Shown here: piece by piece, positions 1 to 64,000 of the stretch
How positions within the stretch are numbered: position 1 is the first letter of the stretch
How the letters are laid out: the number at the start of each line of letters is the position of its first letter
Source: Stegostoma tigrinum
Taxonomy: Eukaryota
DNA: 64,000 bases
Assembly: GCF_030684315.1 (NCBI RefSeq)
Contig: NC_081355.1
Coordinates: 28,607,316-28,671,315 of the forward strand
Direction: 5' to 3'
The notes under the pieces: model-generated
The model's database searches: none
What the model was told of the DNA's origin: nothing
Seen by the model: the letters and a program-made list of their open reading frames with translations, nothing else
Translations under genes and position numbers: made by a program

Positions 1-180
1 AAGAACTGCGAGTGCTGGAGGTCTGCAACAAACATCAACAGAAATTGGTGGAGAAACTCTGGGTCTGGCAGCATGCGAAGAGAAAAGAGTTAATGTGAAC
101 TTGAAACATTAATTCTGTTTTCTCTTTCACAGATGCTGCCAGATATGCTGAGTTTCTCCAGCAATTTCTGTTCTTGTTTA
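1..180. mobile_element. Degenerate palindromic PLE-terminus-derived element
   Basis: Arms ~38-94 and ~106-173 are imperfect reverse complements and resemble the arms of the element at 21772-22030. Confidence 0.7.
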
Positions 181-1954
181 CTACAAATACAGAAGGTGTT
201 GTTAATGTGATAAAATTACCTAATAAATGAATTAATCAGAATGGAAAAAATCAAAAAGCAGCCCCTAAGACCATCTCAATTTTTCCATTGGGTGGAAAAG
301 TAACATGTTTACTTTATGCTGCCCTCTAAATAAACACCTGTATTCCCAGAATCAGTTCAAAATAATTCTTGCCTCCCGAGGGTTTACTTTTCTTTTCCCA
401 GCCTGGTATTTACTAAACCCAGAACTGACCTTTTTGATGGTGAGAGCATTACTGGAGATTCTGTCATTGCCACAAACTAGGTGACTCTTCAGCTTTGTTT
501 AACTCTCCATAAGTTTGATTTTTTTTCAATCTGAATGTGTGTTTCTACCTGCAGTCCTGCATGATGGACTGTAAAGACTCTGGGTCTCTTGCTGCTTTCT
601 TTCTGTTCGTTCCCTCACTGTCTTACATCCTGCTAGACTAAAGCACTTGTCTGTGCTATTCAGTGATACTTCATGAAAACCTCTGCGCCGTTCCCCCTCT
701 CAAAGCCCATCAGCAATGGCAACGTGAATCACTTGGATCTTGTATCCTGGTAGAAAGGCTGATAAACAACTTTGAAACCAATGGAATCTCTAAATTGCAT
801 TGCTATATGTCTGCTGCATAGATCCAGCCGTGATGATTGACATGCCCATGCCATTTTTAGTATTGACTTCAGGTTCTGGAAGTAGCTGCCATGCTTGGAA
901 ATCCAAAGTACCCAGGCAATACCAAAATTAGCATAAATGCTATAGAAACCCCAACTGTTTTATCTTTGAAGTAAATGGTCAGATTAAAACACCTGTTTAT
1001 AATCCAATATCCTCAACACTATTTTTCTGAACCTTTTGAGACTGAGTCTTAAATAGCATTTTGCCACTGTCTCCAAGTATCAACACTTAAACGTCCTCTC
1101 AGTAAAACAGTTTTTTCCCTTCACTCTCCAACAATTGAACCTCACTCTGGGCCAGATTTCAGAACTGGTCTCTGATCCCTTTTTCATTTTACCTTTTGAT
1201 TAAAGACACCATGCCAAAATATCATAATGTTGTAACCCTCAAATTTTAACAGCTGGCAGATAGCAAAGTGAACTTTAACGTGGCAACTATGACGAGGTGG
1301 AGTATCTCCCCAAATCAGAGCATTATATTTTGAGAGGTAAAGAAGTGATATTTGGTTATACTCTTCTTCAGTAACAAAACAGTTGAAAAATTACAAGGTG
1401 TTGCACCTTATAAAGAAATTTCAGTATATCACTGCAATTCCCCTGCTTTTGATGTGAAGTACAATGAGTACTCTTTATATTTAACCTTTAAATTTAGAGT
1501 TATCATGACAGAAGTAAATTCTGAAACACTTTCACCTGTCATGATGAACAAGGCCTGTACTTATAATACTGTTTGGAAACAGATGTGCTTAAAAAAAAAT
1601 CATGATCAACATTCTTCTGTGATTGCCTCACACAAAGGGTTGAAATCCTCCACATTTAACAGTATTCAGTGGCTTGACACGACCACAGTGAGTTGAGGAA
1701 AGGATCTGATATTCCATCAGCTTTGTATCTGCAGTATTTTGAATAATTTATACTGGATCCCATCATACAAATCATTGGAGATAGTAAAAAGCACACATCC
1801 TTGTGGCAGCTTTGGGCATTATGTTGATGCGCCTCAGTGCTGTAATCCTGAGTCCAAACAATTATCCACCAGAGGAAAGAAGTCCGCTTTAAACTGTAGG
1901 CTTGCCAGTAAATGCTAAGTTGTAATCAGTTAGCTGACCGTGGTGCCCACTCAG

Positions 1955-3545
1955 TTCCGATTGCACATGTTTGGTCCATATCCCTCTTAAACCCTTCCAT
2001 CCTTGTACCTTTTCCAATTTTTTTTTTTAGTTGTTGCTATTGTACCTGCCTCAACCACTTTCTCTGGTAACCCACCCCAGATACAGACCACACTCCGCAT
2101 GAAGAAGTTGCTCCTCAGGTCCTTCTTAAATCTTTCCTCTCTCACCCTAAACTTTTATGTATTCTAGTTTTCAATTCCCCATCCCTGAGGAAAAATACAC
2201 ATTTGTCCTATTTGTGTCCCTTGTGATTTTATACACCTCATTCTGCTATGTTCCAAGGAATAAAATTGTATCCTGGCCGACCCCTCCCTATAACTCAGGC
2301 TTACTAGTTCTGGCAATATCCTCGCAAACTGGTAAGTGTGTAAAGAAGATTTAACTATACCTTTCCTATGAAGTGTGACCAAAACGGTATACAGTACTCC
2401 ATATGTGGCTTCACCAACGACATATACAACTGTAATGTAACGTTCACAACTCTTATACTCAATGCCTCGACTTATGAAGGCCAGCATGCTAAATACTGCC
2501 TTCACCACCCTGTCTACCTGTGACGCCACTTCAACAAACTGTGTTTGTATTCTTAGATTCCTCTTAGCATTTTACTGTATAAGTTCTACCTTGGTTTGAC
2601 TTTCCAAAGTGCAACACCTCATACTTATCTGTATTGAATTGCATTTGCCAATCCTCAGCCCACTTCCCCATATGAACAACATCCCTCTGTAATATTTGAT
2701 AATCTTCCTTGCTATCAATGATACAAAATTAAGAGGTATCATCTGCAAACTTACTAATCATGCCTTCTACATTCACATCCAGATCGTTTATGTAAATAAC
2801 AAAGGTCCCAGCACCAATCCCCCAGTCATGGGCCTCCAGTCTGAGAAACAGCCTTCAACCATCACCCTCTGTTTCCTACCACCTGAGCCAATTTTGAATC
2901 CAATTACCTAGCTGTCCCTGGATCCTCTGTGACCTAACTTTCATGACTAGCCAGCCATGTGGGACCTTGTCAAAGGCCTTACTCAAGTCTATATAGACAA
3001 CATTCACTGCCTTACCCTCATCTATGATAAAGAATCCATGCTGACTAACCCCAATCAGAACTTGACTTTCCAAATTCGTGTTGAACTTGTCCCTCTGTAT
3101 CCTGTCCAATAACTTCCCTACTGCTGATGTCAGGCTCACAGGCCTGTTATTCCCTGGCTTGTCTTTGTTACCTTTCTTAAACAATGGAACGTTAGCCTCC
3201 ACTTCCAGTCTTCCAGAACTTCACCAGTGGCTAAAGATGAAGCAAAAATCTCTGCTAGGGCCTCTGCAATTTCTTCCCTAGCTTCCCACAACATCCAAGG
3301 CTGGACTTGATCGGGCCAAGGGGATTTACCAACCTTAATGTGATCTAAGGCTGCAAGCACCTCTCTGGTAATATGTGTATGGTCCAAAACATCCCCACGT
3401 GTTTCCCTTCTTTCTTTAGCATCCTCAGTAAATGCTGAGGAGAATTATTTATTTAAAATCTTCCCCCATGTCTTGTGGCTCCACACATTGATGGTCATAC
3501 TGATTTTTTTAGAGGACCTATTCTTTCCATAGCCCCGCTTTTACT
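1955..3545 (-). mobile_element. CR1-type LINE fragment (ORF2 RT to 3' end), decayed
   Basis: Minus-strand remnants KSPWPDQVQP..., ANVPLFKKGNKDKPGNNRPVSLTS, DLSKAFDKVPH, AFISRGIEYKS. Confidence 0.9.
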
Positions 3546-3939
3546 CTTGGACTTCTAGGTTACAGAAATTACTTTTTTGACTTTTCCCGGATCACTGGAC
3601 TTGAAGGTTTATGATGTCTGTTGCATTTCTCAGCTCTGTTTAATGCATCGTTAAACATTTGGCTGAGCTGTTCCTCTGGTCAATATCTTTTGGAAGAATA
3701 CCGCCGAATGTTCCACCAGCTAGATCTCTTAAGTTTAGGAAAGAAAAATAACCTTGCATTTATAAAATAGCCACCCTTAATGAACATCTGTAAGTCACAA
3801 TTTTGAAGTGTAATCACTGTTCCATCATAGAATAAGGAGCAACACTATAAGGTCCTACATACCACAATGAGATATATGCTTGGAGAGCTGTTTACACTTG
3901 TGCTATTACTGCACTGTTTACTCTTGATGGGGGCGCTTA

Positions 3940-4986
3940 GGGGTTCCTTCACCTTAAGGACAAGTGACTATAATATGATAGAATTCACCCTGCAGTTTGA
4001 GAGGGAGAAGGTGGAATCAGATATAATAATATTACAATTGAATAAAGGTAAGTACAAAGACGTGAGGAAGAGGCTGGCCAGAATCAACTGGAAGGGGAAT
4101 TTAGCAGGGAAGATTGTGGAGTAGCAATGGCAGGAGTTAGTGGTGGGTAACTCAGGAGGCACAGCAGAAATTCATCCCAAGGAAGAAACATACTAAGGGG
4201 AGGACAAGGCAACTACAGCTGACCGTGCAATTCAGTGACTGCATAAAGCGTAAGAAACAGCACGCAATATGGTGAAGATTAGTGGGAGGACAGAGGATAG
4301 TGATGCCTTTTAAAAACCAGCAGAGAATAATTTTAAAAAAAGAATGGACAAGAAGATGAAATATGAGGGTAAGCTAGCTGGTAATATAACATTTTCAAGA
4401 ATTTTGTAGATCTATAAAAGTAGAGAGGCAAGAGTGTATTTTGAACTACTGGGAAATGGAGCTGAGGAAGTAGTAATGGGGAACAAAGAAATGGCAGAGG
4501 TTTGAAAAGGTAACTTTACATCTCTCTTCATGGGGTGAGACATTAGCATACCAGAACTTTGTGAGTCAGAGGACAGTGGTGATGTAGCAGCCATCACTAA
4601 GGAGAAACTGCTGCAGAATCTGAAAGGCCTGAAGGTGGCTAAATCATCTGGACTAGATGGACTACTCCCCATTGTTTTGAAGGAAATAGCTAAAGAGATT
4701 GTGGAAGGATGGGTGACTTTTCAGGAATCACTGGATTCAGGGAGGGTCCCAGAGGACTGGAACGTGGCTAATGTAACACCCCCATTTATGAAAGGGAGTG
4801 GTGGGAGGCAGAAATCAAAGATATGGGCCAGTTATCCTGACCTCAATCATTGGTTAGATTTAGAGTCCATTATTAAGGATCAGACTGTGGAGCACTTGGA
4901 ACTGCATGGTAAAATAGGGCTGAGTTAGCATGACTTCATCAAGGGCAGGTCATGCCTGACAAATCTGTTAGAATTCTTTTGAGGAG
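3940..4986 (+). mobile_element. CR1 LINE ORF2 fragment (probably continues at ~6280-7310)
   Basis: SDYNMIEFTLQFERE, KSSGLDGLLP..VPEDWNVANVTP; similar to 40021-41187; interrupted at 4987. Confidence 0.88.
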
Positions 4987-6225
4987 TGTAGGATTGAGCA
5001 AAAATCCCCACATTCTAAAATACTGGACCAAAATCCTGGACTTCGAAAATAAACTTTTCAAAAAAAAAAGGCAGCTGGCCTATGCTGTGGGAAAATTACG
5101 TGGACAGAGGTAACCTCTTGGAACCGTTGTTCAGCCTGAAAATCCAATTAACCCTTCTCCTCTGAAAGGACAATTAACCAGACCTGAGAAGCCAATTTAA
5201 TTCAGACATTATGGTGCTTTTATAGATACCAAGACATTCAATTTCAATTAATATTCTTTTGCAGAAATACCTGACTTTCCACTTAATCAAAATACATTTA
5301 CACCTCGGGTGCTGGTTGTGGATGTTGGGGGTGTTCGCTGAGCTGGGAGGTTTGATAGATATTTCCATCCCATATAAATTCCAACTGGCCCAAGACAACA
5401 GCGCTTTACAGGCTCGACAGCGTGAGGATGTCACCTTGTAAGGGGATGAAATGTCTGCTATCAAACCTCCCAGCTCGGCAAACGCACCAACATTTACATC
5501 TACTCTAAATTATCAGGAAGCTAATTGCCTCAAAAGGGGATGGCAGAAACATGATGGATAAATATAGATTTGAGAGGAGATAATGGAGCACCCAGTCTGT
5601 ATAACTGCTAGCCCTGATCTGGGACAGAGGGAGAGCCTCTTCAATATCAAGCCCCTGCAGAAACAGCTGCCCCAGAGGCTTTGGCTGCAGCTCCAACAAG
5701 CAGCTTTGGAAACTAGAACCACGAGGATTCCAAAGAGCACCCAGAGACCCGTACCCAGAAGAGGGATCCAAGCCATCTACTCTCCTGAGAACTATCTGCA
5801 CAGCTATCTCCCTGAAACTTAACAACACAGGCCTGTTCTGTACCAGTGACCAACCACAACTAGCAGACTTGATAACTGATGGCCTCCAAAAACTACTCAA
5901 CCCAGTCTGAAGGCCTACACTGTCCAAAGTCGTCATTGTAGCACTAGCTACAGCAAGTGGGAATGGCCAGCTATACTTCAAAATCGCACTTATCCCCAGT
6001 GATGAGCTTTATGTTGTCGAGATCCCAAAGTATCCAACTTAGCCAGCAGGGAGGGGAAGGTGGATAGTGACAGAGCAGGGTCATGAAGTCTTATTAAAGT
6101 TTGTGATTAAAACTGCTGTTTGGCGTCTCATCGTATTTAACCTGTGCTAAGCTAATAACATATTCAAGCCTGTCTTCTGAATAGTTGATCTATCAATTTC
6201 CCTGTTTATTTCCTTGTTTATTACA
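4987..6225 (+). mobile_element. Possible solo LTR / unclassified insertion within CR1
   Basis: Interrupts CR1 ORF2; begins TGTA, ends TACA; ATTAAA motifs near 6093 and 6107; flanks GGAG/GGTG (imperfect 4-bp TSD). Confidence 0.4.
5303..5489. mobile_element. Small palindromic PLE derivative with degenerate hammerhead core
   Basis: Arms ~5320-5372 and ~5442-5492 are inverted; direct repeat ACATTTACA at 5294-5302 and 5490-5498; core cGTGAGGA-tgtcacc..ggggat-GAAA-tgtc-tg at 5421-5457. Confidence 0.7.
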
Positions 6226-6279
6226 GGTGCCTTTTGTTTCTTGTAATATACTCACCTTTTGTATTTAATAAATGCAGAG

Positions 6280-7312
6280 ATTCCTGACAGGGAGTGGGCA
6301 GTGTGTGGGGATAAAAGAATCTTTTTCAGGATGGCAGTGCTGCTGGTAGGAGTTGGGCTATTAACTATTTACATAGTTGAGATCATTAATGTATAAAGGA
6401 ACTGAGGGGACTGTTGCTACATTCACAGATGACACAAAGATAGATGGAGGGATAGATAGTGTTGAGGAAGCAGGAGGCTACAGAAGGACTCCAACAGGTT
6501 AGGACAGTGGACAAAAAAGTTGCATGATAGAATACCATGTGGGAAAGTTTGAGGTTATGCACTTTGAGGTAGGAAGAATAAAAATATAGCCTTTCCCCAT
6601 TTAGAAAATAGTCTTGAGAAAGTGAGACCACGAAGGGATTGGGAGTTCCAGGTCAGGATTTTCTTAAGGTTAACATGCAGGGTCAGATGCCAGCTAGGAA
6701 GGAAAATGCAGTGTTGACCATCATTTCAAGGGGCTAAAATGCAAGAGCAGAGATACATTATCTCAACAGCATAAGACTCTGGACAGTTCACACTTGGAAT
6801 ATTATGAGCAGTTTTGGGCCCATTCCTAGGGAAGGATGTGCTGATGTTGGTGGGGAGCCCTAGGAGGTTGACAAGAATGATCCTGGGATTGAAAGACTTG
6901 TCAAAGGAAAAGGGGTTGAGGATTCTGGATTTGGATTCAGTGGAGTTTAGATGATTGAGGGATGATCTGATTGAAACTTACGGAATACTGAGAGGCCTGG
7001 ATGTAGTGGCTGTGGAGAAGATATTGCCGCTTGTAGGACAGTCTAGGGCCTGAGGGCACAGGCTCAGTGAGAAGAGAGATGAAGGGGGAATGTTTTAACA
7101 GAGGGTGGTGAATGTATGGAACTATTACCACAGTAGGCTGTGGAGGCCAAGTCATTGAGTGTTTTAAAGACAGAGATAGGTTCTTGAATAGTAAGGTGAT
7201 TAAGAATTACAGGGAAAAGGTAGCAGAATGGGGTTGAGAAACATATTGGCTATCATGGAGCTGACTCTGGGCCAAAGGGCTTAATTCTGCTTGTACACCT
7301 TATGGTCTTACG
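6280..7312 (+). mobile_element. CR1 LINE 3' portion
   Basis: Decayed RT C-terminal region and tail ...cttatggtctta similar to 41350-42424. Confidence 0.85.
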
Positions 7313-8569
7313 CCACTGGCCTGTATAACAGAAGTCTAACCTCTTCTTTTATATTCAGTTCCCCTTGGTGATAAATGATAACGCTTGCTGAACCTGCATT
7401 CTAACTTTTTGTGATTCATGCCCAAGGCCATCAGATCTTTCTGTATTCCAGAGTTCTGCTGTCTTTCGCCATTTAGATGATGTGCTTCTTTTGATTAATC
7501 CTGTCAAATGGGCAATTGCACACTTCCCCACATTATACTTTGTTTGTCACATCTTTGCTCACTTCTGTAACCATCATTATGTCCTTTAGTTAATTAGGTT
7601 TTCAATTTTTATCTGAGTTGACTTCATGCAGTTTTTAATCTAATTAATAACTTTGTTTAATTTATTTAATTTAGTGAATAATTTAGCTTCTACTGTATCT
7701 TAGCTCATAGCCAGAGTTTAATACTATTGGTTTATATTTTGCATCAGATATCTTACTCTTCCTCTCACTCAATTTTGGGTTTGTCAAACTCCCTTTCATT
7801 CATATGCAATCTGCACTTAGTCTTAGCGCAAATAAGCTTTACCTAACTATTAACCTGCTTGTTGATTTGATTTTGCCCATTTGAATTTTTTAATTCCTTG
7901 TTTTCTGTTTAGAACCCATGACCTAATTTAGAAAGGAGAGAAATACTTGCATAGTAATTATATATCCGCTTTCCTGTAATGCAACATTTTAATTTTTTTG
8001 TAAATGAACCATTCATTTGCAGCTCAACAATCTTATGAACTTTGTCACTGAGTTCCTGCTTCTCCAGGTCTGACTTATGGATTAGCCACAATCTAACTGA
8101 ATAATAGAAAGGGTTTGAGGACCTGACAGCCACATTCCTTACTTTCCCACTGCTTGCTGAACTATTTCCTGGAGCGTATGTTGATTTACAGGAGAGCTAT
8201 TCTCTGTAGGTGCTGCAATTACGTTTTTCCACTTGCTGTTTCTGCGCTCAGAAATTACCTTTTTGGATCAATTTTCATGTGGCACCTGTCATTTTGCCTC
8301 TAGTTGTGTCCTGTTATTTGTGCCCCTGAGGATATAGAAAATCATTTGAAACATCTCAGCTTTCAGAATGCACTTATTCCCCAAAATGATTAGAGGATAA
8401 TGGTTGTTGCCTTGGTTACTGTTTGGTCTCTCAATCTATGTAGTGATTGGCATGAAAGTAGTGTGAAATTATAGCTTCACTGCAGAAGTCTTTGGTGGTG
8501 CAGCATTTGCTGATGATGAACTTTAGCATGATATTATTATGCTGAATCAAAGGTGTAGAAGCTTACATG

Positions 8570-9350
8570 TTACTACTGTAATATGTATAAACTGCTGGCA
8601 GGGAGAACGAAAAAACAAAGCCTGTTATCTAAATAATGAGAGATTGCAGAGCTGAAATGCACAGAGACTTGTGTGTTTTAGTAAACTAATTGTGAATGGT
8701 TAGTATGCAGGTATAGCAAATACTTCAGAAAAGCTATTGCACTGTTACTTATTGCAAGGGAAATTGATTATAAAAGTACGGAGCTAATGTTTTGTTTGCA
8801 CGGGGCACTAGTGAGACTGCATCTGTAGCATGGTGTAAGGTATTGATCTCCTTGTGTAAGATGTGATGAAATGCATTTGAAGTAGTTTGTACAAGGTTTA
8901 TTAGACTACAAGTTGGAATGGGGAGTGGTGGACAGTCTAGGCTTGTGTCTACTGGCATTTGGAAAAGTAAGATTGAAATAAAATAAAATTGAAATTCATT
9001 GAAATATCTAAGATCATGAGGGATCTTGACAGGGTGCATGCAGAGGGGATGCTTCCTCTTCCGGAAGTATCTAGGGCTAGAGGCTACTATTTAAAAATAA
9101 GGGTCACCCATTTAAGAGACATGAGAAATGTTTTCCCTCAAGGTTAATGGATTTTTGGAACTCTTCTTCAAAAGGTGTTAGAAACAGAGTTTTTGAATAT
9201 TTTTAAGGCAGAAGTGGATTCTTGATGAGCAAGGGGTGAAACCTTATCAAGAGTGGGCAGGAATAAAGAATAATTAGATCAGCTATGATCTCATCAAATG
9301 GTGGAAGAGGCTTGAGGGGCTTGATAGGTTACTCCCTGATTTGTATGTCT
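8570..9350 (+). mobile_element. Old CR1 3' fragment
   Basis: Decayed similarity to the CR1 3' region, ending ...gggcttgataggttactccctgatttgtatgt. Confidence 0.7.
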
Positions 9351-9602
9351 TCATCTGAATGAGTGCCATTATTTTATGTCGATCCAACAACACCAAGTGA
9401 TACAAATGTTGAGGTTCATTGGAAAAACTGATAATTTTGTTAAATCGTTTCTTAATTATTTTATCAGTCAAATTAAATGTAATCCACAAGTGACTATGGC
9501 GGACTTTATTTGTCCTCCAATCTGGTTTTTTGATACTTGTTCAGACCTCTGAATTTGACAGTGAAAAACATATTTATTCCTGCGCTGTACATTTCATAGG
9601 TT

Positions 9603-9925
9603 ATAGAATAGATCGTAGAATCCCTACAGTGTGGAAACAGGCCCTTTGGCCCAACAAGTCCACACCAACCCTTGCAGGATCCTACCCAAACCCATCTCCC
9701 ATAATCTACACATCCCTGAATGCTATGGGCAATTTAGCATGGCGAATTCACTTAACCTGCACATCTTTGGACTGCGGGAAGAAACTGGAGCATCCGGAGG
9801 AAACCCATGCAGACACGGGAGAATGTGCAAACTCCATGCAGATAGTTGCTGTAGGGTGGAATCGACCCTAGGTCCCTGGCATTTTGAGGCAGCAGTGCTA
9901 ACCACTGAGCCACTGTCCCATTTGC
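9603..9925 (-). mobile_element. HE1-type V-SINE
   Basis: tRNA-like head (gtggctcagtggttagcactgctgcctc, minus strand), V-domain core (gagtttgcacattctcccgtgtctgcatgggtttcctccgg) and CR1-derived tail. Confidence 0.9.
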
Positions 9926-10179
9926 CTGCATTTCAATACTGAGTAGCTTTTTATTGCATGAAAATGTGCTTGGTACAGTATATGGTTTTTGTGAACCATC
10001 CATTGAGATTCATTCTGCACAAGTGCAGGATGACAATAATAAAAGTGCAGATCCTGGAAATCTGAAGTGATAACAAACAGCTATTAAGCAGCAGTAACCC
10101 AGCAATAGCCTGCTCACTGATGCTTAATTAAGTATTGCCGGAGAAACTCAACTCGTGACATTGTTACAGTCTTGAACTA

Positions 10180-11340
10180 AATATGGGCAAACAACTGAAT
10201 TCAAGAGGGGAGGTGAGTGACTATCCTTGACTTTAAGGTTGCATGTGACCAGTTGTGGTCTTAAGCAGCCTGAGCAAAACTGCATCCAGTGGAATCGGGC
10301 AAGGCGAACTTTCCGCCGTTTGAAGTCATACCTAGCACGAAGGAAAATGTTGGCTGGAGGTCAGTCATGTCAGACCCAGAAGCTCCTTGGTGTCCTAGTG
10401 TCTGTTAGTATCCTGGACCCAGTCATTTTCAGCTGCTTCATAAATGGCTTTTACACTGCCATTATGTCAGAGGTAAGGGAACATTCACTGTTGATTGCAA
10501 ACACTTAGCACCACTAACAATGACTGAGATACTGAAACAGTTTTTGTCGGTACGCAGCAAGACCTGGACAACATTCAGGTTTGGACTGAAAAGTGCAACT
10601 CTCGTTTGCAGCAAACAAGTGCCAGGCAATGATCATGCCAGCTGAGAGAATCTAATCATTTTTCCTTAGCGTTCGTTGCTATTACTGAATCCCCCACTAT
10701 CGAAATCCTGTGGTTGTTATCAGTCAGATGCTGAACTGGATTAGCCACAAAAATGCTGGGGCAGCAGGATTGGGCTTGAGACAGAATGCTGTAGTAAGTA
10801 ACCCACTTCCTGATTCCCAAAATCGGGCCATCATTTACAGAGCACAAGTTGGAATGTGATGGAATGTTGTCAACTTGGTTTGGTCCGTGTTTCGCCAACA
10901 ACCCTCAAGATAAACCATCCAGGATAAAACAGTTAATTTGATTGGCATCCCATCCACCATCTGAAATATCTCCCTCCATCACTAGCAAACAGGTAGCAGT
11001 GTGTACCATCTACAAAATGCTCAACAGCAAATCATTAAGGCTCCTTTGACAGCATCTTCCAAAACACACAACCTCTACTATCTAGAAGGATCAGGACAGT
11101 TGATACATTGGAACATCACTTGCAAGTTCCTCTGCAAGTGGAGCTATATCCTTCTCGTTTTGCTGCCATTCAAGGCCCTGGAGCTCTATTCCTCATAGCA
11201 CTTGGATGTCCCCGCGCCTCATGGACTGCAGTAGTTTAAAAATGCAACTCAACATGACCTTGTTCAGGCCTGGGATGGGAAAAAAGTGATGGCCCAGCCA
11301 GCAATGCCCATAGCTCCATGAACAAACTAATAAAAAATAA
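10180..11340 (+). mobile_element. LINE 3' fragment of a second (CR1/L2-superfamily-like) family
   Basis: Decayed RT C-terminus and 3' end ...ggcccagccagcaatgcccat...aataaaaaa. Related pieces at ~13390-13685, 17655-18420, 19260-19800, 33970-34180, 37000-37135. Confidence 0.7.
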
Positions 11341-11917
11341 GTGGAAATGTTCCTCAGGGCATTTAGTATCTGTTGAATGAGAAACAAATTGTTTGAGGCA
11401 TGTGACCTTTGGTCAAGTTCTACCTGATGTTCCCAAATTTTGCCATGAGTTCTGACCATAGTTCATCAACTTGAAACATTATCTGTTTCTCTCTCCACAG
11501 ATGCTTTCTAAACTATTGAATATTTCTTGTGTTTTCTTAGAGCAAAGCAAATCTGAAGTTTTATGTGTCCTGCTCCCATTGTCCCATTCTTGGTCATGCC
11601 TTCAGCTATCTATGACACAAGCTGTGGAATTGCCTTTTTAAAATGTTATGCTGATTTTCCTCTTGCTGAATATGCCAATCCTTAAAATGTACTTTATCTC
11701 TCTCTCTGTTTTTCTGTGGCTTATTGTCAGCATTTGCTTCACGCTGCTGTGAAGCTGGGATATTTTGCTGGGTTAAAGATGCAATATTAGTCCATCACTA
11801 TAAGCTTTGAAATTAAGGAGATTGCTTGGGTGAAATTAACTTTTCATTGGATGGGAAAGAGGAAGGAAAAGTTTTTTTTTTAAAATAAATTTTGGAAATT
11901 AATTTTTATCTGTCTAG

Positions 11918-12036
11918 GAGATAAAGATGACTACTTCACAGCCATTATGCTGAAAAAATCTCGAGTGAAATTATTGAAACAAGAAATAACACCTTTCCCA
12001 ACCACTTCCATGAAGAGAAACCTTCTTGCTGTTCAG
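11918..12036 (+). CDS. TDP2: Tyrosyl-DNA phosphodiesterase 2, internal coding exon (third from last)
   Basis: AG acceptor at 11916-17, GT donor at 12037; 119 nt, phase 1 to 0. Encodes (G)DKDDYFTAIMLKKSRVKLLKQEITPFPTTSMKRNLLAVQ, closely matching vertebrate TDP2 'YFTAIMLKKSRVKL..QEI.PFP.T.M.RNLL'. Confidence 0.96.
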
Positions 12037-14336
12037 GTAGGAAGGATACAAAGCTTCTTCATCAGAAGAGTAAGTTACCGATTGTTAAATTATGTGAACT
12101 CCACATTGTTTTGGGGAGGGTGTGGGGAATGGGGTTGGGGGGTGCAAAACGTTGAAGTACAAACATTTTTAGAAATCTATTTAAGTTTTGATGTTGTAAA
12201 ACTTCTAAAGGTCAAGCTTCTTGGCAGGTGAGCATAATGTGTGTGGCTGAATGTTGCTGTTCCTTTTATATAAAGGATATGTTTTGAGCAAAATTTACGC
12301 AGCAGAATAAAAAGTTACATCAATAATTGTTTTAACTGACCGAGGATTAAAGTAGAAAGCAACCTCATTAACTTCAGAGCCTGTACAGTAATCTTAATTG
12401 TACAACATGAATTTTTTTTTGGTCCCATCTCTTCTCTGGTTATAGAGTCACAGATGTGTTATCTTTTGTTACGTTCATCCAGTAGGATGAAAGATGAGTT
12501 CTCATATGTATACTGCTGACAGCCAGTTGAAATCTATGAAGGAGAAAGTCTCTAATACCCTAAAACATGCTTAGGAGTTAGAATACATTGCCTGAGAATG
12601 TGGTAGATAAAAATTCAGTGGTAATGTTCAAAAGAGTATTGGCTAAACTGTAGGTGTCTTCGGAAAGATTGGCGATGAGAAGCTAACTGGATTGTTGTTC
12701 AACAGAGCTGGTGCAGCTTCTATTCTTTACAATTGTATTCCATCCTTCAGCCTAATTATTGTAAAATTGAAGGCATTCTTTTGTAGTTTGCCAGAAACTT
12801 TGTTTTTCTGGTTTTGATTTCCATCTACTTACTGTCATTTTTGACTCTGCAGTTCTTGACCCTGAGCTCACCTGCCTCTTTATCACCTTCTGTGTTATGT
12901 GTATTTTCCTTTGGTGTTGGGAGCATATGTGAATTCTTTTTGAAGTACTGAGGCAAGTAAAAAAAAAAGAACCTTTCTAGTTATATACAGCTCACCGCCA
13001 CCTTTGGTAACTTCTGTGATTTTGTTTAAAGCTGTATGGCAGCAAAAGTAGTTACTGCACTATGGCTGCATTGTGGGAAATTAAATCTGTCAATGGGAAT
13101 TGGTACAGCATGGTGTTTTTAAGAGAGGCAACCTTTGGCCACAAGTCCAGATTAGGATGATGCTAGTTTGGTCATTTCCATGTCTGTTCCATTGTGTTCA
13201 TGGATTCAGTCATGAACAAATTTGTATCCTCCATTAATGGCATTATAGCTAAGAAAAAATTGTTTTATTAGGACGCTGCTGTAGTTTGAAACAGGAGTTC
13301 TCTATGCTAAAATTCGTAGAGATTCTGCTGTGAGCCCTACCATAAATCCTGCCTTGCTACCCCTCTGTTGCCTCCTTTTGATAGCTCATTCAAAACCTAA
13401 ATCCACCAGAAGTTAGAAGGACCAAGCCAGCCGATGTATGTGTATACCATCACCTGCAATTTTGCCTCCACGCCACACAGCATCCTGGCTTAGAGCAGTA
13501 TCACCATTCTTCACTGTCCTTAGGTCAAAATCTTGAATCTGTCTGTCATGGCATTTTGGGTGTACCCACATGACATGGGCTTCAGTGATTCAAGAAGGCA
13601 ACACATTATCACCTTCAGAGGTTACTTAGAAATGGTCAACATACTGGCCTGGTGACACCCACATACAGTGAATGAATAAAACAAAACACTTTTTTTTCTG
13701 AAACAATTCTGTAAGGTTTAGAGTCGTCCTGTCTGGGCAGTAGGATGAACAAATTTTCATGGGTGCTCTTACCCGCTCTCTACCTTTTTTAGGGAGTGCA
13801 ATTAACTAAGGAATTTGAAATGCATTTTCAACAAAACAAAAGGAAATTCCTAAAGCTATGTAGTTTTTTTTTGTTGGTATCCCTCTCCTCTCTACTCCTC
13901 ATGTGCCCACTGGGATATGATACAGCTGCTCAAATTTGAAGGAAAAGGATAAAGTTCAGTTTTCCCTAAATCTTGCTAGCATCATCTTAACTCCAATACC
14001 AGGCAAATTTTAATAGCTGACTCCTATCCGTTGTTCAAGTAAAATATAATGTTGGATGCTAATGGATGATTCCTATCCCTTGTAGCTGAAGAGGGTTTGA
14101 TCTTCTTTCTTAACTCCCACTTCTGAAGAAAAATTTGATTAAGTTACAAGGGAATAGAACCTTTTACACGACATACTGGAGTATAATTTTTGAATACCTT
14201 TTAAAGTGCATTTCATCTGAAAGAGACAGAGACAGAATTGCAGATTGAGATATTGCAGCATTGCACTGGCAATTTCATAGAAATAATGAGAAAGATAATG
14301 TCAAACAAATATCTTCTGTACCTCCCCTTATCACAG

Positions 14337-14507
14337 GTAAATATTGCAGGAAATGAACTCTGTTTAATGACATCCCACCTGGAGAGTACTAAAGCACATT
14401 CACAGGAACGAGTCAAACAGTTGGAGATTGTACTAAAGAAAATCAAAGAAGCACCAGAAAATATCACAGTAATATTTGGTGGTGACACCAATTTGAGAGA
14501 TCAAGAG
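14337..14507 (+). CDS. TDP2: TDP2 penultimate coding exon (SHLES and catalytic GDTN motifs)
   Basis: Polypyrimidine tract + CAG acceptor (ends 14336), GTGAGT donor at 14508; 171 nt, phase 0/0. Encodes VNIAGNELCLMTSHLESTKAHSQERVKQLEIVLKKIKEAPENITVIFGGDTNLRDQE. Confidence 0.97.
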
Positions 14508-16519
14508 GTGAGTGTGTCACTTAAAGTACATTAGGATTTTGTGAGTTTATACCCAGCTTTCATAGGATGTGTAGTACAGAAACATGCCACTGGGGCCAGC
14601 CAGCCTGTACTGTGTTTATGCTTCATTTGAGCCTCTTCCCATCATCGTTTATCTAAATCTATCATTATCACTGAAATTCCCTACTCCCTTGTATGATTCA
14701 GATATCTGGATTGATTTATTTTGTGTCAGGTTTGACTTTTTTTTCCTTCTCTTTTGCTATTAATCAAGATTCCATATCCACACTTACTAGAGTGGAAATG
14801 CAGTAAAGGGAGGGGAAAACCATAAAGATGCGTGGTAGCCATGCAAGCATGTGACCTTCTAATCCCCTATTGCCTGAGCATAAAGTGTCCTTTCAGTAAT
14901 GCACCTCTGTTCACAAAAGATTCTGCTCTTGTCCCAAGAGGTGGTTTCTTCTGTTACTTAACTGTCTTACTGCAACTTGAGTTCATTCATCTCTCTCTCT
15001 TACCTTGTCGCCTCTTGAGTGTTCACTATTTTTGTAGCCACTTTCAAGGAACCTTCTCTATTTCCCCTGGAGTTTAAGATCCAGAAAGGAATTTTATTTT
15101 TTCTACTTGGAAAAGGATCGCACCTTTTCAGTTTGTTACCAAAAAGAAATGTCCATACTTTGATTCAAAAGAAAAATACTGGCATTATTGCTTTGACCAT
15201 GAGCTGAATCGTGGAATGAAATTGCCTTTTTGAAGTCGTCATGAGCAAAATTCTGCTGCCTCTGCCCTACCATCCTTCCGTCATGTGTATTTTAAATTTG
15301 CATGACAGGTGAAGGACTGATGTAAAGGAGTTACAAAATGAAAACAGATGAATTGGTCTGACTGATCCATGTCCATAGATATTTTCCACGCAGCCAAATG
15401 TATCTAAACACTTTTTTGCTCAGCTTCTTCCAATCTTCCTTCAGTTCTTTTTCCTTCATCCACTTCTCCAATCTCATCTTGTCAGATTTTGTCTCAATCA
15501 CCAATCCTAGAAGTGAAATTCGACAACTTACAATTCGTGAAAGATCCTACTGCCCTTTGTTCAAAATATCTGACATGTGGTCTTGTATCTTGGACGCCTT
15601 GTTCTTATCTCCTTACGTATTGGAAGCCACCCTCTCAATTCAAAACAGAATGAAGTACTTAGTTTAAATTGTAAAATTCCTTCCGAACGAAACGCTTGCA
15701 TTTAATAATATAATAAACAACTGATTATCACTTTCTCTCATGGTTTCATAGCTGCATGTTGATGAACAATACAAATATCAATACAGTAGTTTTGTGATTA
15801 TATTGCTGTTGCTCATAATGACTTCTACAAAGACATTTCCTGTTATACTATATCACACTGTCTGCCTTGCGTCATCCCAACACTCCATTGTAGTTCATTT
15901 GCAATCATGGTGTGACGTCCATTATCCAATCTTGGTTGACCTCTCTGAAGCCCTAGTTGTTTTTTTCGCAGGTGTCCAAGAACCCACATTTAAAATCCTC
16001 TATTTTCTTTAGCAGGTTCTTTTAAAAATTGTTCATGTTTCTAAGAGATGTAGGAAGTTGATACAAAGTTGTACTTTATGCATTTTTTCCTTGTATCAAG
16101 GTTGAGTTTTCTTGTTTATGAATTCTTCATCGTCTTGAATTTTTTTCAGGCTCTCTCTATATACTTCTTTTGCCTTTGGCATCACATCTGCCATTTGTCC
16201 TGAGTAAACAGACTTAATCACATGTTATTGGACCATTTATTCACAGACCTAAACTATTGATCCAGAAGCAAGTGTTAAATCCCTTCATTGTAATGAGGGA
16301 ATTTAAATGTGATTAATTAAACTTGGAATCATAACTTACTCATGTCAGTAATTGAACATATGGATTGTCATAAAACTAGTTTTAATTGTGGGGTCGGAGG
16401 GAATAACTGCTATTGTTGCCAACAATGTTACTACATCCTTAACTGACTTGTCGACTACAAAGCAGCTTTATCAAAATTGCTATGAAGATTGGTAATATTA
16501 ATAAGAATTGGTAATATTA

Positions 16520-16925
16520 ATGATGGAGTCCCACATCATTGACAGAGGAGTTTCTAAAGCCACTTCCTCTCCCTTTTCATTGTTTACTGTCCACCATTGT
16601 TTATGGAATGAGGCAGAACTGCAGAGTCCTCTGATCCGAATGGTTACAGAATTGCTTAACTTTATCTATTAACCATGCCTGTCAAGTTTTAATGACCTAA
16701 AAGGAATAAAGGCTCACCCACCTCCATCATCTTAGCAAAGTCCTCACTAATGTCTGGTGTCAAAGTGCCAGGTTAATAGATAAAGTTAAGCAATTCTGTA
16801 ACCATTCGGATCAGAGGACTCTGCAGTTCTGCCTCATTCCATAAACAATGGTGGACAGTAAACAATGAAAAGGGAGAGGAAGTGGCTTTAGAAACTCCTC
16901 TGTCAATGATGTGGGACTCCATCAT
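16520..16925. repeat. 155-bp inverted repeat with 96-bp spacer, arms identical by eye
   Basis: 16520-16674 is the reverse complement of 16771-16925. Confidence 0.95.
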
Positions 16926-16934
16926 CTGAATGAA

Positions 16935-17652
16935 GAAGCATAGTGTTGTGGTTGGTTGGCTCGCCAAGCTGGTTCATTGTTATTCTGCAGCTGTTTCACT
17001 ACTGTGCTGGGTAACATCATCAGTACCGCCTCCGATGAAACTCTGTGTTTTTCTGCCTGGTTTTTAAACTCTGAAGTCCACTGAGCTGGATTACCTTGCT
17101 TCTGGTTTTCCTTCGCAGTGGAGTGTATATGGATTTGAGTTCTATGTGTTTGATGGCTTTCTTCATGTAGTACCAGGTTTGTACAACCTCGCGTGCCTGT
17201 TTCTGCTTTGCTTGTCCAAGGATCTGGGCATTATCCCAGTTGAATTGGTGGTTCTCCTTATTCATGTGGATAGAGATGAGTGAGTATTGGTCGTGTCTTT
17301 TTGTAGCCAGTTGGTGTTCGTGTGCCCTTGTAGTTAATTTCCTTCCTGTTTGTCCGATGTACTGTTTGTCACAGTCTCTGCAGGGAATCATATATATGAC
17401 ATTGGCCCAGTCCATAGTTGGTACTGTGTCTTTGGTTCGGATGAGTAGTTCTTGTAGGAATAATGAGGGTTTGTGTGCCACTCTGATGCCCAGCAGTTGT
17501 AGGAATCTTATGATTAGTTCCAATGTGTTCCTGATGTCAGGTAGCGTGATGAGTGTGTCGGGGCGTGAAGTATCTTCCTGGCTTTTGTGTAGGCATCTTC
17601 TGACCAACCACGACACCCATAACCCGAGGTACGAATCTACTCCAAAACCTTA
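16935..17652 (-). mobile_element. Penelope-like element 3' fragment (GIY-YIG endonuclease; Penelope/Poseidon-type), with short inverted terminal piece
   Basis: ORF 17020-17616: NVIYMIPCRDCDKQYIGQTGRKLTTRAHEH; no Cys-rich linker before the EN. Degenerate hammerhead core at ~16990-17025 (-); plus-strand terminal-tail piece at ~17596-17652. Confidence 0.88.
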
Positions 17653-18429
17653 CTGAAGAAGAATAGGCTAAGAATTTGCTGTCATTTTCAGCCAACAGCA
17701 CAGAGATGTTCCAAGTCTTCCACCTCCTAATACCAGTTTTCAGCCAATTTGATTCATTCCACATGATATGAGAAGATGGTACTTGATGATATCCTAGCTC
17801 TGGTGCTGAAGATATTTGCTGTATAACTAACCATGCTGTTGGCAGGGCTTTTCCATTACAGCTATAATACTGGCATTTATCTGACAAAGTCAAAAATGAT
17901 CAGGTATATCCTGTCCACAAAAAGCAGAACCGTTGTCCAATCCAGTCATTTACCACTTTGACAGCCCACTCTTAATTATCAGCAAAATGATGGAAGATAT
18001 CCTCAGCAGTGCTCTTAAATGGCTCTTCAAGAGAGATAACTTGTTCACTGGCACTTAGCATGGATTTTGCCAAGGCTACCTGGCCCCAAGCCCTATTACA
18101 GTCTTGTTCCAAAAATGGATAAAAGAGCTGAATTCTAGATATGAGGTAACTGTCCTTGTCATTAGGGCAACATTTGATCAAACATTGCATCAAGGAGCCT
18201 TCAGAAAATTGATGCCACCAGGAATTGGCTAAACCTCTCCATTTGCTGCAGATGTACATGTGCACAAAAAAGATACTAATGGTTATTGAAGGCTGATCAT
18301 CTCAGCCCTTGAACATCACTGAAGGTATTCCTCTGGTTGTCCTACAGCCAACCAATTCCATGTACATTTGCCCTTCATGGGGTCAAAAATGTACATGTTC
18401 ACTGATAATTGCAGTATCCGTATAATAAA

Positions 18430-19225
18430 ATGGGCAGATCAGTAGCAAGTGGAATTTAACCCTCCTAGCTGGAAGAAGGAGCATGTAAAGGGAGTGTTGG
18501 ATGAATGAAAGGCCACTAGATTTCAGAGGGGTGCGTGTCCACAGATCCCTGAAGTTGACAGGACAGATTATTAGGGTTGACTTTTAAAAAATAACACATA
18601 CAGGACGCTAGCTTTTATCAGTTGTGGCATAAATTATAAGCGCAGGGAAGTCATGTTGAAACTGTACAAAACTTTGGTTAGACCACAGCCAGAGTATTGT
18701 ATGGAGGCTAGTCACCACATTTTAGGAAGTTATTCACATCAGAAGTGATGCAGAAGGGGTTCACCGAAATGTTGCCTGGGTTGGAGCACTTCAGTTATGA
18801 AGATCGGCTGATTAAGCTTGGATTGTTTTCTTTGGACCCCACAGAAGGTTGAGGGGAGAACCTGATAGAAGTGTATGAGATTGAGGGGCATGGACAGCAT
18901 GAATAGAAAGCAGTGGTACTCCTTAGTCAGAGGGTCAGTAACAAGGTGGCATCATTTTAAAGTGAAATGCAAGAGGTTTGGGGGGGGAATTTAAAGAAAA
19001 ACTTTAACTAAGAGAGCGGTGGGATCTGGAATGCACTCGTTTGGAGGGTAGTTGAGGTGGGAAACTTCACAACCTTTAAAAAGTACTTGAATAAGTGCTT
19101 GATGTGCATTCGTGGCCATGGGCCTAGTGTGGGAAAGTTGGACCAGGGTAGGTGGTGGTATATTTTTGGTGGTACAAACTTGATGGGCTGAGGGCACTCT
19201 TCTGCACTGTTTGATTGTAGATCCA
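18430..19225 (+). mobile_element. CR1 3' fragment nested in another LINE
   Basis: Remnants of CR1 RT C-terminus (gttagaccacagccagagtattgt...) and tail gggctgagggcactcttctgcactgt. Confidence 0.8.
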
Positions 19226-20717
19226 GTTCAATTTGCAATTCCCCAAATAATGGAATAGTCTGTTCCAATGCAGCAGGATCTGGAGAGCATCAAGGCTTGA
19301 ATTTAACTAACATTTGGGTCTTACAAGTGCCAAGGAATGATGGTCTCCAATGTGAATGCCTACCGGCTCCTCCTGATGGCTGCAGAGCATCATCATCTCA
19401 GAGTTCCACTATCAACATCCAAGGGCTTAGCATTGATTATTCAGATTGGTCTGTCTCTCACGTGAGCTGTCGCTGTCACTCTCCGCATCTCCTTTGTCTG
19501 CCCTCACTCTGCTAGAGCAGGTCTGAGGCTATGAGTTCTTAACAAGGTCTCATCACTTGATTTGCCTGGTATCCACAAGACACAAGTATATGATGCACTT
19601 AGGTGAAGGAGTTGAGCTTCGGTAGCAAACTAAATTAGAAACCACCCAAACCAAAAGAATCTATTTGATTTACACATCATCTGTCACCTTAAACGTTAAC
19701 TTTCTACCTCAGTGGTGCCCAATTGTAGAAATTTGCATTTACAAGACATATTACAACAACTTGCCAAGATTCCACATTCCTTAATACTTTACTACGTGAA
19801 GAGTTAACTGACAGCCCTAGTGTGTGTCTTGTTATGACATTACACAGTGATATATCCGCTGAGTATTCATTTGTGTGCATTTCCCCTTTTGATTAAAATT
19901 TATTTCCATTTTGACAGTAGTTAGTGATATTACGTCGGTATACGCAATGTGCACAATCTCATTTAATTAAGATCATCATGAAAATGCTGATCGCAACTCC
20001 AAAAAGCCGATGTTCAATGAAAATATTTGATCTTTTAACAGACTTAACAGATACTGGCAAAGTATGGTGCCTCATTCTTTTGTTTTATCTTCATTTCTAA
20101 TCTGTCTTCCAGTGCTCCTTGCTTCTGAATTCAAGACCTGAATGTGCCTTTTGGGGTGGCGGGGGGGAAACGTGTCACAGGAATTCAAACATTGCCTATG
20201 GTGATTGTGGATGTGTAATTCTGTTTTGTTTTCCTTTTATAATCGGTTACATCTAAACGGTTTGTGATTTCTATAATGCTGTTTTCTTTTGAACAGTTTT
20301 ACCAATATGGTTTAATTTTATACTGGAGTGCAAGGAATGATCTTTAGGTTTTCTTTGTAAAAGTCCTTCAGAATTTTTGTAACAGAGTGCACTTACAATC
20401 TCTGCTTCCATAAGCCCTTAGCTACTATCCAAAGCACACGTTTTAAAAACTTTATTCTGATGTCTACTCACAAGTAAATAAAATGAGCAATTATTAGCTT
20501 GGGAGTATTTTGAAATACCAAGCATCTTTGTGCTGGAGTTGCTGAAAGTAATTTGTCAGTTGTTACCTCACTACATGCTAGAAATCCCTTGGCTTGCATC
20601 CAATTTCATTCTAAGATGTTGAAGTTGAAGGAGAAAGTTTGTGCATTTCAGTGTGTGACTTGTGTTAAAGCACTGCAGAGACCTATCATCTTTCCTCAAC
20701 ATGTGTTTTATTTACAG

Positions 20718-20996
20718 GTTACAAAGGTTGGAGGTTTGCCAGAAGGTGTGTTGGATGTCTGGGAGTTCTTAAACAAACCTGAACATTGTCGATATACCTG
20801 GGACACTAAAACTAACAGTAACCTGAAAGCACAGTACACTTGCAGACTCCGCTTTGATCGTATGTTTTACAGGGCAGCCAGTGAAGGTCAGATAGTTCCA
20901 CAACAAATGACCCTTGTTGGACAAGACAAGTTGGATTGTGGGCGTTTTTGCAGTGATCACTGGGGGCTCCTGTGTGACTTTGATGTCATATTGTGA
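20718..20996 (+). CDS. TDP2: TDP2 terminal coding exon (TWDT, RFDR, SDH motifs; TGA stop)
   Basis: tttatttacag acceptor ends 20717. Encodes VTKVGGLPEGVLDVWEFLNKPEHCRYTWDT...LRFDRMFYR...LDCGRFCSDHWGLLCDFDVIL*, the TDP2 EEP-domain C-terminus. Confidence 0.97.
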   Translation, partial: VTKVGGLPEGVLDVWEFLNKPEHCRYTWDTKTNSNLKAQYTCRLRFDRMFYRAASEGQIVPQQMTLVGQDKLDCGRFCSDHWGLLCDFDVIL

Positions 20997-21626
20997 GTCT
21001 TAGCTATGGTAGGTAGAGTAGAAGGCAACACTCAGAATATAATACACATGAAATTTCTACTAAGGTGATCTGTAATAACTTGGTTATTCAGAGTACTTTG
21101 AGTGATCAGCTGTCTTATCATGTTTTCCTGATTAAAGTGATCATGCCAGTTCACGCTTGTGTTTCCAATCCCCTTCTGAAGAACCAGAGGAGTCGATTTA
21201 GTGAAACAGGAAAGTTTCAGCTGCGGTGACATAGGCATTAGGTTGTGTTATTGGAGCAGAGATTCTAATAGGCTATGTATGCTTAATGCTGAGGCAGAGT
21301 TCTTTCAGTGGTAATTGTTTCGTTCGTTAGCACATCTCTTGCCTTGCTGAGTATAACTTAATTACCCTGCAGTTTCTTTTTAAAACGTTGTGACAGAATG
21401 CTTTTTAAGGTCGCTGTCTTGTTTCTTTATCATTATAGCTATGTTCAGAGAGCTTAGAAATTTGACATTTGTGCACTTGTAGAGTGCAGAAGGCTTCAAG
21501 ATGCAATATGTAAAATGTAATCTTAAATTATGAAGACGGCAGAACTCACCGTCCTCTTAAATGTCAATGTGTAATTGATAAAACACAATCCTTGCTTTTA
21601 AATATGTTCCTAATACTAATGTTGAG

Positions 21627-21632
21627 AATAAA
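21627..21632 (+). terminator. Candidate TDP2 polyadenylation signal AATAAA
   Basis: Canonical AATAAA ~630 nt after the stop with a U-rich stretch downstream (~21660); use not verifiable from sequence. Confidence 0.35.
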
Positions 21633-21771
21633 GAAATCTTATAAAAGAAAATCAGAATGCGTTTTATTTTCTCAAGAAAATTTTCATGAGTAAATGCAAG
21701 TTTTCTGTTTTGAAATAGTGCAATGATACAAAGTGATAGAAAAGCAAAGCACAGTAGTGTATAGGATGGAA

Positions 21772-22030
21772 CAAAACCAAAGTTGCTGGAAAAGCTCAGC
21801 AGGTCTGGCAGCATCTGTGGAGGAGAGAACAGAGTTAACATTTCGGGTCTGGTCACCGTTCCTCAGAACTGATGTTCTGAGCTCTTCCTCAGTTCTGAGG
21901 AAGGGTCACCAGACTGGAAACATTAACTCTGTTTTCTCCTCCACAGATGCTGTCAGACCTGCTGAGCTTTTCCAGCAACTTTGGTCTTGTTCCTGATGTA
22001 CAGCATCCACAGTTCTTTTGGTTTTTATTT
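21772..22030. mobile_element. Palindromic non-autonomous PLE derivative with 14-bp TSD and two hammerhead cores
   Basis: TGTATAGGATGGAA at 21758-21771 and 22031-22044; ~100-bp inverted arms; CTGAGGA..GAAA cores on both strands. Confidence 0.9.
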
Positions 22031-25000
22031 TGTATAGGATGGAAATTCCCTTTCTACAGCTGACAGGAGTCTGTGGTTCCATTGTTCTGTGTGGAAGGAA
22101 AGTCAGATGGGAGAGTATTTGCAAGGATACCAAGAGACTGAAACACTGAGAAAGAAAAGCATTCGCTAAAGCCTGAGACTTGTATTATCTGAACTTTCTG
22201 TAGCAGGTGTGATGTAACTGAATGCCAGCATACTTGCAGCATACAAGTTATCCCATCACCACTTAGTTATTAGTGAGAAAAAGTCTTGCTGAGGTCACTA
22301 AGCACAGAGTAAACAGCTTGCTCAAAGTTTATGTTCTCCCTCTGATTCTGAAGTCAACAGCAGTTATTTCTAAATGTGTTTTTAGTTTCCTGTTAGTGGG
22401 AGTTTAGGTTTTTTTAGACTGTAAGGGTTAAATGATATTTCTGCACTACAAGTAAAGGGCAGGTTTCAACATTGCATGTAGCAAACCTTATGAGGCTGTT
22501 GTCTCATTTTTTGGGACTTACAACTTCCATCAATGAGAGAGAATACATACAACTGGAGAATAACATGAATAATCCATAGCTTTCTATATATTGAACTGTA
22601 CTTAATTGTGGTATGTGGGTGTTGTGAGGAAGGCTGGCATTTAATGCCCGTTCTTAATTGGCATTGTGATGGCTGGGTCTTCTGACCAATTGTAGTCTTT
22701 TTGGTGAAGGTTGTTAGCATACTCACCCTGGGGGGTTGGGGAGGTGGGGAAGTGAGAAGTGACATCTTACTTCCAGATTATTTTTCTGCATGTATACACA
22801 AAGTGAAATCTTCCGTATTTTTCCTTGTTCTTGAATTTTCCTGAACTAATTTGTCTTTTTGAACCTCTAGGATTTAGAAATAAAGTTAGGTTTATATGTG
22901 ACGTGAATTGTATGGAATGGGGATTTCAACTGTTAATTATTTGGGTGGCCAGTCAGGCTGAGAAGGTATCAAATTTGGAATGGGCAAAATACATCTTGAT
23001 AGTTTGGTCAGGTGATTCTTAAAAGAATATGAATGAAATTGGTTAGTAGTGCAGAATGATAATCCATATTGGTTATTTACTGCATCAAGCAGGTTTGTAA
23101 AGGTGGCAGTTGTTGTAATGTTCATCAAGCCATTGCAAATTCTGATAAGGATGGTTTTGGAAATCTGTACTCCTGTGAAACTGACAAAGGTATTAATGTG
23201 TACTAGTACTTTTTAGGCTGCTACTTAATAATATCTTCTGGCAAATTGGTTGGAAATGGTGAAATATATGATTGATTGAATCTCTATCTTTGTAATTTAT
23301 AATATTAATAGGCAGAAGACCTGCCACCACCCGCTGAATAGAAAATTTCTGGATAAAGGGATCCATAACTGCCACAGGATCTTCTAGACAGTGTTGTAAT
23401 TCCTCCAGTGTGATGAATGCTATCACAACTCACTACAATAGTATGCTGGAAATCAAGCCCCACTATTTCTGGAGTCATCACAAAAAGTTAAAGATTTTAA
23501 AATAAAATGCACAAAATTCCCCAGTTTACCTGATTTTCAGACCCAAGTTGACAGAGAATTTGGACCAGATTTTTGTTCTTAACAAGAATTGCTATTTTAT
23601 TAGAAGTAATTAGACTCTAGCTACAGGTAAACAGTTATATGTTGGCATATAACACTACAAATTAAAAAATATCTGTTACAACCTCCCAATTGCTTCTGTG
23701 TGTCAATGTGCACACAAGCAGACGAGGTTATGAGCAAAGGAGAATTGAGAGGCAGGTCAGTGGTTCATATTCAAGGGTTTGTGAGATGGTTCTTTATGAT
23801 TCAAGTGCTGGTCAGCACATTGTGTTTCAGTTTTTTTTTCCCCAGATGCTTCCACTGGTTTGCAAGAGACCTAGGGTGGCTGGTTCACTTATACAAGATT
23901 TCTGAAGTGTCAGTTAAAATTGCAACTTACAACTGCTGAAGGCAAAATGAACTTGTTTTCTTTAGGTTTAAAATGGGTTTGACTGCAGCAAACGGAGAAA
24001 TTGGTTTCTGTTCTGGTGGAAGCCTGTACGCTTCTCTGTATCCTGTTCCAGCCCCAAGCTGTATCACAAAGTTGTTGACAGGCAAAAAGACTTTTGTCAT
24101 TGGTCTATAGACTAGTGACCAGTTATCAATGAATTTCTTGTTGCTACCCACCTTCATCTGTACATAGAATCCCTTGGCTTCAATTTGCCGACAACCACTA
24201 CAGGCCCCTGAAAAAAACTTGTTCAAACATGTTATGGAGTAGGTGGGACTTGAACCTGGGACTTCTGCCACCGCACCTCAAGAACCCCTGACACTTGTCT
24301 TTTGTACTTTTTAGTAGCAACTACCAGAACCTTTCAATTTCAAAATATAGCAGCCGACTGCTGTGAAAAGTTGTGGTTTGCCTTCCTCAGGTAGTTCTGT
24401 GCTATGAAAGAACTGTCAGAATAGTCAAATGCCTTGGTGCTTCAGGGACACCTGAGCAGAATCTCCTGTCAGCAATGTAGAGCTCCCTTCTTTCATTTTA
24501 AAACACAAAAAGGGGCTGGAGTAGTAATCAACGTGATCTAATTAAATGGCAGAGCAGACCTGATGATAGGAACAGGCCTCATCCTATTGCTATGTTTATA
24601 TCCTCTTCGCACCCTCACTTTGGCTGCAACCTCTAACCAGTCCATCAAGTCTTGTGCTCACTGGAATCTGTGAGCATCTGCAAGATCTGGACTTCACCTT
24701 GCTTTAAATCTGCTGTATTCACCCTGCCAGCCGCTGGCTTATGATCTCCTTCATATGCAGGGATTCACACCCAGCTTGCTTCTGGGCAGAGGACTGGGTT
24801 GGAAAACAAAAGATGTCAAATTTGAGCTTATGGACTTGCTGGCCAAAACTCATTCCTCCCAACTGTCAAATGAATGTTAGAATCGTTTAGTGTTTCTCTT
24901 TGCACAATACCGATTGATCTGCTGAATATGTCAGGTTTCGAGCTTGAGCAGTATTTGCTTTTGAAACAGGAAATGTAAAATGCGAACAGGAATGAGGGAT

Positions 25001-27019
25001 ATTCACTAGCAAAAGTGGAAACAAAAGGACTTAAATGAGATTATTGATCATCCAGTGAGTGCCCAGGCAATATGACACTATTATTGATATGGTAAATATA
25101 ATACTTAGTGCATTTCTAACACATTTCAGTTCAAATAAATTACTTTAACCTTTGATTTCACATTTGTGAGCTGTGTTTGAAATACTGTGTGTAGTTTTGG
25201 GAACTCTGTGTTGGACAGTGATCAGTGAAGTTTGTTTCCTATGCTGAATTGTGTAGAAGGCATTAATTTATTACATTGTTGTCTGTGCAATTCAACACAC
25301 TTGTCTCCACTTGCAGTATTATCTTGCCCTGCATCCAGTAACTGAGTTTTCCAAGTTTGGTTTTATATTTTAAGTAGAAAACAGTTTTGCCTTGTCTTGG
25401 GTTGCGTTGGCAATAGAAAAACATTTCGATGTGTGCAGATCAACTGCCTAATCTTAACCCACCACATTGACCTCTACATTTCGACCCGGTGAGTATCATT
25501 TGTTCATCGGCAGAGCTCTTGGGGTCAGGAGAAGAATCAAGCCTTCGAACAAACTAAGGTGCAAGGAAATGGTTCAGAGGACAACTAAAGATGGTTTCAG
25601 GTATATAAGCATGACTTATCATGTTGTGGAAAGAATGTATCAAGTCTGATTTGGGAAATGGGCCTGGACCTGAGTCCATAGTACCACATTACGCAAGTGC
25701 GTCAAATTATGCATTTCCAGTTTTCCGTAGTTTTCTGAAGCAAATATTGTAGGCATCACTTCCAACAGTAACTGGGGAAAATTATTCATATCTTCCCAAA
25801 ACAGCAATGATAAAATCAAATTTTATTTCAAGATGACTCATGGTTTAATGACTCGTGACAAACAGAATACTGGGAACAAGCCTTAAAAAAATGGTCTTTC
25901 TGCTATTATGTACCAACATTACTATTGTCACTAGTGACCAATTCTCAGTAAAAAAAGTTTCAGCGACTTTTTAAAGTGAGTCCTCGGGCTGATAGACGTG
26001 TGGTAGTTAAGAGGGTCTTAAAATGCTGTTCGAAAGATTTTTTTCTTAGATTATTTAAGATTTTGGTTTATATTTTTTATCGGCAAGTTAATAGCCCTAT
26101 TCTGAACACTTTTATGAGTCCTTAGAAGGTAGAAAATCATCAACCACTCCAGGATTTCAGCCACATAGCCTTTCAAATGAACTTAGTAGGCCAATACAGC
26201 ATTTTCACACTGCAGCAAAACCTTTGTCTAATGTGACATGGAAAGTGTGAATTTAACTGATTAATTTTCAATGAATCAATATCTCTTTTTGGACTATTAA
26301 CTTATGGGTGATTATATTCTAAATTGACAAATAGTGTATGACTATTCTCTTAATTTGCATTTTCCAAGAAAGGAATTTTATCTTTCGTTATTTCCTCTGC
26401 TCCCTTTCATGCAGGAAAGGCTTCAGTTTGTTTAACTTCATTCATGAAAAAATTATTCTCAGATCTTTTGGAATGAAATATCTTTCACTGGCCTAGATGC
26501 TTCCTGGAAGGTTGGGTGCATTACCTCAGAATAGTCATTAATTCAAGCTCATTTCCTCATGGGACCTTTTAACAGATAACAGTCTGTTCAAGCTTTGAAA
26601 TATGACAAGTGGCTCTCAGTAATGAGTACATTGTCGTGCCTTTGAGATGAGATTTTGTTGAAAAGCACGTAATGAAAAGTTGAATTATTTTATCATTCAG
26701 GAAGACTGTGATTGTAAATTGGCCATCTTTATTTCTGAATTGTTATTAAATCTTGCTCTAACAAAGCTGATTTCATGGATTAGCCTATTTACCATATCAC
26801 TGTTATTTGGAAATCTCTTGTACTGTGGATTTCTGATGCTAAGATTTGTGAAAAGGCCTAGGTCTTTCTTTTGCCCAGCCTTCAACACTGTTGGATCTTT
26901 CACTTTGTTTTTCACGTTTAAAAAAATTCTATAAAATTAATTATGAGCAGCTATAGAAGATGATGAATTTAAAAGACAATTGTGTATCTTTCTGGTTGGA
27001 TAGTAGGTAGGGGTTGAAT

Positions 27020-27410
27020 GTCAATTATGACTCCGTGGGTAGTTCATTCACTTTTCTAGCACAATGTTCTGGATTCTGCATCATCAGAGGTGCTGTCTGT
27101 TAAATAAGGCATTGAATCAAGCGTCTGCCCTCGGTGGATATGAAAGATCTCATGGCTGTATTTGTAAGAAGATTGGGAAAGGCCCTTGGTGTTCCAGCCA
27201 ATATTTATATCGCCATCAATAACAAGAATCAGATTATTTGATTATTATGACATTTTTATTTGTGTGAGCTTGCTACATGCAAAAGTGATAGTGATTGTCA
27301 CATTTCTTGCATTACAACAAGTGACTATTCCTCAAATAATAAATTGACTGAAAAACACCTTGAAATGACCTGTGGTCATGAACAGTACAATATAAATGTA
27401 AGTATTTGTT
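27020..27410 (+). mobile_element. DeuSINE (SacSINE1/AmnSINE-like Deu domain)
   Basis: gaggtgctgtc...ggtggatatgaaagatctcatggctgtattt...cagccaatatttat...cagattat...tatataaatgtaagt. Further copies at ~35020-35390(-), 47140-47560(-), 48280-48620(+), 57560-57720(-). Confidence 0.75.
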
Positions 27411-27436
27411 TTATCTGTCAAATATATATGGATTTA

Positions 27437-30400
27437 TAGAGTCAGAGATGTACGGCACACACACTCATCCATACTGAACAGACATTCTAAATGAATCTAG
27501 TCCCATTTGCCAGCATTTGGCCCATATCCTTCTGAACAGTTATTCGTGGATCCATCCAGATGCCTTTTAAATGTTGTAATTGTACCAGCCTCCACCGCCT
27601 CTGGCAGCTCATTCCAGACATGCTGCACACTCTGCATGAAAAAGTTGCCCCTTGGGTCCCTTTAAATGTTTTCTCTCTCGCCTTAAACTTATGCCATCTA
27701 GTTTTGGACTCACCCTGCCATGGGGAAAAGACCTTGTCTATTTACCCTATCCATGCCCCTCATGATTTTATAAATCTCTAAGGTCATCCCTCAGCCTTTG
27801 CTCCGGGGTGGGGGGGTGAAGAAACAACAGCCTATTCAGCCTCTCCCTATAGCTCAAATCCTCCAGTCCTAGCAACATCCTTGCAAATCTTTTATGAATA
27901 CTTTCAAATTTCACAACAAGCTTCCTGTAGCAGGGAGACCAGAATTGAATGTAGTATTCTAAAAGTGGCCTAACCAATGTCATGTGTAGCCACAACATGA
28001 CCTCCCAACTCTTGTACTCAATGCACTGACCAATTAAGGCAAGCATACCAACACTGCCTTCACTATCGTATCTACCTGTGACTACAGTTTCAAGGAACGG
28101 TGAACTTGCACTCCAAGATCTCTATGTTCAGGACCTTACCATTAATGTAGGAATTCTGCCCTGATTTGCCCTTCTGAAATGCAGCACCTCACATTTATCT
28201 AAATTAACCTCAATTTGCCACCTTATGGCCCATTGGCTGATCGCATCAAGATCCCGTTGAACTCTGAGGGTGACCTTCTTTGCTGTCCACTGCATCTGCC
28301 ATTTTGGCGTCATCTGCAGACTTAGTAACCATATCTCCTATGTTCATATCCAAATCACACATAAACGATGAAGAGTAATCTACCCAGCACTGAACCCTAT
28401 GGCACACTGCTGATCACAGGCCTCCAGCCAGAAAAACAGCCCTCCATCACTGCCCTCTGTTTTTTACCTTTGCACCAGTTCTGTATCCAATGGCTAATTT
28501 TCCCTGTATTCCATGTGATTGAACATTGTGAACCAGTCTACCATGAGTAATCTTGTTGAATGCCTTAATGAAGTCAATATCAATCATGTCCACTGCTGTG
28601 CCCTAATCAATCCTCTTAGTTACTACTTCAAAAAAACTCGATCAACATAGACATGATTTCCCAGGCACAAAGCCGTTATGACAATCTCTGATCATTCCTT
28701 GTCTTTCAAGGAATGGAAAGAATGTATCAAGTCTGATTTGGGAAGTGCAAAATACAGATAAATCCTGTCCCCTAGGACTCACTTCAACTTGCCCACCATT
28801 GATGTCATGCTCACCAGCCTATAGTTCCCTGGCTTTTCCTTACCACCTTTCTTAGATGGTGGCAGCGTGTTAGCCAACCTCCTGTCTTCTGGCATCTTGC
28901 CTGTGGCGATCAATGATACAAATATCTCAGCCAGGGACCCAGCAATCACTTTCCTAACTTCCCACTGAGTTCTAGGTGCACCTAATCAGGCCCAAGGAAT
29001 TTATTCACCTTTATGCGTTACAAGATATTCAGCACCATCTCCCCTGTAATATGGACATTTTTCAAGATGTCACTATTTATTTCCCCACAATCTCTATCTT
29101 CCATATCCTTCTCCACCGTAAACACTGATGCAAGCTACTTGTTTAGTGTTTTCCCCTATCTCCTGCAGTTCTATACGTAGCCGCAATTGCTGATCTTTAG
29201 AGGGCCCTATTCTCTCCCTAGTTACCTTTTTGTTCTTAATGTTATTGACAAATCTTTTTAGATTCTCCTTAACCCTGTTTGCCAAAGCTATTTCATGTCC
29301 CCACTTTGCCCTCCTGATTTCCCTCTTAAGTATCCTCTGCCTTTATACTTTTCTAAGGATTCACTTGACCTTTGGTTTCTGTACCTGATATATACTTCCT
29401 TCTTCTTGACCAAAACCTCAATCTCTCTGGTCATCCAGCATTTCCTACATCTATATTATCTCTGAACAATTCTAATCTCACTTTTGAAGGCTTCCCATTT
29501 TCCAGCCATCCCTTTACCTGTGAATATCTGCCCCCAAGCAACTTTTGAAAGTTCTTGCCTAATACCATCAAATTTGCCCTTCCTGCAATTTAGAACTTTA
29601 ACTTTTAGATCTGGTCAATCCTTTTCCATCACAATTTTGAAACTAATAGATTTATGGTCACTGGCCCCAAAGTGCTCCCGCATTGACACCTCAGTCACCT
29701 GCTCTGCCTTATTATTTCCCAAGAGTAGGTCAAGATGTACACTTTCTCTAGTAGATACATCCACATACTGAATCAGAAAATTTTCTTGTACACACTTAAC
29801 ACATTACTCTACATATTATGGGAGTTCCAGTCTATTTTTGGAAAATTAAAATGTCCTACCATAACCACCCTATTATTCTTAGAAATAACTGAGATCTCCT
29901 TATAAATTTGTTGCTCAATTTGCACGTGTGTGTGTGTGTGTGTGGGTTTGGGGTGGGAGGTAGTGTTGGTCTACAGTATGCACCCAATAAGGTGTTCATC
30001 CCTTTGTTACTTCTCAGTTCCACCCAAATAACTTCCCTAAATGTATTCCTGGCAATATTCTCCCTAAGTACAGCCACAATATTATCCCTAATAAAAAAAT
30101 GCCATTCCTTCTCTTGTCTTGCCCCCCTTTCTATTTCTCCTATAGCATCTATACCCTGGACCACTAAGTTGACAGTCCGGCCCATCCCTGAGCCACATCT
30201 CTTACTGCTATGATATTCTGGTCCTGTGTTCCCGACCATGTCCTGAGTTCATCTGCTTTACCTGTTAGATGACTTGCATTAATAAATTAAACTGCATTTA
30301 TTTCTGTCTGTTTCTCTGTTCCCTGCTTTGTTCCTGCCTGCCCTGACTGTTTGACTTCCTCCTTTTCCCAACTGTACCAGTTTCAGACTGATATTTTTCC

Positions 30401-30480
30401 TATCTTACTCAGACCCACCTTGCTCCTACCTTCAGCTGTAGCAAATCTCCCCATTAGTATCTTGATCCCCTTCCAACTCA
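27437..30480 (-). mobile_element. CR1 (HER1-like) LINE, most of ORF2, decayed
   Basis: Minus-strand remnants IWVELRSNKG..LGAYCRP (APE), ANRVKENLKRF..., QCIEYKSWEVML..LVRPLLEYYIQFWSP. Confidence 0.9.
29926..29944. repeat. (GT)n microsatellite inside CR1
   Basis: gtgtgtgtgtgtgtgtgtg. Confidence 0.9.
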
Positions 30481-30919
30481 TTTAGTGTACCTCAAGATCA
30501 TCATCTTTAAAAATGTCTTGTGTTTTTACATTCCTTGCACTTAACATAGTGAGCTTTCAGCTTTAACTCTGTTTAGGTGAGCTTTTTTGAAAATAATTTA
30601 TTTTAATTGTTTAATTTTATATTCAGACTTCCTCATTTTAACTTCATCTTTATGATAGGAAAAGGATATCTAAAATGGATGTTCATTCAGTTGCTGAATT
30701 CATTTATCAACTTTGGCATTGTGATGTTCTAATCTGAAGATTTTCATGTATGTTGTCCAATTTAATTTTGTTCAGTAGTAGTTTGGTCAGTACTATTGTT
30801 GAACAATCTGCCAAGGAGGTTGTGAATACATTTGCCAGATGTGGTAGTTTCTTACAGTTAACCAATGGTGATGTCTTCATTTTAGTCATAAAATGCCCAT
30901 TTACAGGAACGTGGATTAA

Positions 30920-32000
30920 TCAAAGAGTCATAACAGCATAGTGGAAGACCTTCCAGCCCATCATATACATGCTAGTCATCAAATATTTACCTATTCTAAT
31001 CCCATTTTCCAGCACCTAGCCCATCACGTTGTATGCTATATCATTTTAATACGCATCTAAATACTAAAATGTTTTGAGGGATTTTAACCACCTTTTTAAG
31101 GCAGCGAATTCCTGATACCCACCAACATCTTCGTGAAATTTCCTCAAATCCCCTCTCAACCTACTGTTCCTTATCTTAAAACTGTGCCTCATTGTTGATG
31201 TCACTATAAAAGGTCATATGTTTCTCCCTGTCTGTCCTATATTTGTCCCCTCATAACGTTGTACACCATAATCATTTGCTTCTCAGTCTCTCTGCTCCAA
31301 GGAAAGCCCCAGCTGTCCAGTCTTCATAGCTGATTTGTTTTAGTCCAGGTGACATCCGGGTAAATCTCCTCTGCACCCTTTCGATTGCAATCATATCCTT
31401 CCTGTAGTGGAGTGACCAGATTGTAAAGTGTTTAAACTATGGCCTAACTAACATTATGTGCTACTCCATTTCAACCTCCTTTTTCTTGATTTCAAGATGT
31501 TAACTAATAAAATCGTTATCCCATACACCTTATTAATCAGCTCCTCTATTTATTCTACTGTCTTCAAGGATGTAAGTACATGCACACCAAAACAGCTGTA
31601 TTCTCATTTACAGCTTCAGCTATGTTTCTGGCTCTATACACAAATTACCACTTTGGACTCTGTTGTGCCTGTTCCTAGTTATTTTCTTGCCCTACTCTCC
31701 ATTGTTTCTTTTTCACGTTCCCCCTTCACTCTCCTAATTTTTTAAGTGATCTGCAACACTTCCTACACTCTCGGGTATCTGTTGTTTGAGACCTTGTTAT
31801 CTGCCTTGCTCGCAAGAACCCTTCCTCAAAGTTAAATACCATCTAGCTTTACCATGCCCCCTTGTGATCTAACGTGACTAAATTTGTTCTGCCTTCTAGA
31901 TTAACTTGATTCTGCTATACTTGTTAGTGCATCACCCCCTACTGTACCTCCAATTGCTATGCCACCTCCCTACCAAATTAATTTAAACACTCCCATCGAC
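30920..32000 (-). mobile_element. Old CR1 fragments
   Basis: Minus-strand CR1 3' motif (agagtcataacagc...cccattttccagcac...gtgaccagattg). Confidence 0.7.
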
Positions 32001-32179
32001 CACATTCTGCTGTTAATTCTAAACAAGGTATTTATTGTGCAGCATTGGTCCTTAAGGCGGGATTTGTGGATGTTCCCGCTTCATAAATTGGCATTACCTT
32101 AATGTAAGTGCTAGCTAGATTTTGAAGAACAAAGTTCCCAGTGTGTAATGAAATCACCTAGAACTCATTTGTTAGTATA

Positions 32180-32900
32180 CTGAAATGTACCGAGACGTCA
32201 CTCTACTTGATGCCAGCCATGAACAATAGGCAGAGATCTGCTGTGGCTAAATTGAAGTTAGATCCTGGAGCGGCGCCACATCATATCTATTCGGGTAGCA
32301 AGAGCCATCAGCATCACATGTGGTACCTTACAACGGAAATCCAGTTATTGGAGCAGAGGGGACGCGACGCGCTCACATCACACAGTGGGCCGGCATTGAT
32401 GCTTCTGTTCTGGGAAGCGGTTATCGGCGGAGTGGGTCGGTGACAGCGTACAAACCGCCGGCTATCTGAAGCCACTTGAGGGAGAAATGGCATTACACGT
32501 TTGAGAGAAGTGTGAGAGTGAGGGAAGAGACGTTTCTTTTGAAAAAGAAATTTAAAAAAACGCTATTAGAGGAGGTTGGGATGAACTCAAACCCCACCCT
32601 CTTGGTTGAGTGGAGATGCTGTGCCGCGAGCGGCTGTCCACGCAGGTACAGAGAACCAGTTTCTTAGGAGCATGTACGCGTATTAACCTTGAGGTTCGAC
32701 GTTCCTACTGAAGCTATGTTGATGCAAAGTCAATGTGTTAAGCATTTTCGGAATGTGTGATAGCGGGAATGGACCACGTCGGAGTGGATTGACTGCTTGA
32801 GCTGAAGTGCCAAGTCAGCATATTTATCTTTGTAGAATACAATATAACTGGAGACTCCTGGGCGGGTGGGGAGAGCACGGCGTACAGAGAGGATTCTTGG
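32180..32900 (+). promoter_or_regulatory. KIAA0319: CpG-rich region, likely KIAA0319 promoter / non-coding first exon
   Basis: Visible local CpG enrichment (gcggcgcc, gacgcgacgcgc, gcggttatcggcgg, gccgcgagcggc) in non-repetitive sequence of a CpG-depleted window, ~5 kb upstream of the ATG exon; possible donor CAG|GTACAG at 32644/32645. Confidence 0.55.
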
Positions 32901-35900
32901 TTAGTCTGCTGTGATGTGCAAGGGTAACTTTATCCTCCTCATCCTAACGTGGTTTCCTGTAAGCTCTGCAGGTACATAAATCACTGACTCCTCGGAGGAA
33001 GAAATCTGCAGGGATGCGAACCCGTTGGGGGGAAAGGACTTTTTTTTATGTATAAAGGTGTTCGGTGAATCAATGTTTCTTCCTTCAGATTCATCCCGAA
33101 ATAGACCAGAAAAGGGACAATTCACATTGTGTTGTGGTCTTGGTCAACTTACTCAATTAGGGCTGCTAATCGAAAGAGTAATTCAAACGTAAGTATAGCC
33201 GACCATATCTCAAAATCAAGGCAAGGGATTAACAAATCTTCCAGCGCAATCTAACAGATTGACCAAGAGCCTGCAAGACAATACTTTGACTTTTTTCTGA
33301 AGAGATTTTGACGGAAGATTGGTTTGGAGTCACGTTATTTTGACATTTCGGTGTCACGGGCCTAGTTAGTAAACAATGCTGGAGACCAAATTAGAATCGT
33401 GTGGTTTAATAATGTAACGAAGGACGTGTCATAGGCATCAGTTTTGTAAGCAAAGTTACAAGTGTTGTAAATCTGAAATCAGCTCGTATATTCCAGAAAT
33501 AGCAAGTGTGGAGGAAACTGACAGCAATGAGTGGGGTGAGGAGAAATCGGTTGATATCTTAAGCGTGACCTTTTAACTGTGAATAGAGTAAGATTTTACA
33601 TACAGCTCAAATTTAAATAATTGGCACCTGTTAAAATTAAGACAGTATTGCATGTGGAACGCTGGTATTTTTTATTACTTTGTTCGAATCTAGTACTTGA
33701 AGGCTTCTGAGGATTATTGATCAGAGCCACACTTTGTTCAAATATTTCCTAATGTCAGAGTTATTATTGGGAAGAGTTTTTATGAGCTGTGTAATGTGTG
33801 CATTATGAATGCTCAATTCTTTATTATTAGTAGCTCAGTTAAATAAAGAGGTGGGAATCACAGAGATATCGGGAAGAATGCATATTTTTAAAATTCAATT
33901 GACCATTTTCCTTTTCGCAAATTGATACCTTTTATCTCACTTTTACCTTCTATTTATTTTATCACCTGCAACTTCCCCTCCAAGCCCCTCCTGACAACTA
34001 TATTGTCATTCCTTCACTGCCACTGAATCAAAATCTTGGAACTCCCTTTGTAACAGTGTGCTTATTCCCCAAGCAGTTCAAGAAGACAGGTTTCTACTAT
34101 ACTCCTGAGGGCAGATGATGAAAAGCACTAAATACTGATCTAGCTAGCCATGCCCGCACCGCACAAATGAATAATAAAATTCTACTTGAAGCAGTGAATC
34201 ATATGCTCCTCCAACATTACTTCAGTGCCCATTATTTATCTGAAAACTGAGATTATGAATAAAGGCAAACTATTCAACGTTGAGTAGACTGAACTATAAT
34301 AATTAATTATACTCCTAATCTCATCCAACAGCATCAGACATTTCACAGGTACATTGTACCAATCATAAGCAGGAATCATATTTTGATCCCTTTGGTGCTT
34401 TCAAGCTAACTTAGCTGAGGTCCATTCATTTACCCAGCAATTGGGAAGAAGCCAGAATGCACACATGTTCTTACACTCGCTGAAGTATTGCATAGTGCAT
34501 TTACAATTGGAACCATTGGAGGATACTATAAAAAGTATCCTCATCATTCCCCACAAATCATAGTTTTGATTATTTACACTAACAAATTATGAGCATTAAA
34601 ATTATGTAGGTATGTTGTGAAAATAATAGTTATAAGAAAAGATAAGGAGGAATTTCTTCAGCCAGAGGATGGTGACTCTCTGAGCGAACGTAAGACAGAG
34701 AGAGGCATGTTTTTAATTAGTAAGGGGATCAGGGGTTAATGGGAAAAAGGCAGGAAATGTGGTTGAGAAACATCAGTCATGATTGCATGACAGAACAGAT
34801 TCAGTGGGCTGAATGGCCTAATTCTGCTCCTATAACTTATGGTTTTATTAATAAATAAGCAACTTAGTTATAGTCATTTTAATCAACCTATTCAGATAGA
34901 GTTTTTCTTACCTCCAGGGCAGGTGGGACTTTAGCACAGACCTTCTAGCTAAGGACATTACCACTGCACCACAAAAACCAGAGCAATGTAGTAACATAGA
35001 AACTTTTAAGTCTGTGTAATATTCATACTGTTTTGCAGTCAATTAATTCGTTTGAAATATCATCACTGCTGTTAAATGCAATAGCATAAAAAGTCCACAA
35101 GCACCAGGGAGATAAATGACAAGTTACTCTGCTTTGGTAGTATTGATTAGGGATGACTATTGTGGAGAACATTTGGATGATTTTCTCTACTGAGCTTCAA
35201 ATAATTCTTTAAACTCCTTAACATGTACGTGATACTGGTTTAGCCTCTCGTTTAGAAGTATCTCAGTAGCATGTGCTACCTTGTTCCTGCAATGAATGTT
35301 AACCTTAATTATATATTCATCCAATCTTCGAATGAGACTAGAATCTACAAGCTTCTGACTCCAAGGTGAGAGTGCTGCCACTGAGTAAAGCTATCGTTTG
35401 GAATGCTGGTGGATAACCTAGAGTGATATGCCCAAAGTAAACGATTGCATGAGTAAGTTGTGAGGTAATATAATCTCACTGAGCACTGGTGATAGCATGC
35501 ATCAAGGTGCTTATGTAAACATGTGTTGATGTTTTCCGCCCTTTTTCTCATTTTTCGTTTCTGAAAGCATTGACTGCTGATGATATTTTGTTAAGCAGGC
35601 GTCAGTTTCCCATGGATTCCTACTCAATGGACAATTTTATGTGTGTGACATCACATAGTGAATATTAGTGGGAACAAGTGGATCATCATTGCCAAGCCAG
35701 ATCCTGTCCTCCACCATACATGCATTTTTGGGATGTTGTTGAATAATATGGAGTGGAGCAATATGTTTTGAACAAGTCTCCGCCGCCCTTACCTTCTTCC
35801 CAGAAAGATTACTTGTCATATGGTCACTCAAACTTGGCCACTGTTAATCTGGTTGGTATAATACTCATATTCATCTTTAGCTCCAGCGTCATGAAAATTT

Positions 35901-36057
35901 AGAGATAGGCTATCTAGACTTTCTTGGAAATTGAAACCAGCCTATTTTCATAAATGGGGAAAATGATTGATTAATTTCAGAGCATATAAAACAGTCAGCT
36001 GGCCCCACTTGTTTGTGGCTATGAACATTTTGTACTTTCTTCCTAGTAAGTCAACTT

Positions 36058-36180
36058 TGAGGAGCTGTTGTGGTGTAGTGGCAGTACGTCTGAGCCTGGA
36101 GGCCTGGTTCAAGTCTTGCTTGCTCCAGAAATGTGAAATAACATCTCTGAATAAGCTATTTGGAAAATATTTAGTAGCCA
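36058..36180 (+). mobile_element. Short tRNA-derived SINE remnant
   Basis: A-box-like tggtgtagtgg and B-box-like ggttcaagtc; related minus-strand copies at ~24215-24290 and ~34890-34985. Confidence 0.55.
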
Positions 36181-37465
36181 AGTTGGTGCATATTTGCCTC
36201 CACAGCAAATAAGCTACCCATCATGGCCCTCCTCCCATTTTATTCCATTTTACCTTATCATAAACTGACAGTCCCAGTCTTTGTATTTTGTAACGTTTGT
36301 GATCTTAACCATGGCAGTTGTCACCAGCACTTGAAGAAATAACATCGCTAAGCATTGCTGAAAATGCTCTTCATATGGAATGGCCTTAGGGTTACATGAT
36401 GTGGGGGATAGAGAGAGGTTATTTATGTTCTGAATTGTATGTTTCTTTTGCAAGGCGTAAGTTTTTTTAATGGACATTTCCATCATTGTAATTCACTATC
36501 TCTTTACTAGTTTTTTTCTGATCATATAGCGAAGGACACAAGATCTGGGGAATGGAGAATTTTTCATTTCAGGCATTCTTGTAAACTTGGTGATTCTTAA
36601 TCAAGTAAAGTTTATTCTTTATCCAACTGAATAGTCCTTTTTTTTATTCCAACAATAAGTGCCAATAGCATCTTTATGAAACATTATCAATCCATGCCAA
36701 ATGTAAGGCTATTTGTGTTGTAGACACATGCCCATGAAGAACTAACTTGCAACTGTGCAATTTAATTGTTGCAATGTAGTGTTTCCTAATTTTTACTTTT
36801 TAAATAGATTTGAATGTCTAAAGAGAGTGATATGTGCTGTTATCTTAAGAAGCAGTGCTGTGGCATGTTTTGGAAAAGTCTTTGGATAGAGAAGCAGCAT
36901 TAGCATTTGTAGCATCCAAAGAGAGCAGGGATATCAGAAGACCATCTCGCCATGTCTGTTTATAAAATTACAAAGCATCTGAACTTTGACATTTATTGCT
37001 GCTCTTTTATTCTCAATTGATCAAAATCCTGGAACTCCTCTAATTGTAGTGCGGCGGTACAAGAGATGGTTCATGGCCTCAATATCAATTGGCCTCGTCA
37101 GTGATGCGCACATCCTACAAACAACTAAAATAAAAGTCTGGAATGCAGTTACTGAAGGAAACCTGTGTTCTTAGTTGCATGACCATTGCATGGGATAAAA
37201 TGCCTTTCGCTATGCCTTTCAACATTTCCATCTGCACGGTGAACATTAATTTTCAGCAAAGTGGTTGTGTAACTATGTATAAATGACTAAATAAACACTA
37301 ACAATGTTGATCTTATTAATTTGTGCTTTGCACCTTTGAGCTGACAACTTTCATGTGTGATTGATTCTAGTGTTTCCAAAATTGCCATTGAAGCAAGATA
37401 AAGAAAAGTATACATGCCGTTTTAAAGGTTGCGCTGGAACTTGTTTCAAGCTTGACGCTGTGAAA

Positions 37466-37517
37466 ATGACCCACTTAAGATTTTCCCTCAGTGCTGTATT
37501 CCTATGCACCATTACAG
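37466..37517 (+). CDS. KIAA0319: KIAA0319 first coding exon (start codon + signal peptide)
   Basis: aaaATGA start (A at -3) encodes MTHLRFSLSAVFLCTIT-G, ending in phase-1 donor G|GTATGT that matches the phase-1 acceptor at 48819. Resembles the short hydrophobic human N-terminus ending ...VTIA/G. Exon 5' end possibly at the acceptor ttgattctag (exon from 37371). Confidence 0.8.
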
Positions 37518-37609
37518 GTATGTTACTTAAATAATGGATTGGTTTAAAATATAAAAAATGCTGGTAGCACTCAATTTATCTGGCAGTATCTGTAGAGAGC
37601 GAAAGGAAA

Positions 37610-37752
37610 CATCATCAGTGAGCCTCCGACGAAGCTCACTGATGATGTTACCTAGAATGGTGACGAAACGTCTGAAAACGAACCTTCCAGCTCAGCGAGC
37701 AAACTCACATCTAGAACCTCAACCTGAACTACAAATCTTCTCAAAACTCGCT
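37610..37752 (+). mobile_element. 143-bp PLE-terminal insertion with 12-bp TSD
   Basis: AGCGAAAGGAAA at 37598-37609 and 37753-37764; similar to the terminal region of the 17-kb PLE; sits inside an older PLE-derived remnant (~37545-37850). Confidence 0.88.
37636..37675 (+). ncRNA. Minimal type I hammerhead ribozyme motif (PLE-type)
   Basis: UCA-CUGAUGA-U-GUUACC[UAGAAU]GGUGAC-GAAA-C-GUC^UGA: conserved core boxes, 6-bp stem II, 3-bp stem I, loopless stem III; predicted cleavage after 37672. Confidence 0.78.
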
Positions 37753-38518
37753 AGCGAAAGGAAAGTTTATGTTTCAAGTCAATTTCCTTTTAACAGAGCT
37801 TCTGTTTCGATTTGAAATTTCTAGCATTTGTAGCACTTTGCTTTTTGCAATGGATTGGTTTATTTTCTGGTCATGTTTTTTTTCCAGGAAGTTATTTCTT
37901 AATTGCTATTTTATCAGTTCTCATATTTTTGAAGGTAGCTTTTTAGGTTTAACTTTGAAGATTTGTGCAGATTGTTTATATCAAACCAGTTAATGCATTG
38001 TTCATGATACACAAATAAAAGATGGACACTTGAAACATGTATCAGAGGGTGACCAATGACAAAACTACAACAATGTTAAACGCGACCCACAAATCACCAA
38101 TGTGATGTAGGTGCTTTTAGGAATTGATGTGGACAGTGAGTCAGGCTTGATTGCAGAACTCATTGTAGTAAGCATGATTAGAAAATATGTAAACTAATCC
38201 TCATCCACCTTCTCAGGTGCTATGACTCTCTGTGAGGGACACAAGTAAACAACACTGTTTTTCCACCTTCCTAACCCAGGTGTGTTGAGGTGAAATGAAG
38301 CATCACTAATGTTGCCGCAGCAATGAGATCAATTAACTTAAAAAAGGAAGGGTATTTGGGCCTGCAACCTTCCTGGTTTGTGAGGCACAGATTATTACTG
38401 CATAAGCACCTTGAAGCAGTACAAGAGTTGTTCATTTCTGTTGTTTAAAAAAAAAGCTGTACAGTAATGATAGTGCAGGACCACTGGTCTGTTTACAGAT
38501 GCTAACCTGCACTGAGTT

Positions 38519-41500
38519 GAATTGGCAGTGACCACATCTGCAGCAAGTGTTGGTTGCTGGAAGAACTCCGGATCAGAGTAAATGATCTGGAATCTGAGCT
38601 TCAAACTCAGCGGCACATCTGGGAGGGGGAGAGTTACCTGGACATTTTGTTTCAGGAGGCAGTCACACCCAGTAGATTAAATAACTCAAGTTCAGAAAGT
38701 GTTCAGGGACAAGGTGTGACTGTAAGTGAGGCAGGTAGGGGGATTCTGAGTTCAGGAGTGCAGGAGCCTCAGCCCTTGACCTTGAGCAACAGGTATGAGA
38801 TTCTTGCTCCCTGTACGGTTGAGGAAAAGGACTGTGGACAGGATGAGCCAGCTGACCATGGCACCATGGTGCAGAAGGTCATTCAATAGGGGGGAACAAA
38901 AAGACAAGTAGCTGTTAAAGGGGATTCTATAATTAGGGGAACAGATAGTATCCTATGCAAGTCGGATTGGGAGTCCCGCATGGTGTGTTGCCTGCCCGGT
39001 GTCAGGGTGCAGGACGTCTCCAACCGGCTTGAAAAGATATTGGAGGGGGAGGATCCAGTTGTTGTGGTCCACGTTGGGACTAACAACATAGGCAAAGCTA
39101 GGGTAGAGGACCTGTTCAGGCATTATCAAGCACAGGAAGGAAATTGAAGTGCAGGTCCTCAAGGGTCATAATCTCCAGATTACTGCCCGAGCCACGTGCC
39201 AATTGGCATAGGGATAAGAAAGTTAGGGAAGTAAACATGTGGCTAAGGGATTGGTGTGGGAAAGAGGGATTCCATTTCATGGGGCATTGGCATCAGTTTT
39301 GGAAGGGGGTGTATCTGTACTGTTGGGACGGTCTCCACCTGAACCGATCAGGAACCAGTGTTCTAGCGAAAAGGATAAATAGGGTAGTCAGTAGGACCTT
39401 AAACTAGTGAGTCGGGGGGAAGGGAAAGTGAAAGCGACAGGGAGTATGGAGTTAAATGGAAAGATAAGCAGCAGGATAGCATGTGTACAGGTGGGTTTAA
39501 GCTCGAGGCAGACTAGGAATACAGCAAAAGGGAAGGATAGCTTAAGACATCTTGGGATTTCCAACCTCTCTAATAATGATAAGAAAGCTAGCATTAAGGC
39601 ACTTTATCTAAATGCTCGTAGTATTCGCAACAAAGTAGATGAATTAACAGCACAAATCCTCTTGAATGATTATGATGTGGTAGGCATCACAGAGACATAG
39701 TTGCAGGGAGCTCAGGACTGACAGTTAAACATCCAAGGATTCACAACATATCAAAAAGACAGGGAGGTGGGCAGAGGGGGTGGGGTTGCCTTGTTAGTTA
39801 AGAATGGAATTAAATCTACGGCACCAAATGACATAGGGTCAGATGATGTGGAGTCTGTGTGGATGGATTTGAGGAACTACAAAGGCAAAAAAACTGTAAT
39901 GGGAGTTATGTACAGACCTCCTAACAGTGATCAGGACCAGGGGCGCAAGATGCACCGGGAAATAGAAAGGGCATTTCAGAAAGGCAAGGTCATGGTGATC
40001 ATGGGGAACTTCAAAATGCTGTGAATTGGATGAATAATGTTGCTGGTGCATCCAAAGAAAGAGAATTCAGGGAATGTTTGCAGGATGGCTTTTTGGAACA
40101 GCTTGTGATGGAGCCCACAAGGGAGCAGGCTATTCTGGACTTAGTGCTATGTAATGAGCCAGACTTTATAAAAGACCTTAAAGTAAGGGAACACTTAGGA
40201 GGCAGCGATCATAATATGGCAGAGTTCAGGCTGCAGTTTGAAAGAGAGAGGGCAAAATCAGATGTAATGGTGTTACAGTTAAATAAAGGTAATTACAGGG
40301 CCATGAGAGAGGAATTGACGAAAATCGACTGGAAGCAGAGCCTAGCAGGGAAGACAGTGCAGCAACAATGGCAGGAGTTTCTGGGTGTAATTGAGGACAC
40401 AGTACAGAGGTTCATCCCAAAGAAAAGAAAGATTATCCAGGGTGGGATTAGACAGCCATGGTTGACAAAGGAAGTCAGGAAATATATCAAAGAAAAAGAG
40501 ACAGCTTATAAAGTGGCCAAGAGCACTGGGAAATCAGAAGATTGGGAAGGCTCCAAAAACAGACAGAGGATAACAAAGAGACCAATAAGGAAGGAGGAGA
40601 TCATATATGAAGGTAGGCTAGCTAGTAATATTAGAAATGATGGTAAAAGCTTCTTTCAATACATAAGAAACAAACGAGAGGCAAAAGTAGATATTGGGCC
40701 GCTCCAAATTGATGCTGGAAGGCTAGTGATGGGAGATAAAGAAATAGCTGAAGAACTTAATAAGTACTTTATGTCAGTCTTCACAGTGGAAGACACGAGT
40801 AGAATGCCAACAATTAGGGAGAGCCAGGGGGCAGAGTTGAGTATGGTAGGCATTACAAAAGAGAAAGTGCTAGAAAAGCTAAAGGGTCTAAAAATTGATA
40901 AATCTCCTGGCCCCGATGGGCTACATCCTAGAGTTCTGAGGGAGGTGGCTGAGGAAATAGCGGAGGCTTTGGTCGTGATCTTTCAAAAGTCACTGGAGTC
41001 AGGGAAAGTCCCAGATGATTGGAAAATTGCTGTTGTAACTCCCTTGTTTAAGAAAGGATCAAGGCAAAAGATGGAAAATTATAGGCCGATTAGCCTAACC
41101 TCGGTAGTTGGTAAAATTCTAGAATCCATTGTCAAGGATGAGATTTCTAAATTCCTGGAAGTGCAGGGTCAGATTAAAACAAGTTAGAATTCTTTGAAGA
41201 GGTAACAAGTATGTTAGACCAGGGAAACCCAGTAGATGTTATCTATCTAGACTTCCAAAAGACCTTTGATACAGTGCCTCACGGGAGGCTGCTGAGCAAG
41301 GTGAGGGCCCATGGTGTTCGAGGTGAGCTACTGGCTTGGATTGAGGATTGGCTGTCTGACAGAAGGCAGAGAGTTGGGATAAAAGGCTCTTTTTCTGAAT
41401 GGCAACTGGTGACGAGCGGTGTCCCACAGGGTTCAGTGTTGGGGCTACAGCTGTTCACCTTATATATTAATGATTTGGATGAAGGGACTGGGGGCATTCT

Positions 41501-42424
41501 GGTGAAGTTTGCCGATAATACGAAGATAGGTGGACAGGCAGGTAGTACTGAGGAGGTGGGGAAGCTGCAGAAAGATTCAGACGGTTTAAGAGAGTGGTCC
41601 AGGAAACGGCTGATGAAATTCAATGTGAGTCAATGTGAGGTTTTGCACTTTGGAAAAAAGAATACAGTCATGGACTATTTTCTAAATGGTGAGAAAATTT
41701 GCAAATCAGAAGTGCTGGTCCAGGATTCTCTAAAGGTTAACTTGCAGGTAGAGTCCGTAATTAAGAAAGCGAATGTAATGTTGTCGTTTATCTAAGAGGG
41801 TGGAATATAAAGGCAGTGATGTGCTTCTGAGGCTTTCTAAAGCTCTAGTTAGGCCCCATTTAGAATACTGTGTCCAATTTTGGGCCCCACACTCAGGAAG
41901 GACATACTAGCCCTGGAGCGTGTCCAGCGGAAATTCACACGGATGATCCCTGGAATGGTAGGTTTAACGTATGATGAACGGCTAAGGATCCTGGAATTGT
42001 ACTCATTAGAGTTTAGAAGGTTGAGGGGAGATCTAATAAAAACTTACAAGATAATGTATGGTTTAGAAAGGGTGGACGCTAGGAAGTTGTTTCCATTAGG
42101 TAGGGACACTAGGACCCGTGGGCACAGCCTTAAAATTAGAGGGGGTAAATTTAAAACTGAAATGAGACGACATTTCTTCATTTCTTCAGCCAGAGAGTGG
42201 TGGGCTTGTGGAATTCATTGCCGCAGAGTGCAGTGGAGGCCGGGACGTTGGATGCCTTCAAGGCAGAGATCGACAAATTCTTGATCTCAAAAGGAATCAA
42301 GGGCTACGGGGAGAGTGCAGGGAAGTGGTGTTGAAATGCCCATCAGCCATGATTTAAATGGAGGAGTGGACTTGATGGGCTGAATGGCCTTACTTCCATT
42401 CCTATGTCTTATGGCCTTATGGTG
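38519..42424 (+). mobile_element. Near full-length CR1 LINE (ORF1 CxxC/coiled-coil + SGNH esterase; ORF2 APE + RT), inactivated
   Basis: ORF1: CSKCWLLEELRIRVNDLESEL, GDSIIRG, HVGTNN, DGLHLN. ORF2: LYLNARSIRNK, ITET, GGGVAL, YRPP, SDH, KSPGPDGLHPR, PQGSVLG, KFADNTK. Stops/frameshifts and a deletion near 41183; tail cctatgtcttatggccttatgg. Confidence 0.95.
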
Positions 42425-43954
42425 TGGTGTGATCCTTCTGATGCGAGACAAGAAAGTATGACTAGGATGTCAGTTTTATATGACTCTATATTGTGAACCA
42501 GTTTGAAATCACATTGAAGGGCATGTATGAATTGCATTTAGAATTAGCAAATGGAGTATGTAGTTACTGTTATTGAAATATGAATACATATTTCAATCAT
42601 CACATGCTATTTGAGCATATTGTCAATGACTTTACGAAAGCTGTTTGAATATGACAGGAAAAGTTTTAAAAGGTCTTTTCTTTTGTATTTTGGTAAGACA
42701 GATAGTTTTTCCTCCCTCCACACTTTTAATTTTCTGCAAAATACAATGACTTGACTTTACACCAGCTTTATAACTATGACCCTGCTACCACAAGGCTAAC
42801 CACTGAAAGCAGAAGCTTGAAAGCAAACACACTTCTTATTTTGGAAAATATAGTGATTTTCAGTCTCATTTTTGGCTGTTGAGCAATATCTGATTTGATT
42901 GAAAACTTTGTTCTCTTTCCAACTCAAACAAACAATTCCCAATATGACAGTAGCCAGTCCACCATCAATTGCATACAATTATTTGACTACTACAGATCTA
43001 TCTAAAGAGAGCAGATTATCAGATGTAACACTGGTTCAAGTTGGTGTTCTGGGTAGACTCATTAAAGGAAGTTGCTTGACCCATTGAGTCTAAGATAATT
43101 GTGTCAGCCTTTGGAACTTCCCGATAAGCACAATCGTTTCAGGCTCTACAATCCCTGTTTACAGATTGGCATGTGAAGGGTTGAGAACACACAGACAAAT
43201 TCACATAATTTAAGATTGATCACTTCCTCGGGCCTCTTGTCAAGTTATTTTGAGCCCTCTTTGATGGGGTTGACCCATCATTCTTTTACTGTTTTTAGAT
43301 GCTGTGGAGGGGTAAGTTTGCCATCTTTATGTTGCAGCTCTTACATCTACCTCTTATATGGTATTGGATTGAACTAAACTGAATCACAAGGATAGAGGAA
43401 GATATAAAACTGATATCCCACTCTGGCACTTCTTCAGCTTGCATGATGATATAAGAATTCTAATAGCCTAGATAAAATGCCTTTTTTTTTGGTTTTCAAC
43501 ATGCCTGATTGGGAGGCTGTTTTGTGACTGGAGTGTCTGACATTCTAAGTACGCAATCTGAAATATCAAGCTGCCAGATTGTGTGAAGTTTTAAAATATA
43601 GCACTGTTCTTGTGCATCATTTTGAAGAGGTAAGAATAGAAATAAACACAACAAATTGATTACCAGATGCATGTTTCTTTCATTCATATTTGGGATATGG
43701 ATTTTCTGGCAAGGTTGGCAAATACAACTTATGTTTAATTGACCTCGAGATGAGGGTGGCACACTGAGTGACTTGCAAAGGTAAGGTCAGAGGGCAGGAA
43801 AGAGTCAACCCATATTAGTGTGTAACTGGAGTCACTTATAAACCAGACATGTGAGGATAATATACTTTCTAAAGAGCAATAGTGACCCAGTTGGGGAATG
43901 TTGACTACTTTATAGTTGCTGTTATCCATGTCAGATTCTTACCTCCAGACATTT

Positions 43955-44325
43955 AGAATCTTAGAATGCCAATTGTGTAGAAATAGGCCATTTGGCTCAA
44001 GGAATCCATTTCAACCCTCCAAAGAGCATCCCACCCAGACCCACTCCCCTACCCTACCCTTGTAACCCTGAATTTATCATGGCTAATCCACTAAGCCTGC
44101 ACATCCCTGGACACTGTGGGCAATTTAGTATGGCCAATTCACCTAACCTGCACATCTTTGGACTGTGGGAGGAAGCCAGAGCACCTGGAGAAAACATGAG
44201 GAGAATGTGTGAACTCCATATTGACAGTTGACCAAGAGTGGAATTGAACCTGAGTCCCTGGTGCTGTGAGGCAGCAGTGCTAACCCCTGAACCACTGTGC
44301 TGCCCCTTCCCCCCGCCACCAGGCC
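43955..44325 (-). mobile_element. HE1-type V-SINE
   Basis: Same head/V-core/tail layout as 9603-9925. Confidence 0.88.
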
Positions 44326-45375
44326 ATTTAAACCTAACTACCTTGATAGGACACGTGTTCTTTGGATTACTAGTTGAACCATCTTGATTACTAAGACAGC
44401 AACAAACACTGTCCACCATGTCCATAATTATACCTATCAAAGTATTTATTTTCATGAAGTTGATATTCATTAGAATTGATAATCTCATAAATGGCTATAT
44501 GATTAGCCTATTGATTTCTTTTGCACAGGATCTTTGCCTGTGAAGATGTTATGTGTACTGTTAATCTAATAAAGATAGGCAATTCTCATTTTGTTTCGCA
44601 AACAAGAGCATATGAACACATGTTTATTTGGAGGAACTTTGAAACAAAGTAATTAAATCCTATCTTGTATCCACCCATAGCAGGAAGGGATTGTTCCTTT
44701 GCACAGATTATTGCGTAGTAACATCACCACTCCTGCTTACCATCTTACAAGTGGGAACTTTAATTTCTAGGCGCAGTATGAGTGGGTGGATGTGTGAAAA
44801 TGAGCAAGGGTTGGGGAAGTGGTAGTGTGAGTGAGCCAAAAGCTGATTTATATTTGAGGAGTAGGCCCTGGCCAATCTAAAAATCATTAAAGGAGTGTTG
44901 CAGTGTTTAAAACTGCTTAAAAGAAATTAGCCTGACTGTTATAAAATATTAAAAATCATTCAAAATTTCTTCAATTGTCATTGAGCTGAAGACTGACCTC
45001 AATGTATTTTCAACTCATCAACTCTGAAGGAGGTGTGGTCTCTTTGGCAATGTGCCAGCTGGATGCCCATACTGATTGTCCCAACAAAGTGTGGTTTTCA
45101 CTGCAGTTGATGGACAATATGAGGACTTTTATTTTAGGGCAGTCAGTGGTGAATATCACAGTGTCATTGCTCAGAAATATCTACACTAATATGTACAAGA
45201 AATACTGAATTACCAACGTCATAGCTTTCTCTCTTATTACTTTTCACTATTTGTGAGATTCTCACCAAGAGTGACTGCTCCACTGCAGGAATCAAATCTG
45301 TACTTAACCATCTGGAGATGTTATTAAACATACCAGGAAAAGCATGATCAAGTTCCCTATACAATCTGCTGCTAT

Positions 45376-45684
45376 TAGATTAGATTCCGTACAGTGTGGA
45401 AACAGGCCCTTTAGCCTAACAAGTCCACACTGCCCCTTGATATATCCCACTCAGACCTATTCCCCCTATAACCCACACACCCCTGAATACTATGGGCAAT
45501 TTAGCATGGCCAGTCCACCTAGCCTGCACATCTTTGGACTGTGGGAGGAAACTGGAGGAAGCCCACGCAGACACAGGGAGAATGTGCAAACTCTGCACAG
45601 ACAGTTGCCCGAGGCTCGAATCGAACCCGGGTCCCTAACACTGTGAGGCTGCAGTGCTAACCACTGAGCCACCGTGCTGCCCAA
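45376..45684 (-). mobile_element. HE1-type V-SINE
   Basis: Head gggcagcacggtggctcagtggttagcactgcagcctcac (minus strand), V-core and tail ...cactgtacggaatctaatctaa. Confidence 0.9.
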
Positions 45685-46044
45685 ATGCCAAATTGCTTTG
45701 CCTGAATTACTGGATGATTTAAATCACACTTACAAGTGCCATTTCATCGTCATTGCTTAATTTCTAGGTGATATTTTTTGGGAGGTAGGAATTACATTGT
45801 GTAGTTGTACACTGTACATACAAAGCAGCTTGCAGTTACTTACTATCATTAACACGGGATAAAAATCAAGCGTAAGAACAAAAATACAAAACTGAGCATA
45901 GGAGGCGTGACCAAAAGCCTGGTCAAAGCATTGAGCTTTAATAGGAAGTGAAAACGGATCTTATGCGAGGAGTGGATTCTAAAGAGGTGCAGCGCTTCAG
46001 AAAAACTATCCTCAATGATCTGTGCACTGATTAAATGAATGCCA

Positions 46045-46305
46045 ATATGTGCAGGTGCCAGTGTTGGACTAGAGTGGACAAAGTCAGAAGTCACACGACA
46101 CCAGACTATAGTCCAACAGGTTTACTTGAAATCACAAGCTTTCGGAGCACTGCTACGGACTGTGGGAGGAAGCTAGAGCACCTGGAGAAAACATGAGGAG
46201 AATGTGAAGTCACTTCACCAGACAAAGGAGCAGTGCTTTGAAAGCTTGTGATTTCAAATAAACCTGTTGGACTATAACCTGGTGTCCTGTAAATTCTGAC
46301 TTTGA
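46045..46305. mobile_element. Palindromic PLE derivative (third lineage, GGAGC..GCTCC-GAAAGC core)
   Basis: Arms ~46081-46154 and ~46229-46304 are inverted; candidate TSD TGAT(T/C)AAATGAA at 46028-46039 and 46303-46314. Confidence 0.75.
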
Positions 46306-48818
46306 TCAAATGAAGTCACTGCCTCCAATAAAAGTTTGCAAGAACTTGGAGTCAGATGAATATGAAATTTGAGGAGAAATTTAGAGCTGGAGAGAGAGGG
46401 ACAAATCAAGGAGCATTTGAATATGAGGACAGGGATTTTAAATTTGAGAAGTTGCGATGTTGGAAGCCAGTGTTGATTAAAAAGATTGGGGTGATGTGTG
46501 AGCGGGATGTGATGCAAGAAAGGATAGAGATAGCTATCTGATAGGAGTTCTGAGGAAGGGTCAACGGACCAGAAATGTTATCTCCGATGCTGCCAGACAT
46601 GCTGAGCTTTTCCAGGAACATTTTTCGTTCATGATATGTAGCATCAGCAGTTCTTTTGGTTTTTATTTGGTGATAGCTGAAGTTTACAAAGTGTGGATGT
46701 TGAAGTTGAGATGGCATGCTTAAAGTTTTCGGCGATTGGTGAGTAGACATAGTTGCAGTTTTAAATGGCAAGTTTCCCTGATCCCACTGCCTAATTATGT
46801 GGTTAATTGCAGACTTGCAGAACACTCTTCTCACCCAACTAAGCCATATTACATGAATTGACCACAATGCTGTTCCTCCTTTCCCTCCTCGTGTGTTCCA
46901 ACATCAATCTAAATGACCTCAGCAACTGCCCATCTAAAATATTTGAATACTGCCCCAGTCCCATTTCCTGGGTTCAGGGATACTAACGTGCAGGCAGGAT
47001 TGCTGCATCATTGCATTTCCAAAGACAGAATGCACCTCAAGGAAATTCGACACTTTTCCAAAGTCATGGTTTTAGAAAGAAATTGACTATAATGTCTTAA
47101 TGAATGCTTGCAACAATATTAGCTCTTAGGATTAAAGCAATAAAGAGCCAGCATTTTTGTAGCACCTTTCAAGACCTTGGGATGCCCAAAAACATTTCAT
47201 AGTCATGAATTGCATTTATGAGTTCCTCTAGTATTGGAAATACAGTAGTCAATTGTGCACAACAAGTCAGCAGAAATAGCCTTGAGATAATGATCAAATA
47301 ATCTATTTTAGTCATATGTTTGCGAGACCAACATTGACTCAGACATCTGGGGAAATTTCTGTTGTAGTTTGACATAGGTTTGTAGGAACTGGAAAGTTAA
47401 ATTGGGCCTTTGTTTAATGTCTCATCTGAAAGACAGCATTTCCAATTGTTCCCAGTGCCCTCAGTACTTCACTGGGGCTTCAACCTAGATTGTGTGTTCA
47501 GTTCTGTAGAGTGGGGATTGAATCAACAATTTTTTGATTCCAGTGCTAGCACTGTTCCATGTCTAGCACAGATCGTGGGATTAAATTTGACAATAAATTA
47601 GCAATTTAATAGTAAAAGAAAGTACTAATTTAATGTGCACAACTGAATGGACTGCCAGAACGCTTATGTTCCAATGGGGTCCCCTGCAGTTTGCATTCAA
47701 TACTTATAAATACTACAGTGATCATAGTAACAAAGCTGAAGACCCAGAGAAGGGGTAAATTCTGAATTGACTAATTTACTGATTAGGAAGATGATTTTTA
47801 AGTAATGTACGAATATGTATGTCAGGTAATGATATCTGTTTGAAAATGGGGAAACTTGATTGTAAAATTATATTATCATTTGATAATGTGAGTTGAATGT
47901 GCCATTTCACTGGAGAGAAGTGGTTACAGTATCAAATAAAATGTTGAAATAAACAAACTCCAAAGATCATTAGCCTCAAGAGTCACTCTGAAGTTGTATA
48001 AAGTGCTAGTGAAATACTAGTGAACCATCTGTGATCTCCAGAGTGAATAAAAGAAATTCGAACAGTAGGAAGAATTTAGAGAAGGACAAATTTAGGAAAG
48101 AAACTTTTTATTTAAATAATGAAGGAATTAATGAGTTACTTCAAGTGAAGATTTCAAAAAAAAATTCAGAGCACAACCGCTCATCGAAGAAGCCACGAAT
48201 AAATCTAAGAAGTTAGTGTCCAGAAAATTCTGTGCAAGACATTTTATAAATTTCCAAAAATTGCAAACAAGCAACGTTCCTGTGAACTTACCCCAGGATC
48301 AGAAGATTGTAACTTTGGCCATACTCCAGAGACTTGAGACGGATTGTGCTATTTGAGGAAATGCTGTAGTATTGGAGGTGCTGCCTTTTCAATGATATAC
48401 TCAACTTGCCTGGTGAGGATGGAAAGAAAAGAATAGGCCAGTTCTCCCCAGATATTGGTTCCCCACACATCTTCAAAACAAGATATCTGGTTCTTGCCTT
48501 GTTAATGTTTGTCGGGAACCTATGTGTGTGATTCCTGTGTTTCCGCATTACTAAAGGTATTTAATTTAGCTGTCCTGAGGTTAAAAAGCATGTCATATGA
48601 ATGCAAGTTCGTTCTTTCTTTTGCTGCCAGGAGTGCAAAGTTGGGAAATTACCTATAAGGTCATCCTGCAATAGTTCCCCCTAAATGTAATCTCAGCACT
48701 AGTACATCAAACACATTCTCCAAGAGGTCACTGTAGTAACGCAGCCCCGTATGCTGTCAAATGCCTGTAAATTTTTAACAGTCTGTAATTTGAATTGTGA
48801 TTGATAATGTTTTCACAG

Positions 48819-49573
48819 GTGCTGTGTCAAATTACTGCAGTGAAACAGCTCAGTATCCGGATGCTATAGTTTCCCCCAACCTAAAGACAACCAAAATCCT
48901 GCGAGTTCCTCCAGCAATGTCAATGTCGGAATGTATATCGGCGTGTTGTGACTTTACTGACTGTGACTTGGCGTGGATGTTTGAGGGTCGCTGTTACATT
49001 ATAAATTGTCAACACAGGGATGAATGCGAGCCAAAGATGACCAGTGCTGTGGAATCTTACTTAAGCTTTGTGCAGCGGTCACCAGCTCAGAGGCCAAGCT
49101 TACAAGATGCCTATCATAAAGGCAGAGGACGTTCCATGGGGAAGCAAAGGCAGTCAGTGCCAGCTGAGGGGAATGGTAACCTGCAAGACCTGTATCGTGA
49201 AGACTTGACCCTTGATAGCTCTATAGCGGAGGACTCCGTAAGGGTCTACAAAGAAATACCGGCCACCTATGGGAATTCGGAAAGTACCAGCAAGGGTCCA
49301 GGGCAGATGCATGGCTCGCAGCCCTGGCCATTGTGGGATCTTGATGTGTCTTCTGTGAAGGCAAGTGGGGTTGGTGTTGAGGAGGAGGATGTTGGAATTC
49401 AAAGCAGAGCCCCTCTAAATGTGAGCTTCCCAGTTAATGAATCTCAGCAAGAAGAGTGGAGTGATGAAACAAAGCAAGAGGTCAACAATGTCATGAACTT
49501 TATCCCTTTGGAGAGAGTGAGCAAAGGAAAACTACTGCAAAAGTTGAATGAAAACAGCACCAGTGCCCAAGAG
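48819..49573 (+). CDS. KIAA0319: KIAA0319 large exon: N-terminal MANSC/MANEC cysteine domain plus low-complexity linker
   Basis: tttcacag acceptor, GAG|GTAATT donor; 755 nt, phase 1 to 0. Encodes CSETAQYPDAIVSPNLKTTKILRV...ECISACCDFTDCDLAWMFEGRCYIINCQHRDECEPK...SYLSFV, matching KIAA0319. Adjacency to TDP2 favours KIAA0319 over KIAA0319L. Confidence 0.93.
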
Positions 49574-50505
49574 GTAATTCTTAATTGTTTTTTGTTGTTT
49601 TATGTAATTCTTCTTTGCAGTTTGACCTCATTTCCCCCTTCATTGGGTTTCAGTGTTGTGCAAGAGACATAGCAGAGATAATTTGAGTAAGATACTACTG
49701 GATCCTAACCCAAATTGCTAGGGTACTGATTAAAATTAGAGGATAGGATGATTTGGGTGGAGGTGTGGTCTGGAAAGAGCAATAATTCTTCCTCTTGCTC
49801 CTGCCTTCCATAAGGTAGAACCTGTAACACTGCTGGAACTGGGGAAATCTTGGGAAATTAAGCAGTTTGAAGTTTCAGAGGTGGGCAACTAAGCAGCATA
49901 CATATTTTGTTTCAATTACTGGAAATAGCCTTCCTGGAAAAGTTTTAAAAACATGGCAGAGTCATTAAAGTGCCCCAACAGTTAGGGCTCCAGTTCTAAA
50001 TTGTTGTTGTGCAATTTGAAACTGGGTTGCAACGATAGTACTACCTTCATGGTAGGCAGTAGTCTAATACTGGAAAATTAACATTCACTCCATTGGATGT
50101 ATGTGGCATGGTGCAATTCAGAAAATGGTATCTGGACTCTTGGCTCCTCTTTGTTGAGCTCCTGACCCCAACCAACTGTTTAGGGAATCATCCAGGAGAC
50201 AGCTAATTGCTCCTCACATCATGTTGTTGAAACTAACGGAGATCTTCCATTGGTAGTTGTACTTTCTGACAACGACCCAATGATAGAAAAAGGTGGTGGT
50301 TACGAAGCAGGCCAACTGCACAATTCAATGGCTGCACAGAAAGAAGTAAAATTAGCCTCTTTGATCTTTCAGAAACCAAGGATTCCGTCCAAAGTGCTTT
50401 AGAGCCAATGAACTACAGTGTAGTCACTGCTGTAATTTAGGAATGGGGCAGACAATTTGCATTTAGCACCTTGCCACAAATGATAACACAACAGTCATCA
50501 GATCA

Positions 50506-53500
50506 GAGATATTAAGAACTGCCGATGCTGGAGTCAGAGATAACACACTGTGGAGCTAGAGGGTCACAGCAGGTCAGGCAGCATCGGAGGAGCAGGAAAG
50601 TTGGTGTTTCAGGCCAGGGTCTGTCTTCAGAAATGGGGGAGGGGAAAGGGAGATCAGAAATAAATAGAGGGAGGAGAGGTGGGACTGGGGATTGTAGGTT
50701 TCATGGTGATAGATGAGCGCAGGTAGGCAGTGGTGGGGATTGGTCAGTGAGGTGGGAGAGAAGATGGACAGGGAGGAGGCAGGAAGAGAGGGAGGGTTGG
50801 TCATGGGATGAGGCCAGAGGTGGGGAGATTTTGAAACTGGTAAAATCCACATTTAGTCAATTAGGCTGTAGGCTCCCAAGGCGGAATATGAGGTGCTGCT
50901 CCTCCAGTTTCTGGGTGGCATCATTGTGACACTAGAGGAGGCCCAGTATGGACATGTCACCCAGGGAGTTGGTGTGGGAGTTGAAATGGTTTGCGACCGG
51001 AAGGTGTTGTCGTTTGTCGCGAACAGAGCGCAGGTGCTGTACAAAGCAGCCTCAGAGCCTGGCCTCACCGATGTAGAGGAGGCCACACCAGGAGCAGTGG
51101 ATGCAGTAGACAACGTTGACGGGTGTGCAGGTGAACCTCTGTCTGATGTGGAATGGTTTTTTAGTTCCTTGGATGGAGGTGAGGGAGGAGGTCTCGGGGC
51201 AGGTGTAGCACTTCCTGCTGTTACAGAGAAAAGTGCCGGGGGTGGTGGGGCTAGTGCCGAGTGTGGAATGGATGAGGCAGTTGCGGAGGGAATGGTCCCT
51301 TCAAAAGGCAGATGGGGGTGGGGAGGGAAATATATCTCTGGTTGTGGGGTCGGATTGCAGGTGGCGGAAGTGGCAGAGAATGATACGTTAGATACGAAGG
51401 TTAGTGGGGTGATATGTGAGGACAAGGAGGACTCTGTCTTTGTTTTTGTTGCGGGAAGGGGATGTGAGGGCAGAGGTGCAGGAAACACAAGAGATGCGAT
51501 CAAGGGCCTTTTCAACCACCGAAGGGAGTACATTGCAGTCCTTGAAATAAGAGGACATCTGGGATGTTCAAGAATGGAATGCCCCATCGTGGGAGCAGGT
51601 GCAGTGGAGGCGGAGGAATCGGGTGTAGGGGATTGCACTCTTGCTGGAAGGTGGGTGAGAGGAGGTGTAGTCCAGGGAATGGTGGGTTTCGGTGGGCTTG
51701 AAATAGATGTCGGTTTCGAGGTGGTCACCAGAGAAAGAGACAGAGGTGCAGGAAGGAAAGAGAGGTATCTCGAGATGGTCCAGGTGAACTTGAGGTTGGG
51801 GTGAAAGGTGTGAGTAAAGTTGATGAACTGTTCAAGCTCCTTGTGGAAGCATGAGGCAGTGCCGATACACTCATCAATGTTGCGGAGCAAGAGTGGGGGA
51901 TAGTGCTAGTATAACAGCGGAAGAGGGACTGTTCCACGTACCCTACAAAGAGGCAGGCATAGCTTGGGCCCCTCCGGGTTCCCATGGCCACCCCCTTAGT
52001 CTGTAGGAAGTGGGAGTAGTTAAAGAAGAAGTTGTTAAGGGTAAGGACGTGTTTGATTAAGCAGATGAGGGTGTCGGTGGGGGCGTGGGGATCTGGTTGG
52101 GCCTGAAGGAGAAGAAGAAGCAAAGGGCCTTTAGATCATCTGCATGGGAATCCAAGTATATAGGTGTTTCAGGCCACGGTCTGTCTTCAGAAATGGGGGA
52201 AGGGGTAGAGAGATCATGGTGAAGATGAGGTGTTAGGAGCCAGGGAATTGGAGGAGGTGGAGGATATAGGTGGTGTCCTAGATGTAGGTGGGGAGTTCTT
52301 GGATGGAGTGGGGGGAGAAAACAGAGGCGAGGTAAGCAGAGATAAGTGCAGTTGAGCAGGAGCAGGCAGAGACAATGGGTCGGCTGGACAGTTAGGTTTG
52401 TGGATTTTGGGAAGGTGATAGAATTGGGCAGTGTGGGGCTGAGGAATAATGAGTTTGAGGCTGTGGGTAGGAGGTCACCTCAGGTGATGAAGTTGTGAAT
52501 GGTTTGTGAGATGATGTTTTGGTCAGGGGTGGGGTCATGATCAAGGGGGTGATAGGAGGTGTCAGAGAGTTGGCACCTGACCTCAGCTATGTAAAGGTCA
52601 GTGCATCACACCACTACTATGCCCCCTTAATCTGCAGGTTTGATAGTGAGGTTAATGCGGGAGTGGAGAACTGCCCGTCCCTCCATTTCCTCACATATCA
52701 TCCCGCTAACCTTTGTAACCAATGTATCCTTCTTTGCCATTTACAATCCAACCCCACAACCGGGCATATATTTTCCTCCCCACTCCTACCTCCTCCGCTA
52801 CTCCCTCGTCCACTCCACACTCAAGCCCTACCACCCCGGCACCTTTCCCTGCAACTGCAGGAAGTCTACACCTGCCCCCACACCTCCCCTCTCACCTCCA
52901 TCCAAGGAACCCAACAAACCTTTCACATCAGACAGAGGTTCACCCGCACATCGGTCAATGTGGCCTATTGCATCTGCTGCTCCCAATGTGTCCTCCTCTA
53001 CATCAGTGAGACAAAGCGGAGGCTCAGAGACCACTTTGTAGAGCACCTGTGCTCGGTTCATGACAAATGACAACACCTTCCAGTTGTGAACCACTTCAAC
53101 TTCTCCTCCCATTCCCACTCCCTGGGTGACATGTCCATCCTGAACGTCCTCCAGTGTCACAATGATGCCACCCAGAAACTGGAGGAGCAACACCTCATCT
53201 TCCACCTTGGGAGCCTACAGCCCACCTGGCCTAAGTGTAGATTTTACCAGTTTCAAAATCTCCTCGCTCCTGTCCGCATCCCATGAGCAACTCTCCCTGT
53301 CATCGCCGCCTCCTTGACCTGACACAACTGTCCGTATTCTCCCACCTATCTGCCCCTCCTACCTCACTGACCCATCTCCATCACTCCCTACCTGCATTCA
53401 CCTATCATCAGCCCACCTATCTTCCCCAGCCCCACCCCTCTTTTCTCTATTTATTTCTGAGATCCCTTCCACTTCCCCCATTACTGAAGAAGAGTCCAGA

Positions 53501-53577
53501 CCCAAAACTTCATCCTTCCTGATCCTCTGATGCCTCCTGGCCTGCTGTGTTCCTTCAGCTCCACAGTGCGTTGTCAT
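50506..53577 (-). mobile_element. Neptune-like Penelope element, 5'-truncated, with inverted 3' copy; splits a DeuSINE
   Basis: Minus-strand RT (QTKGVAMGT..GPSYACLF) and GIY-YIG remnants at 50510-52640; plus-strand EN/3' copy at ~52670-53577; 13-bp TSD AGTCATCAG(A/T)TCA at 50493-50505 and 53578-53590. Confidence 0.9.
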
Positions 53578-55854
53578 AGTCATCAGTTCATCTATTTTAC
53601 GTCTACTTGAGGGATATCTTTAGCTCAGGACCTGGGTGGATACTTCAGCTCTTCTTCAAAATAATGTCAATAACGGGCCATTTTAAGGTGGAATTCAGTT
53701 TAACATTTCTTCTGAAAGATTGACAATCAGGCAGTGTTACTCTCCCTCAGGTATCCCCGTAGTCCCCAGCCTGTCGTTTACTGCCCTAGAATGGGTTTTG
53801 AACACAAAATGCGCTGATTTAGAGGTCTGAGTGATATCATGGAGCCAAAATTGGAGTTTGAGAAAAGGGTAACAAACAGAATGTGTCCATAACTTTAATG
53901 AATGGGTCTCAATTTCTCCAGTTTGATTATAGAATTGTAGGACATTGCACATTGTTGAACCCAATCCATGTTATGTGTGAATTCATCCATTGCATCACTT
54001 CTGCTTGTGTTAGCAAAAAGAAAGCTTATTATAAACACAACTTTAAGAACTAGAAAGGGATTCCAATCAATGTTATTTATAACATTTGTGGATTTTGATT
54101 TTAATTTCTTTATGAACTAAATTCAAGTGACTTTGACTTCATTTCTTTTCAAATTTTTGCTGACACCAGTGATCTGATATTGGTTGCTGACTGCATGTGC
54201 TCACCACAGTTATTTTCAACAGCACATGCATACATGCATGTGCAATATTAAGCTGATTTTTAATTATAAATTAGAATAAAAATTCCCTTTTTGTTTTGTA
54301 CTTTATTTTCCTCACCCAACATATTCTTTCATTAAAATGTGTTCATTAGTTTTTTGTCTGGTATTTGTCATACTTCATTTAAATAAATTTGAGAGGTAAT
54401 GCTGATGTGCATGCTGTTGAGTGTCAGCAAGTGCAGTCTTTTTTTAAAAGTTTCCTTCCTCTCCTGAGGAATGGACTTTTAGCTTATGTTTCCACAAGGA
54501 CTAGCCATTAAAGAGAACATGTCCCAAGAATGGGCTTACATATGAGAAAATGGGGAGGGGCTGAGAGGTTTAGGATGAGGAAATGCCATGGTGGAATTGG
54601 TAGACAACGGTTTTGAATTTGATTCATTTGGAAACAGGGTGGCAGAACTTGTCATTGAAGATGCATGTAAAGAGTGAAGCCAGTTGATCAGTAGGGAATC
54701 AAGGATTATGGAGAAAAACCAGGAAAGGGAACGTGAGGAACATTGGATCAGCCATGATCCTATTGAATAGTGGAGCAGATTTGAGGGGCTGAACAGCCAA
54801 CTCCTGTGCCTATTTCTTATGGTCCAATTTAGAATGTGATTGTCGACCTTTTGATCAGAGATGAGATTAATAGGTGGAGTGGATGAGAGTCATCAAGGAA
54901 TTCTTAGAAATAGTAGTATCTGAAAAATAATCGAAGTATCTTACCAGTGTGTGAAAAGCATGAGAATGGAAATGGGCCATGTCCTATGGGTGGCAATAGG
55001 GGCTCTTATGCTACAAATGATATGTAGTCAGATGGGAAAAACTACAAGTTCATATTGAGTGACATAGAAGGGGATAGGAATCAGTTGCAGGAGTTAAAGA
55101 TACTGGCTTCTATGCCAGATTTTAGGATAGAGAAATTTGTGACATACACAATGTCTCATGTCTGAAAACCAAACAATCTGATTGTGTGGAAGCCTCAACA
55201 GAGTACTAGAGCTGCAGGCTTGGTCACGACCAATAAATATGTGAAGTCGATGCAGTGAGGGAAAGGATGATGTTGCTGAAGGTGTGCTAGCTGGGTTCAA
55301 ACAGATGGAAATAAGGTTGCCTCACCAAGCCATGGATTGGGAAAGGATGGTATAGTTAATAATGGTGAATGCTGCAGGGCAGCTGAGGAAAGGAAAGAGG
55401 CATGTAACAGCACAGTCAAGGCAGATACAACTTTTGACCATGGCAAGGAATTTTTCTCTGCTGTGGGGAGAGGCAAATTGGAAGTATTTAAAAAGAAAGA
55501 GAGAGTCTGCAGCATTTTGGGTAGCAAAACATGGCACATATTTATTTTCAGACATTTCTGTTCCAAGACACATTGTTTGTCACTGCCACATAGATTAGGG
55601 AGTACCTGAATAGCATCCGCCCATACAAACCAAAACATGTAACATAAAAATGTTCTTGCTATAGAGTGCTGACATACAATGTTACAAGGTACACCATGGT
55701 AGATCAATCCTAGAGAAAAATGGGCAAGTAATTCACTAGTTAGTACTCATCTACAAAAGCTGGCCTCTACATTTTACCTTTGTTCTTTCAGAATGCATGA
55801 TAAAGGATGCTGTGTTTCTCAGCAAGTAATTGCACTTTTCCCTGCCTTTGCCAG

Positions 55855-56047
55855 GAATACGTATTTCCATCAAATTCATCACATGTTGAAACACTGACTG
55901 CAACACTGATCCCAGAAGGAAGCAGCTCTGTGTTTGCACACCGGCAGAAATCTGGAGAAGGCATCCAAATGATAACTCCCAGTGCTGAGAGTTCACTGAC
56001 TTCACAGCCCACTCCCACAGAGACATTAACAGTCGCTACGCAACAAG
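55855..56047 (+). CDS. KIAA0319: KIAA0319 Ser/Thr/Pro-rich stalk exon preceding the PKD domains
   Basis: Strong acceptor ttttccctgcctttgccag, donor G|GTACTA; 193 nt, phase 0 to 1, in frame with the previous exon. Encodes EYVFPSNSSHVETLTATLIPEGSSS...SLTSQPTPTETLTVATQQ. Confidence 0.75.
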
Positions 56048-58240
56048 GTACTATGCTGTTTTTGTATTTCAGCTGAAAGGATGAACTGCTGTTCTAATGT
56101 CATGTTTGTATTGCCATTGGTTTTAATGGAATTATAACCAGCTATTGGACATGTGGTCAGGAGAATAGTGGGAAGCCAACAACAGGCTGCAGAGTTCATA
56201 GAATTTACGGCACAGAAGTTGATGATTCTGACTACATTTCCTGTGCTTGTTCTTTGAAACAGCCATTCAATTCGTGTAATTCTCTTCCTTGTTCATTATC
56301 TGAGGTTAAATATTTCCCTTTTGCGTATTTATACAGTTTTATTTTGAAGGTTGATATTGACTCTGCCTCCATCATTTTCAGGCCACTAATTCCGGATAAT
56401 GACATCTCATTATTTAGCATTGCTCTCCCTTTGGTTCAGCTGCCAGTTATCTTCAATCTGTGTTGTCTGGTTACTGACCCTGCTGTCAATAGAAACTGGT
56501 TTTCCCTTTCTACTTATTGAAACACTTCATAATTTTGAGCACCTCAGTTAAATATCCTCCAAACCTTCTGTACTGGTTTGAAGGGAACAAATGGCATTAC
56601 CCGTGGAAGTGAAGCTAATTTGAATGTTGTCTGAAATTTGAAAATTGATTTTGGTGAAAAGGAAAACCTTGAACATGAAAAATCTGAATTGAAGGAAACA
56701 ATGATGGACAGAAACAAACTCTTTTTTGCCTTGTAGCATCATTCATTTTGCCGTGCATTCACTCCTACCTTCCACCTAACTTTTTTCCATTTGCCTCTTT
56801 TTCCTGCCTCCTCCAGCTCCCTGCCTCCCACCTTTCTCCTGGCCCCAGTTAGAATAGCTCAGTTCAGAAATGGTTCTTGGTACTAGCAGATGATTACTAG
56901 TATAGCACACAACTTTTCAGGATCTCGGGTGATCATGATGTTTTGTTGTTCAGGTGGAGCTCTGGCTAATTGGTCCATCTGTTAAGGACACTTTGGGGGG
57001 AAAATTAGCTGATATTGTCATATTCTGAAGGCAAATAAAGTCTGTTCATTTGAGGAAGCTTTCTGTGGATTTGGCTGCTGCTGTAAATCCTCCCGTCCTG
57101 GGAGAAGACCCAACTTATCAGGATCTGACAAGAGATGGTTGACCTCCTTTCTCTGTTCTTCTACTCTTGACACAATGAAGTGAAATTTCTATAGTGTGAT
57201 GGGAGAACAGTAAATGAAAGAAGGCTATGATAATTTAGTGCTTGTTTGTCTTGTCTACCCACTCAGTATCTTTTAAATGAACGTTATGTCTGGCTAATAT
57301 TAAACCTGCATTCTGTTTCATGGTGCCTATAGTGCCACCATTTCTGATTAGTTCACTGGTTAAAAGCAAATGTATATCCCACTCCCAAAAGGAAAGGTTT
57401 CATCCTGATGTAGCCATCAGGGATCTCTGTCTCCTTGCTGCTAATACATGTTATTTAACATGCAAGCTGCATTATGTAAAGCTTGCACCTTACACTGCTT
57501 CTAAATATATTGCACATTGTATTTTGAAGAGTCAGCTTAGATATGTTGGTTAGGACATTGGAACTATTCACCTGCTGTTTGCACACTGTCATGCAATCTA
57601 TTACATCCACCTGAACAAATAGATAGGCTTTGGACTTAACATGTCTTTTGAACAGTGGCACCTGCAGCAGTGCAGCATTCCCTTAATATGTCACCAACGT
57701 GCTAGCAAAGGCTCATAGAATTGTAAAGCACTTAAGAAACCTGTATGCTCCATTGTAGTTGGGCTGACACTTCAGAAGTGCTCTTCAATTAGCCAAATGC
57801 TCTTTTTCCCCATAGTCCTCCAAAAATTTTGTTCCAGATTTTCTTTCAAATGTTACCAGAAATCTGTTCCCATCAGCCCTTTGAGACATTCCAGAATATG
57901 AGAAGTCACTGTATTTACACAAAGAGAACTTCTCCATCTTCCTCTGTTCTTTTGGCAATTATCTTTAAAGCTGTGCATTTCCTCTGGTTGCCAACTGACC
58001 CCTCAGATTATGTACTGATATCTCTGTAGTCAGGATGAACCTATGTTTCTCTGAGCCAGAGGTGAATATAATAACATTGAGTCATATTGACATTTATGTA
58101 GGTCTGTATACTGCATAAGTGTTGTAAAGAAAGAAAACGTAAACAACCATTTTACAGTTGCTCAGACATATTCCTCAATGTCAATAAAATGTGAGGCTGG
58201 ATGAACACAGCAGGCCCAGCAGCATCTCAGGAGCACAAAA

Positions 58241-58274
58241 GCTGACGTTTCGGGCCTAGACCCTTCATCAGAGA
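58241..58274 (-). ncRNA. Minimal hammerhead motif in PLE terminal repeat
   Basis: Reverse complement CU-CUGAUGA-A-GGGU[CUAG]GCCC-GAAA-C-GUC^AG. Confidence 0.7.
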
Positions 58275-59580
58275 GGGGGATGGGGTGAGGGAACTGGAAT
58301 AAATAGGGAGAGAGGGGGAGGCGGACCGAAGATGGAGAGAAAAGAAGATAGGTGGAGAGGAGAGTATAGGTGGGGAGGTAGGGAGGGGATAGGTCAGCCC
58401 AGGGAAGACGGACAGGTCAAGGAGGTGGGATGAGGTTAGTAGGTAGGAGATGGAGGTGAGGCTTGGGGTGGGAGGAAGGGATGGGTGAGAGGAAGAACAG
58501 GTTAGGGAGGCAGAGACAGGTTGGACTGGTTTTGGGATGCAGTGGGTGGAGGGGAAGAGCTGGGCTGGTTGTGTGGTGCAGTGGGAGGAGGGAACGAACT
58601 GGACTGGTTTTGGGATGCGATGGGGGAAGGGGAGATTTTGAAGCTGGTGAAGTCCACATTGATACCATTGGGCTGCAGGGTTCCCAAGCAGAATCTGAGT
58701 TGCTGTTCCTGCAACCTTCGGGTGGCATCATTGTGGCACTGCAGGAGGCCCACGATGGACATGTCATCTAAAGAATGGGAGGGGGAGTGGAAATGGTTTG
58801 CGACTGGGAGGTGCAGTTGTTTATTGCGAACTGAGCAGAGGTGTTCTGCAAAGCGGCCCCCAAGCCTCCGCTTGGTTTCCCCAATGTAGAGGAAGCCACA
58901 CCGGGTACAATGGATGCAGTATACCACATTGGCAGATGTGCAGGTGAACCTCTGCTTAATATGGAAAGTCATCTTGGGGCCTGGGATAGGGGTGAGGGAG
59001 GAAGTGTGGGGGCAGGTGTAGCATTTCCTGCGGTTGCAGGGGAAGGTGCCGGGTGTGGTGGGGTTGGAGGGGAGTGTGGAGCGAACAAGGGAGTCATATC
59101 CATCATGGGCCTCCTGCAGTGCCACAATGATGCCATCCGAAGGTTGCAGGAACAGCAACTCATATTCTGCTTGGGAACCCTGCAGCCCAATGGTATCAAT
59201 GTGGACTTCGCCAGCTTCAAAATCTCCCCTTCCCCCACCGCATCCCAAAACCAGCCCAGTTCGTCCCCTCCCCCCACTGCACCACACAACCAGCCCAGCT
59301 CTTCCCCCCCACCCACTGCATCCCAAAACCAGTCCAACCTGTCTCTGCCTCCCTAACCTGTTCTTCCTCTCACCCATCCCTTCTTCCCACCCCAAGCCGC
59401 ACCTCCATCTCCTACCTACTAACCTCATCCCACCTCCTTGACCTGTCCGTCTTCCCTGTACTGACCTATCCCCTCCCTACCTCCCCACCTACACTCTCTC
59501 CACCTATCTTCTTTTCTCTCCATCTTCGGTCCGCCTCCCCCTCTCTCCCTATTTATTCCAGTTCCCTCCCCCCATCCCCC

Positions 59581-59614
59581 TCTCTGATGAAGGGTCTAGG
59601 CCCGAAACGTCAGC
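59581..59614 (+). ncRNA. Minimal hammerhead motif in PLE terminal repeat
   Basis: CTGATGA 59584-90, stem II GGGT/GCCC, GAAA 59604-07, CGTC^AG; 2-bp stem I. Confidence 0.7.
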
Positions 59615-59937
59615 TTTTGTGCTCCTGAGATGCTGCTGGGCCTGCTGTGTTCATCCAGCCTCACATTTCATTATCTTGGATTCTCCAGCATCTGCAGTTC
59701 CCATTATCAATCATCTGATTGTGTTTTGTGCTTTTATGCTTTGCTTTTTCTTGTGCCCTGCAGACTAAGACACCCTAGATTCTTTACATTAATGTTGCCT
59801 AGGTGATTGTAGTTGTGATAAATTGAGCTGCCGCCTTCTGCATTCAAAGCAGTCTTGCCAACACTTGAGATTTTCAAATGTAATTCTAATGATTTAAAGA
59901 AAACAAACTTGCATTTGCATTATACCTTTGACAATTG

Positions 59938-60105
59938 CATAGAATCCTTACAGTGTGGAAGCAGGCCATTCATCCCAATGTGTCTATATTGACCCTCTGA
60001 AGGATGCAAACTCCACACAGACAGTTGCCTAAGGCTGGAATCGAACCTGGGTCCCAGAGGCTGTGAGACTGCAGTGCTAACCACTGAACCACTGTTCTGC
60101 CCCCT
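59938..60105 (-). mobile_element. Internally deleted HE1-type SINE
   Basis: Head and tail present; most of the V-core is missing. Confidence 0.75.
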
Positions 60106-60418
60106 ACAGGCTGTCCCACAATGCTTGACAGCCAATAGTGTGCAGCACTTGAGCGTACTTGAAACATGAACAATTCTTTTCTTCATTCTTTGCACTGGGA
60201 CGTTGCTGGTAAGGCCAACATTTATTGTCCACTATAACTATTCTTGAGAATATTATGGTGAGCTGCCTTCTTGACCTGCTGTTGTTCTTTTGGTACAGGT
60301 ATACTCTGTGCTGGGGGGTTTGGGGAGTTCCAAGATTTTCATCCTGCAATGGTGAAGAAATGGAGATATGTTTCAAGGTTTGGATAGTGTCTGAAATGGA
60401 GCAGAATAGAGGGGCACC

Positions 60419-61262
60419 TTAGAATCCTTACAGTGTGGAAACGGGCCACTTGGCTCCACACCAGCTCTGGAAAGAGCATTCCACCCAGATTCAGTCCCAG
60501 CTCCACCACCCCCCCAACATCGAATCCCTGGGACCCTGCATTTCCCATGCCAATTCACCTAGCCTGCACATCCCTGGACACTATTGACAATTTATCATGG
60601 CCAGTCCACCTAACCTGCACATCTTGTGGCTGTGGGAGGAAACCAGAGTAATCGGAGCATAGACTTGGCGACTGCTTCGCATATGATCTACATTCTGCTC
60701 GCAAAAAAGACCCTGAATTACCCATTGCCTGCCACTTTAACGCACCACCCTGCACCCTGGCCAATATCTCTGTCTCTGGCTTGCTGAAGTGTTCCAGTGA
60801 AGCCCAATGCAAGCTGGAGGAGCAACACCTCATTCTCTGCTTGGGGACTTTACAGCTTTCCGGACTCGATATTGAGTTCAATAATTTTAAGGCCTAAACT
60901 CTCCCATGTCCCTTGCCCCCAGCCCACACACCAGGCCTTGTTACCACATAGCCTGCCACTACACACCCCCGTTGTTAGTCATGAACAGTCCCCATCAACA
61001 ACTATTCACCCTCCCAGCCTGATTGCTAGCAACTCCTTTGTCTGTCCAACTATTTTTCTCTCTCTTTGTACTCTATCCTATCCTTTCCTCCCTACCCCAC
61101 CCACCTCCCTATTGTCTGCATATAAACTGACGTTTTCCCAGCCACCATCAGTTCTGAGGAAGGGTCACCGGACCCGAGATGTTACCTCTGTTTTCTCCTC
61201 CACAGATGCTGCCAGACCTACTGAGCTTTTCCAGCAACTTTGTTTTTGAACTGGAGCACCTG
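60419..61262. mobile_element. HE1-type SINE (-) interrupted by a Neptune-like PLE 3' fragment (+, ~60651-61248)
   Basis: SINE core breaks at ...ggaggaaaccagag and resumes ctggagcacctg. The insert encodes RLGDCFA...QCKLEEQHLILCLGTLQ and ends in a CTGAGGA-agggtcaccggaccc terminal motif. Confidence 0.8.
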
Positions 61263-61749
61263 CTTGTTTGTCTAGGTGCTCGAGGTCATTGAACACAAAA
61301 ACATGAGATTGGAGCAAGAATTAGCAGTTGACCTTCTCTGCTATTCAGCATGATTGTGGCTGATCTTGGGAGACTTCAATTCCACTTTCACAACCACTCC
61401 ATGATTCCTTGAGAGACCAAAAATTTGTCTATCCAGCCTTAAATATAGTCAATGATGGAGCATCCAAAACCCTCTGGGTAGAGAATTCCAAATGTTCACA
61501 ACACTTCGAGTGAAGCAATTTCTCATCTCAATCCTGAATGATGGGCTGATTTATCCTGAAATTGTGCCTTCGTGTTCTAAATTCCCTAACCAGTGGAAGT
61601 AAATGCTGTAGCTATCCTCTCAAGCCTGTTTGGAATCTTGTGTGTTACAAAGAGATCACCTGTCATGTTTCTAAACTCCAGAAGATGTAGGCTAATTTAG
61701 TCAACTTTTATTGTAGGAATATTCTTGCATTCCAGGGACTAATCTAGAG

Positions 61750-63905
61750 GATGAAATGTGAGGCTGGATGAACACAGCAGGCCCAGCAGCATCTCAGGAG
61801 CACAAAAGCTGACGTTTCGGGCCTAGACCCTTCATCAGAGAGGGGGATGGGGAGAGGGAACTGGAATAAATAGGGAGAGAGGGCAGGCGGACCGAAGATG
61901 GAGAGAAAAGAAGATAGGTGGAGAGGAGAGTATAGGTGGGGAGGTAGGGAGGGGATAGGTCAGTCCAGGGAAGACGGACAGGTCAAGGAGGTGGGATGAA
62001 GTTAGTAGGTAGGAGATGGAGGTGAGGCTTGGGGTGGGAGGAAGGGATGGGTGAGAGGAAGAACAGGTTAGGGAGGCAGAGACAGGTTGGACTGGTTTTG
62101 GGATGCAGTGGGTGGAGGGGAAGAGCTGGGCTGGTTTTGGGATGCGGTGGGGGAAGGGGAGATTTTGAAGCTGGTGAAGTCCACATTGATACCATTGGGC
62201 TGCAGGGTTCCCAAGCGGAATATGAGTTGCTGTTCCCGCAACCTTTGGGTGGCATCATTGCGGCACTGCAGGAGGCCCATGATGGACATGTCATCTAAAG
62301 AATGGGAGGGGGAGTGGAAATGGTTTGCGACTGGGAGGTGCAGTTGTTTATTGCGAACTGAGCGGAGGTGTTCTGCAAAGCGGTCCCCAAGCCTCCGCTT
62401 GGTTTCCCCAATGTAGAGGAAGCCACACCGGGTACAATGGATGCAGTATACCACATTGGCAGATGTGCAGGTGAACCTCTGCTTAATATGGAAAGTCATC
62501 TTGGGGCCTGGGATAGGGGTGAGGGAGGAGGTGTGGGGGCAAGTGTAGCATTTCCTGCGGTTGCAGGGGAAGGTGCCGGGTGTGGTGGGGTTGGAGGGCA
62601 GTGTGGAGTGAACAAGGGAGTCACGGAGTGAGTGGTCTCTCCGGAAAGCAGACAGGGGTGGGGATGGAAAAATGTCTTGGGTGGTGGGGTCGGATTGTAG
62701 ATGGCGGAAGTGTCGGAGGATGATGCGTTGTATCTGGAGGTTGGTGGGGTGGTGTGTGAGAACGAGGGGGATTCTCTTTGGGCGGTTGTTGCGGGGGCAG
62801 GGTGTGAGGGATGTGTTGCGGGTGACACGGTCAAGGGTGTTCTCGACCACTGTGGGGGAAAGTTGCGGTCCTTGAAGAACTTGGACATCTGGGATGTGCG
62901 GGAGTGGAATGCCTCATCATGGGAGCAGATGCGGCGGAGGCGGAGGAATTGGGAATAGGGGATGGAATTTTTGCAGGAGGGTAGGTGGGAGGAGGCGTAT
63001 TCTAGGTAGCTGTGGGAGTCAGTGGGCTTGAAATGGATATCAGTTACAAGCTGGTTGCCTGAGATGGAGACTGAGAGGTCCAGGAAGGTGAGGGATGTGC
63101 TGGAGATGGCCCAGGTGAACTGAAGGTTGGGGTGGAAGGTGTTGGTGAAGTGGATGAACTGTTCGAGCTCCTCTGGGGAGCAAGAGGCGGCGCCGATACA
63201 GTCATCAATGTAACAGAGGAAGAGGTGGGGTTTGGGGCCTGTGTAGGTGCGGAAGAGGGACTGTTCCACGTAACCTACAAAGAGGCAGGCATAACTGGGG
63301 CCCATGCGGGTGCCCATTGCCACCCCCTTAGTCTGTAGGAAGTGGGAGGAATCGAAAGAGTTGTTGAGGGTGAGGATGAGTTTGGCTAGGTGGATGAGGG
63401 TGTCGGTGGAGGGGGACTGGTCGGGCCTGCGGGACAGGAAGAAGCGGAGGGCCTTGAGGCCATCTGCATGCGGAATACAGGTGTATAGGGACTGGACATC
63501 AATGGTGAAAATGAGGTGTTGGGGGCCAGAGAATTGGAAGTCCTGGAGGAGGTGGAGGGCGTGGGTGGTGTCACGGACGTAGGTAGGGAGTTCGTGGACC
63601 AAAGGGGAGAAAATGGAGTCCAGATAGGTGGAGATGAGTTTGGTGGGGCAGGAGCAGGCTGAGACGATGGGTCGACCACGGCAGGCAGGTTTGTGGATTT
63701 TGGGAAGGAGATAGAAATGGCCCGTGCGGGGTTGGGAAACAATGAGGTTGAAGGTTGTGGGTGGGAGGTCCCCTGAGGTGATGAGGTCATGAATGGTGTT
63801 GGAGATGATGGTTTGGTGCTTGGGTGTGGGGTCATGATCGAGGGGATTGTAGGAGGTGGTGTCGGAGAGTTGGCGTTTGGCCTCGGCGATGCAGAGGTCA
63901 GTGCT
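61750..63905 (-). mobile_element. Young 5'-truncated Neptune-like Penelope element (RT + Cys linker + GIY-YIG), nested in a CR1
   Basis: LLPKIHKP..GRPIVS, DVQSLYTCIPH, QTKGVAMGTRMGPSYACLF, YIDD; frameshift near 62855; then CNRRKCYTC and NVVYCIHCTRCGFLYIGETKRR. CR1 (-) at ~61295-61750 resumes at ~63905. Confidence 0.95.
61808..61841 (-). ncRNA. Minimal hammerhead motif in PLE terminal repeat
   Basis: Core identical to those at 58241-58274 and 59581-59614. Confidence 0.7.
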
Positions 63906-64000
63906 TTTATTCTGTACTGCTTCCAATGCACTGAATCCTTCCTTGAATATAGAGCCTGAAGCTGCACGCAGCACTCCAGGTGTGGTCATTCCAAAACCTT

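Follow-up and report, generated by a model that had tools for sequence, protein, structure and literature searches.

A truncated Penelope-like insertion in a KIAA0319 intron of Stegostoma tigrinum carries a hammerhead motif predicted to be silenced by its own inverted copy

A 143-bp insert with a 12-bp target site duplication (TSD), located inside an older repeat of a KIAA0319 intron, was found to be, with high confidence, the truncated end of a high-copy Penelope-like element (PLE), in which a hairpin formed by the element's own inverted copy, likely made at insertion, covers a hammerhead ribozyme that is predicted to be silent. The insert is one of very many Penelope-type stubs, a real feature with an ordinary origin. 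The features are collected in Table 1, with positions given along the window, that is, the whole stretch of 64,000 nucleotides that was analyzed.

Table 1. Features of the insert, its host repeat and the adjoining exon.
Feature	Position	Strand	Basis
KIAA0319 first coding exon (MTHLRFSLSAVFLCTIT-G)	37466..37517	+	donor GT at 37518; tblastn, reading frame and homologue N-termini
14-bp direct repeat flanking the older host element and likely its TSD, left copy	37533..37546	+	exact copy at 37849-37862
Older decayed Penelope-type end of another family	37547..37848	-	long arm antisense; short arm 37798-37848 possibly sense tail
Left TSD copy, AGCGAAAGGAAA	37598..37609	+	exact repeat; 3' end matches element antisense at 5/6 bases
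Inverted arm, antisense of the element from just upstream of the hammerhead into the core	37610..37635	-	loose-end consensus; related ORF-bearing copy 17010-17043
Small natural hairpin (4-nt loop) preceding the hammerhead, at which the palindrome turns	37622..37637	-	fold of minus strand 37608-37637; parent-like context
Part of the pLTR in sense orientation, with tail, from a high-copy Penelope-like family	37634..37753	+	contigs recruited in four runs; 70% over 70 nt to 16955-17024
Minimal type I hammerhead	37636..37675	+	sequence, folding and features compared with PMC4209133
Open 36-codon frame from helix II, likely first codons of the parent ORF	37645..37752	+	same layout as the anole element (PMC11167929)
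AC-rich tail, the 42 nt separating the two 3' ends of the family	37712..37753	+	loose ends with mixed flanks
Right TSD copy, AGCGAAAGGAAA	37753..37764	+	exact repeat; 37600 adjoins 37756 in a contig of organism B
14-bp direct repeat flanking the older host element, right copy	37849..37862	+	exact copy of 37533-37546

The original prediction of a 143-bp insert with a perfect 12-bp TSD was borne out with exact coordinates, and AGCGAAAGGAAA was the sole exact 12-mer recurring 100–200 nt downstream among 63,780 window positions. Presence or absence in a related organism, a check that had been proposed together with that prediction, gave a negative answer, as the insert was missing at the orthologous site in one contig of organism B. 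In this contig (record 1, 1,032 nt) positions 37350-37600 and 37756-37844 were contiguous, with 251 and 89 letters on either side of the junction, and the absent 155 letters equal the insert plus one TSD copy (143 + 12). In the flanks, 37 of 475 letters differ between organism B and the window (about 8% divergence). Contigs covering the flanks were obtained from organism B, and none from organisms C and D. Since the contig shows the empty site, the insert is read, from this one contig of one relative, as a lineage-specific, recent mobile insertion. Regarding polymorphism, both junction flanks were without differences in run X4, and no empty-site joint was present among the joints listed for this run, which is possibly the source of the window and whose contigs drop variants.

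The sequence of the insert recruited 10,079 contigs in run X4 and 1,215, 16,179 and 13,932 in the other three sequencing runs, with nearly all of the depth on the insert, although these contig counts do not equal copy numbers. The insert differs from the X4 family majority at no fewer than three sites and contains seven CpG, with an observed/expected ratio of 0.99 vs. 0.26 for the window. Each of the four CpG bases in or beside the core is retained in 80–91% of the family depth, and an intact core is therefore expected in a young copy. Loose ends with mixed flanks were found behind 37711 (160, 154, and 175 contigs in X4, X16, and X20) and behind 37753 (147, 449, and 448 contigs, respectively), so that three of the four runs contain two family 3' ends separated by 42 nt, which is the two-end arrangement of EN+ Penelope-like elements, in which the tail has 30–40 nt.

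Further features are shared with the EN+ insertions of the Penelope/Poseidon type described in excerpts of PMC3846280, PMC8557442 and PMC11167929, namely a pLTR with a hammerhead, an ORF start at helix II and a TSD. For the anole element, the accessible part of PMC11167929 reports an ORF beginning at helix II and priming 111–118 nt in; here, the insert ends 109 nt from the ATG of the open frame that starts at helix II. The insert is, by contrast with a typical EN+ insertion, very short and without an ORF body. At 70% identity over 70 nt, the insert aligns to 16955-17024, a related copy at the end of a GIY-YIG-like fragment, 16955-17649, which itself ends in a GIY-YIG-like frame with a weak Pfam match below the cut-off (E 0.0034) and a match to another window frame at E 5e-9. 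An RT-coding parent of the insert family was not seen in the window, and the nearest ORF link is this 70%-identical relative. Taken at the level of sequence, the insert is assigned as a 5'-truncated Penelope-like retroelement end consisting of pLTR and tail. Moreover, no tandem copy of the hammerhead unit was detected in 36500-39000 or in the window, the insert being a single unit; no tRNA was found in 36000-40000, and hence no sign of a tRNA-SINE head; and no sense copy of the family was present nearby, the nearest related sense copy being a decayed one at 5423-5496.

The hammerhead core is complete and lies on the sense strand of KIAA0319, as had been predicted, with the boxes and stem II at the expected positions. 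It comprises CUGAUGA (37639-45), an extra U (37646) and GAAACGUC (37665-72), which contains GAAA (37665-68) and GUC (37670-72), with the predicted cut after 37672. Helix II (37647-52/37659-64) has 6 bp including one G-U, and helix I (37636-38/37673-75), which was missing from the parts originally listed, has only 3 bp. The core pattern matched four times in the window vs. 0.01 expected. The CUGANGA, GAAA and UH core with palindromic 15.2-16.2 and G10.1-C11.1 is that of a minimal PLE hammerhead. In detail, the motif shares with the metazoan PLE hammerheads, as far as these are described in the available text of PMC4209133, the full core, the extra base between 9 and 10.1, G10.1-C11.1, the palindromic C15.2-G16.2 and the lack of loop 3, and it departs from them in its 3-bp helix I, its 6-bp helix II and the inverted arm covering the core; helix I is given in the same excerpt as 4–5 bp in Schistosoma mansoni families and 2 bp in Drosophila virilis. 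The Rfam search of the window gave nothing at gathering level, and Hammerhead_3 reached only 15.8 bits vs. a cut-off of 48.5. Weak Rfam matches to miRNA and snoRNA, far below the cut-off, were considered to be due to chance, and a reading as a miRNA precursor was dropped. The assignment to the Penelope-type minimal hammerheads was right, but the accompanying statement that these cleave mainly as dimers was too strong: in the portion of PMC4209133 at hand, monomers did not cleave and dimers cleaved at a low level, and in that of PMC11167929, cleavage required the protein of the element and RNA-seq ends were absent from the cut site.

The position of the insert in the intron after the KIAA0319 start exon was likewise upheld. 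The first coding exon matches residues 1–20 of whale shark KIAA0319 at 80% (tblastn) and is spliced in frame to the KIAA0319_N exon at 48819, giving an N-terminus that agrees with the shark KIAA0319 homologues; the Pfam KIAA0319_N match in the window begins at 48794. Over 110 residues, the nearest proteins, from whale shark and Chiloscyllium punctatum, match at 98% and 95%, respectively, in keeping with a carpet shark as the likely source. The insert lies 80–92 nt from the donor of this exon, with the hammerhead on the sense strand. Upstream of KIAA0319, 14205-20996 contains exons of an endonuclease/phosphatase-family gene (Pfam PF22669). We take this gene to be TDP2, the neighbour of KIAA0319 in human.

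When the insert was removed, its flanks aligned without a break across the junction to copies at 99-167, 21779-21876 and 61171-61241, which identified the surroundings as an older element. Against shuffled sequences, the alignment of the long arm was not equalled in 1000 trials, and that of the short arm was weak (17, 62, and 288 of 1000). This older element is also present in organism B, and the young insert is nested just downstream of its decayed hammerhead, on the opposite strand.

The complementarity of 37608-23 to 37634-49, on which the idea of an inhibitory hairpin had been based, was confirmed as an exact reverse complement. Its origin was traced with the family contigs. In run X4, the loose ends before 37634 (48 contigs) show that the native upstream sequence of the family is the reverse complement of the arm, and contigs that align to the arm extend past 37635 into the antisense of sequence further upstream (11 contigs). 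By comparison with its family, the arm thus proves to be the 5' part of the element copied in antisense, overlapping the sense copy. Additionally, nine of the 15 joints listed, out of 23, connect the arm region (37628-37636) with sense sequence that is taken up again at 37671-37732, with varying breakpoints; copies sharing the exact junction of the insert align without a joint and are invisible to these counts. As the joints resume at or past the cut site, other copies bear arms without a ribozyme to block. The joints of four contigs, from the arm to 37671-37674, were also considered as an in vivo cleavage footprint; this was dropped, the 37636-37671 joints lying on a diagonal of GACGAA microhomology.

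Arms of this kind have precedents. In excerpts of PMC3846280, an inverted pLTR overlaps the direct one by 15 bp, with palindromes at the junction and TSDs of 8–10 bp, and an inverted 5' copy is called common in those of PMC8557442 and PMC8969392. The insert is similar to the EN+ insertions of these sources (PMC3846280, PMC8557442, PMC11167929, as far as accessible) in its head-to-head inverted 5' copy, overlap, junction palindrome and nesting in a Penelope-type element, and it departs from the textbook layout in its 26-nt arm, whose start lies within the hammerhead rather than at 37711, where the pLTR usually ends. In the available text of PMC11167929, both strands are cut and extended, two start sites give the tail, and the anole protein primes from both strands in vitro. 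A literature search on shark Penelope elements in introns, intronic hammerheads with antisense control and Penelope twin priming found no matching case.

The blocking hairpin is thus likely an ordinary by-product of insertion, and the following course is proposed. The element's endonuclease would make a staggered cut, and one target strand would prime reverse transcription at the tail end, 37753, copying back through the hammerhead. The other target strand would likely anneal to the RNA inside helix II, where the left TSD end matches the element antisense at the arm start in five of six bases, and prime a 26-nt copy ending at the natural hairpin. The two copies would then be joined at the hairpin, where they overlap by 2 nt. 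During synthesis of the host pre-mRNA, the arm would emerge ahead of CUGAUGA and is predicted to capture it; splicing would then likely remove the intron, leaving the gene unaffected. L1 twin priming yields an inverted 5' segment with target-end microhomology, a short junction overlap and a TSD. The insert resembles L1 5' inversions in all four, but it belongs to another element class and has no poly(A), and its mechanism is inferred from one junction.

Two other origins of the arm were weighed. The palindrome may have arisen by self-priming, with the nascent antisense strand folding back at the natural hairpin instead of two strands being primed, the origin being otherwise the same. The junction lies exactly at the hairpin with the 4-nt loop, and the part of PMC3846280 available attributes palindromes at junctions to self-priming, with an antisense strand as template; however, the match of five of six bases between the TSD end and the arm start suggests that the target strand primed the arm, and a 26-nt strand alone cannot supply the sequence beyond 37649, which makes fold-back a possible but rather doubtful route. 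It is very unlikely that the insert corresponds to one unit of a hairpin element or retrozyme that replicates non-autonomously and has the arm as a constant component: it is indeed short, TSD-bounded and non-coding and belongs to a very large family, but the listed loose ends at 37634-37637 run into native upstream sequence, the listed joints vary in breakpoint, and there is no tandem array, whereas non-LTR retrozymes consist of tandem hammerhead units and the insert is a single one.

The predicted sequestering of the catalytic box by the arm was reproduced by folding, in which CUGAUGA had an unpaired probability of at most 0.002 with the arm. The hairpin 37604-53 folds at -31.1 kcal/mol (z -9.8) and the whole insert at -48.4 kcal/mol (z -5.2). 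RNA folding, another of the checks proposed at the outset, indicated that the arm alters the fold: with it, the hammerhead-compatible fold is worse by 22.4 kcal/mol (fraction about 2e-16), or 24.5 in the intron context, and without it the difference is still 6–8 kcal/mol (fraction 3e-6 to 5e-5), or 5 kcal/mol in a parent-like context, these energies covering secondary structure and leaving tertiary contacts, dimers and proteins outside the model. The hammerhead fold is disfavoured even without the arm, since CUGA can be paired by a UCAG that the element itself contains further downstream. The pairing probability of the 3-bp helix I was 0 with the arm, 0.003–0.05 without it and 0.26–0.30 in the parent-like context. 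The element's own downstream sequence, within 37634-37700, also pairs with GCUC as well as CUGA in the predicted fold, so that members of the family may natively adopt another fold in which the core is hidden.

The ribozyme is likely silent by accident of insertion, because in the model the hairpin dominates, helix I has 3 bp, and such motifs are reported to be inactive as monomers or protein-dependent. The original prediction had also envisaged two mutually exclusive folds, acting as a switch or a built-in inhibitor. Its view that the ribozyme is kept off probably holds, but that of a purposeful arrangement is not supported, in view of the gap of 22–24 kcal/mol, the nature of the arm as the element's antisense, the empty site in the relative and the same layout in other inserts of the window. 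A switch needs folds of comparable energy and some conservation, and neither was seen, since one state dominates by 22.4–24.5 kcal/mol. A domesticated regulatory switch cutting the KIAA0319 pre-mRNA when the hairpin opens would fit the sense orientation, the intact core and the closeness to the donor, and conserved intronic hammerheads do exist in amniotes (PMC6155905, available text). The insert is like these RECK-type hammerheads in being type I, intronic and on the sense strand; according to the same text, however, those are conserved across lineages, and the insert is recent, minimal and missing in one contig of organism B, whose flanks have diverged by only about 8%. With the energy gap, the 3-bp helix I, the lack of a helix III loop and no sense copy of the family nearby apart from the decayed relative, such a switch is hardly credible.

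Other inverted structures of the window were compared with the insert. TSD-like repeats bound five of the seven tested (three exact, two with one mismatch), and none was found for 46070-46310 and 58183-59672. At 21758-22044 there is a head-to-head Penelope-type insert of another family with an exact 14-bp TSD and a fold of -197 kcal/mol, where the hammerhead remnant is covered in full by the pairing of the 105-nt arms. Another intact core on the sense strand, at 59584, lies opposite a 177-nt inverted arm of 99% identity. Both intact sense cores in the KIAA0319 introns of the window (37639 and 59584) therefore face an inverted arm, as would be the case if the arm were a by-product filtered by selection, with sense intronic copies bearing a free hammerhead being harmful and purged and the survivors enriched for blocked ones; tandem retrozymes are, in addition, reported as depleted from Xenopus introns in the accessible part of bioRxiv 2026.07.22.740005. 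This is highly improbable, as there are only two cores, inverted arms are common whatever the strand, the hammerhead-compatible fraction without the arm is already minute, and monomers are reported inactive (PMC4209133, excerpt). There is a correspondingly slim chance that the inverted arms of Penelope insertions form a safety catch, on which the survival of sense-strand copies with a ribozyme in shark introns would depend; if true, this would show that host pre-mRNA can be cleaved in vivo by minimal hammerheads.

As a product of insertion, the insert may serve as a presence/absence marker, and it offers a clean example of an insertion junction, with TSD, empty site, microhomology and tail. 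If blocked hammerheads were favoured in sense-strand introns genome-wide, it would also matter for the in vivo activity of minimal hammerheads.

Several further repeats were observed in the window. Regions 58183-59672 and 61746-63985, downstream of the KIAA0319 exon 55852-56046, belong to a young Penelope-type family with intact minimal hammerhead cores at 58244 (-), 59584 (+) and 61811 (-), inverted arms of 96–99% identity and GIY-YIG-like frames. Additional inverted Penelope-type structures are found at 5294-5501 and 50493-53590, with repeats of 12 and 13 bp, respectively, and one mismatch each. Perfect 155-bp inverted arms, 96 nt apart, at 16520-16925 adjoin the Penelope-type fragment 16955-17649; they matched no repeat family recognised here, and may reflect either an inversion-duplication of recent date or an error of assembly. 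Finally, 46070-46310 forms a hairpin with 76-nt arms and a piece of another repeat in its loop.
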